Source: a virus. Taken from it: a stretch of DNA of 64,000 nucleotides. A model generated the notes under the pieces. That model was not told the DNA's origin. It did not search any database and saw nothing but the letters and a program-made list of their open reading frames with translations. Made by a program: the position numbers and the translations under genes. Every line of letters begins with the position of its first letter. Within the stretch, counting starts at the first letter, position 1. Where the stretch lies: IMG/VR virus record IMGVR_UViG_3300045988_183451. One strand, given 5' to 3'. This document shows, piece after piece, positions 1 to 64,000 of this stretch.

Positions 1-420
1 TTTAAAAGCTTTGATGACCCTGAACTTAGAATGTTTTGGGCTAGAATTCAAAAATGGAGAAATATGCAGTCTAAGCCATTAGAAGAAGATGTTATTCCTA
101 TTTTTGTTGTTAATTTAGTTGAGAATGAAAGTACAAATTGTTTAAGAGAAAAAGAAAGCTATACTATTCTTTCTGCAAATATTGTTAATCCTTTACTTTG
201 TTATATCACAAGAGAAGTTCCTACTATGGTTGCTGAAAATATTAAGAATGAACGTGATGAAGTTGTAGGTGGAAATGTTATAAAAATGCTTGTAGCTACT
301 GACTTCTTAACCTTTGAATTAAGAGATGATATTGATATTAATACAATTAAGGCAGAGGAATTAAGAGAAATCGAAGAAAGTAGATTTTTAGATGAAGAAA
401 CATATGGTTCTTCTAATTAA
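1..420 (+). CDS. hypothetical acidic protein, 5' partial (frame open from window start)
   Basis: ORF open from position 1, ends TAA 418-420; next gene has SD taggag before ATG 435. Confidence 0.5.
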   Translation, partial: FKSFDDPELRMFWARIQKWRNMQSKPLEEDVIPIFVVNLVENESTNCLREKESYTILSANIVNPLLCYITREVPTMVAENIKNERDEVVGGNVIKMLVATDFLTFELRDDIDINTIKAEELREIEESRFLDEETYGSSN

Positions 421-434
421 TAGGAGATAAAGAA

Positions 435-3400
435 ATGGATAATGAGAGATTTAAAGCATCTGGAAATAATGGAAAAAATCCAAAAGGTTATAATAATAAT
501 CCTACAAATTCAAGAAATATAGATTTTAAGGCTACAAATAGTAAGAATAACGAAGCTACAAGCAATAATGGACCATCTGCTTCTACTGTTATTAATAAAG
601 CTATTCCTACAAATAATAATTCTAGCACACGTTCTGATGTTACAAATGAATTTGTATTTAATAAAAATAATAATGATAATTCTAATAATACAAATTGCAT
701 TAATAATAATAATGATAGCGGCAAAGGCAATAATGCTTATGATAATATAAAAAATAATGTAAATGATGATTCAAAGATAGGCTTAAATAGCCCTAGTATA
801 GGGACTGATGCAGCACGTACTTATAATGCTGTTAGTAGTACAGTTTATAATATGACTGATGGCAAAATTCGTTTAGGTTCATTACAAGATGGCAGTGAAA
901 GAGGTGGAGCTAGACAAGTTTTAGCTGAAACTGTTTATAATTACACAACACAGGGAGCTAGAGATAGAGAAAATAACAGTGTTTATGACAATAAGGTGCG
1001 ATATAATAAAACAATGGCAGTAATGTCTCTGGTTTGTCATACTTCAAGAGAAAATATAATTGCTGATGCTTATGATAAGATTGATTGGAATGATAAAGCT
1101 ACTTTTGACCATATGGAAAGAATGGGTGTTGTTTCTACTAAAGACCAGAATTATATTAATAATTTATGGAAATCTCCTATTGAGCTTGTAGATGATAATG
1201 GAAATGTTTTAAAGACAAAAGAGGGAGATACTATCACTTTAGATAAACTAGCTTCAAAAATACCTATAGACTACAAAAATGAATTTTACGCTACTGGTAA
1301 AATAAGATACGAAGAAGATGGAAAATCATATTTACTTCATATAAAAGGAAGAGACCCATCAGAAGTAAGAGAAGCTTATAATGCTGCAAAAATGGAACAG
1401 TACAAGAATAAAAATGCAATAAAAGCAACATCTTATAAGGATAAAGAGCGAATTTTAGCAAGTATTAAAAGCAAACAGATTAATTATTTAAAGAAAAAAA
1501 GCTACACTGGTAAATTTGATGGAACAATAGAAACGGCCAACAAAGAAGTAAAGGAACTTGATAAGCGAATATCAGATATTGAAAAGAAAATAGCATCGGC
1601 TAATAATCCTACTGATGAAGAAAATTTTATGAAGCAATTATCTGAATTAAAAGAAGATAAAGCAGATTATGCTACGTTTTTAAAGACAGGAGCTAAATCT
1701 GAAAGAAGCGGTAATGCTGAAAACAGAAGGTCTTATGGTAAGGTTATTGTTGAACAAAATATATTAGGGGATGATTTTTATAGAGGAACTCAATTTGTAA
1801 AAAATAGCAAAAAAGCAATTACTGCAACAGCAAGATTAGCCGTAAAGACAACAACAAAAGCAAGTGCTGGAATTATGACAGCGGCAACAGCTATCCCTAG
1901 AAAAGTAAGTCCTAATTCAAAAGCTGGATTAATAGCAGATAATTTAAATACTAAAGCTCATAATGCTAAAGATACTATAAATGAAAAAGTAAGATATAAG
2001 ACTAAAGACGAAAAAAAGCAAATAAAGCAAAATAAAAAGATAGAAAATAAAGCTAAGGTTTATAAGAAAAGAGAAGAAAGAACCGTTAAAATAGAAGACC
2101 ATATAAATAAGCTTACTTCTGGCAATTTAAGTAAAAGAGAATTAAAAAAATTAGATAATTATGAATCTCAATTAAAAAATGGGTTTTCACTTACTGATAG
2201 TGCCAAAAAGAATTATGCAGAATTACTAAAAAAACAAAAAGATGGTACTTTAACAACTAAAAATAAAAGAAATTTAAAAATTAGCAAAAAATTACAAAAA
2301 GCTAATTATATAAATAATAATAAAGCCATTGTAGCAAAAGCACAATTTAACAAGCTTAAAGCAAAAGTTGGAAATACAGGCTTGGGGAAAAAAGCAACAT
2401 CTGGAATGCAAAAATTTAAAAATTCAAAAGCAGGGCAGGTTCTTTCTAATGTTGGAGACAAGATAGGTAAAGGGTTTAAGACATTGAACAATAAGGTTAA
2501 AAGCTTTCATCCTGTAAGAAGATTATCCAAAATAAAACAGGATATACTTAAACCTTTTAATTTATTAAAAAAATGGCTTTTAAAAATATTAGGAACGTTA
2601 TTGGCTTACTATTTATTTATGATTGGGTTAGCATTTGTGTTTTTAATACCAATAATGGCATTAGGCTCATTTTTTGATGCTCTACCTAGTTCAAAAATCT
2701 CAAATGAACTAGCACAAATAAATTATGTACAGGTTATTGTTAATGATACCGCAAATACACTTGGAAAACAGCTAACAAAAACAGCAATAAAAGATGCAGA
2801 AACTCACTTTTTGTCTGAAGAAGGGGCTGTTGAAAGTAGAAAATATGCTTGGAAAAAAGCTGTATCTGAAGGTAGTATAAAACATATTTGGGCCACGGAA
2901 GATTTAGATAAAGAGGTATGGGATAGGACTGAATTATCAGGTGTATCTGCCAATTTACTTCCTATTACGAGTATGATGCATTATAGGTATAATCAATCAA
3001 TAGATTTTGATAACTATTTAACAGCAAAAGCTTATATTTATTTTATGTATGTGAGGTCACATAGTACCGCAGCAGATGAATATGGGAATGTATATAGTTA
3101 TGATACATTAGCTGATTGTCCTGATGATAGCGTGTATGTTACGAAACCTACATATAATACCGATACTTCTGCTGTTGATAGAGGAACGGAAGGTTGTACT
3201 AATCTTTATATACACGGATATTCTGCTAATTATAATAAAGCTATTAATAAAGCAAGAGCTGGATTAGGCGATTTCTTAAATTTAGTTCAAGGCGCATTAG
3301 GTATCGGTCATCCAGATGGGTCTAATGAAGACAATGGTGTATTTATTGATAAGAAACCTTATGATAGTAAAGGTGAATGTGACAACTATGAGGCTTTTCA

Positions 3401-5213
3401 AGCTGGCGTAGGAGATGATTATACAAATTGTGGTAAAAAAGAACATGACCATAAAAAAGAAGGATGTCCTGAAGCTTGGTTTGATAGTGATGGAAATGAA
3501 TGTACAAAAGAAGAACATAATCATGAGCAAGATGGCTGTACGAAAGCCTGGTTCACAACAGATGGAGATAAATGTGACATTGAAGAACATATCCATAATG
3601 ATGATTGTTATGAATGGTATCAAGAATTTTTAGGCTATAATGATGAAACGCATGAAGAAAGTTCTGATTGTTATGAAACACAATGGCTACCGACAAAGAC
3701 AAGAGTATATTTCAAGGATTGTGCTTATAATAATAATATTTTGTTAGATTATGACGAATATCATAATAGCGATGAGGACGAATATTATTGTGAAGATTGT
3801 GATGAATACCATACAGTAGACCATATATTTGATGGATTTTATGAATGGATTGATGTAATGATATGTAACGGACATCACGAACATAATGAAAACTGTGAAG
3901 TTTACAGCGACCCTGTTCGAGGTGATTTAATTTGTGGATATGATTATGAACATAGTCATGAAGATTCAGGTGAAAATTTCACTTGGGATTGTGATAAGGA
4001 AGAACATAACCATAGTGAAGCAGGAGAAGAATATACTTGGGCTTGTGGTATTGAAGGACATATACATGACCCTTGGGTATCAGAAGATAATCCAGGATGT
4101 TTCAAAACAGCTTATGTATGTATGGGTCATTGTGGCGGACATATTTCACCTACTATAAATTTATCAGAAGATATGACTTATGATACATTATGTTTTGAAG
4201 ATAATTTTAAAACACCTTTGCTATTAAGTAATACGGATTTTGCTATCTCAAATATAAGAGAAACTTATAAGACAATAGATGCATGGCAAAATCATTGGAT
4301 TGAAGCAGCTAATTCGTGGTTTTATCTACCAATAAGAAGTCCAATACAAGCTATTGAATGGAAAAATACAAAATTATTTACATCTTCATTATCAATACTT
4401 AACTGGATTAAAAATAAAGCTAGTGGAAGTAGTGATTACTCTTATGTAAATGAGGATGCTTATAAAATGCAAGATAAAGATTATTTTGAATTTGATGGTT
4501 GGACTGATGAACAATCAGATGGTAATTGGGTAATTAAAAAGGACGTTTTACAAGATTTAAAAGACCTTTATGGAGATTACTATGAGGATAATTACCAAAA
4601 TGGTATAGATAATTGGAAATCATTTGAAGTAACATTTCCTTCTGCTATTAATGAGTGTTTAAATGACAAACAAGTATCTGATACTTTAAAAAACATTCAG
4701 ACAAGTAATAATTTGACTTTATCTGAAAAGCAAAAAGCTATTCTTGAAAAAGGCTTACGTTCAGTAGGTAAGTTTTATTATTCTGAAAGTAAAAACAGTC
4801 CTAATGCTCATAAGAATGCTGTATATTCAGATACAATAGGTGGTCCAGCGGATGCTTCAGGCTTTTTAATAGGTACTTATCGAAGAGGTACAATTAATGT
4901 TAATGGATATTATGGGTTATTAGATGAAAATACTAATTTTTATAGTGAAGGTTATTCAGGCAGTGATTGGAAGGTTGGAGATATTGTTAGTTCGGCAGAT
5001 GGTAAATGTGCTATGTATTTAGGATATTTAAAGAATGGTATTGATGATTATTCTATACTTACAATGAAATTTAAGAGTCCTGATAAAAACCAAAATAAGA
5101 CAGGTATATATATACTTGAATGTTCTAAAGATTATGGTGGAGTAGTTGTAAGAAAAGTAACAATGAGTGAGCTTCAATCAACTTATCCTCATATTTATAG
5201 ACCGTCTTATTAA
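435..5213 (+). CDS. giant 1592-aa protein: Asn-rich N-terminus, K/E-rich coiled-coil region, central TM segment, C-terminal Cys/His-rich EEHxH repeats; possible tape-measure-like or surface/virion protein
   Basis: Long uninterrupted ORF with SD (taggagataaagaaATG); TM stretch LLKILGTLLAYYLFMIGLAFVFLIPIMALGSFF around nt 2580-2680; tandem repeats C-x-(K/E)EEHxH..GC.(E/K)AWF.(S/T)DG..C at about nt 3426-3620. Confidence 0.65.
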   Translation: MDNERFKASGNNGKNPKGYNNNPTNSRNIDFKATNSKNNEATSNNGPSASTVINKAIPTNNNSSTRSDVTNEFVFNKNNNDNSNNTNCINNNNDSGKGNNAYDNIKNNVNDDSKIGLNSPSIGTDAARTYNAVSSTVYNMTDGKIRLGSLQDGSERGGARQVLAETVYNYTTQGARDRENNSVYDNKVRYNKTMAVMSLVCHTSRENIIADAYDKIDWNDKATFDHMERMGVVSTKDQNYINNLWKSPIELVDDNGNVLKTKEGDTITLDKLASKIPIDYKNEFYATGKIRYEEDGKSYLLHIKGRDPSEVREAYNAAKMEQYKNKNAIKATSYKDKERILASIKSKQINYLKKKSYTGKFDGTIETANKEVKELDKRISDIEKKIASANNPTDEENFMKQLSELKEDKADYATFLKTGAKSERSGNAENRRSYGKVIVEQNILGDDFYRGTQFVKNSKKAITATARLAVKTTTKASAGIMTAATAIPRKVSPNSKAGLIADNLNTKAHNAKDTINEKVRYKTKDEKKQIKQNKKIENKAKVYKKREERTVKIEDHINKLTSGNLSKRELKKLDNYESQLKNGFSLTDSAKKNYAELLKKQKDGTLTTKNKRNLKISKKLQKANYINNNKAIVAKAQFNKLKAKVGNTGLGKKATSGMQKFKNSKAGQVLSNVGDKIGKGFKTLNNKVKSFHPVRRLSKIKQDILKPFNLLKKWLLKILGTLLAYYLFMIGLAFVFLIPIMALGSFFDALPSSKISNELAQINYVQVIVNDTANTLGKQLTKTAIKDAETHFLSEEGAVESRKYAWKKAVSEGSIKHIWATEDLDKEVWDRTELSGVSANLLPITSMMHYRYNQSIDFDNYLTAKAYIYFMYVRSHSTAADEYGNVYSYDTLADCPDDSVYVTKPTYNTDTSAVDRGTEGCTNLYIHGYSANYNKAINKARAGLGDFLNLVQGALGIGHPDGSNEDNGVFIDKKPYDSKGECDNYEAFQAGVGDDYTNCGKKEHDHKKEGCPEAWFDSDGNECTKEEHNHEQDGCTKAWFTTDGDKCDIEEHIHNDDCYEWYQEFLGYNDETHEESSDCYETQWLPTKTRVYFKDCAYNNNILLDYDEYHNSDEDEYYCEDCDEYHTVDHIFDGFYEWIDVMICNGHHEHNENCEVYSDPVRGDLICGYDYEHSHEDSGENFTWDCDKEEHNHSEAGEEYTWACGIEGHIHDPWVSEDNPGCFKTAYVCMGHCGGHISPTINLSEDMTYDTLCFEDNFKTPLLLSNTDFAISNIRETYKTIDAWQNHWIEAANSWFYLPIRSPIQAIEWKNTKLFTSSLSILNWIKNKASGSSDYSYVNEDAYKMQDKDYFEFDGWTDEQSDGNWVIKKDVLQDLKDLYGDYYEDNYQNGIDNWKSFEVTFPSAINECLNDKQVSDTLKNIQTSNNLTLSEKQKAILEKGLRSVGKFYYSESKNSPNAHKNAVYSDTIGGPADASGFLIGTYRRGTINVNGYYGLLDENTNFYSEGYSGSDWKVGDIVSSADGKCAMYLGYLKNGIDDYSILTMKFKSPDKNQNKTGIYILECSKDYGGVVVRKVTMSELQSTYPHIYRPSY

Positions 5214-5231
5214 ATTTAAAATTATTAAAGG

Positions 5232-5262
5232 GAACTGTTTGTAAAAAGCAGTTCTCTTTTTT
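5232..5262 (+). terminator. rho-independent terminator
   Basis: gaactg...cagttc hairpin followed by T-run, directly after stop at 5213. Confidence 0.55.
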
Positions 5263-5283
5263 GTTATTTTTTTTGAAATTCTT

Positions 5284-5293
5284 ACACTATTAT
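5284..5293 (+). promoter_or_regulatory. conserved ACACTATTAT promoter-like motif
   Basis: cttACACTATTATataagga, about 95 nt upstream of ATG 5389. Confidence 0.4.
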
Positions 5294-5388
5294 ATAAGGA
5301 TAATATTTTTGATTTTTAATTGCATAAAAAAAATTTTATAAAAAGAATGATTTATTAATTTTTGTATGTTATAATGGAGGAAAAGTTT

Positions 5389-6216
5389 ATGTTAGGAAGT
5401 TGGGAGACTAAGCTTAATAAAAAATATATAAAAGAGGTCAATATGAATTTAGATACAATATTCAATAAGATTAATAAAAAAAACAAAATATTTTCATTAA
5501 ATCCTAATTTTTCTACTATTAGATATATAAATGAAGAAGAGTACAACAATGAAATATATGAATATGTCGAACCTATTTTTTATGAAGAAGGTGGTTCAGA
5601 ATATAAAGAAAATAGTCCAAAGTTTATAATAATTTCTGCACCAGGAGCTACAGGGAAAACAGCTTTAGCTAAACATATTTGTTACACATATAATGGAATA
5701 TATTGGGATTTACCAGATACAAAAGTAGCGGAATATAGTTTTCAGGGAACAATTATGCAGGCTGTAGGAAGTGACAAGATAAGTTCTTTTATTCAAAGTT
5801 TAGTTGAAGGCTCTAGTTTTTTAGTAGTTGATGCTTTTGATGAAGCTGAAACTGGTTCTGGAAGAACTGGAATAGAATTCTTTTTAAGGGATTTTAATAA
5901 TATTACAGTCAATAATAAAGATATTTGTGCTGTTTTATTAGCAAGAACAGAGAGTGCCTTATTTATAAAAAAATATTTTGAAGACAACAATGTTGCTTAC
6001 AATCATTATGAAGTAAGTTATTTTGAAGAAGCTAATGCAAAAACATATATAAAAAATGGGTTAAAAAAGCGTAATATTCCGATTACTGATATTGTAGATG
6101 AATGTATAGAAGCTCAATTTAAAGAGATAAAAAGAATTTTAATGAATAAAAATACAAGTTCTTTTTTAGGTTATGCCCCTGTATTAAATGCTTTATCAAC
6201 ATCATATGATGAATAA
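5389..6216 (+). CDS. P-loop NTPase (Walker A GATGKT, Walker B VVDAFDE)
   Basis: IIISAPGATGKTALAKHI and FLVVDAFDEAE motifs; GGAGG SD 8 nt upstream of ATG 5389 (ORF-track TTG at 5362 less likely). Confidence 0.6.
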   Translation: MLGSWETKLNKKYIKEVNMNLDTIFNKINKKNKIFSLNPNFSTIRYINEEEYNNEIYEYVEPIFYEEGGSEYKENSPKFIIISAPGATGKTALAKHICYTYNGIYWDLPDTKVAEYSFQGTIMQAVGSDKISSFIQSLVEGSSFLVVDAFDEAETGSGRTGIEFFLRDFNNITVNNKDICAVLLARTESALFIKKYFEDNNVAYNHYEVSYFEEANAKTYIKNGLKKRNIPITDIVDECIEAQFKEIKRILMNKNTSSFLGYAPVLNALSTSYDE

Positions 6217-6225
6217 AGAAATACG

Positions 6226-7524
6226 TTGAATTTATTAAAAAATACTTCAAATTCTGAAAATAATTGTAGTTTATTAAAGAAAATAATGGATTGTTTATTA
6301 ATAAGAGAACGTGAAAAATTTATTAGGTCTTTGAAAATAAAATTACCGAATATTGCAAATTTTTCAGATGACATTTATTCACCAAAAGAACAGATTTTGA
6401 GAATTTTTGGTCAGATTATGTATAATGATAGTACATTTTTTATTGATACGAACTCATATAAGAGTATTCCTTCACAGTATTATGATGAATACTTAGAAGC
6501 TATCAATGCTCAATTACCTCAGCATCCATTTATAAAATGTAAAGGTGATAGTGATATAAGATATGATTTTACAGGTATAGTATTTAGTGATTATGTTGTA
6601 TCTAATATATTATCATTAGAAGATTTTAAAGATTTTGCAAGAGAATATATTTCTGATAAGAAATATAACCCTTCGCCATTATTAATAGAATTTTATAGTA
6701 TTTTTTCAAATAATAGTGTTTCTGGAAAAGATATTGCTCTTATGTATAATTCATTAAAAGCTCATACCCAGACAGGAGATAAATCATTAATTTATATCAA
6801 TGGAGATAAAGAAGAATGTTCTGTTGAGTTTGTTCTTGAAAGAGATAATAAGAAATATCTTTTAATAGAGTTTATGCTTAATGATATAAAAGAAGGTATT
6901 TATATAAATCAGTTGTCTAATTGTTATATAGACGTAGAAGCTGATGTTTATATAGGTACAGCAGATGGTGAAGCCCGTATATATAATTCAACAATTAATT
7001 GTAGTAAAATAGTATGGTGTGGTAATTTTGTATCAATAGAGGCATATTCTCCGGGAGAATGTTCATTAACTTGTAATGAAATGATGTATATTACACAAAA
7101 TATTCCTAAATTTGAAATAAAGATAGACGATAGTAAGAATTTTAAAGTTTATTGCGACTCTTTAAAAGGATATTTTAAGCTTTTACCATATTATGCAAAA
7201 GAAATTAATAATGATGATGCAGATGATTTTATTGTATTTTCAAATGTCGTTAGAAGAATTTTTAGTTGTTTACGGTCACATAGTAAAGATGCTCCAGCAA
7301 GAAAAATGGACTTTATTAATAACAGAATTATAAATAAAAATGAGAAAAAAGAAAAAATTTTGAATTTTCTTTTGGAACGAAATATTTTATATACAGATGA
7401 ACAGGATTGGCTATATAAATTAAAAACAGATGAATTATCAACATATTCTATAAAATGGAATAGTGTTCGTGAAGGAGACTTTAATTCCTTAAAAATATTA
7501 TATAACGAATATATAACAATATAA
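6226..7524 (+). CDS. hypothetical protein; same frame as the upstream ATPase ORF, separated only by TAA 6214-6216 (possibly one interrupted gene)
   Basis: ORF track TTG start, no convincing SD; frame identity with 5389..6216. Confidence 0.4.
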   Translation: MNLLKNTSNSENNCSLLKKIMDCLLIREREKFIRSLKIKLPNIANFSDDIYSPKEQILRIFGQIMYNDSTFFIDTNSYKSIPSQYYDEYLEAINAQLPQHPFIKCKGDSDIRYDFTGIVFSDYVVSNILSLEDFKDFAREYISDKKYNPSPLLIEFYSIFSNNSVSGKDIALMYNSLKAHTQTGDKSLIYINGDKEECSVEFVLERDNKKYLLIEFMLNDIKEGIYINQLSNCYIDVEADVYIGTADGEARIYNSTINCSKIVWCGNFVSIEAYSPGECSLTCNEMMYITQNIPKFEIKIDDSKNFKVYCDSLKGYFKLLPYYAKEINNDDADDFIVFSNVVRRIFSCLRSHSKDAPARKMDFINNRIINKNEKKEKILNFLLERNILYTDEQDWLYKLKTDELSTYSIKWNSVREGDFNSLKILYNEYITI

Positions 7525-7532
7525 ACATATAA

Positions 7533-7572
7533 ACAGCTACTACAAATAAAAGTGGCTGTTTATTTTTTTATT
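7533..7572 (+). terminator. rho-independent terminator
   Basis: acagctac...gtggctgt stem (one G-U) then tttatttttttattt. Confidence 0.55.
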
Positions 7573-7614
7573 TATTTTAAGTATAAAAAATAATCATTTT
7601 TTTAAAAGAAATTC

Positions 7615-7624
7615 ACACTATTAT
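7615..7624 (+). promoter_or_regulatory. conserved ACACTATTAT promoter-like motif
   Basis: attcACACTATTATagatag, 46 nt upstream of ATG 7670. Confidence 0.45.
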
Positions 7625-7669
7625 AGATAGTTTTATATAAACAATATAAAAGATGTGAAAGGTAAAAAA

Positions 7670-9274
7670 ATGGATATTTTAGAAATAAAAGAAAATAATA
7701 AAAAAATAAAAGAGATTGATAATTTAATTAACACCTATTCATTAAGTAAAGATTTAGGAATACGTCTTTATTACGTTCCTGATAAATACTCAAATGATGA
7801 TAAAGATTATATTGCAATGAAGGTAAATGATAATTTCTATAAAATACCTATGGTAAGATATAATGAAAATCCACTATATTTATTAAATATTATTACAAGA
7901 GATATTTGCAATATTCATTTATTAGAAGAGCTTACAGACACTAAGGTTATAAATGCAATTATAAGTATTTATAAAAAACAAGAATCGTTGTATGATGCTT
8001 TACAATATAAAAAGTGTGAAAGAGATTTGAGTGAAATTAAAGATATATTAGATGATGTTTTAGAACATATCACATTGCCAGCAAGAAGTAATAAAGATGG
8101 TTTTTACGATAGAGAAAAAATAGATGCTATTAAAAGTTATATATCTAAGAATAGTGTTTTTAAACCAGTTTATGAAAACGAACATTGTATTATATTTGGA
8201 AAAAGAATGCCTAAAGATACTGAAAATATATTAGTAAGTAGCCATTCAGATATTGTAAAAGGGATAACTGAAGTAAGTAGTAAATATAAGGATGGATTTT
8301 ATCATGGTACTTATGATAATTTGGGAACTAATGCAGCTTCTGTATGTATTATGTGTATGGATGGGAATAATTTGCCAGACAATGTATTTTTTGCTTTTAC
8401 TGCTGATGAAGAAACAGGTAGATGTTTAGGTGCTAAATCTGCTTATCAATTTATAGATAGAAATTCAAAATATCCAACATTATGTGTATCTTTAGATGTA
8501 ACGGATGAAGGATATGATAATAATAAATTGTGTTCAATAGAAGGACTACATGCTGATAATGATATTAAAAGTAAAATCGCAGATAGTATGATGATAACTG
8601 AAGGAGAAGAACAATCATTTTGTGTTATAAAAGCAAAACACAAAGATAATTCTCCTTTTAATAAAGATTATATTGATGGAAATTATACTGTTTTTGATGA
8701 AGGTGTTTATTATGGTCAGACTTTAAACCAAAATGCATTAAGCTTTTGTTTACCTTCTGATGGAAGTATGCATAGTAATTCAGGATTAGATGTAAAAGAA
8801 GGTGTGTTTATAGGATATATTTTGTCTCTTAATACTTTTATACATGAATACACTAATACTAAAAACTTTGAAATTGAAGATATAAAAGAATATAAAGACT
8901 ATCTTGTAAATAAAGCAAAAGAAACTAAGAAAGTCTATGCTTTTGCTAATCCTAATTATAGACCTGATTTTAATTATGCGCTAGATGATTATGATTATTA
9001 TGAAGAAGATGAAGATTCATATATGGACTCTTTTAGTATTGCTGAATTATATGGTATTGATTTAGATGAAAAAGGGAAAATACCTTCAGATAATATACCA
9101 TATGAATTAGAATCAACATTATCAGAACTTGCAGAAGGATATGATGCAACTGAAATATATGAATATTTAGCAGATATGGATTGTGAATTTGGGGGAATTG
9201 TACCTGAAGAAGTTTTAGTTCCGATTTTTAATAAGTGTCACGAACAGGAAGAGGAATTAGATTATACATCTTAA
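7670..9274 (+). CDS. protein with M42/M20-family metallopeptidase-like metal-binding motifs, acidic C-terminus
   Basis: HSDIV ... YDNLGTNAA ... DEETGRCLGAKSA resemble the HxD / D / EE metal ligands of M42/M20/M28 peptidases; ATG 7670 preferred over track GTG 7655. Confidence 0.5.
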   Translation: MDILEIKENNKKIKEIDNLINTYSLSKDLGIRLYYVPDKYSNDDKDYIAMKVNDNFYKIPMVRYNENPLYLLNIITRDICNIHLLEELTDTKVINAIISIYKKQESLYDALQYKKCERDLSEIKDILDDVLEHITLPARSNKDGFYDREKIDAIKSYISKNSVFKPVYENEHCIIFGKRMPKDTENILVSSHSDIVKGITEVSSKYKDGFYHGTYDNLGTNAASVCIMCMDGNNLPDNVFFAFTADEETGRCLGAKSAYQFIDRNSKYPTLCVSLDVTDEGYDNNKLCSIEGLHADNDIKSKIADSMMITEGEEQSFCVIKAKHKDNSPFNKDYIDGNYTVFDEGVYYGQTLNQNALSFCLPSDGSMHSNSGLDVKEGVFIGYILSLNTFIHEYTNTKNFEIEDIKEYKDYLVNKAKETKKVYAFANPNYRPDFNYALDDYDYYEEDEDSYMDSFSIAELYGIDLDEKGKIPSDNIPYELESTLSELAEGYDATEIYEYLADMDCEFGGIVPEEVLVPIFNKCHEQEEELDYTS

Positions 9275-9335
9275 TATAATAAAAAAATAATATTTTATAA
9301 GATATAAATAAAAACACCTTAAATAATATTAGAAA

Positions 9336-9345
9336 ACACTATTAT
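9336..9345 (+). promoter_or_regulatory. conserved ACACTATTAT promoter-like motif
   Basis: agaaaACACTATTATtatttgaggtga, 20 nt upstream of ATG 9365. Confidence 0.45.
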
Positions 9346-9364
9346 TATTTGAGGTGATTTTTTT

Positions 9365-10240
9365 ATGAGAAAAATAATAAGTAGTTTTGCACAATTATCT
9401 ATTCTGTTATGCTTTATTGTAATTTGTAGTTCAAATAAAATAAATGTATATGCATCAGATGATACACCAACAGTAACACTTGATGCAGGACACGATAGTT
9501 TTCATACAGGGGCTAGTGCTAATAACTTAAATGAAGAAAAACTTAATCTTATAATTACAAATTATTGTAGAGATTATTTAGAGAATAATTCAACAATCAA
9601 GGTCTTTTTATCAAGAGAAAATTTTAATTGTCCTTATCCTGATACACCCTATAAAGATTGCAATTATGAAAGATTAATGAAAGCTAAAGCGTTAGAAACA
9701 GACCTTTTTTATAGTATACATTGTAATTATAACCCTCATAATACTTTAAATGGAGCTAGTGTTATAATTCCTAATACTAATTATAAATCTATTTTTAATA
9801 CAAAAGGATTAAAGATAGCTGATGTCATTAAAACAAATTATGAAAATATTTTACCTGTAACAGAAATCTATACAAGAGATTCAGATGAAGATGAAGAAAC
9901 AATAGATAACTTTTATCCAGATGAAACAAGAGCTGATTATTATAATGTAAATAGAACAAGCAAATATAATGATTTTTTAGGAATTATTGTTGAACACGGA
10001 TTTCTTTCAAACAGTAATGATGCAAATATATTAAGTAATACAGATATGCTAAAGCAATTAGGAGAAGCAGATGCAAAATCTATAATCGAATATTTTGAAA
10101 GTGAAGGTTATGATTGTAGAAAAGAATATATAAAAGATGATAAATCTTTAAAAGAAAATATAATTAATGTTAAGAAAATTTTAATAAAGACTAAAAATCC
10201 TAGTATTACGAAATTTAAATATTTATTAAGTAAAAGATAA
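9365..10240 (+). CDS. secreted N-acetylmuramoyl-L-alanine amidase (Amidase_3 / MurNAc-LAA domain)
   Basis: Signal peptide MRKIISSFAQLSILLCFIVICSSNKINVYA; motifs TLDAGHD, IHCNYN, IVEHGFLSNSNDANIL typical of the Amidase_3 family. Confidence 0.6.
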   Translation: MRKIISSFAQLSILLCFIVICSSNKINVYASDDTPTVTLDAGHDSFHTGASANNLNEEKLNLIITNYCRDYLENNSTIKVFLSRENFNCPYPDTPYKDCNYERLMKAKALETDLFYSIHCNYNPHNTLNGASVIIPNTNYKSIFNTKGLKIADVIKTNYENILPVTEIYTRDSDEDEETIDNFYPDETRADYYNVNRTSKYNDFLGIIVEHGFLSNSNDANILSNTDMLKQLGEADAKSIIEYFESEGYDCRKEYIKDDKSLKENIINVKKILIKTKNPSITKFKYLLSKR

Positions 10241-10272
10241 GGATATTTATTGAGTTTTTTTCTAACATTTGT

Positions 10273-10282
10273 ACACTATTAT
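10273..10282 (+). promoter_or_regulatory. conserved ACACTATTAT promoter-like motif
   Basis: gtACACTATTATtatagatata, 40 nt upstream of ATG 10322. Confidence 0.45.
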
Positions 10283-10321
10283 TATAGATATATATTACAA
10301 TCATAAAAAGGAGTAAAAATA

Positions 10322-12127
10322 ATGAATAAGAGTGAATATGTTTCATATTTATTAGATGATTTAGAAGAATTATTAGCAGATGAAGCTAAAAGTTCATATC
10401 ATTTAAGTGCAGCTAAAACTTTTGATGATGATAAAGACCCTATATTATTAGTGGATTATCCTAGCAGTTCTATGAGAGCTTATGTAATTCCTTATAGTAA
10501 GAGAATTGTAAAGGATGCTAATAATTATAGAGAAATTACAATGAATTTTGTTACTCAGTTGAGAGAGTTAAAAGAAAATATTATTTTAGATATAAATAAT
10601 TTCGAACATGCTCTTAATAATACTAATGATTTTATGAATATTTCAACAAATACAGAAATAGCAATGCCAGCACCAATAGCAAGATTACATTCAGATGAAT
10701 ATTATGAAGAATATGATACAGAAGATTACGCAGAATTTTGTGATACAGTACATGATTGGCTTAGAGATTATGAAGTAGAACATAATTGTGATATTTATGG
10801 TGCTGATTATGGAGCATTATATGATGATTACAATGATAATGATGATAGTTTTTTAGAAACTATGCTTAATAATCTTGATAAATTTGATATAACTTATCAT
10901 ACTGTTTCAGAAGATAGGCAGGAAGAATCTAATAATGCAGTTCAAGACTTAACAAGTACAGAGGAACAAGAAAGTGAAAATCCTTTAGATACTAATGAAA
11001 GAATAGTACTTAATCATACAGAAGATTATTATGATGATTTTGATACAGACGATTATGAAGAATTTAAAAATGCTGTAAATGATTATATTGAAGATTATAA
11101 TAAGACAGTTAGTGAAGATAAAAGAGTTGGTTCTCTTAGTGAGTTTATGTTAGAAGACCTTTATGAAAATGATTATTTAGATAATGATGATTCCTTTTTA
11201 GAAGTTATGGAAGATAATGTTGGAAAGATTGATTTTGAAGCAATAGAACACCACAATTTGATTCCAGATGAAAATGGATATATACCTCATCATGCAAGAA
11301 ATTATTATGAAGATTATGATACAGATTATTTAGATGAATTTACTGAAACAGCTAAAGAGTGGATTGAAGATTATGAACATCTAAATGGAGTTACAGTAAC
11401 AATAGATGAAGATGCATTTGATAAATTAAATGATATTTACCAGGATAATGATTATAGTTTTAATGCTACAATGGTTAATAATATAGGAAAGCTTTTTTAC
11501 ATTACTAATCATCCTGAAGAGTATTATAATAGATTAGATGGAATTATTAATGATGAAGACCATTTTGTTAAAAATGCTAAAGAATGGATTAATGATAATT
11601 CAAAGTATTTAGTTGATTTAGATAAAAATGATATAAACAACATAGATTATGAAGATATTTATGATAATTATTGTAACAATGGTATATCATTTGTAGACAC
11701 AATGCTTAATAGTATGGTTGATTATGGATATTTAAAGGAAGACCCAAGAGAAGGAAGGGTATTTGAAAGTCCTGAAAGACATACTCCTGTTGAGAATATT
11801 GATACTCATATTCAGAATAGAAGAAATACTTTAGAACTTAGAGAACTTTATAATGAGGCAAAGGATTTTGATAATGTTAAGGACAAGGTGAGAAATTTTA
11901 ACCTTAGTGAAAACGATTTAGCTAATCCTAACATTTATCATAATGATGATGGTGTCGGTCTTATTATTATTTTCGATGAAAATACCAAATTAAAAGTATC
12001 GAATAATCTGTTTGATAAGTGGGTAACTGATTACTTTGTGGATTACATCGCTGATTGCGTAATAGAAAACGAAAGAAGAGAAGATACTTTATATTCAGAA
12101 GAAACACAAGATATTTCTTTGGATTAA
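10322..12127 (+). CDS. highly acidic protein with 4-5 tandem repeats of about 100 aa (YY(E/D)(E/D)YDT(E/D)DY(A/E)EF...W(I/L).DYE); candidate DNA mimic
   Basis: Strong SD aaaaaggagtaaaaataATG; internal repeats visible in the translation. Confidence 0.6.
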   Translation: MNKSEYVSYLLDDLEELLADEAKSSYHLSAAKTFDDDKDPILLVDYPSSSMRAYVIPYSKRIVKDANNYREITMNFVTQLRELKENIILDINNFEHALNNTNDFMNISTNTEIAMPAPIARLHSDEYYEEYDTEDYAEFCDTVHDWLRDYEVEHNCDIYGADYGALYDDYNDNDDSFLETMLNNLDKFDITYHTVSEDRQEESNNAVQDLTSTEEQESENPLDTNERIVLNHTEDYYDDFDTDDYEEFKNAVNDYIEDYNKTVSEDKRVGSLSEFMLEDLYENDYLDNDDSFLEVMEDNVGKIDFEAIEHHNLIPDENGYIPHHARNYYEDYDTDYLDEFTETAKEWIEDYEHLNGVTVTIDEDAFDKLNDIYQDNDYSFNATMVNNIGKLFYITNHPEEYYNRLDGIINDEDHFVKNAKEWINDNSKYLVDLDKNDINNIDYEDIYDNYCNNGISFVDTMLNSMVDYGYLKEDPREGRVFESPERHTPVENIDTHIQNRRNTLELRELYNEAKDFDNVKDKVRNFNLSENDLANPNIYHNDDGVGLIIIFDENTKLKVSNNLFDKWVTDYFVDYIADCVIENERREDTLYSEETQDISLD

Positions 12128-12146
12128 AATAAAATAATATTGATTT

Positions 12147-12182
12147 AACCCTTTAGAGTAAAATCTAAGGGGTTATTTTTTT
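12147..12182 (+). terminator. rho-independent terminator
   Basis: aacccttt...aaggggtt hairpin followed by attttttt. Confidence 0.5.
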
Positions 12183-12191
12183 AATGAAATT

Positions 12192-12219
12192 TTACTTATT
12201 TTAATTTATATTGTATAAT
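12192..12219 (+). promoter_or_regulatory. sigma-A-like promoter (-35 TTTACT, extended -10 TGTATAAT)
   Basis: tttacttattttaatttatatTGtATAAT with about 16 nt spacing, 40 nt upstream of ATG 12262. Confidence 0.3.
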
Positions 12220-12261
12220 ATTGATATATAGATGTTGCAAAAATTATAGAAAGGTTAAAGT

Positions 12262-13065
12262 ATGTATTGGGAAAAATTTAATGAAACTTTATGGGATAAT
12301 GCAGATTTAACAAAACATAGAGAAATTAAAGATATTAGAAACATATATAATATAGATTCAAAGTTTCCTGTTATATATGTAGATATGGATGGAACATTAT
12401 TTCAATGGAATAGGATGAAAAGTAAAGAATATCCAGATGGAGTTACATCAGAAATGGTATTTAGTAAAGGATATTTTAGAAATTTAAAACCTAATGAAGG
12501 GATTTTAAATTTAGTTAAAACTTTATATGATAAAGGCTATAATATCAGAATAGCGTCTAAAGCAAAACATTTTGCTATTAATGAGAAGTATGAAAGCTTA
12601 ATGGAATATGTACCTTTTATTAAAAAAGAAGACATATTTTTTATTCCTTTAAATGCAAATAAGTCTGATTTTCTTCCTAATATAAAGTCTAACGATATAT
12701 TGATTGATGATTATAACCCTAATTTAGAAGATTTTAACGGAATTCCTATAAAATGTATTACAGAAATGAATTCAATTAATCCTAAATATAACTGGGTTGA
12801 AGAAAATGCTCCTGTATTTAAAAATATGGATAAAATAACTTGGTCTTTACTTAAAGAATGGAAATCATCACAAACTATAAGTGATAATTCTAAAATACAA
12901 AATTTAAAATACATCTATGATAAAAGCTTAATGACCTATGATAATTTTAAATATATGTGCAAGAATTTAGATATTGATTTAGATAGTATGTTACAAGAAT
13001 TTAATAAATATGATTATAAAGATTATAATGTAAATATTGATAAAGATGATATTACATTAGATTAA
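12262..13065 (+). CDS. HAD-superfamily 5'(3')-deoxyribonucleotidase-like (NT5C-like) hydrolase
   Basis: N-terminal PVIYVDMDGTLFQW DxDGT motif; later IDDYNP-type Asp motif. Confidence 0.55.
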   Translation: MYWEKFNETLWDNADLTKHREIKDIRNIYNIDSKFPVIYVDMDGTLFQWNRMKSKEYPDGVTSEMVFSKGYFRNLKPNEGILNLVKTLYDKGYNIRIASKAKHFAINEKYESLMEYVPFIKKEDIFFIPLNANKSDFLPNIKSNDILIDDYNPNLEDFNGIPIKCITEMNSINPKYNWVEENAPVFKNMDKITWSLLKEWKSSQTISDNSKIQNLKYIYDKSLMTYDNFKYMCKNLDIDLDSMLQEFNKYDYKDYNVNIDKDDITLD

Positions 13066-13328
13066 AAATACTTAAATTTTATAATGACTTTCTTCTAAAA
13101 AATCCGGATGTTAATATATATAATATTATTGTGTTTATAAAATTTAAGTAATTTAATATTAGAAATAAAGTTATTTGGAGTAGATGGATTTTTTCGGATG
13201 TAAAAATCCGTCTACCCCCTATAAGCTTAACTTATATTATTTATTTAATTTATAATAAACAAATTAGTAAGGAATAGTTTTTCCTTACTTTTTTTATACA
13301 TTTTCTCTTATTTTTCGTAAAGGTTATC

Positions 13329-13338
13329 ACACTATTAT
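13329..13338 (+). promoter_or_regulatory. conserved ACACTATTAT promoter-like motif
   Basis: ggttatcACACTATTATtatatag, 31 nt upstream of ATG 13369. Confidence 0.45.
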
Positions 13339-13368
13339 TATATAGAAAGGTTAATAATAGGTATTTTT

Positions 13369-13581
13369 ATGAAAAGAACACAAGCTATTATTCTATGTGA
13401 TGAAATTTATGATATTTGTCAAAATGATAAAAAAGCTGAAAGTATTGATAAATTGATGGATTTTTTATCTAAAAATAAAATAGTAAAAATAGATAAAACG
13501 CTAGATTATGAATGTAAAGGTCAAATGGATATTACTGACTATCCAGAATATTTGCCTGATGATTACGAAATAGGAGATTAG
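13369..13581 (+). CDS. hypothetical small protein
   Basis: ORF ending TAG, immediately followed by ATG 13584. Confidence 0.45.
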   Translation: MKRTQAIILCDEIYDICQNDKKAESIDKLMDFLSKNKIVKIDKTLDYECKGQMDITDYPEYLPDDYEIGD

Positions 13582-13583
13582 TT

Positions 13584-14657
13584 ATGGATATACAGATAAG
13601 TAGTTATAAAGATATAAATGAATATATTAAGAATATGACTTATAATTGTACAGTAGGTGATTATTTATCAGATAGTTGGAATAATATAGTATGTCTTTAT
13701 GCTAAGAATGATGCCAACATTCCTATTAACTGGCTTAAGGACTTAGAGAGGATAAATAGTATCCTTGAAACTAAAATATTGCCTTTAATGGCTTTAAGTA
13801 AAGATAGCAGATGTATTTATGATAAAGATAACAGGTTATTAGGAGTTTCTTATAAAGATTTTTTATATATGTCTGTAAATAAGGATAACACATATTATAT
13901 TGATACGATTTGTAAAAACAATAGATTAAAGACAGCAAAAGATATTGAAACAAAAGAATATAGCTGGAAAGATATTGAATTAGCGTTAAGAGTATTGGAT
14001 GATTTTAGTGAATACGGATATAATATTGATTTTGCCAATGAGTATTATAGATTAAAGGAAACTGATAAATCATTATTAATTAAGGCATTAGATTGTAAGA
14101 CTATAAAATATAATAAAGAAAATAAGCCTTATGTAAATGGAGTAAAGGTTTATAAATTTTTATTAGAGTGCATTAATAAGAATGAACTTAATTTAGCAGT
14201 ATCAATAAAAGATAGTTTTAACATTTTAAATTATACGCCTAATTATATTAAAATTGATAAAGATAACTATTTATTTAATGAAAGCGTTTTATTTAATGAT
14301 TGTGAAAATCAATGTAGAGATTATTGTGAATTTGATTATGATATATCTTATAATATTGATAGTAAAAAACTAAGCAAGTTTATGCCTTGTTATTTTGAAA
14401 ATCCAATAACTAAAGAGAAAATTTATTTACCTTTTGTTAAGGACGAAAAAAATAAGTTTATATCTTTTGAGGAAATAAATGAAGAGATAAAAAAAGGATT
14501 TTTTACAATACATAATCCAGTATCTAATGAGAAAGAGACACACTCTTTTAAAGAGTTCTTAGATATAGATATTAATAATTACATAGAAGCAAAAGATTAT
14601 AATATCAAGAAAGATAAAACACAGATTAAAGAAAAAGAAGATGAATTAGAAAAGTAA
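13584..14657 (+). CDS. hypothetical protein
   Basis: 357-aa ORF, tightly coupled to the upstream ORF. Confidence 0.55.
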   Translation: MDIQISSYKDINEYIKNMTYNCTVGDYLSDSWNNIVCLYAKNDANIPINWLKDLERINSILETKILPLMALSKDSRCIYDKDNRLLGVSYKDFLYMSVNKDNTYYIDTICKNNRLKTAKDIETKEYSWKDIELALRVLDDFSEYGYNIDFANEYYRLKETDKSLLIKALDCKTIKYNKENKPYVNGVKVYKFLLECINKNELNLAVSIKDSFNILNYTPNYIKIDKDNYLFNESVLFNDCENQCRDYCEFDYDISYNIDSKKLSKFMPCYFENPITKEKIYLPFVKDEKNKFISFEEINEEIKKGFFTIHNPVSNEKETHSFKEFLDIDINNYIEAKDYNIKKDKTQIKEKEDELEK

Positions 14658-14766
14658 AATATTAACAAAAAGGTAATCTATACTTTTAGATGTAGATTAC
14701 CTTTACTTATATTAAGAAAGTGTATTATAATGATAATATAATACAACGTGATTGGAGATAAGAAAT

Positions 14767-16950
14767 ATGAGTTTATTTAATATGTCAACAAGACCTAAAA
14801 ACAGATATGTAGAAGAACAAAAAAGAAAAAGGGCAGAATTAGAAAGACAGTTAGCAAGTATGCCTTATGAAGTATTATATAAAAAATATATGGAAGAGAG
14901 AAAAGCTGAAGAAAGTCCATATGTTTCTTGGGGAAATTCTGAACCTTACAAAAATGAATTATTAAAAAGACCAGAGTATCAAGCAAAATTAGCAGAAGAA
15001 GAAAGAAAATATGAAGAAAGGATGAATAAGAATTACCTTGAAAAAAAAGCGAAAGAAGAGAAAAAAGAAGCTGGAACTATGAAAAATATTTCTTTGATGC
15101 ATAAGTATACCACTAAGAATATAGCTACTGACTTTAATCCTAAGAAATTACCAATAACTAAACTAGAGGAACAAGAAAAAGATAAGTTCTTTCAACATTG
15201 TTTAATAACAAAAGATTATGTTAATGATGTTGTTTATGATATAGCCCTAAACAATATTTATAATCCAAATTATATAAAAGCTTTTTATAAAAAAGAATTA
15301 AAATGGGCTGATTATTTTTTAAGAGCTAGATTAATACCTTCAATAAAAGAAAGAAATTATAATGACCGTATTACTAAGGGTAAATATCGTGATATTAATT
15401 TCCCTTGTATAGAAGCAGATGATGTAGATAGCCACTTTTTTGAGAAGGATAAGGAAGATTTATATAAAAGAGGATGTAAAGAATATTGTAATATAGAATT
15501 TACTAATGTTGATTATACATTTAATATAGAAACTGCTTTTATGTTTCTTAAAGATATTGAAAAATATGGCTATGATGCTAATTTTCAGAATTATGATATC
15601 CCTGAATATGAATTAAGAGCAATACTTAGGTATAGACAAGAAAGAAAGATAACAAGAGAGGAATTCTTAAATCTAAGTGAGTATGGCAAATTACTTTGTA
15701 TAGATTTCATCTTAGAAGAAAAGCTTGACTTAGGTATATTTATGTTATCAAAGCCTATATATCTTGATTATAGTAAGATTGAAAAATGGGCTAAAGAACA
15801 GATGAATCTTTTCTTAAAAAGAGAACTTGGAATAGGCAGTGTAGGTAATAAGCATACAGATGCAGATTTATGGAATAATCAATTAGAAAAAAGATATTGG
15901 AATGACCCATATGTAGATATAGAATTAGCTAAAGATAAGCAATGTTTATCAACAGATTATATGCAATATCCATATTTATATCCTTTATACTATTATGATA
16001 AGAATAACAGGATAGTAGAATTGCCAGTATATTATTTAAAAGAAGATAAAAATGGTGATTTTAAAGACTACACAAAGCCTTACTATACATTAAAGACGAT
16101 GAATGAAGAATTATCAAAAAGTATAATAGCGTATCAGACAAATGATGCAAGATATACAGATTTATATGTAAAATCATTAGCAGAGTTAGCTGGAAGAAAT
16201 AGTACTAATTTTTCCATTAAGGATTTTTTTGATTATAGTGAAGTATACGAAGAATATATGGTAAATGAACAATATAAAAGAGAACAGACTCTTAACAAGG
16301 AAAAACTTTTTTATAATTATTATTGTCCTAATTATGCAAAGAATAGTGATATGAAATATAATGCTAATTATTCAACATATAAAGGAATACAGGAAAATTT
16401 TAAAACTAAAGAAGAATTAGACGAGTATAACAAATGGTGGGATGATATATGTAGAAAGAATGTTGAAGAAGCAAAATGGCGTATAAATCAAATTATTAAA
16501 GATAGAGATAATAATAGATTTGACCCTAATTTAGCAGATGAACTTATCACGAAATTAGAAAGAATGATTTCAAAATATGAAAGTGGAGATAAAACCAGTA
16601 ATAGGGGAGACATATTAGAAGAAGTCGAAAAAGAATGTGATATTGAATTTAGAAAATATCAATATCTTGACAAATATGGAGAACCAGAAACAGAAGATGA
16701 TGATATAGATTCTATTGAGGATACTAATACTTTTACTGATAGTATTGATAATAATGAAGAGGAAATAAAAAAAATAGAAGAAGAAATACAGAATAGGTAT
16801 TTACATAATAAGATAACTCCTGGTTTAGGAGAAGAGATTAAATATAAACTTGCTAATAATTTAATGGATGTGGATGAAGCTTTAGAATTATTAAAAAGAG
16901 ACAAAGAGAATTATGAAAATGTAGATGAATACAATCATAATATTGAATAA
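14767..16950 (+). CDS. hypothetical protein, K/E-rich N-terminus
   Basis: SD ggagataagaaatATG at 14767 preferred over track TTG 14752; upstream hairpin aggtaatctata/tgtagattacct. Confidence 0.55.
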   Translation: MSLFNMSTRPKNRYVEEQKRKRAELERQLASMPYEVLYKKYMEERKAEESPYVSWGNSEPYKNELLKRPEYQAKLAEEERKYEERMNKNYLEKKAKEEKKEAGTMKNISLMHKYTTKNIATDFNPKKLPITKLEEQEKDKFFQHCLITKDYVNDVVYDIALNNIYNPNYIKAFYKKELKWADYFLRARLIPSIKERNYNDRITKGKYRDINFPCIEADDVDSHFFEKDKEDLYKRGCKEYCNIEFTNVDYTFNIETAFMFLKDIEKYGYDANFQNYDIPEYELRAILRYRQERKITREEFLNLSEYGKLLCIDFILEEKLDLGIFMLSKPIYLDYSKIEKWAKEQMNLFLKRELGIGSVGNKHTDADLWNNQLEKRYWNDPYVDIELAKDKQCLSTDYMQYPYLYPLYYYDKNNRIVELPVYYLKEDKNGDFKDYTKPYYTLKTMNEELSKSIIAYQTNDARYTDLYVKSLAELAGRNSTNFSIKDFFDYSEVYEEYMVNEQYKREQTLNKEKLFYNYYCPNYAKNSDMKYNANYSTYKGIQENFKTKEELDEYNKWWDDICRKNVEEAKWRINQIIKDRDNNRFDPNLADELITKLERMISKYESGDKTSNRGDILEEVEKECDIEFRKYQYLDKYGEPETEDDDIDSIEDTNTFTDSIDNNEEEIKKIEEEIQNRYLHNKITPGLGEEIKYKLANNLMDVDEALELLKRDKENYENVDEYNHNIE

Positions 16951-17034
16951 AGCTTGTTATTGTGTTAAGATGATTTTTAGTGTATTATACATACATATTA
17001 TATTTAACTTCTATAAAGATAAAGAGGTTGTTTT

Positions 17035-17400
17035 ATGACGTCAAATAAAAAAAGTGATAAATTTTTAAACAATATAATAGAAAAAATGGATATACATGAT
17101 AAATGTAAAATACAAATAGAAAAACAGGAATCAGAAATAACAAAAGATGTATTTAATATTTATCGGTTTAAAGAAACACAAGATGATTTATTGCATCAAT
17201 TAGAAGAAACAAATTATTCAATGACCAGAATAGAAGAAATAAAAACAATTTTTTTAAATTATGATAGTTCTTCTATAACCTTTAATACAGCAGAAAAATT
17301 AATAGAAGCTCAAAAACATGTAAAAGAAACACATTCATATGAAGACAATATAAAAAATACTTTTTTCTCTAAAATAGGTAATCAGATTTTTCATAAATAA
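17035..17400 (+). CDS. hypothetical protein
   Basis: SD aaagaggttgttttATG. Confidence 0.45.
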   Translation: MTSNKKSDKFLNNIIEKMDIHDKCKIQIEKQESEITKDVFNIYRFKETQDDLLHQLEETNYSMTRIEEIKTIFLNYDSSSITFNTAEKLIEAQKHVKETHSYEDNIKNTFFSKIGNQIFHK

Positions 17401-17435
17401 AAATAGATACAAACTTAAATAAGGGGAAATAAAAA

Positions 17436-17750
17436 ATGAATGAATTAAACATATATGCTAATTATAATTATCGGCGATTAATAAAAAATGCAAATAGACA
17501 GTTGAATAATAGTAGACTAGAACGCAGAACAGTATTTGCTCCTAAAAATAAAGGATATTTAATTGCAATATATAAATACAATATCCATATTATATACGAT
17601 AACTTAGAAGGACTACAAATAGTAAAACAGTTTGTAGAAGACAATATAAAAAACAAAGAAGTTGTTTTACAATATAAGAATAATTCAGATGACATTGTTA
17701 ATAGTATAAGACAGAAAAATACAATATTAAAGGAAAGATATAATGAATGA
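17436..17750 (+). CDS. hypothetical protein
   Basis: SD aaggggaaataaaaaATG. Confidence 0.45.
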   Translation: MNELNIYANYNYRRLIKNANRQLNNSRLERRTVFAPKNKGYLIAIYKYNIHIIYDNLEGLQIVKQFVEDNIKNKEVVLQYKNNSDDIVNSIRQKNTILKERYNE

Positions 17751-18153
17751 ATTTAATAAAATAAAGTTAATATTGAAAGATAACGGTATCAACTTTTTAA
17801 AAGCAGATGTATTAGATAAGTCTAAAGATATAATTTGTACTCCTTATAAAGGAATAAAAGATAGCAACAACCGTATATTTATTTTTATGCAATATGATAT
17901 TAGTAACAAAATTTTATCTTATTATTTAGTTGAACAGATAAATCCTGATTTAGATATAGATAAGGTAAAATCAAAATTATTAGATATGAATAGTAAAAAT
18001 ATAGGAATATTTAAGACAAATGATAATATGTTAATCTATGAAATAAACTTATCTTTAAATGAAAATAAATTTGTATTTTCAAATTATATGGATAATACAT
18101 TAAATTGCATAGAAACATATGAGTATTTGAAAGAACAGCAAATTATATTATGA
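17743..18153 (+). CDS. hypothetical protein
   Basis: ORF overlapping upstream stop (ATGAATGA). Confidence 0.45.
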   Translation: MNEFNKIKLILKDNGINFLKADVLDKSKDIICTPYKGIKDSNNRIFIFMQYDISNKILSYYLVEQINPDLDIDKVKSKLLDMNSKNIGIFKTNDNMLIYEINLSLNENKFVFSNYMDNTLNCIETYEYLKEQQIIL

Positions 18154-18539
18154 AAGATAATACTCAAAATAAAATAATAAAAACAATATATGATTTTATC
18201 TTATTTATTACTTTATTTTCATTGATTATTGTTCGTTTGATACTATGGAATAAAGATGTAAATTGGATATGGATTTTAAATTATTTAGGAATGGCTATCG
18301 CTAGTTTTAATTTACTTATAAATAGAATTGTAGGTTATAAAGATGTAAATTATTCATTTTTAGGATTATTAATTATAGTTATAATAATTGAAATTATATT
18401 ATTTTTCGTTATTAATTTTCTTCAATCTACAAGTTATGTTGATTTAATTAATGACGTTATTACTCTATTAGCTATATTATTTAGCATTTCTCCTAGTGTA
18501 TGGGATGTAATTTTAAATATAATTGAACAATATATATAA
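18150..18539 (+). CDS. small integral membrane protein
   Basis: Multiple hydrophobic segments; ATGA overlap with the upstream gene. Confidence 0.45.
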   Translation: MKDNTQNKIIKTIYDFILFITLFSLIIVRLILWNKDVNWIWILNYLGMAIASFNLLINRIVGYKDVNYSFLGLLIIVIIIEIILFFVINFLQSTSYVDLINDVITLLAILFSISPSVWDVILNIIEQYI

Positions 18540-18653
18540 CAATATATAAAGTAGACAAAAATGTATTAACAACGATAATATATATAATTGAAAATTATTT
18601 CTGACATTTTTAGACAGACGATTTATGATATATTTCATTTTGGGTGACAGAAA

Positions 18654-19304
18654 ATGAAAGTTATATTTTTCAATAGTATAAAAGTTACGACAGAAAAGAA
18701 AAGGAGTAAACTTATGTATGAGAATTTAATTGATGAACTTAATACAAAACCTGCAAATAACTATGTCGTAAAAGAAGCTGAAATATTAGCAGATAAAGTT
18801 CTTGAAATAGGAGGATATGCAGGGAAAAATGCAACAATGCCTATTGTAAAAATCGCTAGTCAATTTGGATTTAAAACTTATCAAGCAAACAATATGCCTG
18901 ATGACATTTCAGGAAATATATTTGTAGGTGGAAATACTTATAATGATTATGGTAATGACAAAATTATAATTGTTGATGCTAAAGAACCCCTTCCTCATCA
19001 ACGATTTATTGTAGCCCACGAATTAGCACATTATTTGCTGGATTATGTTGGTAATGAATCTTATACTCCAGAAATAATATTCTCAAAAACTTATCCTAAA
19101 ATAAATCACGAATCTTTTGATGAAATAAGAGCAGATAGATTTGCAGCCGAATTACTTATGCCTAAAAATGTATTTATGTCTGAATATATAAAAGCTATGC
19201 AAAAATCAGATGGTAATTATGAATATGTTATACCTTATCTTTCTGAATTGTTTACGGTAAAAGAAGCATGTGTAAGAAAAAGGATAAAAGAAGTATTTGA
19301 ATAA
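18654..19304 (+). CDS. ImmA/IrrE-family zinc metallopeptidase
   Basis: IVAHELAHYLLD HExxH plus downstream RADRFAAELLMP, the characteristic ImmA/IrrE (COG2856) signature; alternative start ATG 18714 with SD aaaaggagtaaactt. Confidence 0.6.
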   Translation: MKVIFFNSIKVTTEKKRSKLMYENLIDELNTKPANNYVVKEAEILADKVLEIGGYAGKNATMPIVKIASQFGFKTYQANNMPDDISGNIFVGGNTYNDYGNDKIIIVDAKEPLPHQRFIVAHELAHYLLDYVGNESYTPEIIFSKTYPKINHESFDEIRADRFAAELLMPKNVFMSEYIKAMQKSDGNYEYVIPYLSELFTVKEACVRKRIKEVFE

Positions 19305-19328
19305 TATTAAAATAACAAAGAGGACAAT

Positions 19329-19910
19329 ATGAAAAATGATGATATATTATTAACACATATTCAGTATACAGATGATTATATTTCGATATTAGATGCTTAT
19401 AAAAAGCATTTAGAAGAATCTACAAAAAATAAATTAGAGTTAAAGAAGAAATTTTTTTCAACAATTAATTTAATAATGTATGTTTCTACTTTTGCGTTTG
19501 TTGGCACTATTATTTTATCAACTATTATATTTATTATTTCAATATATAAAAATAATAGTTCAGTTGAAATAATTGCTGGGTCTATCGTAACAATGGTAGC
19601 TTCGTTTGTAACAATGGTAGTAACTATTTTTAAATTACCAGAAATTATAGCTCATTATTTGTTTAACAAAAAAGAAGATAAACAAATGGTACACATTATA
19701 GAAAATATACAACAGTATGAAATTAATGCTGTAAAAACAGAAGAATTACATAGCCAAGCAATAAATGATGCTACTGAAGTTAAAACCATAAATAAAACAA
19801 GTCAGAAAAATCTTGAAGATTTTATTATGAAAAATTTAGCCTATATAGACCCATCTATTAAAAACAAACCGATTAAAAAAACTTATAAGTTAAACGGTAT
19901 TAAAGTATAA
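19329..19910 (+). CDS. membrane protein
   Basis: SD aagaggacaatATG; two TM segments in the centre. Confidence 0.5.
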   Translation: MKNDDILLTHIQYTDDYISILDAYKKHLEESTKNKLELKKKFFSTINLIMYVSTFAFVGTIILSTIIFIISIYKNNSSVEIIAGSIVTMVASFVTMVVTIFKLPEIIAHYLFNKKEDKQMVHIIENIQQYEINAVKTEELHSQAINDATEVKTINKTSQKNLEDFIMKNLAYIDPSIKNKPIKKTYKLNGIKV

Positions 19911-20060
19911 CAATATTTATAAGCTCTTTCTTTAACACAGCAATGTGTTATTGGAAGGGCTTTATTTTTTTGCTTTTTTATATGGACTATTCACTTTTGT
20001 TATTAATAATTCCTTTTTATTTGAACCTTAAAAATAAAATATAAACTTTTTTTAACAATA

Positions 20061-20078
20061 ACACACTACTATATATAG
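20061..20078 (+). promoter_or_regulatory. degenerate variant of the conserved motif (ACACACTACTATATATAG)
   Basis: 60 nt upstream of the 20137 start. Confidence 0.3.
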
Positions 20079-20136
20079 ACAACAAATAAAAGCTGTCTAC
20101 TATATATTGATTTAAAGTGAAATAATAGAAAGTAGT

Positions 20137-20664
20137 GTGATTATTATGATGGGAAAGCAGCATTTGACATTTGGATTAGCAACAGGAGCTATTACCATTT
20201 TTACATTAAAAGAATTAGGTTATACAGACATATGGAATAATTCTCCTTATTTATTATGTATAACGGCATTAGGTTCATTACTTCCAGATATTGATAATCC
20301 TAATACAACATTAGGAAGTAAGGTGGAATTTTTAAGTAATTTTTTGTATTGCACAATAGGACATAGGACTTATACGCATGATTTATTTTTAATGTTGTCA
20401 TTAATGTTCCTTACAATAACAAAATGGAATAATATGTTTCTATGGTTTTTATGGCTTGGAATAATGGGGCATTTATTTTTAGATAGTTTAACAGCTAATG
20501 GAATTCCATTTTTTTATATCTTTAATAAAAAGAATTTACATTTAATACCTTATAAATTTAGATTTCATTCAAATAGCTCTACAGCTAAGATAGTTACAAT
20601 AATGTTCTCATTTATATATGGCTTATGTAATTATTATTATCTGACGTCTTTAAATATCCTCTAA
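20137..20664 (+). CDS. membrane-bound metal-dependent hydrolase-like protein (YdjM/DUF457-like)
   Basis: TM-rich with LLPDIDNPNTTLG and HRTYTHD motifs. Confidence 0.4.
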   Translation: MIIMMGKQHLTFGLATGAITIFTLKELGYTDIWNNSPYLLCITALGSLLPDIDNPNTTLGSKVEFLSNFLYCTIGHRTYTHDLFLMLSLMFLTITKWNNMFLWFLWLGIMGHLFLDSLTANGIPFFYIFNKKNLHLIPYKFRFHSNSSTAKIVTIMFSFIYGLCNYYYLTSLNIL

Positions 20665-20686
20665 TTATTTAGAGGATATTTTTTAT
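20654..20686 (+). terminator. rho-independent terminator
   Basis: Perfect 9-bp stem atatcctct/agaggatat with 8-nt loop then tttttt, overlapping the stop at 20664. Confidence 0.55.
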
Positions 20687-20790
20687 TAATAATTTTTAAT
20701 CCTAAAATATCAAATCTTATAAAAAATCCAAAATAAAAAACAAAAAAATATAAAAAAATATTATTTTTTTTCATTAAAAAAAAATATAAC

Positions 20791-20800
20791 TCACTATTAT
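20791..20800 (+). promoter_or_regulatory. conserved CACTATTAT promoter-like motif with no ORF downstream for about 320 nt
   Basis: ataacTCACTATTATattataat; the downstream region contains a tRNA-like minihelix. Confidence 0.4.
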
Positions 20801-20930
20801 ATTATAATCATTAATTTTTTCTTTTCGTTTATATTAATGGTTATTTATTTAAGTCTTATCTTAAATAAAACTCCTTTCTTTTGGTATTTGTTAGTAACAA
20901 TCGCTAAAAATAATTAATTTTATTTTTAGC

Positions 20931-20980
20931 CTGCATCATCTAAAAGGTAGTTAATCTAGGTTCGATTCCTAGTGGTGCAG
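20931..20980 (+). ncRNA. tRNA-like minihelix (acceptor stem + T-arm with GGTTCGATTCC T-loop) followed by T-run; not a complete tRNA
   Basis: 5' ctgcatc pairs with 3' ggtgcag (one G-U); T-stem ctagg/cctag; T-loop ttcgatt; only 17 nt between acceptor and T-arm, so no D or anticodon arm; ttttatcaat follows. Confidence 0.25.
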
Positions 20981-21116
20981 TTTTATCAATAAAAATATTG
21001 ATAATTATGTATTTTCGTTATGGAATGAAATATTTTATTTAGCTTACGTATTTCTCATAAAAAATATAAAAACCAAGAACGAAAAGAATAAAAAGATGAA
21101 AAGGAGTATTTAAGAA

Positions 21117-21311
21117 ATGCATGAGATTGTAGAAAATTATGGAAAAGTTATTTTAGCTTTATTAGCGATTGCTGTAGTTATTACATTATCTGTTTTAACT
21201 TATAATACAGTAGCAAAGAAGACAGCAGAAGGTGTTAAGTCTATTAATTACGATACTGATGCTTCAAATGTAAATAATATCTGGAATAATACAGAGCCAA
21301 CAACAAAGTAA
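21117..21311 (+). CDS. Flp-family-like mini-pilin (leaderless)
   Basis: MHEIVENYGKVILALLAIAVVITLSV matches the mature Flp N-terminus (xIEYGLIAALIAV) without any prepilin leader; SD aaaaggagtatttaagaaATG. Confidence 0.5.
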   Translation: MHEIVENYGKVILALLAIAVVITLSVLTYNTVAKKTAEGVKSINYDTDASNVNNIWNNTEPTTK

Positions 21312-21430
21312 TAATTCAATAAAAATTATTACAGAAGGTAAAAATAGAGAAGTAGAGATAATTAATTCTCTATTTCTCTATATTTTTTTTAAAAAGAAAC
21401 TAATTAATAATAAAAAAATGGAGAAAAGAT

Positions 21431-22564
21431 ATGACTGAAAATTATACAAACCGTTCATTAGAAGAAATTTTAGAAAAAAACAAAAATGAACTTTTTAGTG
21501 AAATTGAGGAGTATTTAAATAATGAAAAGATAACTGATATTGAATGGGATGGAGTTCATTTATGGATAACAGAATTGGGGAAAGGCTGTTATAAAACAAA
21601 TAAAAAATTATCAAAAGAATTTATAAATAATTTAAGTATTAGATTAGCAAATATTATGAAAACAAATTTTAATACACAAAATCCAATACTTGAAGCGCAT
21701 ACTAAAGAATTAAGAATTTCAATTTTTCATGAAACAAGAAGTGAGGAAAAATCATTAACAATAAGAAAAATTCCAACAAATTTAAGGTACGACCACGATA
21801 TTCTTATAGCTAATGGAACAATCCCAGAAGAGCTGCTTAATTTATTAGAAAATTGTATAAAAGCGCATTGCAACATAGTAATAGGTGGAAGACCCCATGC
21901 AGGAAAAACAGAATTGCTTAAGTATCTATCTAATTTTATTCCAGCAAATGAAAAAGTTGTTACATTGGAAGATAATGCAGAAATTCATTATAGAGAAATA
22001 CACCCAGATAGAAAATGTGTTCCCTTTTTAGTAGATGATAAAGTAACATATTCAGATGCTATTAAGGCTTGTTTAAGACACAATGCTGACTGGTTATTAT
22101 TATCAGAATCTCGTGGTCCAGAAATTGTAGAGCTTATAAATGCATTAAGTACTGGTAGTTATTGTATGACAACTATTCACGTAGATGGTGCAAGAGACAT
22201 TCCAGATAGAATGTATAACATGCTTGGAAATAGTAGTGATTCTCCTAGATTTATAAATAATATTTATCGTTATATGGATGTAGGAGTAATGATAAAAGCA
22301 GATAAGAAAGAAAATAGAGTTGTTTCAGAAGTAGGTTTTTTTAATAGAACGAATATAAAAAAAGAGGATGGCTCATATACAACTGAAAACATTTATACCC
22401 CTTTTTATAATACGTTTGAAGGTATTAAAGATAAGGATACATTACCTATTAATATAAAAAGAGCTTTTAGTAGAGCAAAAATAGATAATCCTTTTGAAAG
22501 ACCAGAAACACCAAAAGATATCATTTTTGAAAGGAGTAATAAAACAAATGAAGCAGCAAATTGA
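21431..22564 (+). CDS. CpaF/TadA/VirB11-family secretion ATPase
   Basis: Walker A GGRPHAGKTELL, TLEDNAEIHY, Walker B/Asp-box DWLLLSESRGPE, His-box MTTIHVDGARD; about 377 aa. Confidence 0.7.
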   Translation: MTENYTNRSLEEILEKNKNELFSEIEEYLNNEKITDIEWDGVHLWITELGKGCYKTNKKLSKEFINNLSIRLANIMKTNFNTQNPILEAHTKELRISIFHETRSEEKSLTIRKIPTNLRYDHDILIANGTIPEELLNLLENCIKAHCNIVIGGRPHAGKTELLKYLSNFIPANEKVVTLEDNAEIHYREIHPDRKCVPFLVDDKVTYSDAIKACLRHNADWLLLSESRGPEIVELINALSTGSYCMTTIHVDGARDIPDRMYNMLGNSSDSPRFINNIYRYMDVGVMIKADKKENRVVSEVGFFNRTNIKKEDGSYTTENIYTPFYNTFEGIKDKDTLPINIKRAFSRAKIDNPFERPETPKDIIFERSNKTNEAAN

Positions 22565-24053
22565 GAAAATTAAAAATTATTTTTCTTTAAGACAAATGAA
22601 GAAAGAAATCTATGGTTATGGATATACTGTGTCTGGGGTGAAATATATTTTACTTATATTATTTAGTATAGCTGTAACGATAGGTTTTAGTCTTTTATAT
22701 CAAATGAAAATTGGATTTACATTAATTGTAGCTTTTACTTTTATATGTGTAATTCCTTTAATTATTAGAGCAAAATTTATTAATTTATATCAGAAAAAGC
22801 GTTTTAATGAAGTGGATATTTACTTACATCAAATGGTTTATTCTTTTCAAAAGAAGCCTAAGATATTAACAGCATTAGAAGATACTGCAAAAGTAAGTAC
22901 AGGAAAATTAAAGAAAACATTAGAAAAAGCTATTGAAAATTTATACAACAGTGCATCTGAAAATATTTATGAAGAAACTTTTGCAATTATTGAGAAAGAA
23001 TATAATAATTCAAGAGTGAAAGCACTTAATAAATATATGATTAATATTGAACAAAATGGTGGTGAATATTCAGATTCTATTAATATCATGTTAGTAGATA
23101 TTGATAGCTGGATAAATAGAACATATATAGAGCAAGCGGATGTAGAGAATGTAAAGAAAACTAATATGATTGGTTTATTTATAGCCTTTATAATGGGTAG
23201 TGTTTGCTCAATATTCTCATTATTTTTAAATAGCAGAAACGATATGTCTATTGCTATAACTGGTAGTATTGCTGATGATATTTCTTATCAATTAGGTTGT
23301 CTTATATTTTTGATTGTTAGTATTATATTTTTTACATATACACAAACTGGATACAATAGAGATTGGGTGTCAAAATCATTAAATAATAAGACTGTTATGA
23401 CCGATTATAAAAAAGCAACTGAATTTAATCCTAATAAATTAAGACTTATTAGTATACCGATATATGTATTTTTTGCATTAATAGGTGTTATTATAATATT
23501 TATAAAAACAATTCCTTATAGGGCCGCTATTGCTATTGGATTATTTGCTTTTGATATTTATTTAATAGCATCTCCTGATATACAAAAAAAAGGAGCAGTA
23601 TCAAGAACAAAAAAGAATATTCAGGAAAGCTTTTCGGAATGGTTAAGAGACGTTTCATTAAATCTTCAAAAAGAACCTTTACTTTCTGCAATACAAGATA
23701 CTTATGAAGAATGCCCTGTAGTTTTAAAACCAGAGTTAGAAATATTCTTAAAGAGAATTGAAGAAAATCCCTCAGATGTAGAACCTTATTATGAGTTTTT
23801 AGCGCGTTTTCATATTCTTGATATAAGTTCAGCTATTAGAAATCTTTATTCAATTTCAGATAATACAGATATTGATATGGATAAGCAGTTAAATTCTTTA
23901 ATAGAACGTAACTATGAAATTATTAATAAGAATGAGATTATATCAAGCGAGGATAGAAGCGCAGTACTACATTTTTCTGAAAATATCCCAATTATTGTGG
24001 CTTGTATAAAGTTAGGTGTGGATATGCTTGCTTTAATATCAATTTTAATTTAA
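22548..24053 (+). CDS. polytopic inner-membrane platform protein (TadB/TadC / GspF-like by position and topology)
   Basis: Start reset to ATG 22548 with SD gaaaggagtaataaaacaaATG (track start 22494 lies inside the upstream gene); many TM helices. Confidence 0.45.
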   Translation: MKQQIEKIKNYFSLRQMKKEIYGYGYTVSGVKYILLILFSIAVTIGFSLLYQMKIGFTLIVAFTFICVIPLIIRAKFINLYQKKRFNEVDIYLHQMVYSFQKKPKILTALEDTAKVSTGKLKKTLEKAIENLYNSASENIYEETFAIIEKEYNNSRVKALNKYMINIEQNGGEYSDSINIMLVDIDSWINRTYIEQADVENVKKTNMIGLFIAFIMGSVCSIFSLFLNSRNDMSIAITGSIADDISYQLGCLIFLIVSIIFFTYTQTGYNRDWVSKSLNNKTVMTDYKKATEFNPNKLRLISIPIYVFFALIGVIIIFIKTIPYRAAIAIGLFAFDIYLIASPDIQKKGAVSRTKKNIQESFSEWLRDVSLNLQKEPLLSAIQDTYEECPVVLKPELEIFLKRIEENPSDVEPYYEFLARFHILDISSAIRNLYSISDNTDIDMDKQLNSLIERNYEIINKNEIISSEDRSAVLHFSENIPIIVACIKLGVDMLALISILI

Positions 24054-24065
24054 AGGAGAAAAATT

Positions 24066-24170
24066 ATGCATACTATAATAGAAAATTTTTCAGATGTCTT
24101 AATAGCCTTAATAACAAATTCTGTAATTATTGCAATTTTGTTCAAATGTCTTTTTATGATAGCAAGATAA
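24066..24170 (+). CDS. Flp-family-like mini-pilin paralogue (34 aa)
   Basis: MHTIIENFSDVLIALITNSVIIAILF; SD taaaggagaaaaattATG; below the ORF-track size cutoff. Confidence 0.45.
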   Translation: MHTIIENFSDVLIALITNSVIIAILFKCLFMIAR

Positions 24171-24238
24171 AAATATAAAAATATAGGCATTAATATTTAA
24201 TTAATAATATTAGTGCCTATAAAAAGGAGTAAAAAAAT

Positions 24239-24376
24239 ATGCATGACATAATAGAATTTTATGGAGAAACAATAGTTAATTTAATAGGAGTTTCTACAGG
24301 TATGGCACTATTTATCTTATTATTAATAAATTATGGCGCTACAGTGCAACAAATATTAAATGGAATATTTATGTAA
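24239..24376 (+). CDS. Flp-family-like mini-pilin paralogue (45 aa)
   Basis: MHDIIEFYGETIVNLIGVSTGMALFILLL; SD aaaaaggagtaaaaaaatATG. Confidence 0.45.
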   Translation: MHDIIEFYGETIVNLIGVSTGMALFILLLINYGATVQQILNGIFM

Positions 24377-24402
24377 AAAAATATAAAGAAAGGAATATAT
24401 AA

Positions 24403-24912
24403 ATGAAAAATATACTTGAAAGTAGTATTTATCTTGTATTAATGTCGTTTATTTGTATAATATCAGTTCAATTTATAATAATAAATACAAAAGTTTCAAA
24501 AGTAAACGAAGTTGCTACTTATATAGAAAATTATATTGAAGCTAATGGCACTTGTATTTCAAAACAGAAAACGATTAAAAAGATAGATACAAATGGAAAT
24601 ATTATTGATGGAATAGAAGATGAACCTGTTTATTATAAATATGATAATACAGGAAAAATAGTTGAAGCATCTGATGCTGACATTAATAATGATAATATTA
24701 CAGTATTTCCTATAATGCAGCAGGAAAAATTAGATGCTTTACAAAAAATAACTAATAGTTATGGATTTGACGTAAAATGGAAATATATAGCTAGTACTAA
24801 TAATTATGGTTATATTGAGTATACAGTAGGATATAAACTTAATAATAGCTTAATTGGCTGGAAAAAAACTCATACATATCAGGGATTAGCTAGATTTTCA
24901 TTAGATACATAA
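24403..24912 (+). CDS. TadE-like pseudopilin / minor pilin candidate (N-terminal TM anchor)
   Basis: N-terminal hydrophobic helix SSIYLVLMSFICIISVQFIII then soluble domain; position within the pilus locus. Confidence 0.35.
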   Translation: MKNILESSIYLVLMSFICIISVQFIIINTKVSKVNEVATYIENYIEANGTCISKQKTIKKIDTNGNIIDGIEDEPVYYKYDNTGKIVEASDADINNDNITVFPIMQQEKLDALQKITNSYGFDVKWKYIASTNNYGYIEYTVGYKLNNSLIGWKKTHTYQGLARFSLDT

Positions 24913-24925
24913 GGTAGGTGGTTTT

Positions 24926-25381
24926 ATGAGAACAAGTATAACAACCTCTACATTATTAATATCTATAGTTTTAATTATATTAATACATTGCACAATTATT
25001 AGCCAAAATGCAAGATATACAGAAGTAAGCACAGGCTTAAATAGTTCTATGGATTATGCCTATGACAGAATGTTTGATTATTATTCAGATAAAGAATTTA
25101 TTAATAAATATGTTGTTTTAGATGAAAATGGTTATGCTAAAACACAAGATGGAAAATTAGTATTCAAAGATGATGTTAAGAACGTACAAGCTAATTTAGT
25201 AGAATATTTTTGTAATGTGTTAAAAGAACGATTAGGCAGTGATGGTAAAATAAAAGTACAATTATTATATATGGATTTACAAGAAGGTACTTTTCAGGTA
25301 AGGGTTACTGAATATTTCCCTTATCCTCTACTTAATAAAGTTGGGACATGCGTTTACGAAAAAACATATACATTATATTAA
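24926..25381 (+). CDS. TadE/TadF-like pseudopilin candidate (N-terminal TM anchor)
   Basis: N-terminal helix TSTLLISIVLIILIHCTII; SD ataaggtaggtggttttATG. Confidence 0.35.
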   Translation: MRTSITTSTLLISIVLIILIHCTIISQNARYTEVSTGLNSSMDYAYDRMFDYYSDKEFINKYVVLDENGYAKTQDGKLVFKDDVKNVQANLVEYFCNVLKERLGSDGKIKVQLLYMDLQEGTFQVRVTEYFPYPLLNKVGTCVYEKTYTLY

Positions 25382-25392
25382 AACATATTAAA

Positions 25393-25427
25393 AGAGTTTA
25401 TAAGTAAGATTATAAGCTCTTTTTTTC
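25393..25427 (+). terminator. rho-independent terminator
   Basis: agagtttataa...ttataagctct stem followed by tttttt. Confidence 0.5.
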
Positions 25428-25445
25428 AAGTAAAAAAAATATTAA

Positions 25446-25455
25446 ACACTATTAT
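25446..25455 (+). promoter_or_regulatory. conserved ACACTATTAT promoter-like motif (second degenerate copy ACACTATTCT at 25489-25498)
   Basis: ttaaACACTATTATatatag; 70 nt upstream of ATG 25525. Confidence 0.45.
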
Positions 25456-25524
25456 ATATAGTATTTTTTTGTAAAAATACACTATTCTTATTATAAAAAA
25501 ATCAATAAAAAGTAAGGAGCAATT

Positions 25525-26802
25525 ATGAATAATCAGTATTCTATAGAAGAAAAGAAAAACAGACATTTATTATTTGATACAAATAAGAACATATTTTTGA
25601 CTGGTCCTGGAGGAACAGGAAAATCAACATTACTAAATGAATTCATTGAAAATAATCCTGATACGATTGTTACAGCTCCAACTGGGTTAGCTGCTGTAAA
25701 TATTGGGGGAGTAACTACATTTAATGCTTTTAGTATACCTATTCCTTGTTTTGGAGCAACAACAAATAAGCTTACAGAAGCTAAATTAAAAAAGATTATA
25801 TTAGCTGATAATATAATTATTGATGAAATAAGTATGTGTAGGGTAGATGCTTTTGTTTATATTGTAAAGGTAATTAAAAAAGCTGAAAAGATAAAAGGTA
25901 AGAAGATAAGAATTATTGTTAGTGGGGATTTTTCACAACTTCCTCCTGTTATTACTGATGAAGATGCTAAAATGTTAAAAAAATTTGGTTTTCATAAATC
26001 TGGATTACCTTTTACCTGTAAAGAATGGGAGAACTGTCATTTTACTACTATTGAACTTACAGAGGTTAAAAGACAGGACAATCTTGAATTTATTGAAAAC
26101 TTACATAAGGCAAGATTAGCAGATAAGAAATGTATTACATATTTTAATCAATTTGTTTCTACTGATGTACCAGAAGATTGTATTCATATATGTGGAACTA
26201 ATGCAGAAAGCTATAGACTTAATAAAGAGTATTTAGATTCTTTAGAAGGGATGCCTTATGCATATCAGGCTATAAAAAAAGGAAGAACTACAGGAGCGTA
26301 TGTAGATGATATTATAGTCCTTAAAGATGGAGCTAATGTATATTTTACTGTTAATGATATATATGGCGGTGAGTATGTTAATGGAACTTTTGGAAAAATA
26401 CATAAGTGTTACAAAGACCATATAGAGGTAGATGTTGATGGAGAAGTTATAGATGTCACACCTCATAGATATTCAGTTTATAATTATAAAATTGTAAATG
26501 GAGCTTTAAAGAAAGAAGAAATAGGTTCAGTTTTACAAATGCCTTTAAAATTAGCTAAAGCGATTACTGTACATAAATCACAAGGAAAAACATTTGACAA
26601 AGAAGTGTTCACTCCTAAAATATTTGCAGCGGGACAGGCTTATGTTGCATTAAGCAGAGTAAGAAGTCCTGAAGGTTTGTTTTTAACAGAACCTTTACTT
26701 CCAGAACAATTAATGTCAGATAAAACAGTGCTAAAATTTTATAAAAACAACTATAAATTTGACATTGTTGGAAAAAAGAAAATAAAAGAGGAAGTAGGAT
26801 GA
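25525..26802 (+). CDS. PIF1/RecD-like SF1B DNA helicase
   Basis: Walker A FLTGPGGTGKSTLLNEF; IIIDEISM; KAITVHKSQGKTFD; YVALSRVRS. Confidence 0.7.
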   Translation: MNNQYSIEEKKNRHLLFDTNKNIFLTGPGGTGKSTLLNEFIENNPDTIVTAPTGLAAVNIGGVTTFNAFSIPIPCFGATTNKLTEAKLKKIILADNIIIDEISMCRVDAFVYIVKVIKKAEKIKGKKIRIIVSGDFSQLPPVITDEDAKMLKKFGFHKSGLPFTCKEWENCHFTTIELTEVKRQDNLEFIENLHKARLADKKCITYFNQFVSTDVPEDCIHICGTNAESYRLNKEYLDSLEGMPYAYQAIKKGRTTGAYVDDIIVLKDGANVYFTVNDIYGGEYVNGTFGKIHKCYKDHIEVDVDGEVIDVTPHRYSVYNYKIVNGALKKEEIGSVLQMPLKLAKAITVHKSQGKTFDKEVFTPKIFAAGQAYVALSRVRSPEGLFLTEPLLPEQLMSDKTVLKFYKNNYKFDIVGKKKIKEEVG

Positions 26803-27257
26803 TATATGAGATAGATTTAAAATACAATAAAGAAGCTTTAGAAGATAGATATTATAAATTTAAATATAAAATATTAAACGTAATTACAATCGAAACATTA
26901 ATATGGATGTTGATGATTATTTTTATTTTGTTTTTTATAAAAGCTCCATTATTTTATGTTATTTTTACAACTATATTATATTGTATTTGTGTTTTCGTAA
27001 GTTTGTCTATTTATTCTGAATATAAACAGGCCTACAAAGTAATAATGCTATTCATAAAACAAGAACACTCTTGTTATTATAATGGAAATTTATCATGTGT
27101 GTTTAACATGCAAATACGTTCAGATACATTTTTTCAAATAGGTACGATTGGATTTAACATAAAAATAGTTTATAAGAATATTAACACAGGGTTGTTAGAT
27201 TTGAACGAAGGCTTTTTATATTTGCCTATAAGTAATAATAGATATATAGTTATATAA
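26799..27257 (+). CDS. membrane protein
   Basis: ATGA overlap with the helicase stop; two TM helices. Confidence 0.45.
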   Translation: MIYEIDLKYNKEALEDRYYKFKYKILNVITIETLIWMLMIIFILFFIKAPLFYVIFTTILYCICVFVSLSIYSEYKQAYKVIMLFIKQEHSCYYNGNLSCVFNMQIRSDTFFQIGTIGFNIKIVYKNINTGLLDLNEGFLYLPISNNRYIVI

Positions 27258-27492
27258 GTAAAAAATAGATACAAGTAATAAAAACCACTATCTCCTAGTT
27301 GACAAGAAATAGTGGCTTTTATTATGCGCAAAAAGAAAAAAATATTAATAAAATCTGACTGTTTATTGCTAAAAAATATAACAGACAAAATTATTGAAAA
27401 TAACAGGCTTAATAAAATTTAATATATATTAAGCAAATTTTAGCGTATATTTGAAAATATGCTTTATCAAATAAATTTATTAAATAATAAGA

Positions 27493-27639
27493 TTACTTAA
27501 TTTTATTTTGAAGATACAACTTAATGTATTCTCTTGTTTGAGAAGTACAATCTAACTCATCAATAGACTTTTTACCTGTTTTTACATCTTCAATAGCTTG
27601 CTTGAAAAATTCATCTTTAATTAAATCACTCATATCCAT
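27493..27639 (-). CDS. small hypothetical protein (48 aa)
   Basis: Minus-strand ORF MDMSDLIKDEFFKQAIEDVKTGKKSIDELD... with SD ggagtaagaatt; the conserved motif lies upstream on the same strand. Confidence 0.35.
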   Translation of the reverse strand: MDMSDLIKDEFFKQAIEDVKTGKKSIDELDCTSQTREYIKLYLQNKIK

Positions 27640-27687
27640 AATTCTTACTCCTTTTTTACATATATATAAGTATAACTTTTATATAAT

Positions 27688-27697
27688 ATAATAGTGA
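27688..27697 (-). promoter_or_regulatory. conserved CACTATTAT motif on the minus strand
   Basis: Reverse complement reads aactCACTATTATattatat; 50 nt upstream of the minus-strand ORF 27493..27639. Confidence 0.4.
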
Positions 27698-27735
27698 GTT
27701 ATTATTTTTTTTAAGCATATAAATATATAAACTTT

Positions 27736-27957
27736 TTATAAAAACCTATCAAAAATAGCATTAGATTTAAACTTGCAATAATTAAGTATTCTTTTCTCCT
27801 TAGTATCACCATAATATTGTATATTAGGATTGAAATTTTTAATAAGAGCATATGTTTTATCTAATGAACCATTATTTTTAATCAGCTCATCATATAGCTC
27901 TTGATATTTGCTATAACCTTCTCCATTTATTTCTGAACTTGGTTTGTTTTGTAGCAT
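27736..27957 (-). CDS. hypothetical small protein
   Basis: Minus-strand ORF abutting the HigA-like gene. Confidence 0.4.
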   Translation of the reverse strand: MLQNKPSSEINGEGYSKYQELYDELIKNNGSLDKTYALIKNFNPNIQYYGDTKEKRILNYCKFKSNAIFDRFL

Positions 27958-27959
27958 TT

Positions 27960-28238
27960 TTATACCCTCTCATAGTTTATTTCTTCCATATTTTTATCAT
28001 AGACATATTGTAAATTTAACCAAAACATCCGACTTGTCTCTGTTGCATAAGCTAATCTAAAAGCATAAAATATATCTACATCTTTATCACCATTAATTAA
28101 ATCTGTAAGGCCTTTTAAATTAATCCCAGCTTTGCTACTAAATTGTTTTAATGTTAAGTTTGTTTCCTTTATATATTCTTCAATATAATATCCTGGATGA
28201 AATATACATTGTTCATTTACTTCTAAATATTTACTCAT
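27960..28238 (-). CDS. HigA/VapI-family XRE-type HTH protein (antitoxin-like)
   Basis: FHPGYYIEEYIKE...LTLKQFSSKAGINLKGLTDLINGDKDV...AFRLAYATETSRMFWLNLQYVYD matches the HigA pattern HPGE..E....LS...LA...G.S...L..I..GKR.IS...A..LA..FG.S..FWLNLQ..YDL. Confidence 0.55.
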   Translation of the reverse strand: MSKYLEVNEQCIFHPGYYIEEYIKETNLTLKQFSSKAGINLKGLTDLINGDKDVDIFYAFRLAYATETSRMFWLNLQYVYDKNMEEINYERV

Positions 28239-28794
28239 TATGAATTCCTTCCCTTTTATTAAAAAATGCTAACCCTATACAAATACTGTCAGCAATATCA
28301 TCACTAACATTTATATCATATATTTGTTTTACTAAATTTATAGCTCTATTTTTTAACTCTTTTCTTTTTAATTTAACCTTATTTTCTGAATTAGGTATAC
28401 CTACAGCTTTTCTCCAAGTAGTAGGTGAATAAAAACATATAGAACATCTCTTATGTTCTATTGAATAACTAAGAACTAAGCCTTGTATATGACATAGCTT
28501 TTTATAAGCATATCCATCTTTTCCCATATAGGTATCTTCAATAACTATCATTTTTGGCTTATATTTCTTAAGATAATTATTAATTCCTTTGATTATATCA
28601 ATGATACGATAATCCATATTTTTCTTTTTTATTTCAGCTTTTTCCTGCTTGGTCATATCTTTATTCACTTCATAGGGATTATCTGGTTTTATATATGTAT
28701 AATCTATAAGTTCTTTTGTGTTATAATCAAAGACAGCTATACCAGTATTAGTAGTACTGCCATCTATACTTATTAAATATTGTGTGTTGTTCAT
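28231..28794 (-). CDS. RuvC-like Holliday-junction resolvase (phage-type)
   Basis: N-terminal LISIDGSTTNTGIAVFD (RuvC motif I), MIVIEDTYMG (catalytic Glu), C-terminal DIADSICIGLAFF (D-x-A-D motif). Confidence 0.6.
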   Translation of the reverse strand: MNNTQYLISIDGSTTNTGIAVFDYNTKELIDYTYIKPDNPYEVNKDMTKQEKAEIKKKNMDYRIIDIIKGINNYLKKYKPKMIVIEDTYMGKDGYAYKKLCHIQGLVLSYSIEHKRCSICFYSPTTWRKAVGIPNSENKVKLKRKELKNRAINLVKQIYDINVSDDIADSICIGLAFFNKREGIHNE

Positions 28795-29000
28795 TTCCTA
28801 TATTTCCTTTTTATATTATTTATTACTAATTTATACAAAACCTCTTTTTAATATAAAAGAGTAATCTAGTAACTTTACATTCATAATTCTTAATTGATTT
28901 AAGTGGATTACATAACATTCAGTAGATGTTATATATTATAATCGAACACCCTTTCGGGTGCAAACATTGACTAAACTAGAAATCTTATCATTCTATCCTA

Positions 29001-29294
29001 TCAATCAAATAAGAAAATTTCTAAAGTATTAATAGAACTACCATTTATAGAAGCAATTTCTAGTTCTTCTAATGCAGCCTTTAAATTATCAGATGCCTTT
29101 TCACTAAAAAAGTCTTTAGTTCTAAAATCAATAGGGTTTTCTTTATTAAAGGTTTCTATCTCAATAATTCCTAATCTCTTATTAGAATTTATCCCAAATA
29201 AAATAATATGTGTTGGTGCTATTCTTGAATATGCTGAACCATACTTTTTAATTAACTTTTCTAAAAATACTATATAATCTTTTAATCTCATCAT
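29001..29294 (-). CDS. hypothetical protein
   Basis: First gene of the minus-strand block; the conserved motif lies upstream. Confidence 0.45.
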   Translation of the reverse strand: MMRLKDYIVFLEKLIKKYGSAYSRIAPTHIILFGINSNKRLGIIEIETFNKENPIDFRTKDFFSEKASDNLKAALEELEIASINGSSINTLEIFLFD

Positions 29295-29328
29295 TACGAT
29301 TATTCCTTTCTAATATGAACTATTAATT

Positions 29329-29338
29329 ATAATAGTGT
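29329..29338 (-). promoter_or_regulatory. conserved ACACTATTAT motif on the minus strand (divergent from the 29398 copy)
   Basis: Reverse complement tttttACACTATTATaattaatag, 35 nt upstream of the minus-strand start 29294. Confidence 0.4.
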
Positions 29339-29397
29339 AAAAAAATAAAGATTTTTGTGTGTTTTTAATTTTTTTTATTGTTTTTTTTAAGTATCTT

Positions 29398-29407
29398 ACA
29401 CTATTAT
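29398..29407 (+). promoter_or_regulatory. conserved ACACTATTAT promoter-like motif
   Basis: gtatcttACACTATTATaaaatgaggtaaataaaaATG; 19 nt upstream of ATG 29426. Confidence 0.45.
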
Positions 29408-29425
29408 AAAATGAGGTAAATAAAA

Positions 29426-29698
29426 ATGAAAAACAAAAGGAAAATACAAGCTTGTATAGGAATATTTATTTGTAGTTTAAGTATTTGTATATGCGTAATA
29501 TTAGTATTTAATCTTATTAATAAATCTAAGAATATATCTTATAGAGTAAAAGAAGATATAAATAATGATTTACATAATGGATATTCATTAATCATTGATA
29601 ATATTCAATATGATAAAATTCCTATGGATATTAATATTGATGATTATATATTAACAACTAATGAAGCTAATAAAGAGATTATATTAATAAAAAGATAA
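29426..29698 (+). CDS. small protein with N-terminal TM/signal anchor
   Basis: KIQACIGIFICSLSICICVILVF hydrophobic segment. Confidence 0.4.
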   Translation: MKNKRKIQACIGIFICSLSICICVILVFNLINKSKNISYRVKEDINNDLHNGYSLIIDNIQYDKIPMDINIDDYILTTNEANKEIILIKR

Positions 29699-29710
29699 GG
29701 AGAAATAATT

Positions 29711-29920
29711 ATGAAGGCTGTAATAAGATGGACTAATAAGTTTAGTAATGAAACAGGATATGTAAAGGAGTTTAGAAAGAAAGAAGGTTGCTTTGTAAAT
29801 ACATTTGACATTAATAGTGCAAAGGCTTATGCTAGTGAAAGTACAGCAAAAGGAATTATAACTTTACTTAAGAATACAGATGAAGCTATTAATAATGAAT
29901 TTGATATTATAAGTTTATAG
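29711..29920 (+). CDS. hypothetical small protein
   Basis: SD aaggagaaataattATG; ends TAG. Confidence 0.4.
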   Translation: MKAVIRWTNKFSNETGYVKEFRKKEGCFVNTFDINSAKAYASESTAKGIITLLKNTDEAINNEFDIISL

Positions 29921-29944
29921 TCTTTTATATGAGGTAAATAGAAT

Positions 29945-30427
29945 ATGAGACCTTTTTATGAAATAGAACAAATGATTATAGCTCATTATAATAATGATGA
30001 TGATACTTTTAATGCGTATGCAAGAGCTGTAATAGATTATTATAAGAAAGATGGAAATACACTAGGAGCAGAAGAATTAGAAGAAATTATGAAAACTGGC
30101 CATTTAGAACCAAGAACTAATAGGCCTAAGTTTTTACAAGAAAGTACTCCTATATATCCAGATGAAGAAGCTATAACTACAAACACTAATGTCCTTACAG
30201 AAATAAAAGAAGAACAAGAAACAATATCAGATAACAGTAATACTGATGTAATAGATGAAAATATTAAACCTAAAAGGCATAGACGAACTAAAACTGAAAT
30301 GTTATTAGCAAGACAGCAAGAAGAGACATCTGTTAATATTAATGATAGTCCGAAGCCTAAAAGACATAGAAGAACAAAGGCTGAATTAGAAGCGATAGGC
30401 TATTATGATAGTAAGAAAAAAGAATAG
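29945..30427 (+). CDS. hypothetical protein with duplicated basic motif KPKRHRRTK(T/A)E
   Basis: Two copies of PKPKRHRRTK in the C-terminal half; SD gaggtaaatagaatATG. Confidence 0.45.
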   Translation: MRPFYEIEQMIIAHYNNDDDTFNAYARAVIDYYKKDGNTLGAEELEEIMKTGHLEPRTNRPKFLQESTPIYPDEEAITTNTNVLTEIKEEQETISDNSNTDVIDENIKPKRHRRTKTEMLLARQQEETSVNINDSPKPKRHRRTKAELEAIGYYDSKKKE

Positions 30428-30442
30428 AGAAGGAAATAAAAG

Positions 30443-30739
30443 ATGGATATATATTTATCAGATGATGAAATAATAAATGAAATAAGTAGTTATCCCAATC
30501 CTAATCATATTTGGGTTGAGATTTGGACTAGCGAATATACAATAGAAATTAATATTACTGTAAATGATACAGAAGAATGCTTTTTAGGAAAGCATAAGGT
30601 AATTTGTTGTTGTGATGCTTATATAGACAATTATGATGATATTATAAATTTAAAAACTTACGGACATTGTATAGTTAAGTTATTGCGTAAGACTTTTAAA
30701 AACAGCAAGATATATAGTAGACTCTATTATAAAGCATAA
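30443..30739 (+). CDS. hypothetical protein (Cys cluster VICCCDAY)
   Basis: SD agaaggaaataaaagATG. Confidence 0.4.
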   Translation: MDIYLSDDEIINEISSYPNPNHIWVEIWTSEYTIEINITVNDTEECFLGKHKVICCCDAYIDNYDDIINLKTYGHCIVKLLRKTFKNSKIYSRLYYKA

Positions 30740-30896
30740 ATATATTTATCTTTACATCCCATACATATTATTGTAATATAATGTATGTTAGGTGTTAGTA
30801 CAAAAGACTGCTTCTTTTCTAAGGAGGTGGTCTTTTTTTATTCTAAAAAAAAATCAATAAAAAATTCTAAAAATCTATTATTTTTTTTACTTTTCC

Positions 30897-30906
30897 ACAC
30901 TATTTT
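30897..30906 (+). promoter_or_regulatory. degenerate variant of the conserved motif (ACACTATTTTTA)
   Basis: ttttccACACTATTtttatataa, 31 nt upstream of 30937. Confidence 0.3.
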
Positions 30907-30936
30907 TATATAAACAAAAAAAGAAAGGAGTTAATT

Positions 30937-31188
30937 TTGAATGAGTCATTAGAAATTAAACAAAGTATACAGTTACTTAAAGAAAAATTCTTAAGTAATG
31001 GTGTAGGAGAATATAAAAGTTTATTAGAAGAAATATGGAATAGGATGATTATTAATGATAATAAGGCAATCTATGTTTCTTTTGAGTATAACAAATATAT
31101 TTCTCAATTATCAAAAATAGGATTTAATGCAACTTTAACAATGGATAAAGATAAGTTAGTTGTACAAATCACTATGCAGGAAGATTAA
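30937..31188 (+). CDS. hypothetical small protein
   Basis: Track start is TTG; SD aaaggagttaatttTTG. Confidence 0.35.
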   Translation: MNESLEIKQSIQLLKEKFLSNGVGEYKSLLEEIWNRMIINDNKAIYVSFEYNKYISQLSKIGFNATLTMDKDKLVVQITMQED

Positions 31189-31216
31189 AAAAGATAGAAA
31201 GGAAAATAATTAAATA

Positions 31217-32791
31217 ATGGGTTTAGGTATTGGAATATTTGTAGTTATAGCAATAATAGTATTATTACTTATGAGTTACATAAAAGCACCTACAGATAAG
31301 GCGTTTATTGTATCAGGTTTAAGAAAAAAGCCTAAGTATGTAATAGGAAGGTCAGCATTTAGAATTCCGTTTTTACAGAGAGTAGATAAGCTTGAATTAA
31401 AGATGATAAGTGTTGATGTTAAAACAAAGGAATCAGTTCCTACAAATGAATATATCAATGTAAATATTGATTCAGCAGTTAAAATTAAGGTTGGATTATC
31501 TTCTGAAATGTTAGAAAAAGCCGCTAATAACTTCTTAAATAAGAATGATTCATATATTAGAGACCAGGTTGTTGATGTACTTGAAGGTAATGTAAGAGAG
31601 ATTATCGGACAGATGAAGCTTGAAGAAATTGTTCAGGATAGAAAACTGTTTGCTGAAAAAGTACAAGAAAATGCTGCTCCTGATATGGAAAAGATGGGTC
31701 TTGAAATAGTAAGTTTCAATGTTCAGAATGTTACTGATGAAGGTAATGTTATTGAAAACTTAGGTATTGATAGAGTGGTAAGTATTTCTAAATCAGCACA
31801 GATTTCAAGAGCAGAAAGTGAAAGAGATATTGCTGTTGCTAAAGCTAATGCTGAAAAACAGGCTAATGATGCAAGAATTGAAGCAGAAACAGCTATTGCA
31901 GAAAGAAATAACGAACTTGAAATTAAGAAGCAGGAGTTAAAGAAGGCTGCTGATATTAGAAAGGCTGAAGCTGATGCTGCTTATGAAATTCAGGAACAGG
32001 AACAGCGAAAGACTATTGAAATCACAACTGCTAACGCTAATATTGCAAAGCAGGAAAAGGAAATCGAACTTAGAGAAAAGGAAATTGCTGTTAAGGAAAA
32101 GACACTTGATGCTGAAATCCGTAAGCAGGCAGAAGCAGAAAAATATGCTGCACAGCAAAAGGCAGATGCAGACCTTTACTTAAGACAGAAAGAAGCCGAA
32201 GCAAAACAGTTTGAGATTGTTAAGCAGGCTGAAGCTAAGAAGTCACAGGCAGAGGCAGATAGATTTGCTAAAGAACAGGAAGCCGAAGCTATTAAGGCAC
32301 AGGGATTAGCAGAAGCAGAAAGCATTAAGGCTAAAGGTATCGCTGATGCGGAAAGTATTAAAGCAAAGGGTATGGCTGAAGCTGAAGCTATGGAGAAGAA
32401 AGCAAATGCTTATGAGAAGTACGGTAAAGCTGCTATGACAGATATGATTATTAAGATACTTCCAGAAATGGCAGGACAGATTGCTAAACCTCTTGAAGCT
32501 ATTGATAAGGTTACTATTATTGATGGTGGTAACGGAGAAACAGGTGTAGGTTCATTTAGCGGTAATGTTCCTTCAGTACTTGCAAAGACTATTGAATCTG
32601 TTAAGGAAACAACAGGATTTGACCTTACAGAGGTTATGAAAGCTAATACATATGATGCTAAGACAACTAAGAATGTTAATTTTACAGGACTTCCTAATGA
32701 AGTCAATGTAGATGCTTCTAACACTTCTGATATAGATGATGTATTTGAAAATACTGATTTTGATAAGGCTATGAAAAAGCTTTCTGATTAA
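31217..32791 (+). CDS. flotillin-like SPFH/band-7 protein (FloT/YuaG-like)
   Basis: N-terminal TM then SPFH domain (KAFIVSGLRKKPKYVIGRSAFRIPFLQRVDKLELKMISVDVKTKE), long Ala/Glu-rich coiled coil with EA repeats, about 524 aa. Confidence 0.7.
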   Translation: MGLGIGIFVVIAIIVLLLMSYIKAPTDKAFIVSGLRKKPKYVIGRSAFRIPFLQRVDKLELKMISVDVKTKESVPTNEYINVNIDSAVKIKVGLSSEMLEKAANNFLNKNDSYIRDQVVDVLEGNVREIIGQMKLEEIVQDRKLFAEKVQENAAPDMEKMGLEIVSFNVQNVTDEGNVIENLGIDRVVSISKSAQISRAESERDIAVAKANAEKQANDARIEAETAIAERNNELEIKKQELKKAADIRKAEADAAYEIQEQEQRKTIEITTANANIAKQEKEIELREKEIAVKEKTLDAEIRKQAEAEKYAAQQKADADLYLRQKEAEAKQFEIVKQAEAKKSQAEADRFAKEQEAEAIKAQGLAEAESIKAKGIADAESIKAKGMAEAEAMEKKANAYEKYGKAAMTDMIIKILPEMAGQIAKPLEAIDKVTIIDGGNGETGVGSFSGNVPSVLAKTIESVKETTGFDLTEVMKANTYDAKTTKNVNFTGLPNEVNVDASNTSDIDDVFENTDFDKAMKKLSD

Positions 32792-32899
32792 TATTAAATA
32801 TATAAATTTGATTATAGGCACTAATTAATATTTTAGTTAGTGTCTATAATTTTATAATCGTGTAAAAAGATAATGTTTTATTTTAATAAAGAATTTTAC

Positions 32900-32909
32900 A
32901 CACTATTAT
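32900..32909 (+). promoter_or_regulatory. conserved ACACTATTAT promoter-like motif
   Basis: gaattttACACACTATTATatatataa. Confidence 0.45.
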
Positions 32910-32973
32910 ATATATAATTTTTTGAAGATTAATAATAGGAAAGGAAAAGCTATTTAGATGAAAACTATATCTA

Positions 32974-33426
32974 ATGTTTTTAATGGTAGGGTTTATGAAT
33001 AAGAAATACGAAATAGTTATTTGGAAGAATAAAAGTAAAAGAGATAGAGGAACACCTAATTATATATCCCCTTATTTAGATGCTACTAACATAGAAGCTA
33101 TAAAAGAAGAAGCCTCTGAATATAGTATTGAGGATACAGGATGTATAGAAATTAGAGATATACAAGAAGATATTGCAGTATGTCATTATGAAAATGGTAA
33201 ATGGACAGATTTAAGAGAAAATAATAATAACATGACACAAGAAATGATATGTATATTAAAAAATATATCAGATTTATGTTATCAGGCAAGTAATAAAGTT
33301 TATGATGATGATGACAAAGAAAAAGGAACTGCAAAAATATTAAGTTTGTGTGATAATTTAAGTGAAGCTATTAATGATTATATAAACGATTATGAGAAAA
33401 ATTATGAAGATATAGAATTAGATTAA
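32974..33426 (+). CDS. hypothetical protein
   Basis: ORF track; alternative ATG at 32991 or 32997. Confidence 0.45.
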   Translation: MFLMVGFMNKKYEIVIWKNKSKRDRGTPNYISPYLDATNIEAIKEEASEYSIEDTGCIEIRDIQEDIAVCHYENGKWTDLRENNNNMTQEMICILKNISDLCYQASNKVYDDDDKEKGTAKILSLCDNLSEAINDYINDYEKNYEDIELD

Positions 33427-33446
33427 GCAATAGGAGATATAAAAAT

Positions 33447-33869
33447 ATGTTTAACAAATTTAAAAGAGAAAAATATCCAGAAAGATATGTTGACTTATGT
33501 AAGTTTGTAAATTTTTATAACGAAATGAATGATTTCTATACATATAATCATCGTAGGCTTTATTTACAAGTTTCAGATAAAGATTGGACTATCATTAGTC
33601 TTGAACAGGAACAACCATTAAATAAAATTTTAAAATTTATGTCTGAGCATCCAGAAGCACGAAAAACGGCATATATAGAAGATACAATAAGCAAAGAAAA
33701 AGATATTAAATTAACAAAACAATTTCGTAAGTTAAATATAGACTACAAGAAAGCTTATAATTTAATTACAGACATAGATAGTCAATTAATACCAGCATTA
33801 GATGAAACAATCGAAAAACAATATTCTACAAAGGAAGACATTAATAATGACTATGATATTGATTATTAA
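33447..33869 (+). CDS. hypothetical protein
   Basis: SD aataggagatataaaaatATG. Confidence 0.45.
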   Translation: MFNKFKREKYPERYVDLCKFVNFYNEMNDFYTYNHRRLYLQVSDKDWTIISLEQEQPLNKILKFMSEHPEARKTAYIEDTISKEKDIKLTKQFRKLNIDYKKAYNLITDIDSQLIPALDETIEKQYSTKEDINNDYDIDY

Positions 33870-33950
33870 TGGTAAAAACAAACTATAGTTTAAAAGATTT
33901 TTATAAAATTATGAACTATATATAAATAGTAAAAATAGGAGTTCTATATT

Positions 33951-34838
33951 ATGAGAGATTGGATAAAAAATATTCATACTGTTGATAAGACTTGTGTGAA
34001 TTCTGAAGGAGAATATTATAAATACACAGAATTTGATAGAAAACCAATATCTTTATATATCGTTGTAACAAGAGATTGTAATGCTAGATGTCCTTTTTGT
34101 GAATATAGAGGGAAAACCGAAAAAATTGACATCAGTAAATTTGAGGAAATTTTTATTGAGTTAAGTAAATATTATGATATTACAACAGTTCATTTTACAG
34201 GTGGAGAACCTACCTTAGAATTAGATACAATTAATGCGTTAAGTAAAACTATAAAAGAAATATCTCCTTTATACAAAACAAGTGTTAATACTAATGGAAT
34301 ATTTTTAAATGAATTGTCTAATATAGATACAATAGATAATATTGCTTTAAGCAGACACACTATTATAGATAAAGATAATTTTGATATTTTTAGAACTAAT
34401 AATATTGCTACATATGAAGACATTTATAATAATAATCATAAGGAAAAAATCCATTTGAGTTGTAATCTTATAAGAGGATATATAGATGGTAGTGATAAAA
34501 TATTAGAATATCTTGAAATGGCATCTAAATTAGATATAAATGATGTAGGTTTTGTTAGTCTTATGGATATAAATGATTATTGTGAAGAAAATTTTGTAGA
34601 CTTTAGTAATATAATTCCAAAGGAAAATAACTTTTTTAATAAAACAAGAGATTATAGGTGTATTAATAATAAGAATGTAATTACTTGTAAGTGTGAAAAT
34701 TATCTTTATAGAGCTAAAAATATGAATTTTGTATCAATGTATCATAGATATGTTATTAAGAATAATGAAAAAGCAGATTTTCTTGTTTATGAAAACAATC
34801 ATTTAAAACAAGGATTCAATGGAAATATTATTATATAG
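33951..34838 (+). CDS. radical SAM enzyme (MoaA/SPASM-like class)
   Basis: CNARCPFC Cx3Cx2C motif in VVTRDCNARCPFCEY; HFTGGEPTL SAM-binding glycine motif; C-terminal Cys cluster CINNKNVITCKC; SD aataggagttctatattATG. Confidence 0.65.
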   Translation: MRDWIKNIHTVDKTCVNSEGEYYKYTEFDRKPISLYIVVTRDCNARCPFCEYRGKTEKIDISKFEEIFIELSKYYDITTVHFTGGEPTLELDTINALSKTIKEISPLYKTSVNTNGIFLNELSNIDTIDNIALSRHTIIDKDNFDIFRTNNIATYEDIYNNNHKEKIHLSCNLIRGYIDGSDKILEYLEMASKLDINDVGFVSLMDINDYCEENFVDFSNIIPKENNFFNKTRDYRCINNKNVITCKCENYLYRAKNMNFVSMYHRYVIKNNEKADFLVYENNHLKQGFNGNIII

Positions 34839-34855
34839 AAAGGTAGGATTTAATT

Positions 34856-35002
34856 ATGGAACAGATTATTAAGGAATTAAAAGAAGCAGGATATGATTAT
34901 GGAGTAGCTATTGCAACTAAAGCGGAAATAAAAGCTGGAGCTGCTTGTGGTCAGTTAAGTTTAATAGTTGAAAAGAGTTCAGACAAAGGGATGAATTCTT
35001 AA
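34856..35002 (+). CDS. small 48-aa Gly/Ala/Cys-containing peptide (candidate RiPP precursor)
   Basis: MEQIIKELKEAGYDYGVAIATKAEIKAGAACGQLSLIVEKSSDKGMNS; SD aggtaggatttaattATG; 18 nt downstream of the rSAM gene; below the track cutoff. Confidence 0.3.
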   Translation: MEQIIKELKEAGYDYGVAIATKAEIKAGAACGQLSLIVEKSSDKGMNS

Positions 35003-35018
35003 TATAAGGAGTTTTAAT

Positions 35019-35846
35019 ATGAAACATAATTTAAAAACAATTTCATTTATGATAGCTTCATTTAAAGATATTGTAGGTACATTTGGTATGAATGAAAAAT
35101 CAATATCCTTTTTTAAGAAAAATATAGAAGGATTGTCTGCTATAAGTCAGGTCACTTCATCAGATGCTAATTTAATATATGATATATTAGACATTAATGA
35201 TAAAAATATCAGTTATGAGCAAAGAATGAAATCTTTAAACAAATATGTGATGGCAATAAACAGGGTTCATACTGTTAAAAATAAGGAAACTATTTTTTAT
35301 ATTATAAATGATTTAAGAAATTCTAATGTGATTTCAGAAAAAACTAAAAGGAATGTATTAGAAACCTTAGATATAGATGAAGCTCTTTATAAGGAAAATG
35401 TAATTAATACAATTAAAGCAATTAAAGAAAATAATGATTTTGGAAGTTATTCATTTAATGAAAAATCAGATATTAATATTTCCGAAATTGAGAAATATAA
35501 AGAAATAATTAAAGGTAATAAAAACTTACATATAAAAATCAAAAATGAAAATGCTGTATGTTCTGGTGATAGACATTACTACATCTACAAGTTAAAAGAT
35601 TTTTTAGATACGCTTACCGATAAATATGAAGGCGATAATGCATTAAAGGCTTTAAAATATGGAGATTTTATTATAGGTCAAGAAGAGAGTTCTCCATCAG
35701 GGGACCCTTGCAGAGGTTTTATTACAACATTTAGAGAAGATACTAAGATTAAAGCTGAATTTTTAAAAATTAATTGGAACAAGGTAGTTGCTGAATTAAC
35801 TATTAATAAAGACAAACAAACTGACGATTTAGATTATGATTATTAA
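35019..35846 (+). CDS. hypothetical protein
   Basis: SD aaggagttttaatATG. Confidence 0.5.
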   Translation: MKHNLKTISFMIASFKDIVGTFGMNEKSISFFKKNIEGLSAISQVTSSDANLIYDILDINDKNISYEQRMKSLNKYVMAINRVHTVKNKETIFYIINDLRNSNVISEKTKRNVLETLDIDEALYKENVINTIKAIKENNDFGSYSFNEKSDINISEIEKYKEIIKGNKNLHIKIKNENAVCSGDRHYYIYKLKDFLDTLTDKYEGDNALKALKYGDFIIGQEESSPSGDPCRGFITTFREDTKIKAEFLKINWNKVVAELTINKDKQTDDLDYDY

Positions 35847-35909
35847 TTAATAATATTTATAAAAAAGGTGCTAAGTGAAATTATTTAGTATCTTTTTTTA
35901 ATGTCTATT

Positions 35910-35919
35910 GCACTATTAT
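35910..35919 (+). promoter_or_regulatory. conserved CACTATTAT promoter-like motif
   Basis: tctattgCACTATTATattataaagataaaaaggagtcgttaaaagATG. Confidence 0.45.
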
Positions 35920-35949
35920 ATTATAAAGATAAAAAGGAGTCGTTAAAAG

Positions 35950-36747
35950 ATGAAAGAAGTAACAAGTAGAGAGTTTGCTAATGGAAAAGTATATATGTTA
36001 ATGACTGATGATAATTATCCTATAGAAGTGACTGATACTTTTTTACCTTTCTATACAAAGGATTGTATTAATGAACACACGAATGAACTTAGGGAAGATG
36101 TGCTAGGTTCAAGAGAAGAAAGATGGATGATTGGCGTTAGTTGTATGAGTGGTTGTCCTGTAAGATGCCAATTTTGTAATACTGGGAAATTAAAAAGATA
36201 TAGAAATTTATCTGCAAAAGAGATATATGAACAGGTTGTTTTTATATTAGACAATCATCCAGAGATAAAAGAGATTAATAGTAAGGAATTTAAAATTAAT
36301 TATACAAGAATGGGAGAACCTTTCCTTAATATTGAAGCTGTAAAAGAAGCTATTACTCTTATAGACAATGAGCCAAGACTAAAGAATGTCAAGATACATC
36401 ATTATATAAGCACAATAGGTCTTAAAGGCAGTGATTTTAGTTTTGTAAAGGATAATATTACTTTACAAATTAGCCTACATAGTCTTAATGAGGATAGAAG
36501 ACATAATCTTATTCCTATAAAGGGTCTTATGAGTATAGAAGAATTAGGACAGATAAGAACTAATAGTAATTTAAAAACAACTGTTAATATGACGCTTGTA
36601 GATACAAAAGACTTTGATATTAATATTATGAAAAAGTATTTTGACCCTAAGTATTTTTTTATTAAGCTTAGTCCTATTAATGAGAATGAGGTTAGTAAGG
36701 AACATAATATGGGTAAAGGTATTATTCATAGAGATAATTTAATTTAA
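35950..36747 (+). CDS. RlmN/Cfr-like radical SAM RNA methyltransferase, truncated (265 aa)
   Basis: GVSCMSGCPVRCQFCNTG (compare RlmN SQVGCALECKFCSTA); YTRMGEPFLN (compare MGMGEPLLN); ISTIGLKGS...LQISLHSLNEDRRHNLIPIKG (compare LSTSG...[21 protein letters not shown]); lacks the N- and C-terminal extensions of RlmN. Confidence 0.6.
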   Translation: MKEVTSREFANGKVYMLMTDDNYPIEVTDTFLPFYTKDCINEHTNELREDVLGSREERWMIGVSCMSGCPVRCQFCNTGKLKRYRNLSAKEIYEQVVFILDNHPEIKEINSKEFKINYTRMGEPFLNIEAVKEAITLIDNEPRLKNVKIHHYISTIGLKGSDFSFVKDNITLQISLHSLNEDRRHNLIPIKGLMSIEELGQIRTNSNLKTTVNMTLVDTKDFDINIMKKYFDPKYFFIKLSPINENEVSKEHNMGKGIIHRDNLI

Positions 36748-36870
36748 GATTTATTACGAATACCACATCAAGCATTATTGGTGTGGTATTTTTTTACTTG
36801 TAATGTATCTCCAATTTGGATATAATATAACAAAAATAGATTGTGGTATAAAAGAAAAAGAGGAATTTTT

Positions 36871-37305
36871 ATGTATAATAATATTTCAAGTAATATAAAA
36901 GGATTAAGAAAAATAACAGGATTATCACAAAGCGAATTTGCTTCTAAATATAAAATACAAAAGAGAACCTTACAAAATTGGGAGCAAGGTATATCAAAAG
37001 CACCAGAGTATTTTATAGACCTGTTATCAAAAGATATTCTAAAGACAAATGATACAACAAAAACATATACTATTACTGGAAAAAAGGGAAAATATATCTA
37101 TAATGATTGTAAAGGACGTCTTATAGACGATAAAGGAAATAATATTAATATAAAAATACCTGATTTTGATAAGATAAATAAACATAATTTAGGTTTGTAT
37201 TGTGACTTTTTATTTGAAGATTATAAAAATAGTATTAAAGATTTTATAAATCAATGTAAAGGAGATATAAAATCAGATGTAATATGGACTACTTTTGATA
37301 ATTAA
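36871..37305 (+). CDS. XRE-family HTH protein (HipB-like antitoxin candidate)
   Basis: IKGLRKITGLSQSEFASKYKIQKRTLQNWEQGISKAP helix-turn-helix; SD aagaggaatttttATG at 36871 (track start 36841 is non-ATG). Confidence 0.55.
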   Translation: MYNNISSNIKGLRKITGLSQSEFASKYKIQKRTLQNWEQGISKAPEYFIDLLSKDILKTNDTTKTYTITGKKGKYIYNDCKGRLIDDKGNNINIKIPDFDKINKHNLGLYCDFLFEDYKNSIKDFINQCKGDIKSDVIWTTFDN

Positions 37306-37308
37306 AAG

Positions 37309-38580
37309 ATGAAAGGAAAATTTATGAAAGATTATATATTAATGCATAAGAATATTGAAGTAGCATTAATGAAGTTAGATGAAAATGATGCTAATTCAAA
37401 ACCATCAAAAATATATCTGAATGAAAAAGAACAAGACCATATTCCTATTGGAGCAAGGATGAATAATATTAAATTCATTAACTGGTGGCAGGATAGAGCA
37501 ATACCTAAAACAAGACAGGGAGCAAAAACAGCCCTACAAAGATTAGGATATAGTTCAGTTACTAATGCTATGATAAATAATCTAGCCTTAAGTCTTAATG
37601 ATTGCTATTGGATTAAGCCCAGATATTCAGAACTTACCTGGGAAGAAGTTAATTTATTTTCAAATAATTTTGTTGATGCTTTTGGAGAACTTACCTTTAA
37701 CCAAACAGAAGATTTAGATTTGAGAAGATATACTAAGTTTTTAAGTGCTGTTTCACAAGGAGAGGTTCAAAAAAAATGGTGTATAGATAAGAATAATCAT
37801 AGGTATCTTGTAAAAGGTAATTATGGCAATTCATATCAACAAAGTATTAATGAGGTGTTTGCAAGTAATTTTCATAAAGACCAGGATTTTAATAATTATA
37901 CTCCTTATTATTTTTGTAATATTGAACTTACAAATAGTAGAAAAGGATTAGGATGTTTTTCTTATAATTTTTGTAATGAAAATATTGAGAGTATTTCAGC
38001 TTGGGAATTATTACAAACTAGAAAGATTAAACAAAATGAAAGCTTATATTATCCTTTCAAAGATATATGTTTATCACTAGGAATCAAAGAAGATGATTTT
38101 GATAATTTTATTGATTATGAGATTTGTAGTGATTTTTTATTTACTAATCTTGATAGACATATGAATAATATCAGTATTTTAAGAAATCCAGATACATTAG
38201 AAATATTAGGGTTTGCTCCTATATATGATACTGGAAATAGTATGTTTTATAATGTTCCTACTAATGAATTAAATAATGTTAAGTTAGGACAAGATAAAAC
38301 ACATTCATTTATAACGTCAAAAGAAAATAGATTACTAAAGTATGTTAGAAATAAAGAGATTATAAACATAGACAAAATTAATGCTGATTTCTCAATATAC
38401 GAAAAGGATATTTATGATAATGATTTAAGGATTTCTTTATTAAAAGAAAAATTTGAAAGAAAAGTAGATTTATTGTTGTCTTTTCAAAAAGGTAATAATA
38501 TATGGGAAGATAATTATAATAAATCATATATACAAAAATTTAATAATCTAATAGGAACTGATGAAATTGATTTAGATTAA
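37309..38580 (+). CDS. HipA-like Ser/Thr kinase (toxin candidate)
   Basis: Catalytic loop FLFTNLDRHMNNISIL (D-x-H-x-x-N) and APIYDTGNSMFY (HipA YD motif); alternative start ATG 37324. Confidence 0.6.
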   Translation: MKGKFMKDYILMHKNIEVALMKLDENDANSKPSKIYLNEKEQDHIPIGARMNNIKFINWWQDRAIPKTRQGAKTALQRLGYSSVTNAMINNLALSLNDCYWIKPRYSELTWEEVNLFSNNFVDAFGELTFNQTEDLDLRRYTKFLSAVSQGEVQKKWCIDKNNHRYLVKGNYGNSYQQSINEVFASNFHKDQDFNNYTPYYFCNIELTNSRKGLGCFSYNFCNENIESISAWELLQTRKIKQNESLYYPFKDICLSLGIKEDDFDNFIDYEICSDFLFTNLDRHMNNISILRNPDTLEILGFAPIYDTGNSMFYNVPTNELNNVKLGQDKTHSFITSKENRLLKYVRNKEIINIDKINADFSIYEKDIYDNDLRISLLKEKFERKVDLLLSFQKGNNIWEDNYNKSYIQKFNNLIGTDEIDLD

Positions 38581-38590
38581 TAGTAGTATG

Positions 38591-38629
38591 AGAGCTTATT
38601 TTTATATTAAAAAATAGGCTCTTTTTTTA
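38591..38629 (+). terminator. rho-independent terminator
   Basis: agagcttat...ataggctct stem then ttttttt. Confidence 0.55.
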
Positions 38630-38638
38630 TACTCTGAT

Positions 38639-38648
38639 ACACTATTAT
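38639..38648 (+). promoter_or_regulatory. conserved ACACTATTAT promoter-like motif
   Basis: ctctgatACACTATTATattataaaag; 50 nt upstream of ATG 38698. Confidence 0.45.
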
Positions 38649-38697
38649 ATTATAAAAGATATTTATCGTTTTTTTAAAATGGAAAGGAAAATACAAT

Positions 38698-39045
38698 ATG
38701 TTTAATAGTGTTCCTTTAACATTATTTACAAATACATATAATAGAAAAAATAATAAGAGCTTTTTTAATAACGGAAAAAAGATTAACAAAAATATCAAAA
38801 AATTTATATTAGAAGGAGATATTTATATGGATATAAAGACAGATGAAACAGTATTAATGTTTATTGCTGATAATACATATAGTATTTGGACTTTGCGAAA
38901 GAATGAAGAAACAATAAGTACTGGAGATATATCTGAATGTTTACAGACAATTTTTTCAAATTATGATGTAAAGGGAATTGATTTAGTTCCAACACAGTTT
39001 AGTGAAAGTCGTGTATTGCAGTATTTAATTATGGTTAAAATCTAA
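38698..39045 (+). CDS. hypothetical protein (basic N-terminus)
   Basis: SD aatggaaaggaaaatacaatATG. Confidence 0.4.
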   Translation: MFNSVPLTLFTNTYNRKNNKSFFNNGKKINKNIKKFILEGDIYMDIKTDETVLMFIADNTYSIWTLRKNEETISTGDISECLQTIFSNYDVKGIDLVPTQFSESRVLQYLIMVKI

Positions 39046-39059
39046 ATGGAGAATATTTT

Positions 39060-39335
39060 ATGAAGTGTATTTTTATTAATATGTTTCCTATTTTAATATC
39101 AATTATATCTTTTGGATTATTTTTAATAAATATTTACTTTTCTATAAAAGAAAAAAGTCATCAAAACCAAATTATTTTAATATACAAGAGTATTATTTTA
39201 GCAATAATTGGAATTTTTAATTTTATATTTTTTGTGATTTTTAAATTATTCAATCCTATATTTATAATTATATTACTTATTATTGAAATTCCTATATTAT
39301 TGTTCGTCATTTTTTATAAGGATTTAGATTGTTAA
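39060..39335 (+). CDS. small membrane protein
   Basis: Three hydrophobic segments. Confidence 0.4.
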   Translation: MKCIFINMFPILISIISFGLFLINIYFSIKEKSHQNQIILIYKSIILAIIGIFNFIFFVIFKLFNPIFIIILLIIEIPILLFVIFYKDLDC

Positions 39336-39407
39336 AAATAAGCCTTTTATATTTAAGTATACCATATATAAACAGATAAAATAATTTTATTAGAGAGAAG
39401 GAAAATA

Positions 39408-39998
39408 ATGAATATTGAATATAACATTCCTTTTAAGTACACAAAAGATAATATTATAGATTTTTTATGTGAAAATGATGATAAAGATTGGTTTTTACAT
39501 AAAAATGATTTAAAAAATTATGTAGAAGAATATATATCAAAAATTCCTGAACAAATATTAAAAATATTTGATAAGGAAGGATGGAAAATAATTTTAACAA
39601 ATGAAAACTTAGAAGATAAGTTTGGTTTTAACTTTGAAATATATGGAGTTACAGATAAAGATTATAAAACAATATATACATATGCACATCCTGTCGCAAT
39701 AACTTATGGATTAGGTCACGAAATAGGTCATTTTGTTGATATATTTTTAGGAAATATTTCAAGAACTAATCAATGGAAAAATATATGTAAGCAACATATC
39801 CAATTATCAGATATACCATTATATTATTTTACATTAGGTAAGTGTGAATTTTATGATGAAGAATATTTTGCAGATAGCTTTTTATTATTCCTTAATGATA
39901 AGACATTACTTAAGAAGTGTAATGAAAGCGCATATAATTTATTTGATAGGTTATTTAAAAATATAGATACAGTTATAGATGTAGTATCAAGAAATTGA
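39408..39998 (+). CDS. putative zinc metallopeptidase (HExxH)
   Basis: YAHPVAITYGLGHEIGHFVD HEIGH motif; SD agagagaaggaaaataATG. Confidence 0.4.
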   Translation: MNIEYNIPFKYTKDNIIDFLCENDDKDWFLHKNDLKNYVEEYISKIPEQILKIFDKEGWKIILTNENLEDKFGFNFEIYGVTDKDYKTIYTYAHPVAITYGLGHEIGHFVDIFLGNISRTNQWKNICKQHIQLSDIPLYYFTLGKCEFYDEEYFADSFLLFLNDKTLLKKCNESAYNLFDRLFKNIDTVIDVVSRN

Positions 39999-40013
39999 TT
40001 AAAGGAGGATGTA

Positions 40014-40544
40014 ATGAATTATAATATTATTACTACATTAATCGTAATTATTCCTATATTAATGTTTTGTATTTATTATTGTTTTGCGGGAATAAAAGAA
40101 GAAAATATATGGGATAGTCCATCAACAGATAAAGGATGTATATGTGCAATTATTAGCTTTATTAATGTTGTATGTTTCATAGGATTTGAGATTAATAATA
40201 GTATTTTTACAACCATATTAATTATTATCGAAGCTCCTATTTTAATATGGACTGTATTTACAAAATGTTTTAATAAATTTGAAAATAAGAAGATGCTGTA
40301 TAGTGAATTATTATATATCTATAATCAGGAAAATTTAACTGATTTTAAAAAACATATGACACGTAAAGAACAAATAGAGTTTCTTAAAAGCATTAAGGTT
40401 GAATGTTTAGATAGAACCAGAGAAGAAAATATAAATAGTAATGGAGAAAAAGTTGTTGCAACTAAGGATATTTACCAGTATATTCCATTAATCGAAAATG
40501 AAGAAGATTTAAAATATTGGGAAGATATTTTAAGAAAGGAATAG
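40014..40544 (+). CDS. membrane-anchored hypothetical protein
   Basis: SD taaaggaggatgtaATG; two N-terminal TM segments. Confidence 0.45.
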   Translation: MNYNIITTLIVIIPILMFCIYYCFAGIKEENIWDSPSTDKGCICAIISFINVVCFIGFEINNSIFTTILIIIEAPILIWTVFTKCFNKFENKKMLYSELLYIYNQENLTDFKKHMTRKEQIEFLKSIKVECLDRTREENINSNGEKVVATKDIYQYIPLIENEEDLKYWEDILRKE

Positions 40545-40547
40545 CTT

Positions 40548-40826
40548 ATGACTTTTAAAGAAGCTAGAAAACAAGCAAGAGAAATAGCCATAAGAAAAAA
40601 TCATTGGGTTTATATTTATAAAGATAATAGTAAAAAGAATAATTATCATATGTCAGAAGATTATGATTTTTCAGCTAATCTTACAACCAGCTATTATGTA
40701 CATAAAAGTGGAAGAATTCTAAATATAGCCATTTATAAAGAAATAGATAAGGCCTTTAAAAAGAGAGGTATACATACTTATCCATTCTCACCCATTATTA
40801 TGAATTATTTAGAAGATAAGAGGTAA
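40548..40826 (+). CDS. hypothetical protein
   Basis: Tightly packed operon ORF. Confidence 0.4.
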   Translation: MTFKEARKQAREIAIRKNHWVYIYKDNSKKNNYHMSEDYDFSANLTTSYYVHKSGRILNIAIYKEIDKAFKKRGIHTYPFSPIIMNYLEDKR

Positions 40827-40831
40827 TATTT

Positions 40832-41089
40832 ATGAATAAAAAGAGAAATATCAAATATTATATTGTGGTGTTAGTTATAGGAATACTAATTGAGTCTACA
40901 TATTTGCTTCCTATTTTTACTATTGCTATAAATAGAAGCTTATCTATGGATGATAGTTTTTTATTATTACAAACCCAATTTCCAGAAGTTATAAATATAT
41001 TAAGATGTTATTCAATTATCGGAGGTACAGCTATTGGATTTTCAATAGGAGTAATATTTTCCAAAGAGAGGTGTAAAGAATATGAATAA
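40832..41089 (+). CDS. small membrane protein
   Basis: SD taagaggtaatatttATG. Confidence 0.4.
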   Translation: MNKKRNIKYYIVVLVIGILIESTYLLPIFTIAINRSLSMDDSFLLLQTQFPEVINILRCYSIIGGTAIGFSIGVIFSKERCKEYE

Positions 41090-41504
41090 AAATGATATTA
41101 AAGTAGGTAATAAAGTTTGGTTTCAAGAATATCTTACAGAAAGAATTGTATACGGAATAGTAGAGCAAATAGGTGATAATGAAATAGGTAATGATGTTGT
41201 AAAAATTCATGGAAAACATTATGATAATGGAAATAGTTTCTTAGGGTTTTGTTGGAAATCATTTAAAGATATATATAAAACTAAAGATGATTGTATTAAT
41301 GATATTAGAGCTAAAAATGATGTTATTGTTAAAAAATATAAAGCAGAAATTGTCGATTTATATAGTCTTATAAACTTTCCTCTTGAACATAATGTAGGGC
41401 AATGTGATGAATATACCGATTATGAAGCTATTAGGGCTTATAAGGAAAGAGCTGTTGAATTAGGCTTTGATATAGATTTAGAAAATGATATAGAAAGGGA
41501 TTGA
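41082..41504 (+). CDS. hypothetical protein
   Basis: Overlaps the upstream stop; SD gagaggtgtaaagaatATG. Confidence 0.45.
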   Translation: MNKNDIKVGNKVWFQEYLTERIVYGIVEQIGDNEIGNDVVKIHGKHYDNGNSFLGFCWKSFKDIYKTKDDCINDIRAKNDVIVKKYKAEIVDLYSLINFPLEHNVGQCDEYTDYEAIRAYKERAVELGFDIDLENDIERD

Positions 41505-41923
41505 TGATGTCAAGAATAAGAAAAGATTTAATTAATGAAGAATTAACTTCTCAAAATGAAAAGTATAAGAATTTTAATCTACATAATAGTCTCATAAGTA
41601 AATTAAAAAATCATTATAATTGTGTAGAATTTGTTGAAAATTCTTATGATTTAGATGATGATTTAACAGAGGAACAAAGACTTCATACTTGTAACTGGCA
41701 AGAACCTTATTTTGAGGGTAATTGGGGCTATTCTTTGCAATATGTTAATAATTGTGCCTTAAATAATTTAAGATGGCTTAAAAGGCAAAATATAGGTTTA
41801 AAAGATAGATTTTATATAAGTATTCATACAAGCGAAGATAATAAAGAATATATTTATATCTATTTTTATGGAAGGGATGTTTTACAGGTAGATTATTGGT
41901 TTATTTTTGAGAGGAAAATATAA
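41501..41923 (+). CDS. hypothetical protein
   Basis: ATGA overlap. Confidence 0.45.
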   Translation: MMMSRIRKDLINEELTSQNEKYKNFNLHNSLISKLKNHYNCVEFVENSYDLDDDLTEEQRLHTCNWQEPYFEGNWGYSLQYVNNCALNNLRWLKRQNIGLKDRFYISIHTSEDNKEYIYIYFYGRDVLQVDYWFIFERKI

Positions 41924-41926
41924 TTT

Positions 41927-42469
41927 ATGTATGACAAAAATAATAAAAAGATATTAGTTATTTTAATAATTATAATTATAAGCAGCGTAATAGGATTTAC
42001 CTATTTTATTTACGACTCAAAAAAACAAGTAAAGAAAAATGCTATAAAATATGAAGAAGAAAAAGATAAGCCAGAGTTTAATGCTCTTACTAAAAAGAAT
42101 ATTTCTATTTATAAGTTAGCAGATACAGAAAATACAGAATATTTCATAAAATTTTCTGACACACATTTAGATTCAAGTAATTATTATCCAATAGGCTTAG
42201 ATTTATCCAAAGATATTATTTTATCAAAAAATTTAAAAGATAAATCTCAATTAATGATTGTTAATAACAAAGTATTTATTATTGAAAGTAGAAGAATATC
42301 TGGTAGTGCAGGTGATGGTCATAGTTGTAGTGTTGGTTTATGGAATATAACGGAAATAGTAAACGAAACAGAGAAAACAAATATTACTAATGAATTGTTA
42401 AAAAATAATAATAATTACTATAAAATAAATACATCTGATTTAGTAAAAGACGAACCATTATTAAAATAA
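41927..42469 (+). CDS. hypothetical protein with N-terminal TM anchor
   Basis: KILVILIIIIISSVIGFTYFIY anchor. Confidence 0.45.
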   Translation: MYDKNNKKILVILIIIIISSVIGFTYFIYDSKKQVKKNAIKYEEEKDKPEFNALTKKNISIYKLADTENTEYFIKFSDTHLDSSNYYPIGLDLSKDIILSKNLKDKSQLMIVNNKVFIIESRRISGSAGDGHSCSVGLWNITEIVNETEKTNITNELLKNNNNYYKINTSDLVKDEPLLK

Positions 42470-42531
42470 TTACAATGCATTTTTAGAAAGGGATTATTAT
42501 TAAAAATAATCTCTTTTTTTTATATCTTAAT

Positions 42532-42541
42532 ACACTATTAT
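42532..42541 (+). promoter_or_regulatory. conserved ACACTATTAT promoter-like motif
   Basis: tcttaatACACTATTATtaaaagatg. Confidence 0.45.
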
Positions 42542-42578
42542 TAAAAGATGAAAAACTTATTTAAGGAGAAGTTAAGAT

Positions 42579-42715
42579 ATGAATTTATTAGAAAATGTAT
42601 AAGCCGCTATCCTCAAAGCTTCAGCTTTGTAGGTTAAGGCTTATGCATTTAATTCTGGAATATTATTTTTAAATAATATGGAAGAAAATCACCGAAGCTT
42701 AAGCTTCGTGTGATG
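42579..42715 (+). promoter_or_regulatory. leader region: 7-codon mini-ORF with strong SD, two GC-rich perfect palindromes, and an 11-codon uORF overlapping the gene start (TGATG)
   Basis: aaggagaagttaagatATG-MNLLENV-TAA; palindromes caaagcttcagctttg (42614-42629) and cgaagcttaagcttcg (42693-42708); ATG 42678 uORF ends TGA overlapping ATG 42713. Confidence 0.3.
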
Positions 42716-42916
42716 TTTAATGTTTTGTTGAAAAGATATATTCAAAAAACAGATATTACAGAAGAATATCGTAAAAAGGTAAATAATGTTATTACAGAAA
42801 AATATTATCTTGTTGATATGTCTTATAACAGTTATGGTTCAATTACAAGAACAAAGAAAATGATGAGTGAAAGTGAATATGACAAAATAATTAAACAAGG
42901 ATATTTTATGAGATAA
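42713..42916 (+). CDS. hypothetical small protein
   Basis: No SD of its own; apparently coupled to the upstream uORF. Confidence 0.4.
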   Translation: MFNVLLKRYIQKTDITEEYRKKVNNVITEKYYLVDMSYNSYGSITRTKKMMSESEYDKIIKQGYFMR

Positions 42917-42925
42917 GGAGAAAAT

Positions 42926-43207
42926 ATGGATTTTAATAACGAAATAGCAGAATTTATTAATAGATATAGCAATATGAAAGCGCAACATGAACATACAGAA
43001 AATGTAATTAAAAATATAGATATATTGCATAAAGATATTTTAAAGAATTTAGATTTACAGAAAGATATTTCAAGAGAAGAAAGAAATATTATTTGCGATG
43101 AAATAATTCTTGCTACAGGAGCTTTGGAAAGAATTAAGGATATATTAATGGAGAAGATGAATGAGCTGCAATATGATTATAATAAAGAGAACATAGATAG
43201 AGAATGA
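42926..43207 (+). CDS. hypothetical protein
   Basis: SD gataaggagaaaatATG. Confidence 0.45.
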   Translation: MDFNNEIAEFINRYSNMKAQHEHTENVIKNIDILHKDILKNLDLQKDISREERNIICDEIILATGALERIKDILMEKMNELQYDYNKENIDRE

Positions 43208-43677
43208 AAACTAAGAAAACACTTAAACTGGAAAAACAAATATATAATATTACTAAAAAAATGGGAGTTTTTGGATGCTTTGAAGTCACAATAGGGTTCT
43301 TTGGCAGGGAAAGAGTAGATTATATGACTTATGATACAAAAGGTATATTTAGATGCTATGAAATAAAGGTGAGTAAGTCTGATTTTCATAGTAATGCTAA
43401 ATTAAGCTTTGTAGGCCATTATAATTATTATGTTCTTACAAGAAAATTATATGAAGAAGTTAAAGATGAAATACCTGATTGGATTGGAATTTATGTAGGA
43501 GAAAGCCTTGTAAAATCCCCTAAAAAGCAAGATATAGACGATAAGATATATAAATATAGAAGAACAATAAATGGTCGCTCTAGTGAGCTTACAATACCTT
43601 ACACAGATATGTTAAAAGAGAGTTTAATAAGGTCACTATACAGAGAAGCTAATAAATGGTATACTTATAATTACTAA
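43204..43677 (+). CDS. PD-(D/E)xK nuclease-superfamily protein
   Basis: GCFEVTIGFFGRERVDYMTYDTKGIFRCYEIKVSKSDF: G..E....R.D...........CYEIK pattern; ATGA overlap upstream. Confidence 0.45.
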   Translation: MKTKKTLKLEKQIYNITKKMGVFGCFEVTIGFFGRERVDYMTYDTKGIFRCYEIKVSKSDFHSNAKLSFVGHYNYYVLTRKLYEEVKDEIPDWIGIYVGESLVKSPKKQDIDDKIYKYRRTINGRSSELTIPYTDMLKESLIRSLYREANKWYTYNY

Positions 43678-43698
43678 TCAAAAGGTGGTACTTAAAAT

Positions 43699-44496
43699 AT
43701 GATGATAGCTTTAACATATAGATGTAATATGGGATGCACTCATTGTATTTCAGATTGTAAACCAGATGGAATAGATATGAGTAAAGACACCCTAATTGAT
43801 AGTCTTGATTTTATAAATAAACATAAAATAAAAGCAATATTATTTTCTGGCGGTGAACCATTTGCGCATCCAGATATTATATCTTTACTTGATGTTATAG
43901 AAGAAAAATTAGATAAGAATATCCCTATTACCTTTGCTACAAATGGAAGAGTTTTAGCAGATAATATTGAAATTTATGAAAAAGTATCTGAATTAGTTAA
44001 GAAAAATAAGAAAAGAATAATCATACAGGTTACAGATGATGATAGATTTTACCCTACTAAACTTAATGAAAAACAAAGATATAGACTAGAAAAAATAGGT
44101 GCTATTATAGAAGGCGTTCCTAGTTATGTTTCTGATAGAAATAAATGTTTATATCCACAAGGTAGAGCTTTAGATAATTTTGATGAATCTTTTTATTATA
44201 CTATTGCTCCTAAATGTGTAAATGTACGATTATTAGTAAGACAGAATATAAATAAAATATCAAATATATGTGATACATTGCTTATGAGAGGAAAAATGTG
44301 TACTCCAGTAATTGCTCCTAATGGTATGTTAAAAATAGGAGAGTCGGCTTTGTGTCCTGAAGTAGCTTCAATTTATGATAATGAAACAGATATTATAAGA
44401 AAAATATCTCATTTTAATTGTAATAAATGTACATACGCACTTGAACAGTTAAAGAGAAATAACTTACTTGCTTATAATCTATTAATAAAGGAGTAA
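43699..44496 (+). CDS. radical SAM enzyme (MoaA/SPASM-like class)
   Basis: ALTYRCNMGCTHC Cx3Cx2C; LFSGGEPFAHPD; C-terminal Cys-rich region including FNCNKCTY; SD aaaaggtggtacttaaaatATG. Confidence 0.65.
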   Translation: MMIALTYRCNMGCTHCISDCKPDGIDMSKDTLIDSLDFINKHKIKAILFSGGEPFAHPDIISLLDVIEEKLDKNIPITFATNGRVLADNIEIYEKVSELVKKNKKRIIIQVTDDDRFYPTKLNEKQRYRLEKIGAIIEGVPSYVSDRNKCLYPQGRALDNFDESFYYTIAPKCVNVRLLVRQNINKISNICDTLLMRGKMCTPVIAPNGMLKIGESALCPEVASIYDNETDIIRKISHFNCNKCTYALEQLKRNNLLAYNLLIKE

Positions 44497-44500
44497 TATT

Positions 44501-44962
44501 ATGGGAAATTATTATGAAGGAAATATCCGTTTTATATTAAAAAAAGATTTACCAGAGTTTATAATAGATGCTTTATTATTTATACAAGATAAAGATTTTA
44601 AAATGCCTAAAAAATATTCTGGAATAGATATTTTCACTGAAGAAAATAGAAATAAGGTCAATATTGATTTTTCTGCTATAATAGATGACATAGACAATAC
44701 TATGTATATAGATAAAGATAATTATAAGTATATCACCAATACATATAAGAATCAGATTTTAGGCTATGATTTATTTGTTTCAATCGTTCTAAAAGGTAAG
44801 GATAATTATAACAATATTGGGGATAAATGGTATGATTTTTTCAAGAATTATATAAATATACCTTTAAGTGAAGAGTATTTCACATTAAAAGGAGATAATT
44901 TGTTAGGCAGAATATATGATGAAGATTTTACTTATGATAAATGCTATTTTTTAGAAGCTTAA
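44501..44962 (+). CDS. hypothetical protein
   Basis: SD ataaaggagtaatattATG. Confidence 0.5.
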   Translation: MGNYYEGNIRFILKKDLPEFIIDALLFIQDKDFKMPKKYSGIDIFTEENRNKVNIDFSAIIDDIDNTMYIDKDNYKYITNTYKNQILGYDLFVSIVLKGKDNYNNIGDKWYDFFKNYINIPLSEEYFTLKGDNLLGRIYDEDFTYDKCYFLEA

Positions 44963-45066
44963 TAAAAAAATGAATATATAAAAACAATATATATAAAAAA
45001 AGAGTTATTGACTGTATGAATGAATTATGTTAATACAACAATACGATTAAAAATTAAATTTTTGTA

Positions 45067-45099
45067 GGGAATGGGTAATTACTCGTTCCCGATTTTTTT
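45067..45099 (+). terminator. rho-independent terminator
   Basis: gggaatg-(10 nt loop)-cgttccc then gattttttt. Confidence 0.55.
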
Positions 45100-45204
45100 A
45101 TTATAAAATAAGATAAATAGTTTGAGATTATTTTTCATAACAGATAAGTGACTGATAAAATACATAAAAGGCGTATTAGCGATGGCATTTTTTTTTATTT
45201 TATT

Positions 45205-45214
45205 ACACTATTAT
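45205..45214 (+). promoter_or_regulatory. conserved ACACTATTAT promoter-like motif
   Basis: ttttattACACTATTATatatagacg. Confidence 0.45.
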
Positions 45215-45303
45215 ATATAGACGATAAAGAATAAAGCTGTTAAAATAGAAAGTATTATTAGACTAACAACAATGAATTTTAACTTTTCTTATGAGGTGAT
45301 ATT

Positions 45304-45483
45304 TTGAAAAAAGTCAGATATGCGATTGAAAAAGTAATAGAAGTTCCTGAAACAGAAGGAGAAGAGTCAATTAATAATATAATCCGCAGAAGATGTGAAG
45401 AAGAAAATGGATTAGATTATATTTATACAGCAGAAAATGATATGAAGGAAAATGGATTGAAAAGTTTGTTTGATGAAATATAA
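45304..45483 (+). CDS. small hypothetical protein (TTG start)
   Basis: SD tgaggtgatatttTTG; 59-aa ORF LKKVRYAIEKVIEVPETEGEE...; below the track cutoff. Confidence 0.3.
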   Translation: MKKVRYAIEKVIEVPETEGEESINNIIRRRCEEENGLDYIYTAENDMKENGLKSLFDEI

Positions 45484-45523
45484 GGGATATAAGCAAATAT
45501 AGTTAAAGATTATTTAGAAGAAG

Positions 45524-45838
45524 GTGTTTGAAATTAGAACAGAAACAAAAGCAATAAAGTTATTATTAAAAGAATTATATCCAGAAGAAATATTTTCAAT
45601 AAACCTAAAGCAACCTTCTTCATACATTAGTAATTCAGACAAAATAAAAATTAAATGCCCTAAATCAATAAATAAAAAAGAAGTAATTAGTACATTAAAA
45701 AAATATGTATATGGTATTGATGTTTATGAAAAAGGAAACTTTGGGTATATAAAACATACTAATAATACATCATATATCATCTTGATGAATGGTGAAAAAA
45801 TAGATATGGATATGGTTGAATTTATTGAAGTCCAATAA
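45524..45838 (+). CDS. hypothetical protein (non-ATG start uncertain)
   Basis: ORF track; GTG/TTG start near 45524-45528. Confidence 0.4.
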   Translation: MFEIRTETKAIKLLLKELYPEEIFSINLKQPSSYISNSDKIKIKCPKSINKKEVISTLKKYVYGIDVYEKGNFGYIKHTNNTSYIILMNGEKIDMDMVEFIEVQ

Positions 45839-46003
45839 AACCAAGTTTTTATATAAGAGTTGATAACAAAGGCTATCCTTATGGATATGAATGTTTAAAA
45901 TATGGGGATTCTGTATTTCGAGAGCATTTTCAAGATACAAAAGAATTTAAGAATTATAAATCTAAGGTAATTTAATTTTACTTAGGAGATTAGAGGTAGA
46001 AAA

Positions 46004-46540
46004 ATGGAAAATAGAGAGATAAAGTTTATTTGCGGTTGGACTATTGAACAAGCTATAAAGGAATTACATGAAAGAGCGAAGGATGGCAATAAATATTATG
46101 GTGATTTTAATGGGAACAAACTGACATCCGATATGTCTTTAGATGATGCTTATATGCTTTGTATCGGAAAAACTTTTGAACAATTTAATAAAGAACAAGA
46201 AGAGAGCCGTCAAAGATTAATTCAAGAAGAGGAAGAACATAAAAGGAAAATTCCTGAATTATCAAAGTATTGGATAAAAGAAGGTCATAAAGTCTTATCA
46301 AAGGATAAATGGGAAATGTGGGATAAATGTGTTCCTATTCGACTTAGTGATTTATATAGAGGAATGGAACTTGGTCTGTGCTTAGACATTATCAGAACCG
46401 TTAAAGAAAAATCTATTCAAGATGGAATTGAAGTTATGAATAATCAGGAACATTCTGGTATGTCATGGGGATTAATGAAGTCTATGATTAGAGAATTTTG
46501 TGATTGCGGAAATGAATTTTTAGAACAGTTAGAAGAATAA
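46004..46540 (+). CDS. hypothetical protein
   Basis: SD gattagaggtagaaaaATG. Confidence 0.5.
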   Translation: MENREIKFICGWTIEQAIKELHERAKDGNKYYGDFNGNKLTSDMSLDDAYMLCIGKTFEQFNKEQEESRQRLIQEEEEHKRKIPELSKYWIKEGHKVLSKDKWEMWDKCVPIRLSDLYRGMELGLCLDIIRTVKEKSIQDGIEVMNNQEHSGMSWGLMKSMIREFCDCGNEFLEQLEE

Positions 46541-46930
46541 TGCCGTAAGATGAGATACATAATTAAACTAAAAAGCCAAAGAACTTTAACTTATTTATAT
46601 CTGGACTCTGCATTGATTAAATGCATAGGATATAAATATGAAAGCGGAAATGGCAAAGCTGCAATGCATTTTGAGATAATGATTGGATTAAAATAGATTC
46701 TTTAGAATATTGGAGGAATAATTATGGTAAATAAAACAGTTAAACAGATTATTGAAGAAAATAAAGATAAAGAAATTCATTTAATTGATGGAATGGGTGT
46801 ATGGGGTTAGTTACCACTTACAGAGAATAAAATGCCGCATATACCTAATGCGGTTGAAATTAATGATGATGTTGTAAAAATGTATGTTCAATAAAATAAT
46901 AAAACAAACTTTCTTTAGAGGTGAAAGGTA

Positions 46931-47167
46931 ATGAATAATAATTGTGAATTATGTGATGGAGTTGATTTTTGCGATAAGCCCGATATGAGAGAAAAAGTAA
47001 GAGAATATATTACTGAACTTGATAAAGAAATTGATAGATGTCAAAATGAATTGCAAAAATATTATAAGAGTAATGGTGATATGGGTGTTATAAATATGCA
47101 AAATAGAATTCAAGTTTTAATCGAAGTAAAGAATGATTTATTGAAAAGATTGGAAGAAGTGATATAA
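46931..47167 (+). CDS. small Cys-containing protein (CELCDGVDFCD)
   Basis: SD agaggtgaaaggtaATG. Confidence 0.4.
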   Translation: MNNNCELCDGVDFCDKPDMREKVREYITELDKEIDRCQNELQKYYKSNGDMGVINMQNRIQVLIEVKNDLLKRLEEVI

Positions 47168-47176
47168 TGATATAAG

Positions 47177-47398
47177 ATGAAAATTTTATATAGTAATAAG
47201 ACAGATGAAGAATTATCATTAATTTATAAAGATTATGTTATTTCAAAAAATGAAGGAACAAGATGTGAAAGTTTTATACCTTATGCAAAAGAAATCAAAG
47301 AAAATATAGGTGGAGATTTTACTTTAGCCGAAGCAATTAGATTGGCAAAGTTAGAGTTTTTTGAAGAAGTATGTAATAGGTTTTTTATAAGTAAATGA
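47177..47398 (+). CDS. hypothetical small protein
   Basis: ORF track. Confidence 0.4.
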   Translation: MKILYSNKTDEELSLIYKDYVISKNEGTRCESFIPYAKEIKENIGGDFTLAEAIRLAKLEFFEEVCNRFFISK

Positions 47399-47419
47399 AT
47401 AAATAATAGAGGTAATAAT

Positions 47420-47749
47420 ATGTTTACATTTATTAAAGGAATTAATCATGTAACAATGAAATGGTATATAGAAAATTTAAAAGACAAAATTAATATCTGT
47501 GATGCGAATATTACAGATTATAGTACAAGCGAATTAGAAAATGTTATCAAAGATATTATGTCTAATATTGGTATTGGTAATATTACTGTCACAGATAAAT
47601 ACGCAGTAGCAGAAGGAAGAAAACGCATCTATGCTATTAATGCTTTCATTGATGGTAAAATCAAATTCTCAAATAAATATTATACAGGGTTATCAAAAGA
47701 AGAACTAGATAATTTTAATAACTATGAGCTTGTAATTTATGTCGGATAA
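47420..47749 (+). CDS. hypothetical protein
   Basis: SD atagaggtaataatATG. Confidence 0.45.
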   Translation: MFTFIKGINHVTMKWYIENLKDKINICDANITDYSTSELENVIKDIMSNIGIGNITVTDKYAVAEGRKRIYAINAFIDGKIKFSNKYYTGLSKEELDNFNNYELVIYVG

Positions 47750-47806
47750 ATTATGCTTTAAAGAAAAGTTGATTGATAGACTATAAAGAATAATTAAGAG
47801 GGAAAT

Positions 47807-47986
47807 ATGATAATAAAAAATAAAAGTTCAATCAATAATGTTGAAAAAGCTATTGATAATTGGAAAAAAGAAAATCCAGATAGAAAGGTAACAATAGAAG
47901 TTCCAAGTAATAGTATAACTATAAAATTATCTGAAGCAAACATATATACCGACCAAGCTGGAAATTTATATTTTGATGCAGAATAA
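47807..47986 (+). CDS. small hypothetical protein (59 aa)
   Basis: SD taagagggaaatATG; below the track cutoff. Confidence 0.35.
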   Translation: MIIKNKSSINNVEKAIDNWKKENPDRKVTIEVPSNSITIKLSEANIYTDQAGNLYFDAE

Positions 47987-48075
47987 TAAGTTAATTATAA
48001 AAAAATCAAATAATAATAAAAGGTGATAAAGAGAAGCTTAAATTCAAGGTTTCTCTTTATTTTTTTACTCTTTTC

Positions 48076-48085
48076 ACACTATTAT
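48076..48085 (+). promoter_or_regulatory. conserved ACACTATTAT promoter-like motif
   Basis: ttttcACACTATTATaaatataagtaaaagaaaaggagttaataaaTTG. Confidence 0.45.
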
Positions 48086-48116
48086 AAATATAAGTAAAAG
48101 AAAAGGAGTTAATAAA

Positions 48117-49610
48117 TTGTCTTTAAAACAAAAGTTAAAAAATGATATTAATTATTATAATAATGCTTTGTCAAAACCTAAAGTTACAAATGTTATAAAT
48201 ATAGTTATGTATTTTAGTCTATTTATAATACCTTTATTGTTTATTCCAAGAACCTTAGATGGTGATAGTTGGTTTTTACTTAATAGTGGAAGATATATAG
48301 CTAATAGTGGGTTTGCTACAATAGAACCTTTTTCAATACATCAAGATATGAATTTTATCTTTCAGCAATGGCTAACAGATTATTATTTCTGGATTATTTT
48401 TGAAAAATTTGGTCAATCTGGATTATTATTGTGTATTTATTTTGAAACAGTAGTATTAAATGTATTATTGTATATACTTCTTAATTTTATAGGTAATAAT
48501 AAAACAGCTTCATTTTTAGGAATTGTATTATTTAACATATTTGCTAAATGCTATTATGTTGTCAGACCACAAGTTACTACAATGATTAACTTAATATTAT
48601 TGTTAATCTGTCTTGAAAAATATGCAAAGAGTAATGATAAAAAATGGTTATTCCCTTTACCATTAATTAGTATTTTAGAGATTAATTTGCATTCAAGTAT
48701 ATGGTGGATGCTATTTATATTTACATTACCTTATATATTTGATTTCATCAATATTAAGGCTTTAGGTTTAAAAGGAGATAGAGGTTATAAAAAAATAAAT
48801 ATAATTATTGCTGATATAGTAATGTTTATAGTAGGATTTATAAATCCTTATACTTATAAAGCAGTATTTTATTTGTTTAATTCAATGAGTTCTAAGTATA
48901 AAAATGGAATTTCAGAATTAGCTCATTTTAATTTGTCTTATAAGCCTAATATTGCAGCATTAATATTAATCTTTATTATAATTATAACATATTGTTATGA
49001 GGTATTTAGAAAAAATGAAGTATTTTTAAGCAGATATATATATATATTTATAGGTTGTGTTATTTTATATTTTAATGCTTTAAGAAGTATTGTTTTTTTT
49101 GCAATAACATTATCTATAATGTTTGTAATACTTACTAAGGATTTTATAAAATTAAATAATATTTCTAAGCTATTATTGGATATATTTTTATGTGTTATAG
49201 GAGTATTAATTTTAATTAGTAAACCAGAGTTAAATCAGTATTCAGCATCACAAAACCAATTAAAAGAAATAAGAGACTATCTTTTAGAACAGACTGATAA
49301 TCCTGAAGATATTAATTTATATACATCTTTTAATGATGGTTCTTTTTTTGAATTTTTTGGATTTAGGTGTTATATGGATGCAAGAATGGAAGTGTTTACT
49401 AAGAAAATAAATAATCAGTACGATTATTTTGATGAGTATTCAGAAATTTCAAATGGAACAAAGCACTATAATACTGTCTTTGAAAAATATGATTTTGATT
49501 ACTATGTTGTGAATAAAAGAGTTGTTTATTATCAATATCTTTTAACAGATAGTAATTATGAATCAATATTTTTAAATGAAAGTTATGATTTATTTATAAG
49601 GAAGGAATAA
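48117..49610 (+). CDS. polytopic membrane protein, candidate GT-C-type/GtrC-like glycosyltransferase partner of the downstream GtrB-like gene
   Basis: About 12 predicted TM segments plus a C-terminal soluble domain; operonic with the GT2 gene (5-nt gap). Confidence 0.45.
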   Translation: MSLKQKLKNDINYYNNALSKPKVTNVINIVMYFSLFIIPLLFIPRTLDGDSWFLLNSGRYIANSGFATIEPFSIHQDMNFIFQQWLTDYYFWIIFEKFGQSGLLLCIYFETVVLNVLLYILLNFIGNNKTASFLGIVLFNIFAKCYYVVRPQVTTMINLILLLICLEKYAKSNDKKWLFPLPLISILEINLHSSIWWMLFIFTLPYIFDFINIKALGLKGDRGYKKINIIIADIVMFIVGFINPYTYKAVFYLFNSMSSKYKNGISELAHFNLSYKPNIAALILIFIIIITYCYEVFRKNEVFLSRYIYIFIGCVILYFNALRSIVFFAITLSIMFVILTKDFIKLNNISKLLLDIFLCVIGVLILISKPELNQYSASQNQLKEIRDYLLEQTDNPEDINLYTSFNDGSFFEFFGFRCYMDARMEVFTKKINNQYDYFDEYSEISNGTKHYNTVFEKYDFDYYVVNKRVVYYQYLLTDSNYESIFLNESYDLFIRKE

Positions 49611-49614
49611 TATA

Positions 49615-50544
49615 ATGATTTTTACAACAGATATTGCAATTATTCTTCCTGTTTATAATGAAGAATTTGCATTACAAAAAGTAATAGATGATATTAGAGG
49701 TAATATTAATAATACTTATGATTATGAAATATTCGTAATTAATAACAATAGTACAGACAAAAGTAAAGAAATTGCCTTAAAAAATAAATGTATTGTCATA
49801 GATGAATATAGACAAGGTAAAGGGTATGTTCTAAAAAGAGCCTTTGAGGATATTAATGCTAATTGTTATATTTGTGTTGATGCAGATGATACATATGATT
49901 TATCTGAAATTAATAATTTTATTTCGTTAGTATTAAATGAAAATTATGATATGATTATTGGTGATAGATTAAGTACAGATTATTATACAGAAAATAAAAG
50001 GAAATTTCATAATTTTGGAAATAATCTTATAAGGTTTTTTATTAATAAAATGTTTAAGGGAGAGATTGCAGATATGCTTACAGGATTTAGAGCTTTCAGT
50101 AAAAGATTTGTAAAGACTTTTCCAATAGCTTCAGATGGTTTCCAAATAGAAACAGAAATGACCATATATTTACTGGATAATGGTTATAGATATAAATGTG
50201 TACCTGTAGGGTATAAGGATAGAGATAGCAGTAATCCTAGTAAGTTAAATACTTATAAAGATGGATTTAAAGTAATTCATATGTTAGTACAGATGTTTAA
50301 GGAATATAAACCTAATTGGTATTATGGGATAATTAGTCTTATATTAACAATAATATCAACTTGCTTTATTATTCCTGTATTAGAAACATATAATAATACT
50401 GGAATGGTTTATAGATTTCCAACTCTTATTGTATGTTGCTTTACTTATTTAATGGCTTTCTTATTTTTCTTTATAGGTATTATTCTTAATAATAGAAGAA
50501 AATCGGACAAGAAGATGATTAATTTAAAAATTTTATCAATATAA
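49615..50544 (+). CDS. GtrB/CsbB-like family-2 glycosyltransferase (polyprenyl-phosphate sugar transferase) with two C-terminal TM helices
   Basis: IAIILPVYNEEFAL, VINNNSTDKSKEIA, CVDADDTYD GT2 motifs; C-terminal TMs ISLILTIISTCFIIPVL and LIVCCFTYLMAFLFFFIGIIL. Confidence 0.65.
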   Translation: MIFTTDIAIILPVYNEEFALQKVIDDIRGNINNTYDYEIFVINNNSTDKSKEIALKNKCIVIDEYRQGKGYVLKRAFEDINANCYICVDADDTYDLSEINNFISLVLNENYDMIIGDRLSTDYYTENKRKFHNFGNNLIRFFINKMFKGEIADMLTGFRAFSKRFVKTFPIASDGFQIETEMTIYLLDNGYRYKCVPVGYKDRDSSNPSKLNTYKDGFKVIHMLVQMFKEYKPNWYYGIISLILTIISTCFIIPVLETYNNTGMVYRFPTLIVCCFTYLMAFLFFFIGIILNNRRKSDKKMINLKILSI

Positions 50545-50596
50545 TTTTGAAGCTGGTGTATATAGTGTATACATCAGCTTTTATTTTTACTTTCAT

Positions 50597-50606
50597 ACAC
50601 TATTAT
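50597..50606 (+). promoter_or_regulatory. conserved ACACTATTAT promoter-like motif
   Basis: tttcatACACTATTATtataaag. Confidence 0.45.
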
Positions 50607-50644
50607 TATAAAGATATAAATTTGAAAAATGAAAGGTAAAAGTA

Positions 50645-50791
50645 ATGTTTGGTAATATTTTATATATTTTATTAATGTTATCTTTAATTTTTTTTATTAT
50701 AAAAGGTATTAAAGATAAGGATATTATTATTTGCTTGTTTAATATAATGATAGCCTTTATGATAAGCGTGATATATTTTTATACATTATAA
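50645..50791 (+). CDS. small 48-aa membrane protein
   Basis: SD gaaaggtaaaagtaATG; two hydrophobic helices; below the track cutoff. Confidence 0.35.
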   Translation: MFGNILYILLMLSLIFFIIKGIKDKDIIICLFNIMIAFMISVIYFYTL

Positions 50792-50831
50792 ATAGGAATA
50801 AATATAACAATAAAAGAGGTAAGTAAATCGT

Positions 50832-51416
50832 ATGAAAGATAATTATAAGTATGCAATAGATAGTAGTAATTATATGTTAAAAGATGAAATAATTATTGGA
50901 GCAGGATTTAATAATTACATAAATTTCTTGGATTTAATCATATATACAAATAAAGATGAAAACATACAGATTGATAATAAATGTGAGTTTGTCTGTAATA
51001 TTATTCAAAAAATGTGTGGAGCAAAAGTAATATTAACAAATAGTCAAAGAAATATTATAAAAAATATATGCTTAAGATTATATAAAGAATATGTTTTTAA
51101 ACTAAAACTAAGAAATAAAAATGATGATGAAATTCTTTATGATAAAGAACTAAATCCAACATTAAAAGATTTATATGATGACTTAAAATGTGTTCCTAGT
51201 ATAGAAATAGAGTTACTTGTGTGTATGTTAGAGGTATTTGTATATAGATTGGATATATACAACAGACATACGAATGTTATTTTGAATAAAGATAAGGTTA
51301 ATGTGTTTACTTTAGACTATATACCTATTTTTTTAAAAGATGTCACGCAAGATATTCTATTGGAATTTATTAAAAATGAAAATATGATTGAAGATAGTAA
51401 AGGAGATATAAGATAG
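50832..51416 (+). CDS. hypothetical protein
   Basis: SD aagaggtaagtaaatcgtATG; ends TAG. Confidence 0.5.
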   Translation: MKDNYKYAIDSSNYMLKDEIIIGAGFNNYINFLDLIIYTNKDENIQIDNKCEFVCNIIQKMCGAKVILTNSQRNIIKNICLRLYKEYVFKLKLRNKNDDEILYDKELNPTLKDLYDDLKCVPSIEIELLVCMLEVFVYRLDIYNRHTNVILNKDKVNVFTLDYIPIFLKDVTQDILLEFIKNENMIEDSKGDIR

Positions 51417-51418
51417 TT

Positions 51419-51658
51419 ATGAAAAATAAAAATGGCATTAAAATTAAATTCAATAAACACAATAAATATGGAAATGAACCTTGTTGTTGTGAAAAAGGAT
51501 ATTTAACTAAGTTTGGTTCTTCAACATTATTTTGTTTCATATGTAATTTATTTTGTTGTAGGAAATTATTTAAGACAGAAAGCTTTTGTAAAAAATATGG
51601 ATGGAATAAAACTTGTAGAACTTGTCAACAAAAAGGTGATTATAAGTTACTTGAATAA
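51419..51658 (+). CDS. small Cys-rich protein (10 Cys in 79 aa)
   Basis: EPCCCEKGY...LFCFICNLFCCRKL...CRTCQQKG. Confidence 0.45.
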   Translation: MKNKNGIKIKFNKHNKYGNEPCCCEKGYLTKFGSSTLFCFICNLFCCRKLFKTESFCKKYGWNKTCRTCQQKGDYKLLE

Positions 51659-51883
51659 AAGTGATAGATATATAGATGCCCTTATTTGAAAAATAAACAT
51701 AATAAGGGTGTCTTTTTTTTGATTTATAACAAAATACAGAAATATATGTGTTTTATAAATAAAAATCATTATTTTTTTAGTATATATATGCATACTTTTT
51801 TGTTGTATTAATCCCATTATTTTTATAGTTATTTATAAAAGTGAAAATGATTTTTTTGTTAAGGGAGAGTATTTATAAATATT

Positions 51884-51912
51884 TATTACACAAAAGGATA
51901 TTCGGTGTAATA
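51884..51912. repeat. perfect 8-bp inverted repeat TATTACAC/GTGTAATA with 14-nt spacer inside a 600-bp AT-rich non-coding region; arm sequence GTGTAATAAA recurs near 52122
   Basis: Read directly: atttattacacaaaaggatattcggtgtaataaaa. Confidence 0.35.
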
Positions 51913-52221
51913 AAAATACAAACAGCAAAATTCATTTTTTCTATAAGCAAAATCTTCTACCATCTATTTAAAACAATACAAATAATATAATTTTTCTTTT
52001 ATGCTTCTTTATATTGATTATATCAATTTCCCCCAATATCCTCATAATTATGTATTAAAAAATCTAATTGTAAAAACTAAAAGGTTAAGACAGTAGTTTA
52101 TACATTTTTCTACTCCCTTTGTGTAATAAATATTATTAAAACTCTATCCACCTTTAATCAAAAATTTTCTAAAAACTTTCAAAAATTCTTATTTTTTATA
52201 CCTCTTTATTTTTATTTTACC

Positions 52222-52231
52222 ACACTATTAT
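52222..52231 (+). promoter_or_regulatory. conserved ACACTATTAT promoter-like motif
   Basis: ttttaccACACTATTATtttataacc. Confidence 0.45.
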
Positions 52232-52274
52232 TTTATAACCAAAAATTGTGAACAAAAGAAAGAAGGAAATTCAT

Positions 52275-52421
52275 ATGAGTATTAATACTAATCTAAATAA
52301 TTTACCTATAAATGAGCTTAAAGATTTCCTTAAAGCTAATGGGTTAAAGGTTGTTTTAGAAGACGGAAAGATTACTGAGACAGTTGAAGAAAAGGAATTA
52401 GAAGAAGAAAAAGAAAGATAG
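52275..52421 (+). CDS. small K/E-rich protein (48 aa)
   Basis: SD aaagaaggaaattcatATG; ends TAG; below the track cutoff. Confidence 0.35.
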   Translation: MSINTNLNNLPINELKDFLKANGLKVVLEDGKITETVEEKELEEEKER

Positions 52422-52453
52422 ATGAAAAGCACTAAAGAAAGGGGTTTTGTTTT

Positions 52454-55219
52454 ATGGATAATACAAATAATAACGTAATTGAGTGTATGGTTCATCTTGA
52501 AAGATTTAATGAAAAACCAAATAAGTTTCAGATAGGTTCTATTCAGAATAATATGCATCCAGAAACTATTCAAATTGAATATCTTGCAGAATCTCTTGTT
52601 AATGGTGCTTCTTTTAAGCCAGGAGTATTGATAGGTGGACGTTCTAAAGATAACTGGGTAAGACAACAGCTTTTCGGATTAGATTTTGATGATGGAACTC
52701 CAATAGAAATCTCTTATAGAAAAGCTATTGATTTAGGATTAACACCTATTTTTATGTATACTACATTTAGTCATACATCAGAACATCATAAGTATAGAAT
52801 GATTTTTTGTGCAGATGAAGTAATTACAGATGGAAATAAAAGAGACAAGCTTCAAGCAACTCTTATGGGAATAATGGGAGATATAGACAAGGTTTGTTTT
52901 AATAGAGATAGATTATTTTTTGGTGGAAAAGGTAAAGAAGTACTTTTTCCTAGTTTTAATGCAAGAGTTAATGCTAACGAAGTAATTAATAAATATTGGA
53001 AAGATGAATATGCTGCTTTTATAAGTGGAAATACATCTTCAAGCAAACAGAAAAGAACAAAAAAAGTAAGTACTAAAAATACTTTAACAAGTATAAATAC
53101 ATCAAATGTAATTAATTATGAACCATTAATAGATGAGGAAATAAAAGCAGCTTATCCTGTAAAATGTGTTTCTATGTATAATTTAAAATGCTTAAAAGAA
53201 TATTTTGACTATAATGTATGGATTGAGGGGTCTCATAGAGAAAGATTTATATTCATATATTATAACTGTTCTAAAATTATAAATGGTTCGGTACAGGCTT
53301 TTAAAGAATGCTTAGAATACAATAGGGAGATGGATGAGCCATTATCAATGTATGAATTAAAATCAGCAATAATGCATACAGATGAGCATATTGAGAATAA
53401 AGATTGGTATAGACTAGCATTACATGACAATGGCAGTTTTATTTTTAAGCCAGAAACTATTATAAGTGAAAAATGGTTAGATATAAACGAAGATATAGCA
53501 AAAGCTTGTGGATTTCTTGACAATAAAATAAATAAAGAGAATATACTTAAGAATAAAGAAAGAGACAGACAGAGAGATAAAATGATAGCAGAATTATATT
53601 TATCTGGATTAGGTTATCAGAATGTATCTAAGGCATTACCGGAAGAATATAAATGTTGTAAGAATACTGTTAAAAGAACAGTAGAAAGACTAGGAATTAA
53701 AGACAGAAATATATCTTTTAATAATATACAATTTGAAGAAAAGGAAAAGTATAAGCGTGTAGGGGTGCAAACATTGACTAAACTAGAAAAAAGTTCAAGC
53801 TTCCCTATCTTCTCTAACATAACTTCAGTAGATGATAAAAATGAAATGAATATATTAGATAAAGAAATTATTAAAGAAGAGAATATTAATAGAATTAACG
53901 CAGGTAGGTATTTAGACAAGACTTGTGAAGAATTGGCTAACAAGGCTAAAGAAGCTAATAAGAAGTCTAATGACAATGAACAAGATATAGCTATAAATAC
54001 AATATTAGCAAATCCTAATATAAATTATTGTTTATACGGTAAAGCTGGTACTGGCAAGAGTTTTTGTATTAATACTTTATTACAAAGGTTATCAGAAGAA
54101 GAAAGAAATAGAACAGTTGTAATAGCTCCAACAGGTATAGCAGCTTCTAATATTACATATGCAACAGCAACAACTATACATTCATTATTTGAGTTACATA
54201 CATTTATTTACAGTAAAGATAGTTCTATTAAGATACCTAACAAGTTATTAGGAGTAAGAAGAATAATTATAGATGAAATAGGAATGGTTAGGAAAGATAT
54301 ATTTACACAATTAATAAGAGTTGTTAAGGCTGTTGAAGAAAAGACAGGAAATAAGATACAACTCATCTTTTCAGGTGACTATGGTCAGATTTCTCCAGTT
54401 GTTACTAAGAAAGATAAGGCAATAATAGATATGTATTATGAAGAAAGCAAGAATAAGTATTTTTGTTTTGATAGTCCATTATGGAACGAACTTAATCTTC
54501 AGAATATTGTTTTAAGAAACAATCATAGACATAATAACAATAATAACGATGAATTACAGGAAGAATTTATCAATGCTTGTGATGATATTAAGTTTGGATT
54601 ATTAAACAGAATATCTTGGTTAAACAACAATATAGCTCATACAGCTATTAATGATGCAATATATCTTTGTGCTAATAATAAGCAGGTAGATGATTATAAT
54701 TCACTTTATACTAAGGATTTTATAGGAACACAAGTATACAAAGCTAAGATTGAATTAGGTGAAAGATATAATGAAGGATTTAATCTTAACAATGTTAAAC
54801 TGCCTGTAAAAGCAGAATTAAATTTAGCAGTAGGCATGCGTGTAATGACACTTGTTAATACAAAGAGCTATAAGAATGGAAGCTTAGGTACTATCACAGC
54901 ATTATTAGACAACAAGGTAAAAGTTAAGTTAGATAGTACTGGAAGAGAAGTAACAGTAAGAGCTGCTAAATTTGATATTGAAAGCTTAGAGGAAAGCAAT
55001 ATGTATCAGATACCAATAGCAATAGCATATGCAATAACAGTAAATAAAGCACAAGGATTAACACTTGATAAGGCTAATATCGTTCCAGGATTTTTTGCAC
55101 CAGGACAGTTATATACAGCTATTACAAGAATAAAAAATGTACATAACATAAGTATAATTGGTGACTTAAAAGAAAGTGATTTAGTTGTAGATTCAAGAGC
55201 ATTAAGTCTAATAGCTTAA
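52454..55219 (+). CDS. replication protein: N-terminal AEP-type primase-polymerase (PrimPol) domain, central HTH, C-terminal PIF1/RecD-like SF1B helicase
   Basis: N-terminal FGLDFDDGTPIE (DxD) and FSHTSEHHKYRMIF (sxH..H) AEP motifs; HTH IAELYLSGLGYQNVSKALPE; C-terminal LYGKAGTGKSFCINTL, IIIDEIGMVRKD, YAITVNKAQGLTLD, YTAITRIKN; SD aaagaaaggggttttgttttATG. Confidence 0.65.
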   Translation: MDNTNNNVIECMVHLERFNEKPNKFQIGSIQNNMHPETIQIEYLAESLVNGASFKPGVLIGGRSKDNWVRQQLFGLDFDDGTPIEISYRKAIDLGLTPIFMYTTFSHTSEHHKYRMIFCADEVITDGNKRDKLQATLMGIMGDIDKVCFNRDRLFFGGKGKEVLFPSFNARVNANEVINKYWKDEYAAFISGNTSSSKQKRTKKVSTKNTLTSINTSNVINYEPLIDEEIKAAYPVKCVSMYNLKCLKEYFDYNVWIEGSHRERFIFIYYNCSKIINGSVQAFKECLEYNREMDEPLSMYELKSAIMHTDEHIENKDWYRLALHDNGSFIFKPETIISEKWLDINEDIAKACGFLDNKINKENILKNKERDRQRDKMIAELYLSGLGYQNVSKALPEEYKCCKNTVKRTVERLGIKDRNISFNNIQFEEKEKYKRVGVQTLTKLEKSSSFPIFSNITSVDDKNEMNILDKEIIKEENINRINAGRYLDKTCEELANKAKEANKKSNDNEQDIAINTILANPNINYCLYGKAGTGKSFCINTLLQRLSEEERNRTVVIAPTGIAASNITYATATTIHSLFELHTFIYSKDSSIKIPNKLLGVRRIIIDEIGMVRKDIFTQLIRVVKAVEEKTGNKIQLIFSGDYGQISPVVTKKDKAIIDMYYEESKNKYFCFDSPLWNELNLQNIVLRNNHRHNNNNNDELQEEFINACDDIKFGLLNRISWLNNNIAHTAINDAIYLCANNKQVDDYNSLYTKDFIGTQVYKAKIELGERYNEGFNLNNVKLPVKAELNLAVGMRVMTLVNTKSYKNGSLGTITALLDNKVKVKLDSTGREVTVRAAKFDIESLEESNMYQIPIAIAYAITVNKAQGLTLDKANIVPGFFAPGQLYTAITRIKNVHNISIIGDLKESDLVVDSRALSLIA

Positions 55220-55247
55220 AGATAAAAAAATAAGGAGATAAAATTTT

Positions 55248-55700
55248 ATGGATAAAAGAAGAATAATTACAGGACATTATCAGGAAAATATGTTTGGAGA
55301 TTTAATGGATAGAGAAGACTATTTTCATAAGTTGCCTAATATATCTAATAGGAGACAATTAGAAGAACCCAAAACAAAAGTATTTTATGTAAAAGAAGAA
55401 AGTAATTGGGAAAATGAAAGTCAGGAGCTTTTAGATGAAAAAGGAAATTCGATATATGAGGTTTATAACCTTACAGATTGTCCTGAAGATGCAACAATAC
55501 ATAGAGGTTTATTTAGTGCTTATGATTATATAGAAGCTGTAAGATATGGGATACAGTTAGCAAGGCAAGGAGTTATGGAGATTAAAGTAGAAGATTATAA
55601 TAAAGATAAAACTGATTTTGTAGAGGAAGCAAATACAGTAACACCAGATAATAATGAAATAGATGATAATGAACTAGAAGATTTGTTTTCATTAGATTAG
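55248..55700 (+). CDS. acidic hypothetical protein
   Basis: SD aataaggagataaaattttATG; ends TAG. Confidence 0.5.
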   Translation: MDKRRIITGHYQENMFGDLMDREDYFHKLPNISNRRQLEEPKTKVFYVKEESNWENESQELLDEKGNSIYEVYNLTDCPEDATIHRGLFSAYDYIEAVRYGIQLARQGVMEIKVEDYNKDKTDFVEEANTVTPDNNEIDDNELEDLFSLD

Positions 55701-55714
55701 ATAAGGAGTATTAT

Positions 55715-55885
55715 ATGAGTGAGTTTGTAGAAATGTTTCTTGCATTAACAGTATTATTATTGGTAATATTTGGATTTATATCGTATTTTATTTTTAAAGT
55801 TAGTCTAATAATGATTATAGCAAGAATAATATCTATAGTGTTTGTTTTAAGTATTATAATAGCTATTATAATTAATGTGGTCTAA
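55715..55885 (+). CDS. small hydrophobic membrane peptide (56 aa)
   Basis: SD ataaggagtattatATG; below the track cutoff. Confidence 0.35.
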   Translation: MSEFVEMFLALTVLLLVIFGFISYFIFKVSLIMIIARIISIVFVLSIIIAIIINVV

Positions 55886-55952
55886 GGTTTGTAAATAAAA
55901 TTCTTTGAGCTTATGTATAGTGTGGTAAATAATTACTTTGAAGAGGTAAAAA

Positions 55953-56360
55953 GTGATAAATGTTATTTACTTTACAAATGTTGTTGATATTGGCAAATTA
56001 TATATTGAACATATTTTTTATGAATCTGAAAATGAGCCGATATTATTTTTATGTAAAGACAAAATGGATAATATTTATTTATGTTTATGTTCTGATATTC
56101 GTTATGGTCAAAAATGGGTTATTACTAAATGTACAATAGATATTTTAAAAAAGCATATTGAAAAAGATGTAGACATATCCTTTATTTTTTTACATCAGAA
56201 TAAAGCTATAATTATTAATATGGATTTGCAAGGTAATGAAAATAGTTTTGAAATAGATACTCAAAACATAAACCTATTAGATTTACCTAAAAAAGAAACT
56301 TATATAAAATGCAATAAAGCAGAAACACGAAATTATGTAACAGCATTAGAAAATATTTGA
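55953..56360 (+). CDS. hypothetical protein
   Basis: Track start GTG/ATG; SD gaagaggtaaaaaGTG. Confidence 0.45.
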   Translation: MINVIYFTNVVDIGKLYIEHIFYESENEPILFLCKDKMDNIYLCLCSDIRYGQKWVITKCTIDILKKHIEKDVDISFIFLHQNKAIIINMDLQGNENSFEIDTQNINLLDLPKKETYIKCNKAETRNYVTALENI

Positions 56361-56391
56361 TAACTCTTTTTTGTTATTTTTTTACTTTTTA

Positions 56392-56401
56392 ACACTATTA
56401 T
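56392..56401 (+). promoter_or_regulatory. conserved ACACTATTAT promoter-like motif
   Basis: ctttttaACACTATTATtataaaaaaacagaaaaggagtttgaaaatatATG. Confidence 0.45.
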
Positions 56402-56433
56402 TATAAAAAAACAGAAAAGGAGTTTGAAAATAT

Positions 56434-56508
56434 ATGAAAAGCTTTTCTACAGTAAAATTACAAAATAAAAAGAGTTTTTGGCGTGTATTTTTAAAAGTCA
56501 TACAATAA
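56434..56508 (+). pseudogene. 24-codon N-terminal remnant of the KKSFW membrane-protein family
   Basis: MKSFSTVKLQNKKSFWRVFLKVIQ* shares the KKSFW..F motif with the starts of genes 57040 and 60889. Confidence 0.3.
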
Positions 56509-56541
56509 TAAAATAACAAAATATTATTTTTTTATAATCCT

Positions 56542-56551
56542 ACACTATTAT
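56542..56551 (+). promoter_or_regulatory. conserved ACACTATTAT promoter-like motif
   Basis: aatcctACACTATTATatgtataat. Confidence 0.45.
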
Positions 56552-56629
56552 ATGTATAATAAACAATTCTACTTTCATAGAATGGAATTTTGTTAGTAAA
56601 GAGTAAAGATAAGTAAAAGGAGAAATAAT

Positions 56630-57034
56630 ATGGATATTTTAAATTTTGAGGACATAATAACACTAATTATATTATGTGCTATACCGCTTTTTTTAATAGT
56701 ATCATCTGTATTTAACTGTAAAATATTACCAGGTATCTTTATCTGCATAATTCTAATATCAATATTAGTAGTAATATCTTCTGAAGCATTATTAGACAAT
56801 GCAGTTCCAACAGAAAATAGAACTGAAATACAGGAAATAATAGAACAAAAATCGACAAGTCAAAACTTTAATATAAGAGTGACATATAAAGACTTATCAG
56901 GTAACACAAAGGAAGCACTTGTTATAGATGCAAAGACCTCTGATGATGATATTTCTTATTCATATATAGAGACTAAAACCTATAAATATGGTTTCTTGTA
57001 TAAAGATGTAAATACATTATATTTTAGAAGGTGA
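56630..57034 (+). CDS. membrane protein
   Basis: SD aaaaggagaaataatATG; two TM helices. Confidence 0.45.
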   Translation: MDILNFEDIITLIILCAIPLFLIVSSVFNCKILPGIFICIILISILVVISSEALLDNAVPTENRTEIQEIIEQKSTSQNFNIRVTYKDLSGNTKEALVIDAKTSDDDISYSYIETKTYKYGFLYKDVNTLYFRR

Positions 57035-57039
57035 TTTTA

Positions 57040-57708
57040 ATGAAAAATATAAGTAAAAAGAAATCATTCTGGAAGGAATTTTTTAATGAGTGTTATGGAA
57101 TGATAGTACTCGGAGCAATTACGATATATATTGTTTTATCTGCCATTGTAGGAAATTTGATATTGCCATGTATAAATAATGGAGAAGCAATAAATCCGTG
57201 TATAGAAGATGTAAGCGGTAAGTTTACATTATTTGTAATAAAAACAATCATAGGTGGTTTGTATTTATTTGGTGTTATTTTCATACTATTAATTGCTTTT
57301 TCTATTATAGGCATAATTGTAATAAAATTAGTAACTGGAATAACGCATATACTAGCTGTAAAACGATATACATACCTACCATTAACAATAGATGAAGTAA
57401 AAGAAGCTATAAATGTAGGATTATTTGAAGATACTCCTGAAAGCTATACAGATTATCTTGCAAAACAGATGAAGTATTTTGATGGCAGTGTAACCTTTTC
57501 AGTTGATGATATGAAAATGATAATAAAAACAATAAAAGCAATATGGAATCAATCATTTAAGATTGATAAAGATTTTCTTATCAGAAATAAAATAGAAAGT
57601 TATCATCAGCTTCCATTTGGACTTAAGGATGACAGAGCCGATTTATTTTGCAAATTAGAGAAAAACCAAACAGTATCTTTTGATATGAACGACGTTTATT
57701 TCATTTAG
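57040..57708 (+). CDS. membrane protein, KKSFW-family paralogue
   Basis: MKNISKKKSFWKEFFNECYGMIVL...; SD agaaggtgattttaATG (track start 57031 is 9 nt earlier); ends TAG. Confidence 0.5.
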   Translation: MKNISKKKSFWKEFFNECYGMIVLGAITIYIVLSAIVGNLILPCINNGEAINPCIEDVSGKFTLFVIKTIIGGLYLFGVIFILLIAFSIIGIIVIKLVTGITHILAVKRYTYLPLTIDEVKEAINVGLFEDTPESYTDYLAKQMKYFDGSVTFSVDDMKMIIKTIKAIWNQSFKIDKDFLIRNKIESYHQLPFGLKDDRADLFCKLEKNQTVSFDMNDVYFI

Positions 57709-57885
57709 AACATCAGGTGAAAAGCTGCTTGCATTAAGCGTGAAATTAATGAGTTTTCACAAGAAGCCACAGAAGAATAACAATATCTGGTTTTTGTTAT
57801 TGTTTTTTATACCTCATAAATAATAAAATATTATTTTTTAATAAGAGCTGTATTAAAAAACAGTTCTTATTTTTTTATGTTTTTT

Positions 57886-57895
57886 ACACTATTAT
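57886..57895 (+). promoter_or_regulatory. conserved ACACTATTAT promoter-like motif
   Basis: tttttACACTATTATttataaatgg. Confidence 0.45.
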
Positions 57896-57945
57896 TTATA
57901 AATGGAGAAGAAATAAATAATATAAATAAAGAGGAAATAAATAAT

Positions 57946-58146
57946 ATGAGAACAAGAAAAATACTTAGAGCAAGGACATTGCAAGGTGATTTAATAATGG
58001 AAGATATAAATCATTTTACTGAAGATAAATATAATTATATTTTTATAATTCAAATTAATAAGATAAATAAGAAAATGATATTTCCCAAAAAATTATATCG
58101 GTTAGAAAGAATAAATAATTTTATAGATGTAGAAATAAGAGGATAA
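57946..58146 (+). CDS. small basic hypothetical protein
   Basis: SD aaagaggaaataaataatATG; the track start 57877 would precede the promoter motif. Confidence 0.35.
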   Translation: MRTRKILRARTLQGDLIMEDINHFTEDKYNYIFIIQINKINKKMIFPKKLYRLERINNFIDVEIRG

Positions 58147-58151
58147 TAAAT

Positions 58152-59024
58152 ATGGATAATACAGCGTTAGCACAAAGAATGAAAAGATATTATGAAGAAG
58201 TACCCAAGACAAGATTAATAAGGAAAATACCTGTTTGTATAAGACTTGATGGAAAAGCATTTCATACATTTTTAAAAGGATTTCAGAAGCCATTTGATGA
58301 TATATTTATTAAGACAATGCAGGATACTATGAAATATTTGTGTCAGAACATACAAGGATGTGTATTGGGATATACTCAGTCAGATGAAATCAGTCTAATA
58401 CTTATAGATTATCAAAAACTTACAACAAGTGCTTGGTTTGATTATGAGGTTCAGAAAATATGTAGTGTTTCAGCTAGTATGGCAACAATGGCATTTAATA
58501 GAGCTTTTGAAAAGAATGTAGAAGCTGAAAGTCATGTATTTACTGATGAGTGGTTAGATAATGGAGAATATAATCCTAATTATAAGAGCAAAGAATTAGA
58601 AGACTTATGGTTAACACATAAAAAGGCTTTAGAAAAAGGAGCAATGTTTGATAGTAGATGTTTTAATATACCAAAGGAAGATGTTGCTAATTTAATATTC
58701 TGGAGACAGTTTGATGCTAGTAAGAATTCAGTACAAATGGTAGGGCAGGCTAATTTTTCACATAAAGAATTGCAGAATAAATCTAGTAATGATATTCAAG
58801 ATATGCTTATGATTCAGAAAGGTATTAACTGGAATGATTTACCGACTTATCAGAAGAGAGGAAGTTGTTGTGTAAAAAAGGAAATTGAAAATAAATCAAC
58901 TGGATATAATGGTGAAATCAGAGCTATTGAATATAGAACAGAATGGATTATAGATAAAAATATTCCTATATTCAAAGGAGAAAATAGAAGATATATAAAT
59001 GAATTAATACTTTTTAAGGAGTAA
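58152..59024 (+). CDS. Thg1-like protein (tRNA-His guanylyltransferase family, 3'-5' nucleotidyltransferase)
   Basis: CIRLDGKAFHTF (compare Thg1 VVRLDGRNFHRF), GYTQSDEISLIL (compare AYGQSDEYSFVF), FDSRCFNIP...IFWRQFDASKNS (compare FDGRVVVYP...LSWRQADCHINN), PTYQKRGSCC (compare PMYRKGTVL). Confidence 0.7.
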   Translation: MDNTALAQRMKRYYEEVPKTRLIRKIPVCIRLDGKAFHTFLKGFQKPFDDIFIKTMQDTMKYLCQNIQGCVLGYTQSDEISLILIDYQKLTTSAWFDYEVQKICSVSASMATMAFNRAFEKNVEAESHVFTDEWLDNGEYNPNYKSKELEDLWLTHKKALEKGAMFDSRCFNIPKEDVANLIFWRQFDASKNSVQMVGQANFSHKELQNKSSNDIQDMLMIQKGINWNDLPTYQKRGSCCVKKEIENKSTGYNGEIRAIEYRTEWIIDKNIPIFKGENRRYINELILFKE

Positions 59025-59030
59025 AAATAA

Positions 59031-59228
59031 ATGGATAATGTGTGGCATATATTTGACAAAGAATATCCAGATAAAAAATTAATAAAAGGGAAAAGATATT
59101 TGATTTGCACTTGGAGTAATGAGTATTTTTGTGCTGAATTTACAGGCGAAGATTTTTTCGGATATCCATTATTAACAAAAGCTTGGGCTGAATTTGAAAG
59201 ATTTGAAGAAAAAGAATATAAAAAATAA
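59031..59228 (+). CDS. hypothetical small protein
   Basis: SD ttaaggagtaaaaataaATG. Confidence 0.4.
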   Translation: MDNVWHIFDKEYPDKKLIKGKRYLICTWSNEYFCAEFTGEDFFGYPLLTKAWAEFERFEEKEYKK

Positions 59229-59257
59229 ATTTACAAATAAAAGGGAGAATTTTAGAT

Positions 59258-59686
59258 ATGGGAAGTTATACAAATTATAGTATGGAAATAATAGATATTG
59301 ATAATAAAGGATATAATGCATACAAAATTGCAAAATATATGTTAGAAAAAAATAATGAAGCTGAAAAATATTATGCTTTTTATAATAGTTTAGAAAATTT
59401 TATAGAAACTGTAGACCCTACATCAAAAATAGATTATGAATTATATCTTGATGATGATGGTGAAACTAAATGGTATGATAATGAAGAAGATATGTTAGAG
59501 TTATCAAAAGAATTTCCTGATATACTTTTTAAATTACACGGAGAAGGCGAAAGAAATGAAGATATATGGGATAAGTATTTTATGAATGGAAAAATGCAAT
59601 ATTGTCCAGCAGAAATATATATTCCAGAATTCGATAGAAACAAATTAAAGGAAATAGATAAAGATAATATAGAAATGGATAGGTAA
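59258..59686 (+). CDS. hypothetical acidic protein
   Basis: SD aaagggagaattttagatATG. Confidence 0.45.
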   Translation: MGSYTNYSMEIIDIDNKGYNAYKIAKYMLEKNNEAEKYYAFYNSLENFIETVDPTSKIDYELYLDDDGETKWYDNEEDMLELSKEFPDILFKLHGEGERNEDIWDKYFMNGKMQYCPAEIYIPEFDRNKLKEIDKDNIEMDR

Positions 59687-59691
59687 AGATT

Positions 59692-59952
59692 ATGGAAAAA
59701 AGGACAAATGTATATTTAGCAGAGATAGCTTTTTTAATATTAAGAAATATTCCTAATGGATATTCAAAAGAAGAGGAAGAATATTTTACAAAAGGCGTTA
59801 TATCAATGTCAAATGTTTTATCTAAGTCATTAGATGCTTTGAAAGAAAATTCTAATATAGGAATGGAAGATATAGAAGAAATTATTAAAAAAGAGATTAA
59901 TAATATAGAGGAAATATATAATGAAAGAACAGAAGAACAAAGAGATATGTAG
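59692..59952 (+). CDS. hypothetical small protein
   Basis: Ends TAG. Confidence 0.4.
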   Translation: MEKRTNVYLAEIAFLILRNIPNGYSKEEEEYFTKGVISMSNVLSKSLDALKENSNIGMEDIEEIIKKEINNIEEIYNERTEEQRDM

Positions 59953-60391
59953 GGATATAAGAATAATAAGGTTTAAGTTAAAGGACTATAAAAGTATAAT
60001 TCAAATGTCTAGGAAGCTGGATGACTTACATATAAAGAATAGACCAGATATATTCACAGATGGTTCTATGTTAGGTAATTTTATACTATATTCTGAATAT
60101 TTCTTTAAAGATACTATATTTGTTGCTATTAAAGATAATTGTGTAGTAGGAATGGTTGTAGGTGAGAAATTAAGTGATTTCTGTTATCTGATAAAGGATA
60201 TATTTGCGGAAGAAGAATACAGACATATGGGAATAGGAAAAAGACTAATTGAAGCTATTGAAAATTATGCTAGGAAAAAAGATTATGAGAGGGTTATATT
60301 AAACTGTTATGAATTCAATAACAATGCTAAAGGCTTCTATGAAAATGAAGGATTTAGTTCATATGTAATAACCTATGAAAAGAAATTATAA
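59921..60391 (+). CDS. GNAT-family N-acetyltransferase
   Basis: VVGMVVGEK...EEEYRHMGIGKRLIEAIENYARKKDYERVILNCYEFNNNAKGFYENEGF acetyl-CoA binding motif. Confidence 0.65.
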   Translation: MKEQKNKEICRDIRIIRFKLKDYKSIIQMSRKLDDLHIKNRPDIFTDGSMLGNFILYSEYFFKDTIFVAIKDNCVVGMVVGEKLSDFCYLIKDIFAEEEYRHMGIGKRLIEAIENYARKKDYERVILNCYEFNNNAKGFYENEGFSSYVITYEKKL

Positions 60392-60431
60392 TAGGTTAAT
60401 AAGAAATACTGCTTGTTTTTTACACTTTGAT

Positions 60432-60441
60432 ACACTATTAT
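60432..60441 (+). promoter_or_regulatory. conserved ACACTATTAT promoter-like motif
   Basis: ctttgatACACTATTATaattgtaag. Confidence 0.45.
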
Positions 60442-60480
60442 AATTGTAAGTAAAATAATTACAATAGTGAGGTATCGTGT

Positions 60481-60759
60481 ATGAGAAGAGATGAAGGAAA
60501 ATTATCAAAGATAATAAAGAAAGCATTATTAATAATAATTCTATTTTATATAGCAGGATTATTATTTGCAGACCTGATAGCCAATACAGGAATTGAGTAT
60601 TTAGGAATATTTTTTGTTGTAAGTGGAATTATTTTAACATATTTATTATATAAATACATACCTAGAGTAGTCTGGTATATAAAAACAGCTCCACAAAGAA
60701 GAAGAGAAAGAACTGAAATGAAAAAGTTTATGAAAGATTATAAAAGAAATTATAAGTAA
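60481..60759 (+). CDS. small membrane protein with basic C-terminus
   Basis: Two TM helices then RRRERTEMKKFMKDYKRNYK. Confidence 0.45.
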   Translation: MRRDEGKLSKIIKKALLIIILFYIAGLLFADLIANTGIEYLGIFFVVSGIILTYLLYKYIPRVVWYIKTAPQRRRERTEMKKFMKDYKRNYK

Positions 60760-60832
60760 TTATAAAACTAAATAAATATACAATTAAAGGGTACTAAATG
60801 AATTGAGTTTAGTATCTTTTTTTATATTTTAT

Positions 60833-60842
60833 ACACTATTAT
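60833..60842 (+). promoter_or_regulatory. conserved ACACTATTAT promoter-like motif
   Basis: attttatACACTATTATatatagatattaaaag. Confidence 0.45.
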
Positions 60843-60888
60843 ATATAGATATTAAAAGTAGGGTCACTAAGAAAGGATAGTAGTTGAG

Positions 60889-61515
60889 ATGAATAATATA
60901 AAAACTAAAAAAAGCTTTTGGTCTGTATTTTATAACGAATATGAAGATGAAATTTTAATTATTCTAACATTTATGCTTGTTGTTGGACTACCTTTTATAT
61001 TAGGTTTTATTAATATAAAGATAAAAATAATAGATACAAATAATGAACCATTAAATTTTATTATAGGGTCTTTAAGTTTTTATTTGTTTATAATTGGAAT
61101 ATATTTATTATATCGTATTATATCTTTGTTATATCATTCATTATGGAGTATTGTAAATTTTATATTTAAAATAAAAGCTATGAATAGATGTAGACAAATA
61201 CCATTAACAGAAAATGAATTTAAATTGCTTGATATTAAAAATATAGATGAATTTATAGAGCTAATAGACTCCTATATTTCATATGATTTTAATATTTATA
61301 AAACAAAATATAAAGAATATATTATTAATTACGAAGATATTATAGAAATGATAAAAACATATAATAAGTTAAAAACAATATCATTAGAAGATATGTATGC
61401 GATACAACACTATTTTTTATCTTTAACTTTAGAAATAAGTAATAATAAATTAAGAGAAAAAAATTTTCATTTTGTATGGGATTTCGACAAAATTATAAAA
61501 GAAATTGGATTGTAA
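60889..61515 (+). CDS. membrane protein, KKSFW-family paralogue
   Basis: MNNIKTKKSFWSVFYNEYEDEIL, then TM helices. Confidence 0.5.
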   Translation: MNNIKTKKSFWSVFYNEYEDEILIILTFMLVVGLPFILGFINIKIKIIDTNNEPLNFIIGSLSFYLFIIGIYLLYRIISLLYHSLWSIVNFIFKIKAMNRCRQIPLTENEFKLLDIKNIDEFIELIDSYISYDFNIYKTKYKEYIINYEDIIEMIKTYNKLKTISLEDMYAIQHYFLSLTLEISNNKLREKNFHFVWDFDKIIKEIGL

Positions 61516-61608
61516 AGTGAGGAGAGACATATGAAGGTATTATTTGTAAGTGGCACTTGGAATGAAGATGCACAGAAGTAGAAGGATTGTTTACATTTTA
61601 TAGAAAGA

Positions 61609-61875
61609 TTGAAGAAAAATAGAATGAAAAAATCAAATATTAGAGTATTTGGCGAAATAAGTATTGCACATGTAGAAAAGAGAGGCTGGTTTTCATATGT
61701 AGTTGTAAGAGACTTTGATAAAAAGGTACTTGCAAAATCTTTTTCATTTAGAAAATACATAAACGATACTATTCGTACAATGTATACAGGAGAATATTAC
61801 GCAACAGGTGATTATATATTGGTTGCTGATACTGTAAATGGAGATAAAGAAATTTATAGATGGCATAGAAGCTAA
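61609..61875 (+). CDS. hypothetical protein; upstream in-frame ATG 61531 with strong SD is separated by TAG 61579-61581
   Basis: gtgaggagagacatATG + 16 codons + TAG, then the same frame continues into this ORF (track TTG start). Confidence 0.4.
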   Translation: MKKNRMKKSNIRVFGEISIAHVEKRGWFSYVVVRDFDKKVLAKSFSFRKYINDTIRTMYTGEYYATGDYILVADTVNGDKEIYRWHRS

Positions 61876-62071
61876 GTAGTGAAAATTATAACTGTATGAT
61901 GAGATTTTTGTTAAAAATTTGATAGGACACGGTAGCATTATTATGTGGAATAATATGGAACAGTTTCATAAAGAGATTGAACCAACACTTGAATATTATA
62001 AACGTGAAATGCCTGAAATAATGTATTAATGAAAAATAAGAGAAGTTTGTTTTTAAGAAAGGGAAATTGTT

Positions 62072-62353
62072 ATGAAGAAGAAGATTTTAGTAATTATATT
62101 GGGATTAATATTTGTGTTTGGAATGTTAGGATGTGCATATGAAGGAAGTAAAGATTATGAGATACATTCAAAATTAATAAAAATAGAAGGCGAAGATGAT
62201 TTGTATTATTATGCAACGACTCATACCGTTTATATAGTATTTAATGAATTCGCTGGTATTCAGGGATATGGATATATGGCCCCATATTATTCAAATGGTA
62301 AATCATGTATATATGACACAGAAAATAAAGTTATTACAGAAATAGGAGAATAA
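62072..62353 (+). CDS. putative lipoprotein
   Basis: MKKKILVIILGLIFVFGMLGCAYEG signal peptide with Cys lipobox-like site; SD aagaaagggaaattgttATG. Confidence 0.45.
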   Translation: MKKKILVIILGLIFVFGMLGCAYEGSKDYEIHSKLIKIEGEDDLYYYATTHTVYIVFNEFAGIQGYGYMAPYYSNGKSCIYDTENKVITEIGE

Positions 62354-62358
62354 TATTA

Positions 62359-62853
62359 ATGATAGATTACAAGAGCTTAAAGATAATAGCTTATGATTTT
62401 GATGATACTTTGTTTGCTCATTCAAATCATAAAACAGAAACAATAGAAGAAGAGATAGATTATTTAAAAAGATGTTTGTTATACAAAAATGATGCTTCAG
62501 ATGTCTTTCAAAATTGCACAAAGAATATGTATTTGCAGAATTTTATGAATAAGGCATATAGAGATAATATTATTCAAGGATTAATAAGTGGAACAGAAGC
62601 ATATGTATGTTCTAAAGCTAAGATAGATTATGTTAAAAGCATATATGGTCATTATTTAGAAAATTGATGCATGTGTTCACAAGAAAAAAAGACAATAATG
62701 CTAAAGGCATTAGCAGAAAGTTATAATTGTAATGCATCAAATATTCTTATAATAGATGACAACCCATTAGTTATAACAATGGCCGCAGATGCAGGTTTTC
62801 AATCAGCAACGCCAATAGAGATTGTTAATTATTGTGAATTAAATAATAGATAG
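62359..62853 (+). pseudogene. HAD-superfamily hydrolase interrupted by in-frame TGA (62668-62670)
   Basis: Motif I AYDFDDTLF in 62359..62667; motif III/IV (K...IIDDNP) in the same-frame ORF 62671..62853. Confidence 0.45.
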
Positions 62854-63020
62854 AGGAAAATATGTTAGAGATTATAAATGATACTATAAAGCAAAAGTAT
62901 ACTGTACTATATGATAGTTCAAAATATTAAATAAAATTAAATGATGTTAAAATGATTTAATATTTTATATTACTTATTAATTATTTAAGTACTATACTTA
63001 ATTAAAAAAGAGGTGATAAA

Positions 63021-63212
63021 ATGACAGCAGCCGAAGTACTTGGATTCTTCAAATCACAAGACCTACATTAACTAAGTATATCAAGAAAGGAAAAATAAAA
63101 GTAACTATTAAATGTAATGGCAGATATGATTACGATGCCGATAGTGTGAGAAAACAATTCTTTGATATGCTTGATGATATATTAGCTGGTAAAGTTTTGA
63201 AGAAATTATAAG
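63021..63212 (+). pseudogene. frameshifted small MerR/excisionase-like HTH ORF of the type found upstream of tnpB in IS607/IS1341-like elements
   Basis: MTAAEVLGFFKSQ then, after a +1 shift, RPTLTKYIKKGKIKVTIKCNGRYDYDADSVRKQF...; SD aaaagaggtgataaaATG. Confidence 0.3.
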
Positions 63213-63287
63213 TTTATTATATTGTTATTCAATGAAACTTTATAGCAGTAGGAAAGCTAAAAAAAATTAAGGAGATTTTAGAGAAAG

Positions 63288-64000
63288 ATGATAGTCCAGA
63301 GAGTTGAAAAGCATCTTATAAAACAGAATAATTTATATTATCATATGTTTTGTGATTTTGCACATAAGTCAAAGAATCTCTATAATCACGCAAATTTTCT
63401 TGTAAGAAATGAATTTGTTAAAAAGAATAAATGGCTTCGTTATGATAAAATGGATAAAATGTTAAAAACAGATTTGAAATTTGATGATTATAAACAAATG
63501 CCAACTGCTCAATCAGCACAACAGATACTCCGTCTTTTAGAAAAGGATTGGAAGTCATTCTTTACTACAATTAAAGACTGGTCAAAAAATAAAGATAAAT
63601 ATTTAGGCAGACCAAAGTTACCTAAATATAAAGCAAAAGATGGTAAGCATATTCTTATTCTTACAAATCAAAATGTAAAATTAAAAGATAACATACTTGT
63701 CTTTCCGAAAACATTTTGTGGATTTGTAATGCAGCCACAGTTTATCAAACATGATAATTTTGTTTCATTCCAGCAGGTAAGATTCATTCCTAACTATAAA
63801 TCATTTATTGTAGAGCTTGTATATAATATAGAAGTTCCGAATAAAGTTCTGCCTGATAATAAAAGGTATTTGAGTGTAGATATTGGTTTAGATAACTTAG
63901 CAACCATTGTAAATAATGTAGGATTAAAGCCTATAGTAATCAATGGTAAAGGTCTGAAATCAATTAATAAATATTACAATAAGCAAATATCCCATTATCG
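63288..64000 (+). CDS. tnpB: IS605/IS1341-family TnpB (OrfB) RuvC-like RNA-guided nuclease / transposase accessory protein, 3' partial
   Basis: N-terminal region ...RLLEKDWKSFF...YLSVDIGLDNLATIVNNVGLKPIVINGKGLKSINKYYNKQISHY typical of TnpB; SD gagaaagATG; ORF continues beyond the window. Confidence 0.65.
   Translation, partial: MIVQRVEKHLIKQNNLYYHMFCDFAHKSKNLYNHANFLVRNEFVKKNKWLRYDKMDKMLKTDLKFDDYKQMPTAQSAQQILRLLEKDWKSFFTTIKDWSKNKDKYLGRPKLPKYKAKDGKHILILTNQNVKLKDNILVFPKTFCGFVMQPQFIKHDNFVSFQQVRFIPNYKSFIVELVYNIEVPNKVLPDNKRYLSVDIGLDNLATIVNNVGLKPIVINGKGLKSINKYYNKQISHY

What the first reader, a model, noticed from the sequence alone, without database searches (positions are those of the whole stretch)
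51660..55219. PrimPol(AEP)-HTH-PIF1 helicase fusion preceded by a 600-bp AT-rich region with a perfect inverted repeat (putative origin)
The 921-aa protein has AEP primase-polymerase motifs (DxD in FGLDFDDGT, sxH..H in FSHTSEHHKYRMIF) and a central HTH. Its C-terminus carries a complete PIF1/RecD-like SF1B helicase (Walker A, DExx, QG, YTAITR). PrimPol domains are usually fused to SF3/D5-type helicases, so a PrimPol-SF1B fusion is uncommon. Immediately upstream is the longest non-coding stretch of the window. It contains a perfect 8-bp inverted repeat (TATTACAC n14 GTGTAATA, 51884-51912) and a second GTGTAATAAA at about 52122, consistent with an initiator-binding origin. A second stand-alone PIF1-like helicase sits at 25525..26802.
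Basis: partly seen in the sequence, partly recalled or inferred. Interest (0 to 1): 0.6.

Follow-up and report, generated by a model that had tools for sequence, protein, structure and literature searches.

The report
Primase–PIF1 helicase replication protein with conserved upstream repeats
One 921-residue protein of a large gut-metagenome phage-like element combines an unannotated archaeal/eukaryotic-type primase domain, a DNA-binding domain and a PIF1-type helicase, and it lies next to conserved inverted DNA repeats, so it looks like a self-contained replication module of an uncommon design.

Summary
ORF 52454..55219 encodes a four-part protein:
- a helical PriX/PriCT-like domain
- a LuxR/GerE-type HTH
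- an intact PIF1/Dda SF1B helicase

The primase domain defines a large unannotated family (1,714 clusters). Only 11 of the top 150 cluster representatives carry PIF1. Full-length relatives sit on about 15-kb plasmid-like contigs beside ParA, resolvase, relaxase and coupling-protein genes, the position of a Rep gene.

The real cis-signal is a 27-nt long-range inverted repeat (0 of 60 shuffles). Its 12-mer core, TTGTGTAATAAA, occurs only twice in the 64 kb, in divergent orientation.

These are probably protein-binding sites. Whether they act as an origin, an operator or both is unresolved, and GC skew shows no minimum here.

Verdict: a new variant of the known primase-helicase Rep theme, of moderate interest.

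The parts
51674..51720 (+). Intrinsic-terminator-like hairpin (13-bp stem, 14-nt loop) followed by a T-run. It probably ends the upstream operon (79-aa ORF, stop at 51658).
   Evidence: RNA fold gives -15 kcal/mol, z = -3.0, matched by 3 of 200 shuffles. The consensus scan missed it because its loop limit is 8 nt.
51659..52274 (.). 616-nt non-coding region with 20.1% GC. It is conserved (93% mean column identity) in the close relatives L001 and L002.
   Evidence: No Rfam match and no tRNA.
51872..51898 (-). Left arm of the long inverted repeat. It contains the conserved 12-mer TTGTGTAATAAA on the minus strand at 51882-51893.
   Evidence: It is 100% conserved in L001 and L002, and the core is conserved in L003.
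51905..51917 (+). Third, partial motif copy (GTGTAATAAAAAT). With the left arm it forms a 10-bp palindrome or hairpin with a 13-nt spacer. It is specific to this lineage.
   Evidence: ssDNA fold z = -4.2 in the window and -3.0 in L002, and absent in L003. The 10-bp stem occurs in 13% of shuffles.
52114..52140 (+). Right arm of the long inverted repeat. The 12-mer is on the plus strand at 52119-52130, 155 nt upstream of the small ORF.
   Evidence: A 21-nt stretch is identical in L003. The distance to the small-ORF start is 155-170 nt in all four elements.
52275..52421 (+). Conserved 48-aa ORF (MSINTNLNNLPINELKDFLKANGLKVVLEDGKITETVEEKELEEEKER) with a good Shine-Dalgarno sequence. It may be a small DNA-binding or regulatory protein. 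Its function is unknown.
   Evidence: Gene callers call it in L001, L002 and L005. It is 100%, 94% and 42% conserved in L001, L002 and L003. It has a weak sub-threshold SAP-motif hit (E 0.0037).
52469..53029 (+). AEP (primase-polymerase) catalytic domain, residues 6-192. Motif I is D77-x-D79, motif II is S106-H107, motif III is D145. R115 and R153 are conserved.
53105..53518 (+). All-helical domain, residues about 218-355, with the invariant block W-x-E-G-x-H-R-E-R-F-I-F. It is PriX/PriCT-like. It aligns with the CHC2 zinc-ribbon region of the 625-aa relatives, but the Cys ligands are lost.
53519..53710 (+). Helix-turn-helix DNA-binding domain, residues about 356-419, of the LuxR/GerE/sigma-70 region 4 type.
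53921..55219 (+). PIF1/Dda/RecD2-type SF1B helicase, residues about 490-921, with all motifs intact. A disordered linker (residues 434-486) precedes it.
   Evidence: Pfam PIF1 2.3e-23 and PHROG 325 Dda-like 7e-63. NCBIfam RecD2 1.9e-24, far below its cutoff. Linker pLDDT below 50.
55248..55700 (+). Syntenic 150-aa ORF directly downstream, with an acidic C-terminal tail (…DDNELEDLFSLD). It is conserved next to the fusion gene in L001, L002 and L003. Its function is unknown.
   Evidence: PHROG 19569, unknown function, 1.2e-7.

Best explanation
The locus is a compact replication module of a mobile element. It consists of a terminator-insulated, AT-rich cis region with a divergent pair of conserved 13-mers, then a small ORF, then a single-chain initiator-primase-helicase (Rep).

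Proposed mechanism:
1. The LuxR/GerE-type HTH of the 921-aa protein recognises the repeated TTGTGTAATAAAT sites. The 48-aa protein may do this as well or instead.
2. The PIF1-type SF1B motor, which by family knowledge moves 5'->3', unwinds the DNA.
3. The AEP domain makes the primer, helped by the adjacent PriX/PriCT-like helical domain.
4. A host or element-encoded polymerase extends it.

Shown here: the domain identities, intact catalytic motifs, the reality, uniqueness and conservation of the repeats, and the Rep-like genomic position of the homologues.

Inferred only: that the HTH binds these repeats, that the region fires as an origin, and all enzymatic activities.
For: **Protein**
- 60 viral structures match at E<=1e-3, annotated as primase, PriCT, VirE or RepB.
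- D77, D79 and D145 are invariant across 140 family representatives.
- Fusion partners of the same domain elsewhere are classic primase companions: DnaG-type Zn ribbon, D5_N with DUF5906, DUF3987, PriCT_1 and SF2 helicases.
- The HTH is supported.
- The PIF1 helicase is intact.

**Context**
- Full-length homologues sit on about 15-kb contigs beside ParA, resolvase, Mob_Pre or relaxase, and T4CP. No other Rep family is called there.
- In the 858-aa subfamily, about 480 nt of upstream non-coding DNA travels with the gene.
- In L006 the homologous gene is preceded by at least 4 iteron-like direct repeats.

**Cis element**
- 27-nt inverted repeat, reached by 0 of 60 shuffles.
- The 12-mer is unique to this region within the 64 kb.
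- The same divergent pair plus small ORF is conserved in L001, L002 and L003 (51% protein identity), while the flanks diverge.
- Both arms keep the same sequence rather than covarying, which points to a protein-binding site and not an RNA structure.

**Precedent**
- ColE2 Rep and the RepE/RepS family are AEP-PriCT-HTH initiators that bind their origin (PMC5862659).
Against: - No binding or replication data exist.
- GC skew stays positive on both sides of 52 kb, with no cumulative-skew minimum. All neighbouring genes are on the + strand, so there is no sign of a bidirectional origin in the window.
- Two or three inverted sites upstream of a small-ORF/rep pair is the classic layout of an autoregulatory operator. 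In ColE2, pAMbeta1 and pRN1 the origin lies downstream of rep (PMC4234260, and my own knowledge).
- Arm spacing varies from 173 to 241 nt, and the local hairpin is not conserved.
- Other relatives (L008-L012) lack this motif. That is expected if specificity co-evolves, but it is not proof.
- The replicon is about 291 kb with phage-type genes, and it may use a different main origin.
- The middle-domain PriCT assignment is not decisive.
Confidence: 0.55

Rival explanations
1. The divergent repeats are an operator, not an origin. The 48-aa protein and/or the Rep HTH binds them to autoregulate the small-ORF/rep transcription unit (copy-number control), and the true origin lies elsewhere, for example downstream of or inside rep.
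For: - The right arm keeps a constant distance (155-170 nt) to the small-ORF start in four elements, while arm-to-arm spacing varies.
- The small ORF co-occurs with the repeats.
- pRN1 has an orf56 repressor/orf904 operon whose upstream region holds the promoter, with the origin downstream (PMC4234260 abstract).
- There is no skew inflection at the site.
Against: - No sigma-70-type plus-strand promoter is detectable near the arms.
- The left arm points towards a terminator, not a gene.
- Arms 170-240 nt apart are unusual for a simple operator.
- In many plasmids the operator and origin overlap, so the two roles are not exclusive.
Confidence: 0.3
2. The protein is a fork-associated primase-helicase of a huge phage, a single-chain analogue of herpesvirus UL5/UL52. 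It is not a site-specific initiator, and the upstream repeats are unrelated to its action.
For: - The window carries phage-type genes: endolysin, RuvC-like resolvase, Thg1 (3e-85) and a dNMP nucleotidase. It lies on a 291-kb contig.
- SF1 replicative helicases are known only with AEP primases (PMC4889955).
Against: - An HTH sits between the primase and the helicase.
- Homologues are the only replication-type gene on small ParA/Mob plasmid-like contigs.
- The cis repeats are conserved together with the gene.
- Monomeric SF1B helicases are atypical as main replicative helicases.
Confidence: 0.2
3. The protein is a conjugation-associated or repair primase-helicase (recipient-strand priming, like the plasmid Sog/TraC primases) and not a vegetative replication protein.
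For: - In L009 the homologue lies directly between the relaxase and the T4 coupling protein.
- The helicase part weakly resembles the TraA_Ti relaxase-helicase C-terminus.
- PrimPols can act in repair (PMC11724360).
Against: - The window locus has no relaxase or T4SS neighbours.
- In L010 and L008 the gene sits by ParA or resolvase with a long upstream non-coding region.
- The HTH plus conserved repeats argue for site-specific action.
Confidence: 0.1
4. The long inverted repeat is a relic of a miniature transposable element (terminal inverted repeats flanking about 215 nt), or a chance feature of AT-rich DNA.
For: - 27-nt (up to about 36 nt with gaps) terminal-type arms flank a short non-coding core.
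- TnpB and HNH mobile genes occur nearby in relatives.
Against: - 0 of 60 shuffles reach 27 nt.
- There are no other copies in the 64 kb.
- The same position and orientation are kept in a relative with 51% protein identity. The arm cores are conserved while the interior has diverged and changed length.
- No target-site duplication is seen.
Confidence: 0.05

Closest known systems
[quoted passage not shown]
   Same: The domain order is the same: AEP primase, helical PriCT-type domain, then HTH. They are plasmid- or phage-borne, and the HTH with PriCT recognises and opens the origin (PMC5862659). Five of the 150 family representatives have exactly this helicase-less layout.
   Different: Those families lack any helicase, whereas this protein adds a complete PIF1 SF1B helicase. 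There is no BLAST-level similarity of the N-terminal 500 aa to any PLSDB plasmid. Pfam PriCT_1 does not hit.
pRN1 ORF904, NrS-1 polymerase, and D5/P4-alpha-type primase-helicase fusions
   Same: A single polypeptide has an N-terminal primase, a C-terminal helicase and a DNA-binding domain, and serves as the replicase or initiator of a mobile element. pRN1 also has a small upstream regulator gene in the same operon (PMC4234260).
   Different: Their helicases are hexameric SF3, SF4 or SF6 enzymes. Here the helicase is a PIF1/Dda-type SF1B enzyme, which normally acts as a monomer or dimer.
Herpesvirus helicase-primase UL5 (Pif1-like SF1B) / UL52 (AEP) / UL8
   Same: It is the only well-established replicative pairing of an AEP primase with a Pif1-related SF1 helicase (PMC4889955, PMC8187027).
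   Different: In herpesviruses these are separate subunits plus the accessory UL8. UL52 has a zinc finger, and origin binding is done by another protein (UL9). Here everything is one chain, it includes an HTH, and the zinc ligands are lost.
RSF1010 RepB' primase with ssiA/ssiB
   Different: RepB' works with a separate RepA helicase and RepC initiator. The ssi sites are hairpins, whereas here hairpin potential is not conserved.
Helitron RepHel (HUH Rep fused to a Pif1 helicase)
   Same: It is an initiator domain fused to a Pif1-family SF1B helicase, where relatives use SF3 (PMC11296320).
   Different: The initiator is an HUH nickase driving rolling-circle transposition, not an AEP primase, and the elements are eukaryotic.

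Membership tests
AEP (archaeo-eukaryotic primase / PrimPol) superfamily | Motif I DhD/E (metal-binding acidic pair) | tested here: met
   D77-F-D79. D77 is kept in 137/140 and D79 in 133/140 (plus 3 E) family representatives.
AEP (archaeo-eukaryotic primase / PrimPol) superfamily | Motif II sxH | tested here: met
   S106-H107 are present in the query. Across the family S is kept in 127/140 but H in only 85/140 (S, Y, D or N otherwise). This variability is documented for PrimPol-PV1 families (PMC5862659).
AEP (archaeo-eukaryotic primase / PrimPol) superfamily | Motif III hD/E (third acidic residue) | tested here: met
   D145 is kept in 139/140. D152 of the query's NRDR is variable, so D145 is the likely catalytic residue. 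This assignment rests on conservation, not on structure superposition.
AEP (archaeo-eukaryotic primase / PrimPol) superfamily | AEP catalytic fold | tested here: met
AEP (archaeo-eukaryotic primase / PrimPol) superfamily | Match to a curated AEP sequence model (Pfam Prim-Pol, VirE_N, RepB_primase and others; NCBIfam) | tested here: not met
   No Pfam hit even at E<=10 on the isolated domain. Nothing in NCBIfam. No PDB sequence hit. Only PHROG 25531, 'unknown function'.
AEP (archaeo-eukaryotic primase / PrimPol) superfamily | Primase and/or polymerase activity | not testable with these tools
   Needs biochemistry.
PriCT-1/PriCT-2 (primase C-terminal helical domain; PriX/PriL-CTD relatives) | Sequence match to PF08708 or PF08707 | tested here: not met
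   There are no hits for the query or for 4 homologous middle domains at E<=10.
PriCT-1/PriCT-2 (primase C-terminal helical domain; PriX/PriL-CTD relatives) | Helical bundle directly after the AEP domain, with a PriX/PriCT-like fold | tested here: inconclusive
PIF1/RecD2/Dda SF1B helicases | Pfam PF05970 above the gathering threshold | tested here: met
   83.4 bits against 25.9, residues 513-715. PHROG 325 Dda-like 7e-63 over residues 420-916.
PIF1/RecD2/Dda SF1B helicases | Intact Walker A, Walker B and helicase motifs III, V and VI | tested here: met
   GKAGTGKS (529-536), DE (607-608), GDYGQ, VNKAQG and YTAITR, read from the sequence.
PIF1/RecD2/Dda SF1B helicases | 5'->3' unwinding polarity | not testable with these tools
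   Inferred from family knowledge only.
ColE2 Rep / RepE-RepS type initiators | AEP-PriCT-HTH order with no helicase domain | tested here: not met
   The order AEP-helical-HTH is met, but a full PIF1 helicase follows. There is no sequence similarity to PLSDB plasmid Reps. It therefore works like these initiators but is not a member.
Plasmid-type replication origin (Rep-binding repeats plus an AT-rich unwinding region) | Repeated, conserved binding-site-like sequences next to rep | tested here: met
   There are iteron-like repeats in L006.
Plasmid-type replication origin (Rep-binding repeats plus an AT-rich unwinding region) | Strand-compositional (GC-skew) switch or gene-orientation switch at the site | tested here: not met
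   Skew is +0.28 and +0.16 on either side. Cumulative skew rises monotonically, and all neighbouring genes are on the + strand. Only 64 of about 291 kb were available.
Plasmid-type replication origin (Rep-binding repeats plus an AT-rich unwinding region) | Supports autonomous replication and is bound by Rep | not testable with these tools
   Needs cloning and EMSA.

The most novel reading that the evidence does not exclude
This is a one-polypeptide origin-recognising helicase-primase. It would be a bacterial or phage counterpart of the herpesvirus UL5/UL52 pairing (AEP primase with a Pif1-type SF1B helicase) that also carries its own origin-binding HTH. It would act as a portable plasmid-type replicon, embedded here in a roughly 291-kb phage-like genome, which would then be a phage-plasmid or a huge phage with a plasmid-style origin. 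Its primase domain belongs to a large AEP family (more than 1,700 clusters) that current annotation resources do not recognise.
Probability: 0.3. Interest if true: 0.7.

Novelty: new variant of a known kind. Interest (0 to 1): 0.55.

Why it matters
**For the replication field**
- Primase-helicase fusions that replicate mobile elements are well known, but they use hexameric SF3, SF4 or SF6 helicases. A covalent AEP-PIF1 fusion with a built-in HTH would show that a monomeric-type SF1B motor can take that role in bacteria.
- It would also give a minimal, single-chain model for coupling an AEP primase to a Pif1-like helicase. So far that coupling is studied only in the three-subunit herpesvirus complex, which is a drug target.

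**For annotation**
- The N-terminal domain defines a widespread primase family (1,714 clusters at 50% identity), common in Lachnospiraceae mobile elements.
- Pfam, NCBIfam and PHROG functional labels all miss it. These replication proteins are therefore currently annotated as 'hypothetical' or 'AAA ATPase/helicase', and replicons that depend on them go unrecognised.

**For experiments**
- The conserved divergent 13-mers give a concrete candidate binding site to test.

Tried and rejected
- **Sequence searches of the N-terminal 500 aa.** Pfam, NCBIfam and PDB sequences gave nothing.
- **Megablast of the locus.** No match against phages or plasmids.
- **tblastn of the whole protein.** It hit only the helicase part.
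- **Rfam scan of the non-coding region.** Nothing, so no known RNA element.
- **Sigma-70 promoter scan.** No plus-strand site, so the promoter is unresolved.
- **RSF1010-like ssi hairpins.** Rejected as a conserved feature. Only the left arm in the window, L001 and L002 folds (z about -4). L003 and the right arms do not.
- **RNA-structure reading of the long inverted repeat.** Rejected, because both arms keep the same sequence across relatives and do not covary.
- **Genome-wide promoter motif.** Rejected, because the exact 12-mer occurs only twice in the 64 kb.
- **Competing non-coding or origin candidate at 27.3-28.0 kb.** Rejected as non-coding, because it holds small minus-strand genes (XRE-type HTH, RuvC-like).
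- **Are the alternative N-terminal domains of P0010 and P0012 also AEP?** hhalign gave probability 0.3%, so they are left unassigned.
- **IMG/VR search with the middle-domain alignment.** No relatives found. The single IMG/VR hit to the 20-mer (L007) encodes no homologue and is probably chance.
- **afdb50 fold library.** It was not available.
- **Iyer et al. 2005.** It could not be read.

Full report
**1. The observation**

ORF 52454..55219 (+) encodes the 921-aa protein as described. All the quoted motifs are present. FGLDFDDGT is residues 74-82, FSHTSEHHKYRMIF is residues 105-118, Walker A (GKAGTGKS) is residues 529-536, and Walker B is D607-E608. GDYGQ, VNKAQG and YTAITR are also there.

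The short inverted repeat is at 51884-51891 and 51905-51912. Its spacer is 13 nt, not 14. A further GTGTAATAAA is at 52121-52130. The stand-alone PIF1/Dda-like helicase at 25525..26802 is real and only 27% identical to the fused helicase.

The non-coding stretch is 51659-52274, 616 nt and 20.1% GC against 25.4% overall. A nominally longer gap at 27.3-28.0 kb is filled by small minus-strand genes.

**2. The protein, domain by domain**

Sequence libraries recognise only the helicase.
- Pfam PIF1 gives 2.3e-23 over residues 513-715, and PHROG 325 'Dda-like helicase' gives 7e-63.
- NCBIfam RecD2 and TraA_Ti score far below their cutoffs.
- Nothing in Pfam, NCBIfam or PDB sequences matches residues 1-500, even at E<=10 on isolated segments.

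An AlphaFold2 model built from 33 homologues gives two confident domains, joined and followed by disordered linkers. Residues 6-192 are alpha/beta, and residues 218-433 are all helical.

Foldseek against viral structures gives 60 hits at E<=1e-3, the best at 5e-16. They are annotated as primase, Primase C-terminal 1/2, VirE, RepB primase or NrS-1-like. The alignments span 320-350 columns, covering the AEP domain and the helical domain that follows.

Across 140 family representatives the catalytic residues are essentially invariant: D77 137/140, D79 133/140, D145 139/140, R115 137/140 and R153 133/140. The motif II histidine (H107) is present in the query but in only 85/140. That fits the variable motif II reported for PrimPol-PV1 families (PMC5862659). 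The motif III aspartate is D145, not the D152 of the query's NRDR.

A profile of the domain matches LuxR/GerE/sigma-70 region 4 DNA-binding domains at E 1e-3 to 5e-3 over protein residues about 356-419.

The architecture is therefore: AEP, PriX/PriCT-like helical domain, HTH, linker, PIF1 SF1B helicase.

**3. The family**

An exhaustive search with residues 1-210 found 1,714 representative clusters at E<=1e-3 and 626 at E<=1e-10. The domain is nearly always N-terminal. In 54 diverse members the partners were as follows.
- DnaG-type CHC2 Zn ribbon: 13.
- PIF1: 8.
- D5_N with DUF5906 (SF3): 4.
- SF2 domains (ResIII/DEAD): 4-9.
- DUF3987: 1.
- PriCT_1: 1.

These are the usual companions of primases, which independently supports the assignment.

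Hundreds of about 625-aa Lachnospiraceae 'hypothetical proteins' share 55-64% identity with residues 5-190 only. One lies in a chromosomal island with HU-like, Mrr and HNH genes, next to core genes. In those proteins the region after the primase holds a CHC2 zinc ribbon. The fusion family aligns there but has lost the cysteines.

Among the top 150 representatives, 11 carry a PIF1-type helicase, and all 11 have the middle domain. Five more have primase plus middle domain with no helicase. The PIF1 fusion thus looks like a derived branch of an AEP-helical-HTH initiator family.

P0010 and P0012 share the middle domain, HTH and helicase, but have a different N-terminal domain with no detectable homology.

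**4. Genomic context**

The window belongs to a 291,454-bp metagenomic contig. It has about 25% GC, with nearly all genes on one strand. Phage-type genes are present: an endolysin-like amidase, a RuvC-like resolvase, a Thg1 (PHROG 3e-85), a deoxyribonucleotidase and radical-SAM enzymes. The element is most likely a huge phage or a phage-plasmid, but this is not settled.

Close relatives (L001, L002) keep the same gene order.

More distant full-length homologues (36-42% identity) lie on about 15-kb contigs in Rep-like positions.
- L010: after ParA and a small ORF, and before resolvase, a coupling protein and Mob_Pre.
- L009: between a relaxase and a coupling protein.
- L008 and L012: after a 1.1-kb non-coding gap, followed by a resolvase in L008.

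No other replication-protein family is called on those contigs.

In the 858-aa subfamily, about 480 nt upstream of the gene is conserved between otherwise unrelated contigs, and homology stops abruptly beyond it. No record among 72,556 plasmids or 50,697 phages matches more than the helicase part.

**5. The cis region**

73% of shuffles of the region have one, and the window averages 1.5 per kb. The 10-bp version occurs in 13% of shuffles.

The significant feature is a long-range inverted repeat with arms at 51872-51898 and 52114-52140, 27 nt and 24/27 complementary. The longest repeat in 60 dinucleotide shuffles was 20 nt. The core 12-mer TTGTGTAATAAA occurs exactly twice in the 64 kb, both here, once on each strand.

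The arms are 100% conserved in L001 and L002, where nearby sequence varies. In L003, whose protein is 51% identical, the same divergent pair is present and 21 nt of the right arm are identical. The surrounding AT-rich DNA there is otherwise unalignable.

Arm spacing varies from 173 to 241 nt. The right arm stays 155-170 nt upstream of the small ORF. That ORF is itself conserved at 100%, 94% and 42%.

Both arms keep the same sequence and do not covary, so the element reads as a protein-binding site and not an RNA helix. Rfam finds nothing.

A hairpin plus U-run at 51674-51720 (z -3.0) probably terminates the upstream operon and insulates the region.

In L006 the homologous gene is preceded by at least four iteron-like direct repeats of a different sequence. 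That is what one would expect if binding specificity co-evolves with the protein.

**6. Mechanism**

The best-supported reading is a portable replication module.
1. The HTH recognises the repeated 13-mers (inferred).
2. The PIF1 motor unwinds the DNA (5'->3' polarity inferred from the family).
3. The AEP domain primes, helped by its helical partner domain (inferred from fold and motifs).
4. Another polymerase elongates.

[quoted passage not shown] ColE2 Rep even opens DNA without an NTPase (PMC5862659). The present protein adds a dedicated helicase.

**7. What argues against the origin reading**

- GC skew is positive on both sides of 52 kb, and cumulative skew has no minimum in the window.
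- The layout of repeats upstream of a small ORF plus rep pair is equally typical of an autoregulatory operator. In pRN1 the upstream region holds the promoter and the origin is downstream (PMC4234260).
- The local hairpin is not conserved.

I therefore hold 'functional protein-binding repeats linked to this Rep' with fair confidence. Origin versus operator is unresolved, and the two roles are not mutually exclusive.

**8. Comparison with what is known, and novelty**

- Surveys of bacterial AEPs list fusions to SF3 (D5), SF4 (RepA/DnaB), SF6 (MCM/DUF3987), VirE, DUF927 and SF2 helicases. The terms PIF1, RecD and UvrD do not occur in the main survey (PMC5862659).
- Helitrons show an analogous swap of SF3 for Pif1 on an HUH initiator (PMC11296320).
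- My literature searches found no description of a bacterial AEP-PIF1 fusion. The library is incomplete and Iyer et al. 2005 could not be read, so prior mention cannot be excluded.

I rate the finding a new variant of a known kind. The theme is the familiar primase-helicase Rep, with an unusual helicase class and a primase family that current annotation resources miss.

Noticed in passing
P0010 (L006:10001-12853) and P0012: These relatives share the middle domain, HTH and PIF1 helicase with the query, but carry a different N-terminal domain of about 290 aa (motifs YIDID, SGRGLALYY, DRxSRxPxTxN). It shows no detectable homology to the query's AEP domain (hhalign probability 0.3%). It looks like an N-terminal domain swap on a common chassis, and the domain's identity is unassigned.
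   Followed up: partly
L006:9570-9996: At least four direct, iteron-like copies of GTTTGAGACCCTTGTT lie in the 570-nt gap upstream of the P0010 gene on a 343-kb Hadza gut contig. The gap sits between divergently transcribed genes.
   Followed up: partly
P0013-P0120; L014:10001-11878: A very abundant family of about 625-aa Lachnospiraceae 'hypothetical proteins' (one cluster has 839 members) consists of this unannotated AEP domain plus a DnaG-type CHC2 zinc ribbon. One lies in a chromosomal island with two HU-like genes, Mrr and HNH. The fusion family aligns over the zinc-ribbon region but has lost the cysteine ligands.
   Followed up: partly
window 55248-55700: A 150-aa ORF directly downstream of the fusion gene is syntenic in L001, L002 and L003. 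It ends in an acidic tail (…DDNELEDLFSLD) reminiscent of the C-terminal tails of phage single-strand-binding proteins. It matches only PHROG 19569 (unknown function).
   Followed up: no
window 27170-29300 (minus strand): This is the only minus-strand cassette and the only GC-skew reversal in the window. It holds an XRE-type HTH (27960-28238), a RuvC-like Holliday-junction resolvase (28231-28794; PHROG 159, 2.6e-23) and small ORFs. It lies immediately after the stand-alone PIF1/Dda-like helicase (25525-26802).
   Followed up: partly
window 58152-59024; L001, L002, L003 and L005 flanks: The element and its relatives encode an RNA-repair and modification set: Thg1 tRNA-His guanylyltransferase (PHROG 3e-85), RtcB, an RLIG1-like ligase, a Tpt1-like PTS_2-RNA protein, ADP-ribosylglycohydrolase and several radical-SAM enzymes. 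A TnpB (OrfB_IS605) gene starts near the window's 3' end (about 63.3 kb) and runs off it. This fits a huge phage.
   Followed up: no
L002:3392-4633: L002 has a 413-aa HNH/RRXRR endonuclease gene inserted between the 197-aa and 79-aa ORFs just upstream of the replication module. It is absent from the window and from L001, so it looks like a mobile homing-type insertion.
   Followed up: no
L003:6679-7016: In L003 the small ORF and the fusion gene are separated by about 340 nt that starts with a terminator-like hairpin plus T-run. In the window the gap is 32 nt. The two genes may therefore not always be co-transcribed.
   Followed up: no
window 21431-22564, 31217-32791, 37309-38580: Unexpected cargo for a phage-like element: a T2SSE/VirB11-type secretion ATPase, a flotillin/SPFH protein and a HipA-C-like kinase domain protein. 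Several very large ORFs (1592, 732 and 601 aa) have no family match at all.
   Followed up: no

Follow-up and report, generated by a model that had tools for sequence, protein, structure and literature searches.

A Thg1-like protein, by its sequence of the RNA 5'-end repair type, encoded on a conjugation-type element of very large size from the human gut

The presence of a gene for a Thg1-like protein (TLP) on mobile DNA raises the question which type of Thg1-family enzyme is encoded and what such an enzyme would do for its carrier. The gene was found in a stretch of 64,000 nucleotides, called the window in the following, which belongs to a contig of 291,454 bp with a GC content of 21-31% (average about 25%). 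The searches on the element covered the window and about 15 kb of flanking DNA, together about 79 kb or about 27% of the contig. A sequence-only reading had proposed a Thg1/TLP gene with three motifs at this place. The reading frame is present (Table 1), an AAGAGGA Shine-Dalgarno sequence (58137-58143) lies 8 nt upstream of its ATG, and the product carries RLDGKAFHTF at residue 31, SDEIS at residue 77 and FWRQ at residue 183. The profile search recovered Thg1 (Pfam PF04446, residues 9-174) with 104.6 bits at a cut-off of 29.2 and E=4.9e-30; the Pfam Thg1C model alone scored 23.7 bits, below its cut-off of 26.3. The PHROG family phrog_4717, 'tRNA-His guanylyltransferase', matched with E=3e-85. 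The AF2 model (pLDDT 95.8, pTM 0.90) predicts the Thg1 palm fold with a C-terminal fingers/hairpin domain, and the top 32 Foldseek matches in the PDB were all Thg1 or TLP structures. The product is confirmed as a genuine Thg1-family protein of the TLP type and is an ordinary further member of a known family.

Within the family, the PDB sequence ranking was headed by BtTLP, the TLP of Bacillus thuringiensis (4kgk, 1e-62), followed by that of Methanosarcina acetivorans (MaTLP, 9e-16) and the eukaryotic Thg1 proteins (6e-10 to 2e-6). Foldseek gave the same order, characterised TLPs before Thg1, with 4kgm and 4kgk as best matches (target-normalised TM 0.91-0.95). Eukaryotic Thg1 identifies its tRNA by the GUG anticodon and adds G-1 without a template (PMC6471195, bioRxiv 10.1101/2025.10.12.681950). 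The structures from human (3OTB), yeast (5XOX) and Candida (3WBZ) share the superfamily, the palm fold and the two-metal site with the window TLP at 16-22% identity, but their HINNLYN motif and the Asn for ATP-dependent activation are both absent from it. In the alignment, 'DTHINNLYN' of yeast Thg1 (5xox) stands opposite 'DASKNSV' ('DASKNSVQM'), and the activation-step Asn (ScThg1 N161) is replaced by M196, the counterpart of BtTLP M158; D188 and M196 are invariant within the clade. Because the eukaryote-specific HINNLYN motif is absent, the protein is assigned to the TLPs, and its sequence places it in the templated 5'-end repair type rather than among the tRNA-His G-1 adders. HINNLYN is required for anticodon recognition and untemplated addition, and its absence, the Met instead of the activation-step Asn and the proximity of sequence and fold to repair-type TLPs all argue against a true tRNA-His guanylyltransferase, whose task would be to supply the missing G-1, for charging by HisRS, where the tRNA-His of host or element does not encode it. 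This function is very unlikely, in spite of the database labels of the homologues, 'tRNA-His guanylyltransferase', and of the findings that TLPs in vitro can add G-1 as the Watson-Crick partner of C73 and that BtTLP weakly replaces yeast Thg1 via templated U-1 addition (PMC6471195). The search for tRNA genes proposed in the sequence-only reading, including tRNA-His, revealed none in the window or the flanks of about 15 kb, and tRNA-His genes were also absent from 72 related loci (up to 10 kb flank per side). In bacteria, the G-1 of tRNA-His is usually encoded and retained by RNase P, which argues further against a G-1 adder.

The active site is intact: R31, D33, K46, S77, D78, E79, K102, R169 and D188 are all present. 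The first six align with R28, D30, K43, S74, D75 and E76 of BtTLP. Loss of the two catalytic carboxylates would have spoken against the assignment; D33 and D78 are conserved on alignment and correspond to the metal-binding residues D30/D75 of BtTLP and D21/D69 of MaTLP (PMC3701042, PMC6471195). Among 32 close homologues, R31, D33, S77, D78 and E79 do not vary at all, and across a set of 71 diverse homologues their conservation is at least 90%. In ScThg1, K44 and S75 function in 5'-end activation and R27, K96 and R133 in nucleotidyl transfer (PMC3701042, PMC6471195); via the BtTLP alignment these roles were mapped to K46 and S77 and to R31, K102 and R169, respectively. The clade shows no variation at R31, S77, K102 and R169; at the position of K46, relatives have K, R or V.

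Two segments of the protein are hypervariable. The first is a clade-specific insertion that is missing in BtTLP, where the HMMER match is split into residues 6-120 and 164-286, and in the PHROG profile; the Pfam domain is stretched over residues 9-174 for 130 profile positions. The AF2 model predicts two helices here (residues 100-131 and 147-162, pLDDT about 89-90). Between the ASMAT and FDxR motifs lie 58 residues in the window TLP and 23 in BtTLP; in 86 relatives there are 34-64, and their sequences are unrelated. The NPNYK-type version found in the window TLP is shared by no more than 11 of 98 loci, and two of these 11 are copies of the window's element. The second segment is the beta-hairpin arm with predicted strands at residues 238-250 and 256-268, an indel-rich, mosaic region in the alignment of close homologues. 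It aligns with the hairpin region of the M. acetivorans TLP, where this arm is in contact with the T-arm of the tRNA and measures it (PMC6471195). The insertion of 35-40 residues and the variable hairpin could alter the choice of substrate.

Table 1. Features of the window; positions count from the first nucleotide of the 64,000-nt stretch.
Feature	Position	Strand	Basis or remark
VirB11/TadA-like ATPase	21431..22564		conjugation gene
Radical-SAM gene, RlmN/Cfr-core-like, 265 aa	35950..36747		TIGR00048
Terminator-like hairpin preceding the gene cluster	57840..57871	+	12-bp stem, then T-run
ORF of 89 aa (as listed), ending 5 nt before the TLP gene	57877..58146	+	ORF list
TLP gene, 290 aa	58152..59024	+	ATG start, intact frame
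Active-site segment: R31, D33 (metal ligand), K46, S77, D78 (metal ligand), E79	58242..58388	+	BtTLP alignment
Clade-specific insertion, about residues 121-163, predicted helical hairpin	58512..58640	+	alignments, AF2
FWRQFDASKNSVQM segment, residues 183-197, position of eukaryotic HINNLYN	58698..58742	+	alignment
Beta-hairpin arm, residues 238-268, second hypervariable segment	58863..58955	+	AF2, alignment
65-aa ORF, starting 6 nt after the TLP gene	59031..59228	+	ORF list
142-aa ORF	59258..59686	+	phrog_6306, E=1.3e-24
86-aa ORF, 3' end overlapping the GNAT start by 32 nt	59692..59952	+	ORF list
GNAT N-acetyltransferase, 156 aa	59921..60391	+	PF00583, 64.1 bits (cut-off 20.7), E=1.9e-17

The closest solved relative, BtTLP (PDB 4KGK, 4KGM), is about 50% identical over the aligned parts and has in common with the window TLP the metal ligands (D30/D75 and D33/D78), the equivalents of K43, S74, R28, K99 and R131, and the Met. 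The window TLP exceeds it by 45 residues: a helical hairpin of about 35-40 residues is inserted after the ASMAT helix and before the FDxR strand, and the beta-hairpin arm differs and is longer. BtTLP, too, comes from a mobile element. A 235-kb plasmid of B. thuringiensis serovar israelensis carries a gene 100% identical to the crystallised sequence, and the pBtic235 record NZ_CP051859 contains a homologue with match statistics equal to those of the BtTLP plasmid copy. pBtic235 is an inducible jumbo phage-plasmid that encodes tRNAs (PMC9700832). SLOG and GIY-YIG genes flank the BtTLP gene; the neighbours of the window TLP are different. The M. acetivorans TLP (PDB 5AXK-5AXN, with tRNA) belongs to the same fold and mechanism class (target-normalised TM about 0.81-0.84) and has a homologous beta-hairpin arm, but is archaeal and chromosomal, lacks the insertion and shows about 25% identity.

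The sequence-only reading had described such genes as little reported on phage-like elements. At the level of annotation the opposite was found: mobile-element TLPs are not rare and are widely annotated in phages and plasmids. A search of 50,697 deposited phage genomes found homologues in 161, most of which already bear the label tRNA-His guanylyltransferase; further homologues occur on 30 PLSDB plasmids and, for the subclade, on at least 237 IMG/VR contigs, and PHROG has a family devoted to them. Thg1 homologues on phages have been noted in papers since 2013 (PMC3601020), and a 2021 review counts Thg1 among the RNA-repair functions of phages (PMC7824862). The phrog_4717 proteins of Bacillus phage Bc431v3 (gp143), Fusobacterium phage Fnu1 (gp147) and Bacillus phage Goe8 show 41-47% identity. 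An RNA-repair role has been proposed for proteins of this type (PMC7824862). Like the window TLP, they are cargo of large mobile genomes, those of phages often together with tRNA genes (PMC3601020), but they have about 235-250 residues without the insertion and reside in bona fide phages, in contrast to the element with conjugation genes studied here. The nearest relatives after the sister elements form an uncultivated gut-phage clade (IMG/VR contigs of 90-220 kb; MAGs of Lachnospiraceae, Clostridia and others) with 271-298 residues and 59-71% identity. Its members have the same invariant core and an insertion at the same site, although the insertion varies in sequence and size and the genomic backbone is wholly different. 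The clade circulates among large phages of gut Bacillota.

Among the neighbours of TLP genes in relatives, those that inform on function are classical RNA end-healing and sealing enzymes. A Pnkp protein of 732 aa with kinase (AAA_33), phosphatase (Metallophos) and ligase (RNA_lig_T4_1) domains is encoded near the TLP in 10 of 96 loci, in six phage loci 0.6-1.1 kb downstream and in four more about 10.7 kb upstream; on some contigs of the gut-phage clade it adjoins the TLP. The gene directly 3' of the TLP in the sister element L101 encodes a product of 189 aa that contains a KIDG ligase motif (RLIG1 24.5 bits, cut-off 25). These Pnkp and ligase-like neighbours support an RNA-repair role for the TLP. 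No Pnkp or RNA ligase homologue was detected in the window or its flanks. The window has neither an RNA ligase nor a Pnkp nor tRNA genes and therefore lacks the partners which back the repair reading in relatives.

On the element, the TLP is a cargo gene in a small co-directional cluster with good Shine-Dalgarno sequences and 5-30 nt between the genes. The hairpin upstream is the sole terminator-like site found within 57400-61000. The 89-aa ORF has an alternative start at 57946 with a better ribosome-binding site and occupies the same position in the sister elements L101 and L102; it matched no Pfam or PHROG family, and neither did the 65-aa ORF, which is also present in L102 and L109 and whose slot in L101 holds the unrelated ligase-like gene. 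For the 142-aa ORF a weak DUF1281_C match (17.2 bits, below cut-off) and no relative in the PDB were obtained, and the 86-aa ORF had no significant match in Pfam, PHROG or PDB. The last gene of the cluster had been read as a GNAT acetyltransferase following the TLP. The ORF is real; it does not follow directly, as three small co-directional ORFs lie between. All its NCBIfam matches were far under their cut-offs, PADLOC gave no match, and the nearest PDB chains were streptothricin-acetyltransferase-like and BH1408. The gene encodes a generic GNAT that looks like a small-molecule acetyltransferase. The 86-aa and GNAT genes resemble a toxin-antitoxin pair in their overlapping two-gene layout only. 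A tRNA-acetylating GNAT toxin of the TacT/AtaT type was rejected for 59692..60391, as the 29 PDB matches of the GNAT are small-molecule or N-terminal acetyltransferases without TacT, AtaT or KacT among them, and the 86-aa product was rejected as an RHH/DUF1778 antitoxin for lack of a family or PDB match.

The order 89-aa ORF, TLP, variable ORF, 142-aa ORF, 86-aa ORF and GNAT is retained in the sister elements L101, L102 and L109. Members of the cluster accompany the TLP in none of 96 other loci, and homologues of other window genes were found within 10 kb of the TLP in none of 96 related loci. The linkage of TLP and GNAT is lineage synteny confined to the sister elements; the GNAT owes its place to common descent and is no functional partner of the TLP. 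These observations bear on a substrate other than tRNA, or on an enzyme that performs mainly the first half-reaction, a cap-like 5'-adenylylation or guanylylation, perhaps together with the cluster ORFs and the GNAT and for a purpose outside tRNA repair. The retained gene order and the two hypervariable segments, tRNA-facing or at the surface, would fit this idea, as would the relaxed RNA recognition of TLPs, which accept external templates, and the accumulation of App-RNA and Gpp-RNA intermediates by BtTLP (PMC6471195); DdiTLP4 is an essential cytosolic TLP without known tRNA substrate (bioRxiv 10.1101/2025.10.12.681950). We regard it as unlikely, since the conservation of the cluster is limited to close relatives of the same element, the informative neighbours in relatives are RNA healing and sealing enzymes, and the GNAT resembles acetyltransferases of small molecules.

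The window is rich in small ORFs without assigned function around the TLP. This setting, without partner repair genes or tRNAs nearby, might suggest a decaying or functionless passenger gene. Such a fate is extremely improbable for a full-length frame with a good ribosome-binding site and with catalytic residues that are all intact and, apart from the K46 position, invariant across the clade. An identical protein is encoded on nine contigs from different samples, and the predicted structure is confident and native-like.

The carrier had been considered a phage-like mobile element. It is mobile-looking. A phage nature is not supported: the element carries Gram-positive conjugation genes, and no phage hallmark was seen in its visible part. 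About 1-4 kb upstream of the first base of the window, PrgI and a VirB4-like ATPase of 821 aa are encoded; for the latter, a match was obtained on 2,544 plasmids, and 1,933 of these are predicted to be conjugative. The element also encodes an Amidase_3 wall hydrolase. Neither a relaxase nor VirD4 was recognised in the visible 79 kb or so, and terminase, portal, capsid and tail genes were absent among about 50 window ORFs compared with Pfam and 20 compared with PHROGs. The DNA had no match to phages, the backbone proteins were not found in IMG/VR, and the element matched nothing in plasmid or phage collections. It is a very large, mobile-looking element of conjugation type, at least 291 kb in size, from the human gut; phage modules or tRNA arrays may lie elsewhere on it. 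The Hodor megaplasmids of the human gut are conjugative, exceed 300 kb and have a GC content of 44.6-47.1%, Rep_3, ParAB and sortases (PMC12934698). An identity with them was rejected at a GC content of about 25%, and no sortase, Rep_3 or Par match was found among the scanned ORFs. A radical-SAM gene of the window had been called RlmN-like. The likeness to the radical-SAM core of RlmN/Cfr stands and this is the nearest family; membership is not supported, since TIGR00048 scored 80.1 bits, far under the cut-off of 290, and only model positions 91-244 of 355 were matched.

Maturation of element-encoded tRNAs had been suggested as one task of the enzyme. It would correspond to the 5'-editing of amoebal mitochondria, with the TLP (as DdiTLP3) replacing mismatched 5' nucleotides of acceptor stems, an activity established for a eukaryotic TLP (PMC6471195, bioRxiv 10.1101/2025.10.12.681950). 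tRNA genes do occur within 10 kb of the TLP in 10 of 59 viral and 6 of 12 genomic relative loci, and pBtic235 combines a BtTLP-type gene with encoded tRNAs (PMC9700832). The tRNAs adjoining the TLPs of relatives have fully paired acceptor stems, apparent mismatches being a register shift from the encoded CCA; a tRNA gene was detected neither in the 64-kb window nor in the flanks of about 15 kb nor in further relatives of the right flank, and the Rfam search gave no match. An editing function is therefore highly improbable.

From the characterised homologues we infer activity, substrate and biological role of the enzyme. It is probably an active 3'-5' RNA polymerase whose RNA repair sustains translation when nucleases damage tRNAs. 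As a two-metal, palm-domain enzyme it would first use ATP or GTP to activate an RNA end that bears a 5'-monophosphate and then add nucleotides in 3'-5' direction, templated by the 3' strand of the acceptor stem, so that tRNAs or tRNA-like helices short of 5' nucleotides would be rebuilt. Every bacterial or archaeal TLP tested so far prefers the templated repair of 5'-truncated tRNAs (PMC6471195); Watson-Crick templated, anticodon-independent addition to such tRNAs may be expected for the window TLP too. Its most likely role would be the repair of tRNAs damaged by host or rival nucleases, by which translation would continue. Rebuilding of tRNA 5' ends in vivo has been proven for DdiTLP3 (PMC6471195, bioRxiv 10.1101/2025.10.12.681950). 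The Dictyostelium proteins DdiTLP3 and DdiTLP4, likened here by description, are repair-type TLPs in a eukaryotic context of mitochondrial editing; DdiTLP4 shares with the window TLP that a source of truncated tRNA is not known. For organisms without such a source, the role of TLPs in vivo is unknown (bioRxiv 10.1101/2025.10.12.681950). Of the tRNA-targeting defences listed in a 2026 preprint, some cleave the anticodon arm and others modify the 3' acceptor end or trim it, and no defence that removes 5' nucleotides was found in the literature searched. A counter-defence role of the TLP appears plausible; it has already been proposed in the literature and is not new. To our knowledge, a natural source of 5'-truncated tRNAs has not been described for bacteria. 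A wider scenario, in which bacterial TLPs serve mainly as counter-defence of mobile elements against an undescribed tRNA 5' nuclease or 5'-3' exonucleolytic trimming, the hypervariable segments reflect an arms race with host inhibitors or diverging substrates, and the gene copy protects the incoming element or the new host during transfer, is speculative and rather improbable.

Taken alone, the TLP is one more member of a catalogued family with small direct impact, and the element of at least 291 kb with about 25% GC and conjugation genes may be more interesting than this gene. For the family, bacterial TLPs look like genes of mobile elements: the textbook BtTLP is located on a 235-kb plasmid of the pBtic235 phage-plasmid type, and nearly all relatives of the window TLP reside on large phage contigs or on plasmids. 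The position beside a Pnkp or ligase-like gene in a minority of relatives is genomic evidence for RNA repair, a role that is without in-vivo demonstration in the field. If gut Bacillota do possess a nuclease that trims tRNA 5' ends, the widespread TLP clade would be a natural handle to find it.

The open reading frame at 58152 is preceded by an AAGAGGA ribosome-binding site 8 nt before its ATG, and its product carries the motifs on which the sequence-only reading had recognised a Thg1-type enzyme, RLDGKAFHTF at residue 31, SDEIS at 77 and FWRQ at 183. Two minus-strand ORFs overlapping the gene are low-complexity, arise from AT-rich sequence and gave no matches. The profile search proposed as a check recovered Thg1 (Pfam PF04446; 104.6 bits, cut-off 29.2), and the PHROG family phrog_4717, 'tRNA-His guanylyltransferase', matched with E=3e-85. 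Among PDB entries the Bacillus thuringiensis Thg1-like protein (BtTLP, 4KGK/4KGM; E=1e-62) ranked before the Methanosarcina acetivorans TLP (5AXK; 9e-16) and the eukaryotic Thg1 structures (6e-10 to 2e-6). An AlphaFold (AF2) model computed with 71 diverse homologues reached a pLDDT of 95.8 and a pTM of 0.90, while a model from a shallow alignment of 32 close homologues (pLDDT 54) was set aside. In a Foldseek comparison with the PDB the first 32 matches were all Thg1/TLP structures, BtTLP being the best with a target-normalised TM of 0.91-0.95. We regard the identity of the product as a Thg1-like protein (TLP) as close to certain.

Defining residues were taken from the BtTLP structure paper (PMC3701042) and a 2019 review (PMC6471195) and transferred via the alignment to BtTLP. 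The metal ligands are D33 and D78, equivalent to D30 and D75 of BtTLP, with E79 adjacent; the activation residues K46 and S77 and the transfer residues R31, K102 and R169 are present, and D188 is the counterpart of D150, the 'gatekeeper' treated in bioRxiv 10.1101/2025.10.12.681950. R31, D33, S77, D78, E79, K102, R169 and D188 are invariant across 32 clade members and reach 90% conservation or more across the diverse homologues, hence the catalytic carboxylates, the other proposed check, are conserved as well. The eukaryote-specific HINNLYN is absent, 'DASKNSV' standing opposite 'DTHINNLYN' of yeast Thg1, and a methionine (M196, BtTLP M158) occupies the position where the activation-step asparagine is expected. 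For these two reasons the protein is assigned to the TLPs and not to the bona fide tRNA-His guanylyltransferases. In every bacterial or archaeal TLP assayed so far, the preferred reaction is the repair of 5'-truncated tRNAs, nucleotides being added 3'-5' against a Watson-Crick template whatever the anticodon (PMC6471195). By analogy with these enzymes, templated 5'-end repair would be the likely chemistry of the window's TLP; the gene is real and its product very probably active.

The protein is a further member of an already known family, in a gut clade with a hypervariable helical insertion. In the AF2 model this insertion, which is also absent from the PHROG profile and lengthens the Pfam match, would prolong helix 100-131 and continue with a return helix 147-162, forming a helical hairpin that leads into palm strand 165-172. 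The ASMAT and FDxR motifs are 58 residues apart in the window's TLP, 23 apart in BtTLP and 34-64 apart in 86 relatives, with mostly unrelated sequences; the NPNYK-type version present in the window occurred in just 11 of 98 loci, two of the 11 being copies of the window's element. The insertion is thus variable and no fixed domain. A beta-hairpin arm is the second variable segment; in an archaeal TLP-tRNA complex the corresponding arm touches the tRNA T-arm (PMC6471195). Its sequence in the window's TLP is common to the related proteins P0007, P0011 and P0103, not to the nearest relatives P0001 and P0003. Outside these two segments, conservation within the clade alignment is very strong.

Features of the window, its flanks and related loci. 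Positions count along the window unless a locus (L-number, a locus with TLP or element relatives) is named; L099 is the 10 kb left of the window, L001 belongs to the same element, L101 is a sister element.
Feature	Position	Strand	Detail
TLP gene	58152..59024	+	ATG start, 290-aa ORF
TLP helical insertion	58512-58640		~residues 121-163; ~35-40 residues extra compared with BtTLP
TLP beta-hairpin arm	58863-58955		residues 238-268; variable, mosaic
Terminator-like hairpin	57840-57871		ahead of the gene cluster
AT-rich intergenic repeat TTTTTTTAT..TTTTACACTATTAT	56376-56409, 57870-57903, 60817-60850		ahead of several gene cassettes
GNAT gene	59921..60391		PF00583, E=1.9e-17
921-aa protein	52454..55219		C-terminal half PIF1/Dda-like helicase (PF05970, phrog_325)
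Second PIF1-like helicase	in window		
RuvC-like nuclease		-	
IrrE/M78 peptidase-domain protein	18654-19304		PADLOC CapP model, E=6e-18
Flotillin/SPFH gene	31217-32791		
HipA-like kinase genes (two)	36841-38580; L001:18557-19783		
Radical-SAM protein, short	35950-36747		265 aa; nearest family RlmN/Cfr
Two further radical-SAM proteins	33951-34838; 43699-44496		weakly like MoaA, NrdG, prokaryotic viperin
IS605-type TnpB and ADP-ribosylglycohydrolase genes	L001:15137-17690		TnpB with OrfB_IS605 and Cas12f-like TNB domain
VirB11/TadA-like ATPase	21431..22564		
Amidase_3 wall hydrolase	in window		
PrgI gene and VirB4-like ATPase	~1-4 kb upstream of the window's first base (L099)		ATPase 821 aa
Related contigs			ERZ791865.8-NODE-8 (411,675 bp); QFCE01002638.1 (668,277 bp); OPLX01000005.1 (209,284 bp)
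Plasmid BtTLP gene	L103 (NZ_CP013278.1), 147089-147826		flanked by SLOG and GIY-YIG genes
Pnkp gene, six gut-phage loci (L082, L090-L093, L098)	0.6-1.1 kb downstream of TLP		
Pnkp gene, four gut-phage loci (L037, L063, L065, L079)	~10.7 kb upstream of TLP		
Ligase-like gene	L101:7791-8360		189 aa, KIDG nucleotidyl-transferase motif; directly after TLP

The sequence-only reading had described Thg1-like genes as little reported on phage-like elements, a statement that did not survive the database searches. TLP homologues were detected by tblastn in 161 of 50,697 deposited phage genomes, with hosts including Bacillus, Prevotella, Caulobacter, Mycobacterium, Erwinia and Fusobacterium, and the majority of these copies is already labelled tRNA-His guanylyltransferase. 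Thirty PLSDB plasmids carry a homologue, and six short peptide patterns alone revealed at least 237 TLP-bearing IMG/VR contigs, the best 80 of which are mostly from gut, 90-220 kb long and 59-71% identical in the TLP. A search of 5.8 billion proteins yielded at least 8,000 candidates; at 50% identity the family accounts for 5,529 clusters out of 1.84 billion representatives and is rare, though not exotic. A phage Thg1 gene was pointed out in 2013 for Bc431v3 (PMC3601020), and a comparative study of 2021 listed Thg1 among the RNA-repair functions of jumbo phages (PMC7824862). The observation was correct, its novelty ordinary, TLP genes being known from phages and plasmids. Even the reference 'bacterial' TLP, BtTLP, the closest characterised enzyme, is itself borne on a mobile element, because a 235-kb plasmid of B. 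thuringiensis serovar israelensis encodes a protein that agrees with the crystallised one in 245 of 245 residues. The record of pBtic235 (NZ_CP051859.1), an inducible jumbo phage-plasmid with tRNAs (PMC9700832), contains a TLP homologue with the same match statistics, the comparison being one of statistics only.

Two roles had been proposed for an element-borne tRNA 5'-end repair enzyme, the maturation of element-encoded tRNAs and a counter-measure to host defences that target tRNAs. The former found no support: no tRNA gene, tRNA-His or other, turned up in the window or in the flanking sequence between -9.6 kb and +5 kb, on a contig with about 210 kb more, the following ~6 kb in related elements code for small membrane proteins without a tRNA, and Rfam gave no match on the whole window. 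Among the relatives, tRNA genes lay within 10 kb of the TLP in 10 of 59 viral and 6 of 12 genomic loci. No tRNA-His was among them, and the acceptor stems are paired throughout; apparent acceptor-stem mismatches were register artefacts of the encoded CCA. ARAGORN returned some unusual calls in TLP-bearing relatives (L028:5146-5216, L031:3791-3861, L012:3566-3642), namely a 2-base 'anticodon' and a 4-base (ttaa) anticodon; the tRNA with the latter could be a frameshift or suppressor tRNA.

A counter-defence role of the TLP is a reasonable reading. It is weakened because a bacterial source of 5'-truncated tRNAs is not known. Bacillota possess the 5'-3' exoribonuclease RNase J, and trimming of tRNA 5' ends by this enzyme is in principle possible, as a speculation. 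The tRNA-targeting defences treated in a 2026 preprint (PrrC, RloC, PARIS, retron-Septu, Cas12, Cas13, OLD and the toxins MenT and CapRel) cut the anticodon arm or modify the 3' acceptor end, and cleavage of tRNA tails by Cas12a3 is reported by a 2026 paper. Within the TLP field, the role is stated to be unknown for organisms in which truncated tRNAs have no predictable source (bioRxiv 10.1101/2025.10.12.681950). The counter-defence idea has been proposed before (PMC7824862), and we rate it as less likely than not that repair serves the element in a conflict.

For repair as such, the neighbourhoods of the relatives are informative. The neighbours of the TLP were clustered across 96 related loci, that is, TLP-bearing phage contigs and MAGs outside the sister lineage of the window's element. 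Ten gut-phage loci had near the TLP a 732-aa trifunctional Pnkp composed of an AAA_33 kinase, a Metallophos phosphatase and a T4-Rnl1-like RNA_lig_T4_1 ligase (E=1.8e-43). In the sister element L101 a ligase-like gene stands where the window has an unrelated 65-aa ORF; its product scored 24.5 bits with RLIG1 (PF17720, human-type RNA ligase; cut-off 25), and the gene was found neither in the window nor in any other locus. The 65-aa ORF, considered as a relic of this gene, had no similarity to it. Pnkp is likewise absent from the window. Pnkp and ligase are classical RNA end-repair partners, so the repair reading is supported for the clade.

A GNAT acetyltransferase had been noted next to the TLP. 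The gene is real; three small co-directional ORFs (65, 142 and 86 aa) lie between the two. The genes from 57877 to 60391 are closely packed with gaps of 5-29 nt and one overlap of 32 nt, where the GNAT start lies over the end of the 86-aa ORF; upstream sequence was read for two of them, the TLP gene and the 65-aa ORF, and both have good ribosome-binding sites. The order 89aa-TLP-x-142aa-86aa-GNAT is preserved in the sister elements L101, L102 and L109. The L101 TLP is 74-79% identical to that of the window (BLASTP and alignment), while L109 has one more gene ahead of a GNAT that is just 53% identical. A conserved TLP-GNAT module was rejected: none of the 96 related loci had a GNAT within 10 kb of the TLP, the linkage being confined to the sister elements, and homologues of the window's other genes were equally absent from this distance. 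We therefore view the TLP as shuffled cargo and its linkage to the GNAT as inherited synteny. The GNAT is, by its sequence relationships, generic; every NCBIfam match was far under its cut-off, and in the PDB it comes nearest to streptothricin-acetyltransferase-like proteins and to BH1408. The reading as a tRNA-acetylating toxin of TacT/AtaT type, paired with the 86-aa ORF as antitoxin, was unsupported by PDB or Pfam, no tRNA-acetylating toxin being among the PDB matches, and PADLOC had no match to TLP or GNAT. A presence/absence cassette of the TLP block in the loci L105 and L107 was discarded, the BLAST pattern being explained by an intergenic motif that recurs and by paralogues among the membrane-protein genes. 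Paralogous genes for small membrane proteins (57031-57708 and 60889-61515; 34% identity, E=2e-8) also lie in this region of the window, and similar families of small membrane proteins run on rightward in related elements.

In the N-terminal part of the 921-aa protein, primase-polymerase-like DxD and sxH motifs were read by eye, and the protein is probably the replicative primase-helicase of the element. The IrrE/M78 protein matched the model of CapP, a protease regulator of CBASS-type systems. An HTH gene precedes the HipA-like kinase gene of the window in a HipBA-like layout (PADLOC candidate PDC-M03A, E=1.8e-15); in Fusobacterium phage Fnu1 the TLP is followed immediately by a HipA-annotated fragment and a prohibitin gene, and a flotillin/SPFH gene is present in the window as well. 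Just past the window end, at a distance of about 5-8 kb from the TLP on its right, lie the TnpB and ADP-ribosylglycohydrolase genes. The RlmN-like methylase of the sequence-only reading was upheld only in its nearest family: TIGR00048 gave 80 bits and Cfr models 55-60 bits, all far under the cut-offs, and the protein is without the N-terminal part of RlmN/Cfr enzymes. The two further radical-SAM proteins matched PADLOC pVip with E=9e-12 and 4e-10, all matches being far below the family thresholds.

The element carrying these genes has a GC content of ~25% in the window and nearly every gene on the plus strand. Human-gut metagenome contigs, the longest of 291,454 bp, carry an identical TLP and an identical 1592-aa protein; in that longest contig (ena:ERZ27229528:k119_91722) the window corresponds to ~131,909-195,908 and the TLP is near 190,060. 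ERR1578651 and ERZ919272 are samples with the element. The VirB4-like ATPase upstream of the window matches 2,544 PLSDB plasmids, 1,933 of them predicted conjugative, the best matches being Bacillota plasmids with ~35% identity. In the phage collection it matched almost only unannotated faecal virome contigs. Among these, the unannotated records H81-H90 from human faeces ('Bacteriophage sp.', for example MT835474) contain genes for full-length VirB4-like conjugation ATPases, which suggests that DNA of conjugative elements has been deposited as phage in this virome set. Of the phage-like mobile element proposed earlier, mobility is suggested by the conjugation-type genes, whereas no phage hallmark gene occurred among the scanned ORFs in the ~27% of the contig seen; a relaxase or coupling protein was not recognised in the same portion. 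A known phage or plasmid was dismissed: megablast gave no match to phages, the element had no DNA-level match in PLSDB or INPHARED, the 1592-aa protein had no tblastn match in phage or plasmid collections, and the backbone proteins are not in IMG/VR. Related mosaic elements, with patches of 87-97% nucleotide identity, occur on contigs of 209, 412 and 668 kb. The 'Hodor' conjugative megaplasmids of gut Bacillota were at first misfiled as huge phages (PMC12934698). They are a precedent for a gut conjugative element taken for a huge phage, but the window's element is no member, with ~25% GC against 44.6-47.1% in Hodor. Judging from the ~27% of the contig seen, we take the element to be probably a giant plasmid of conjugative type, or ICE-like, with a low-GC gut bacterium as host. 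It may represent an undescribed class of giant conjugative elements, and this giant low-GC conjugative element is a more unusual object than the TLP gene it carries.
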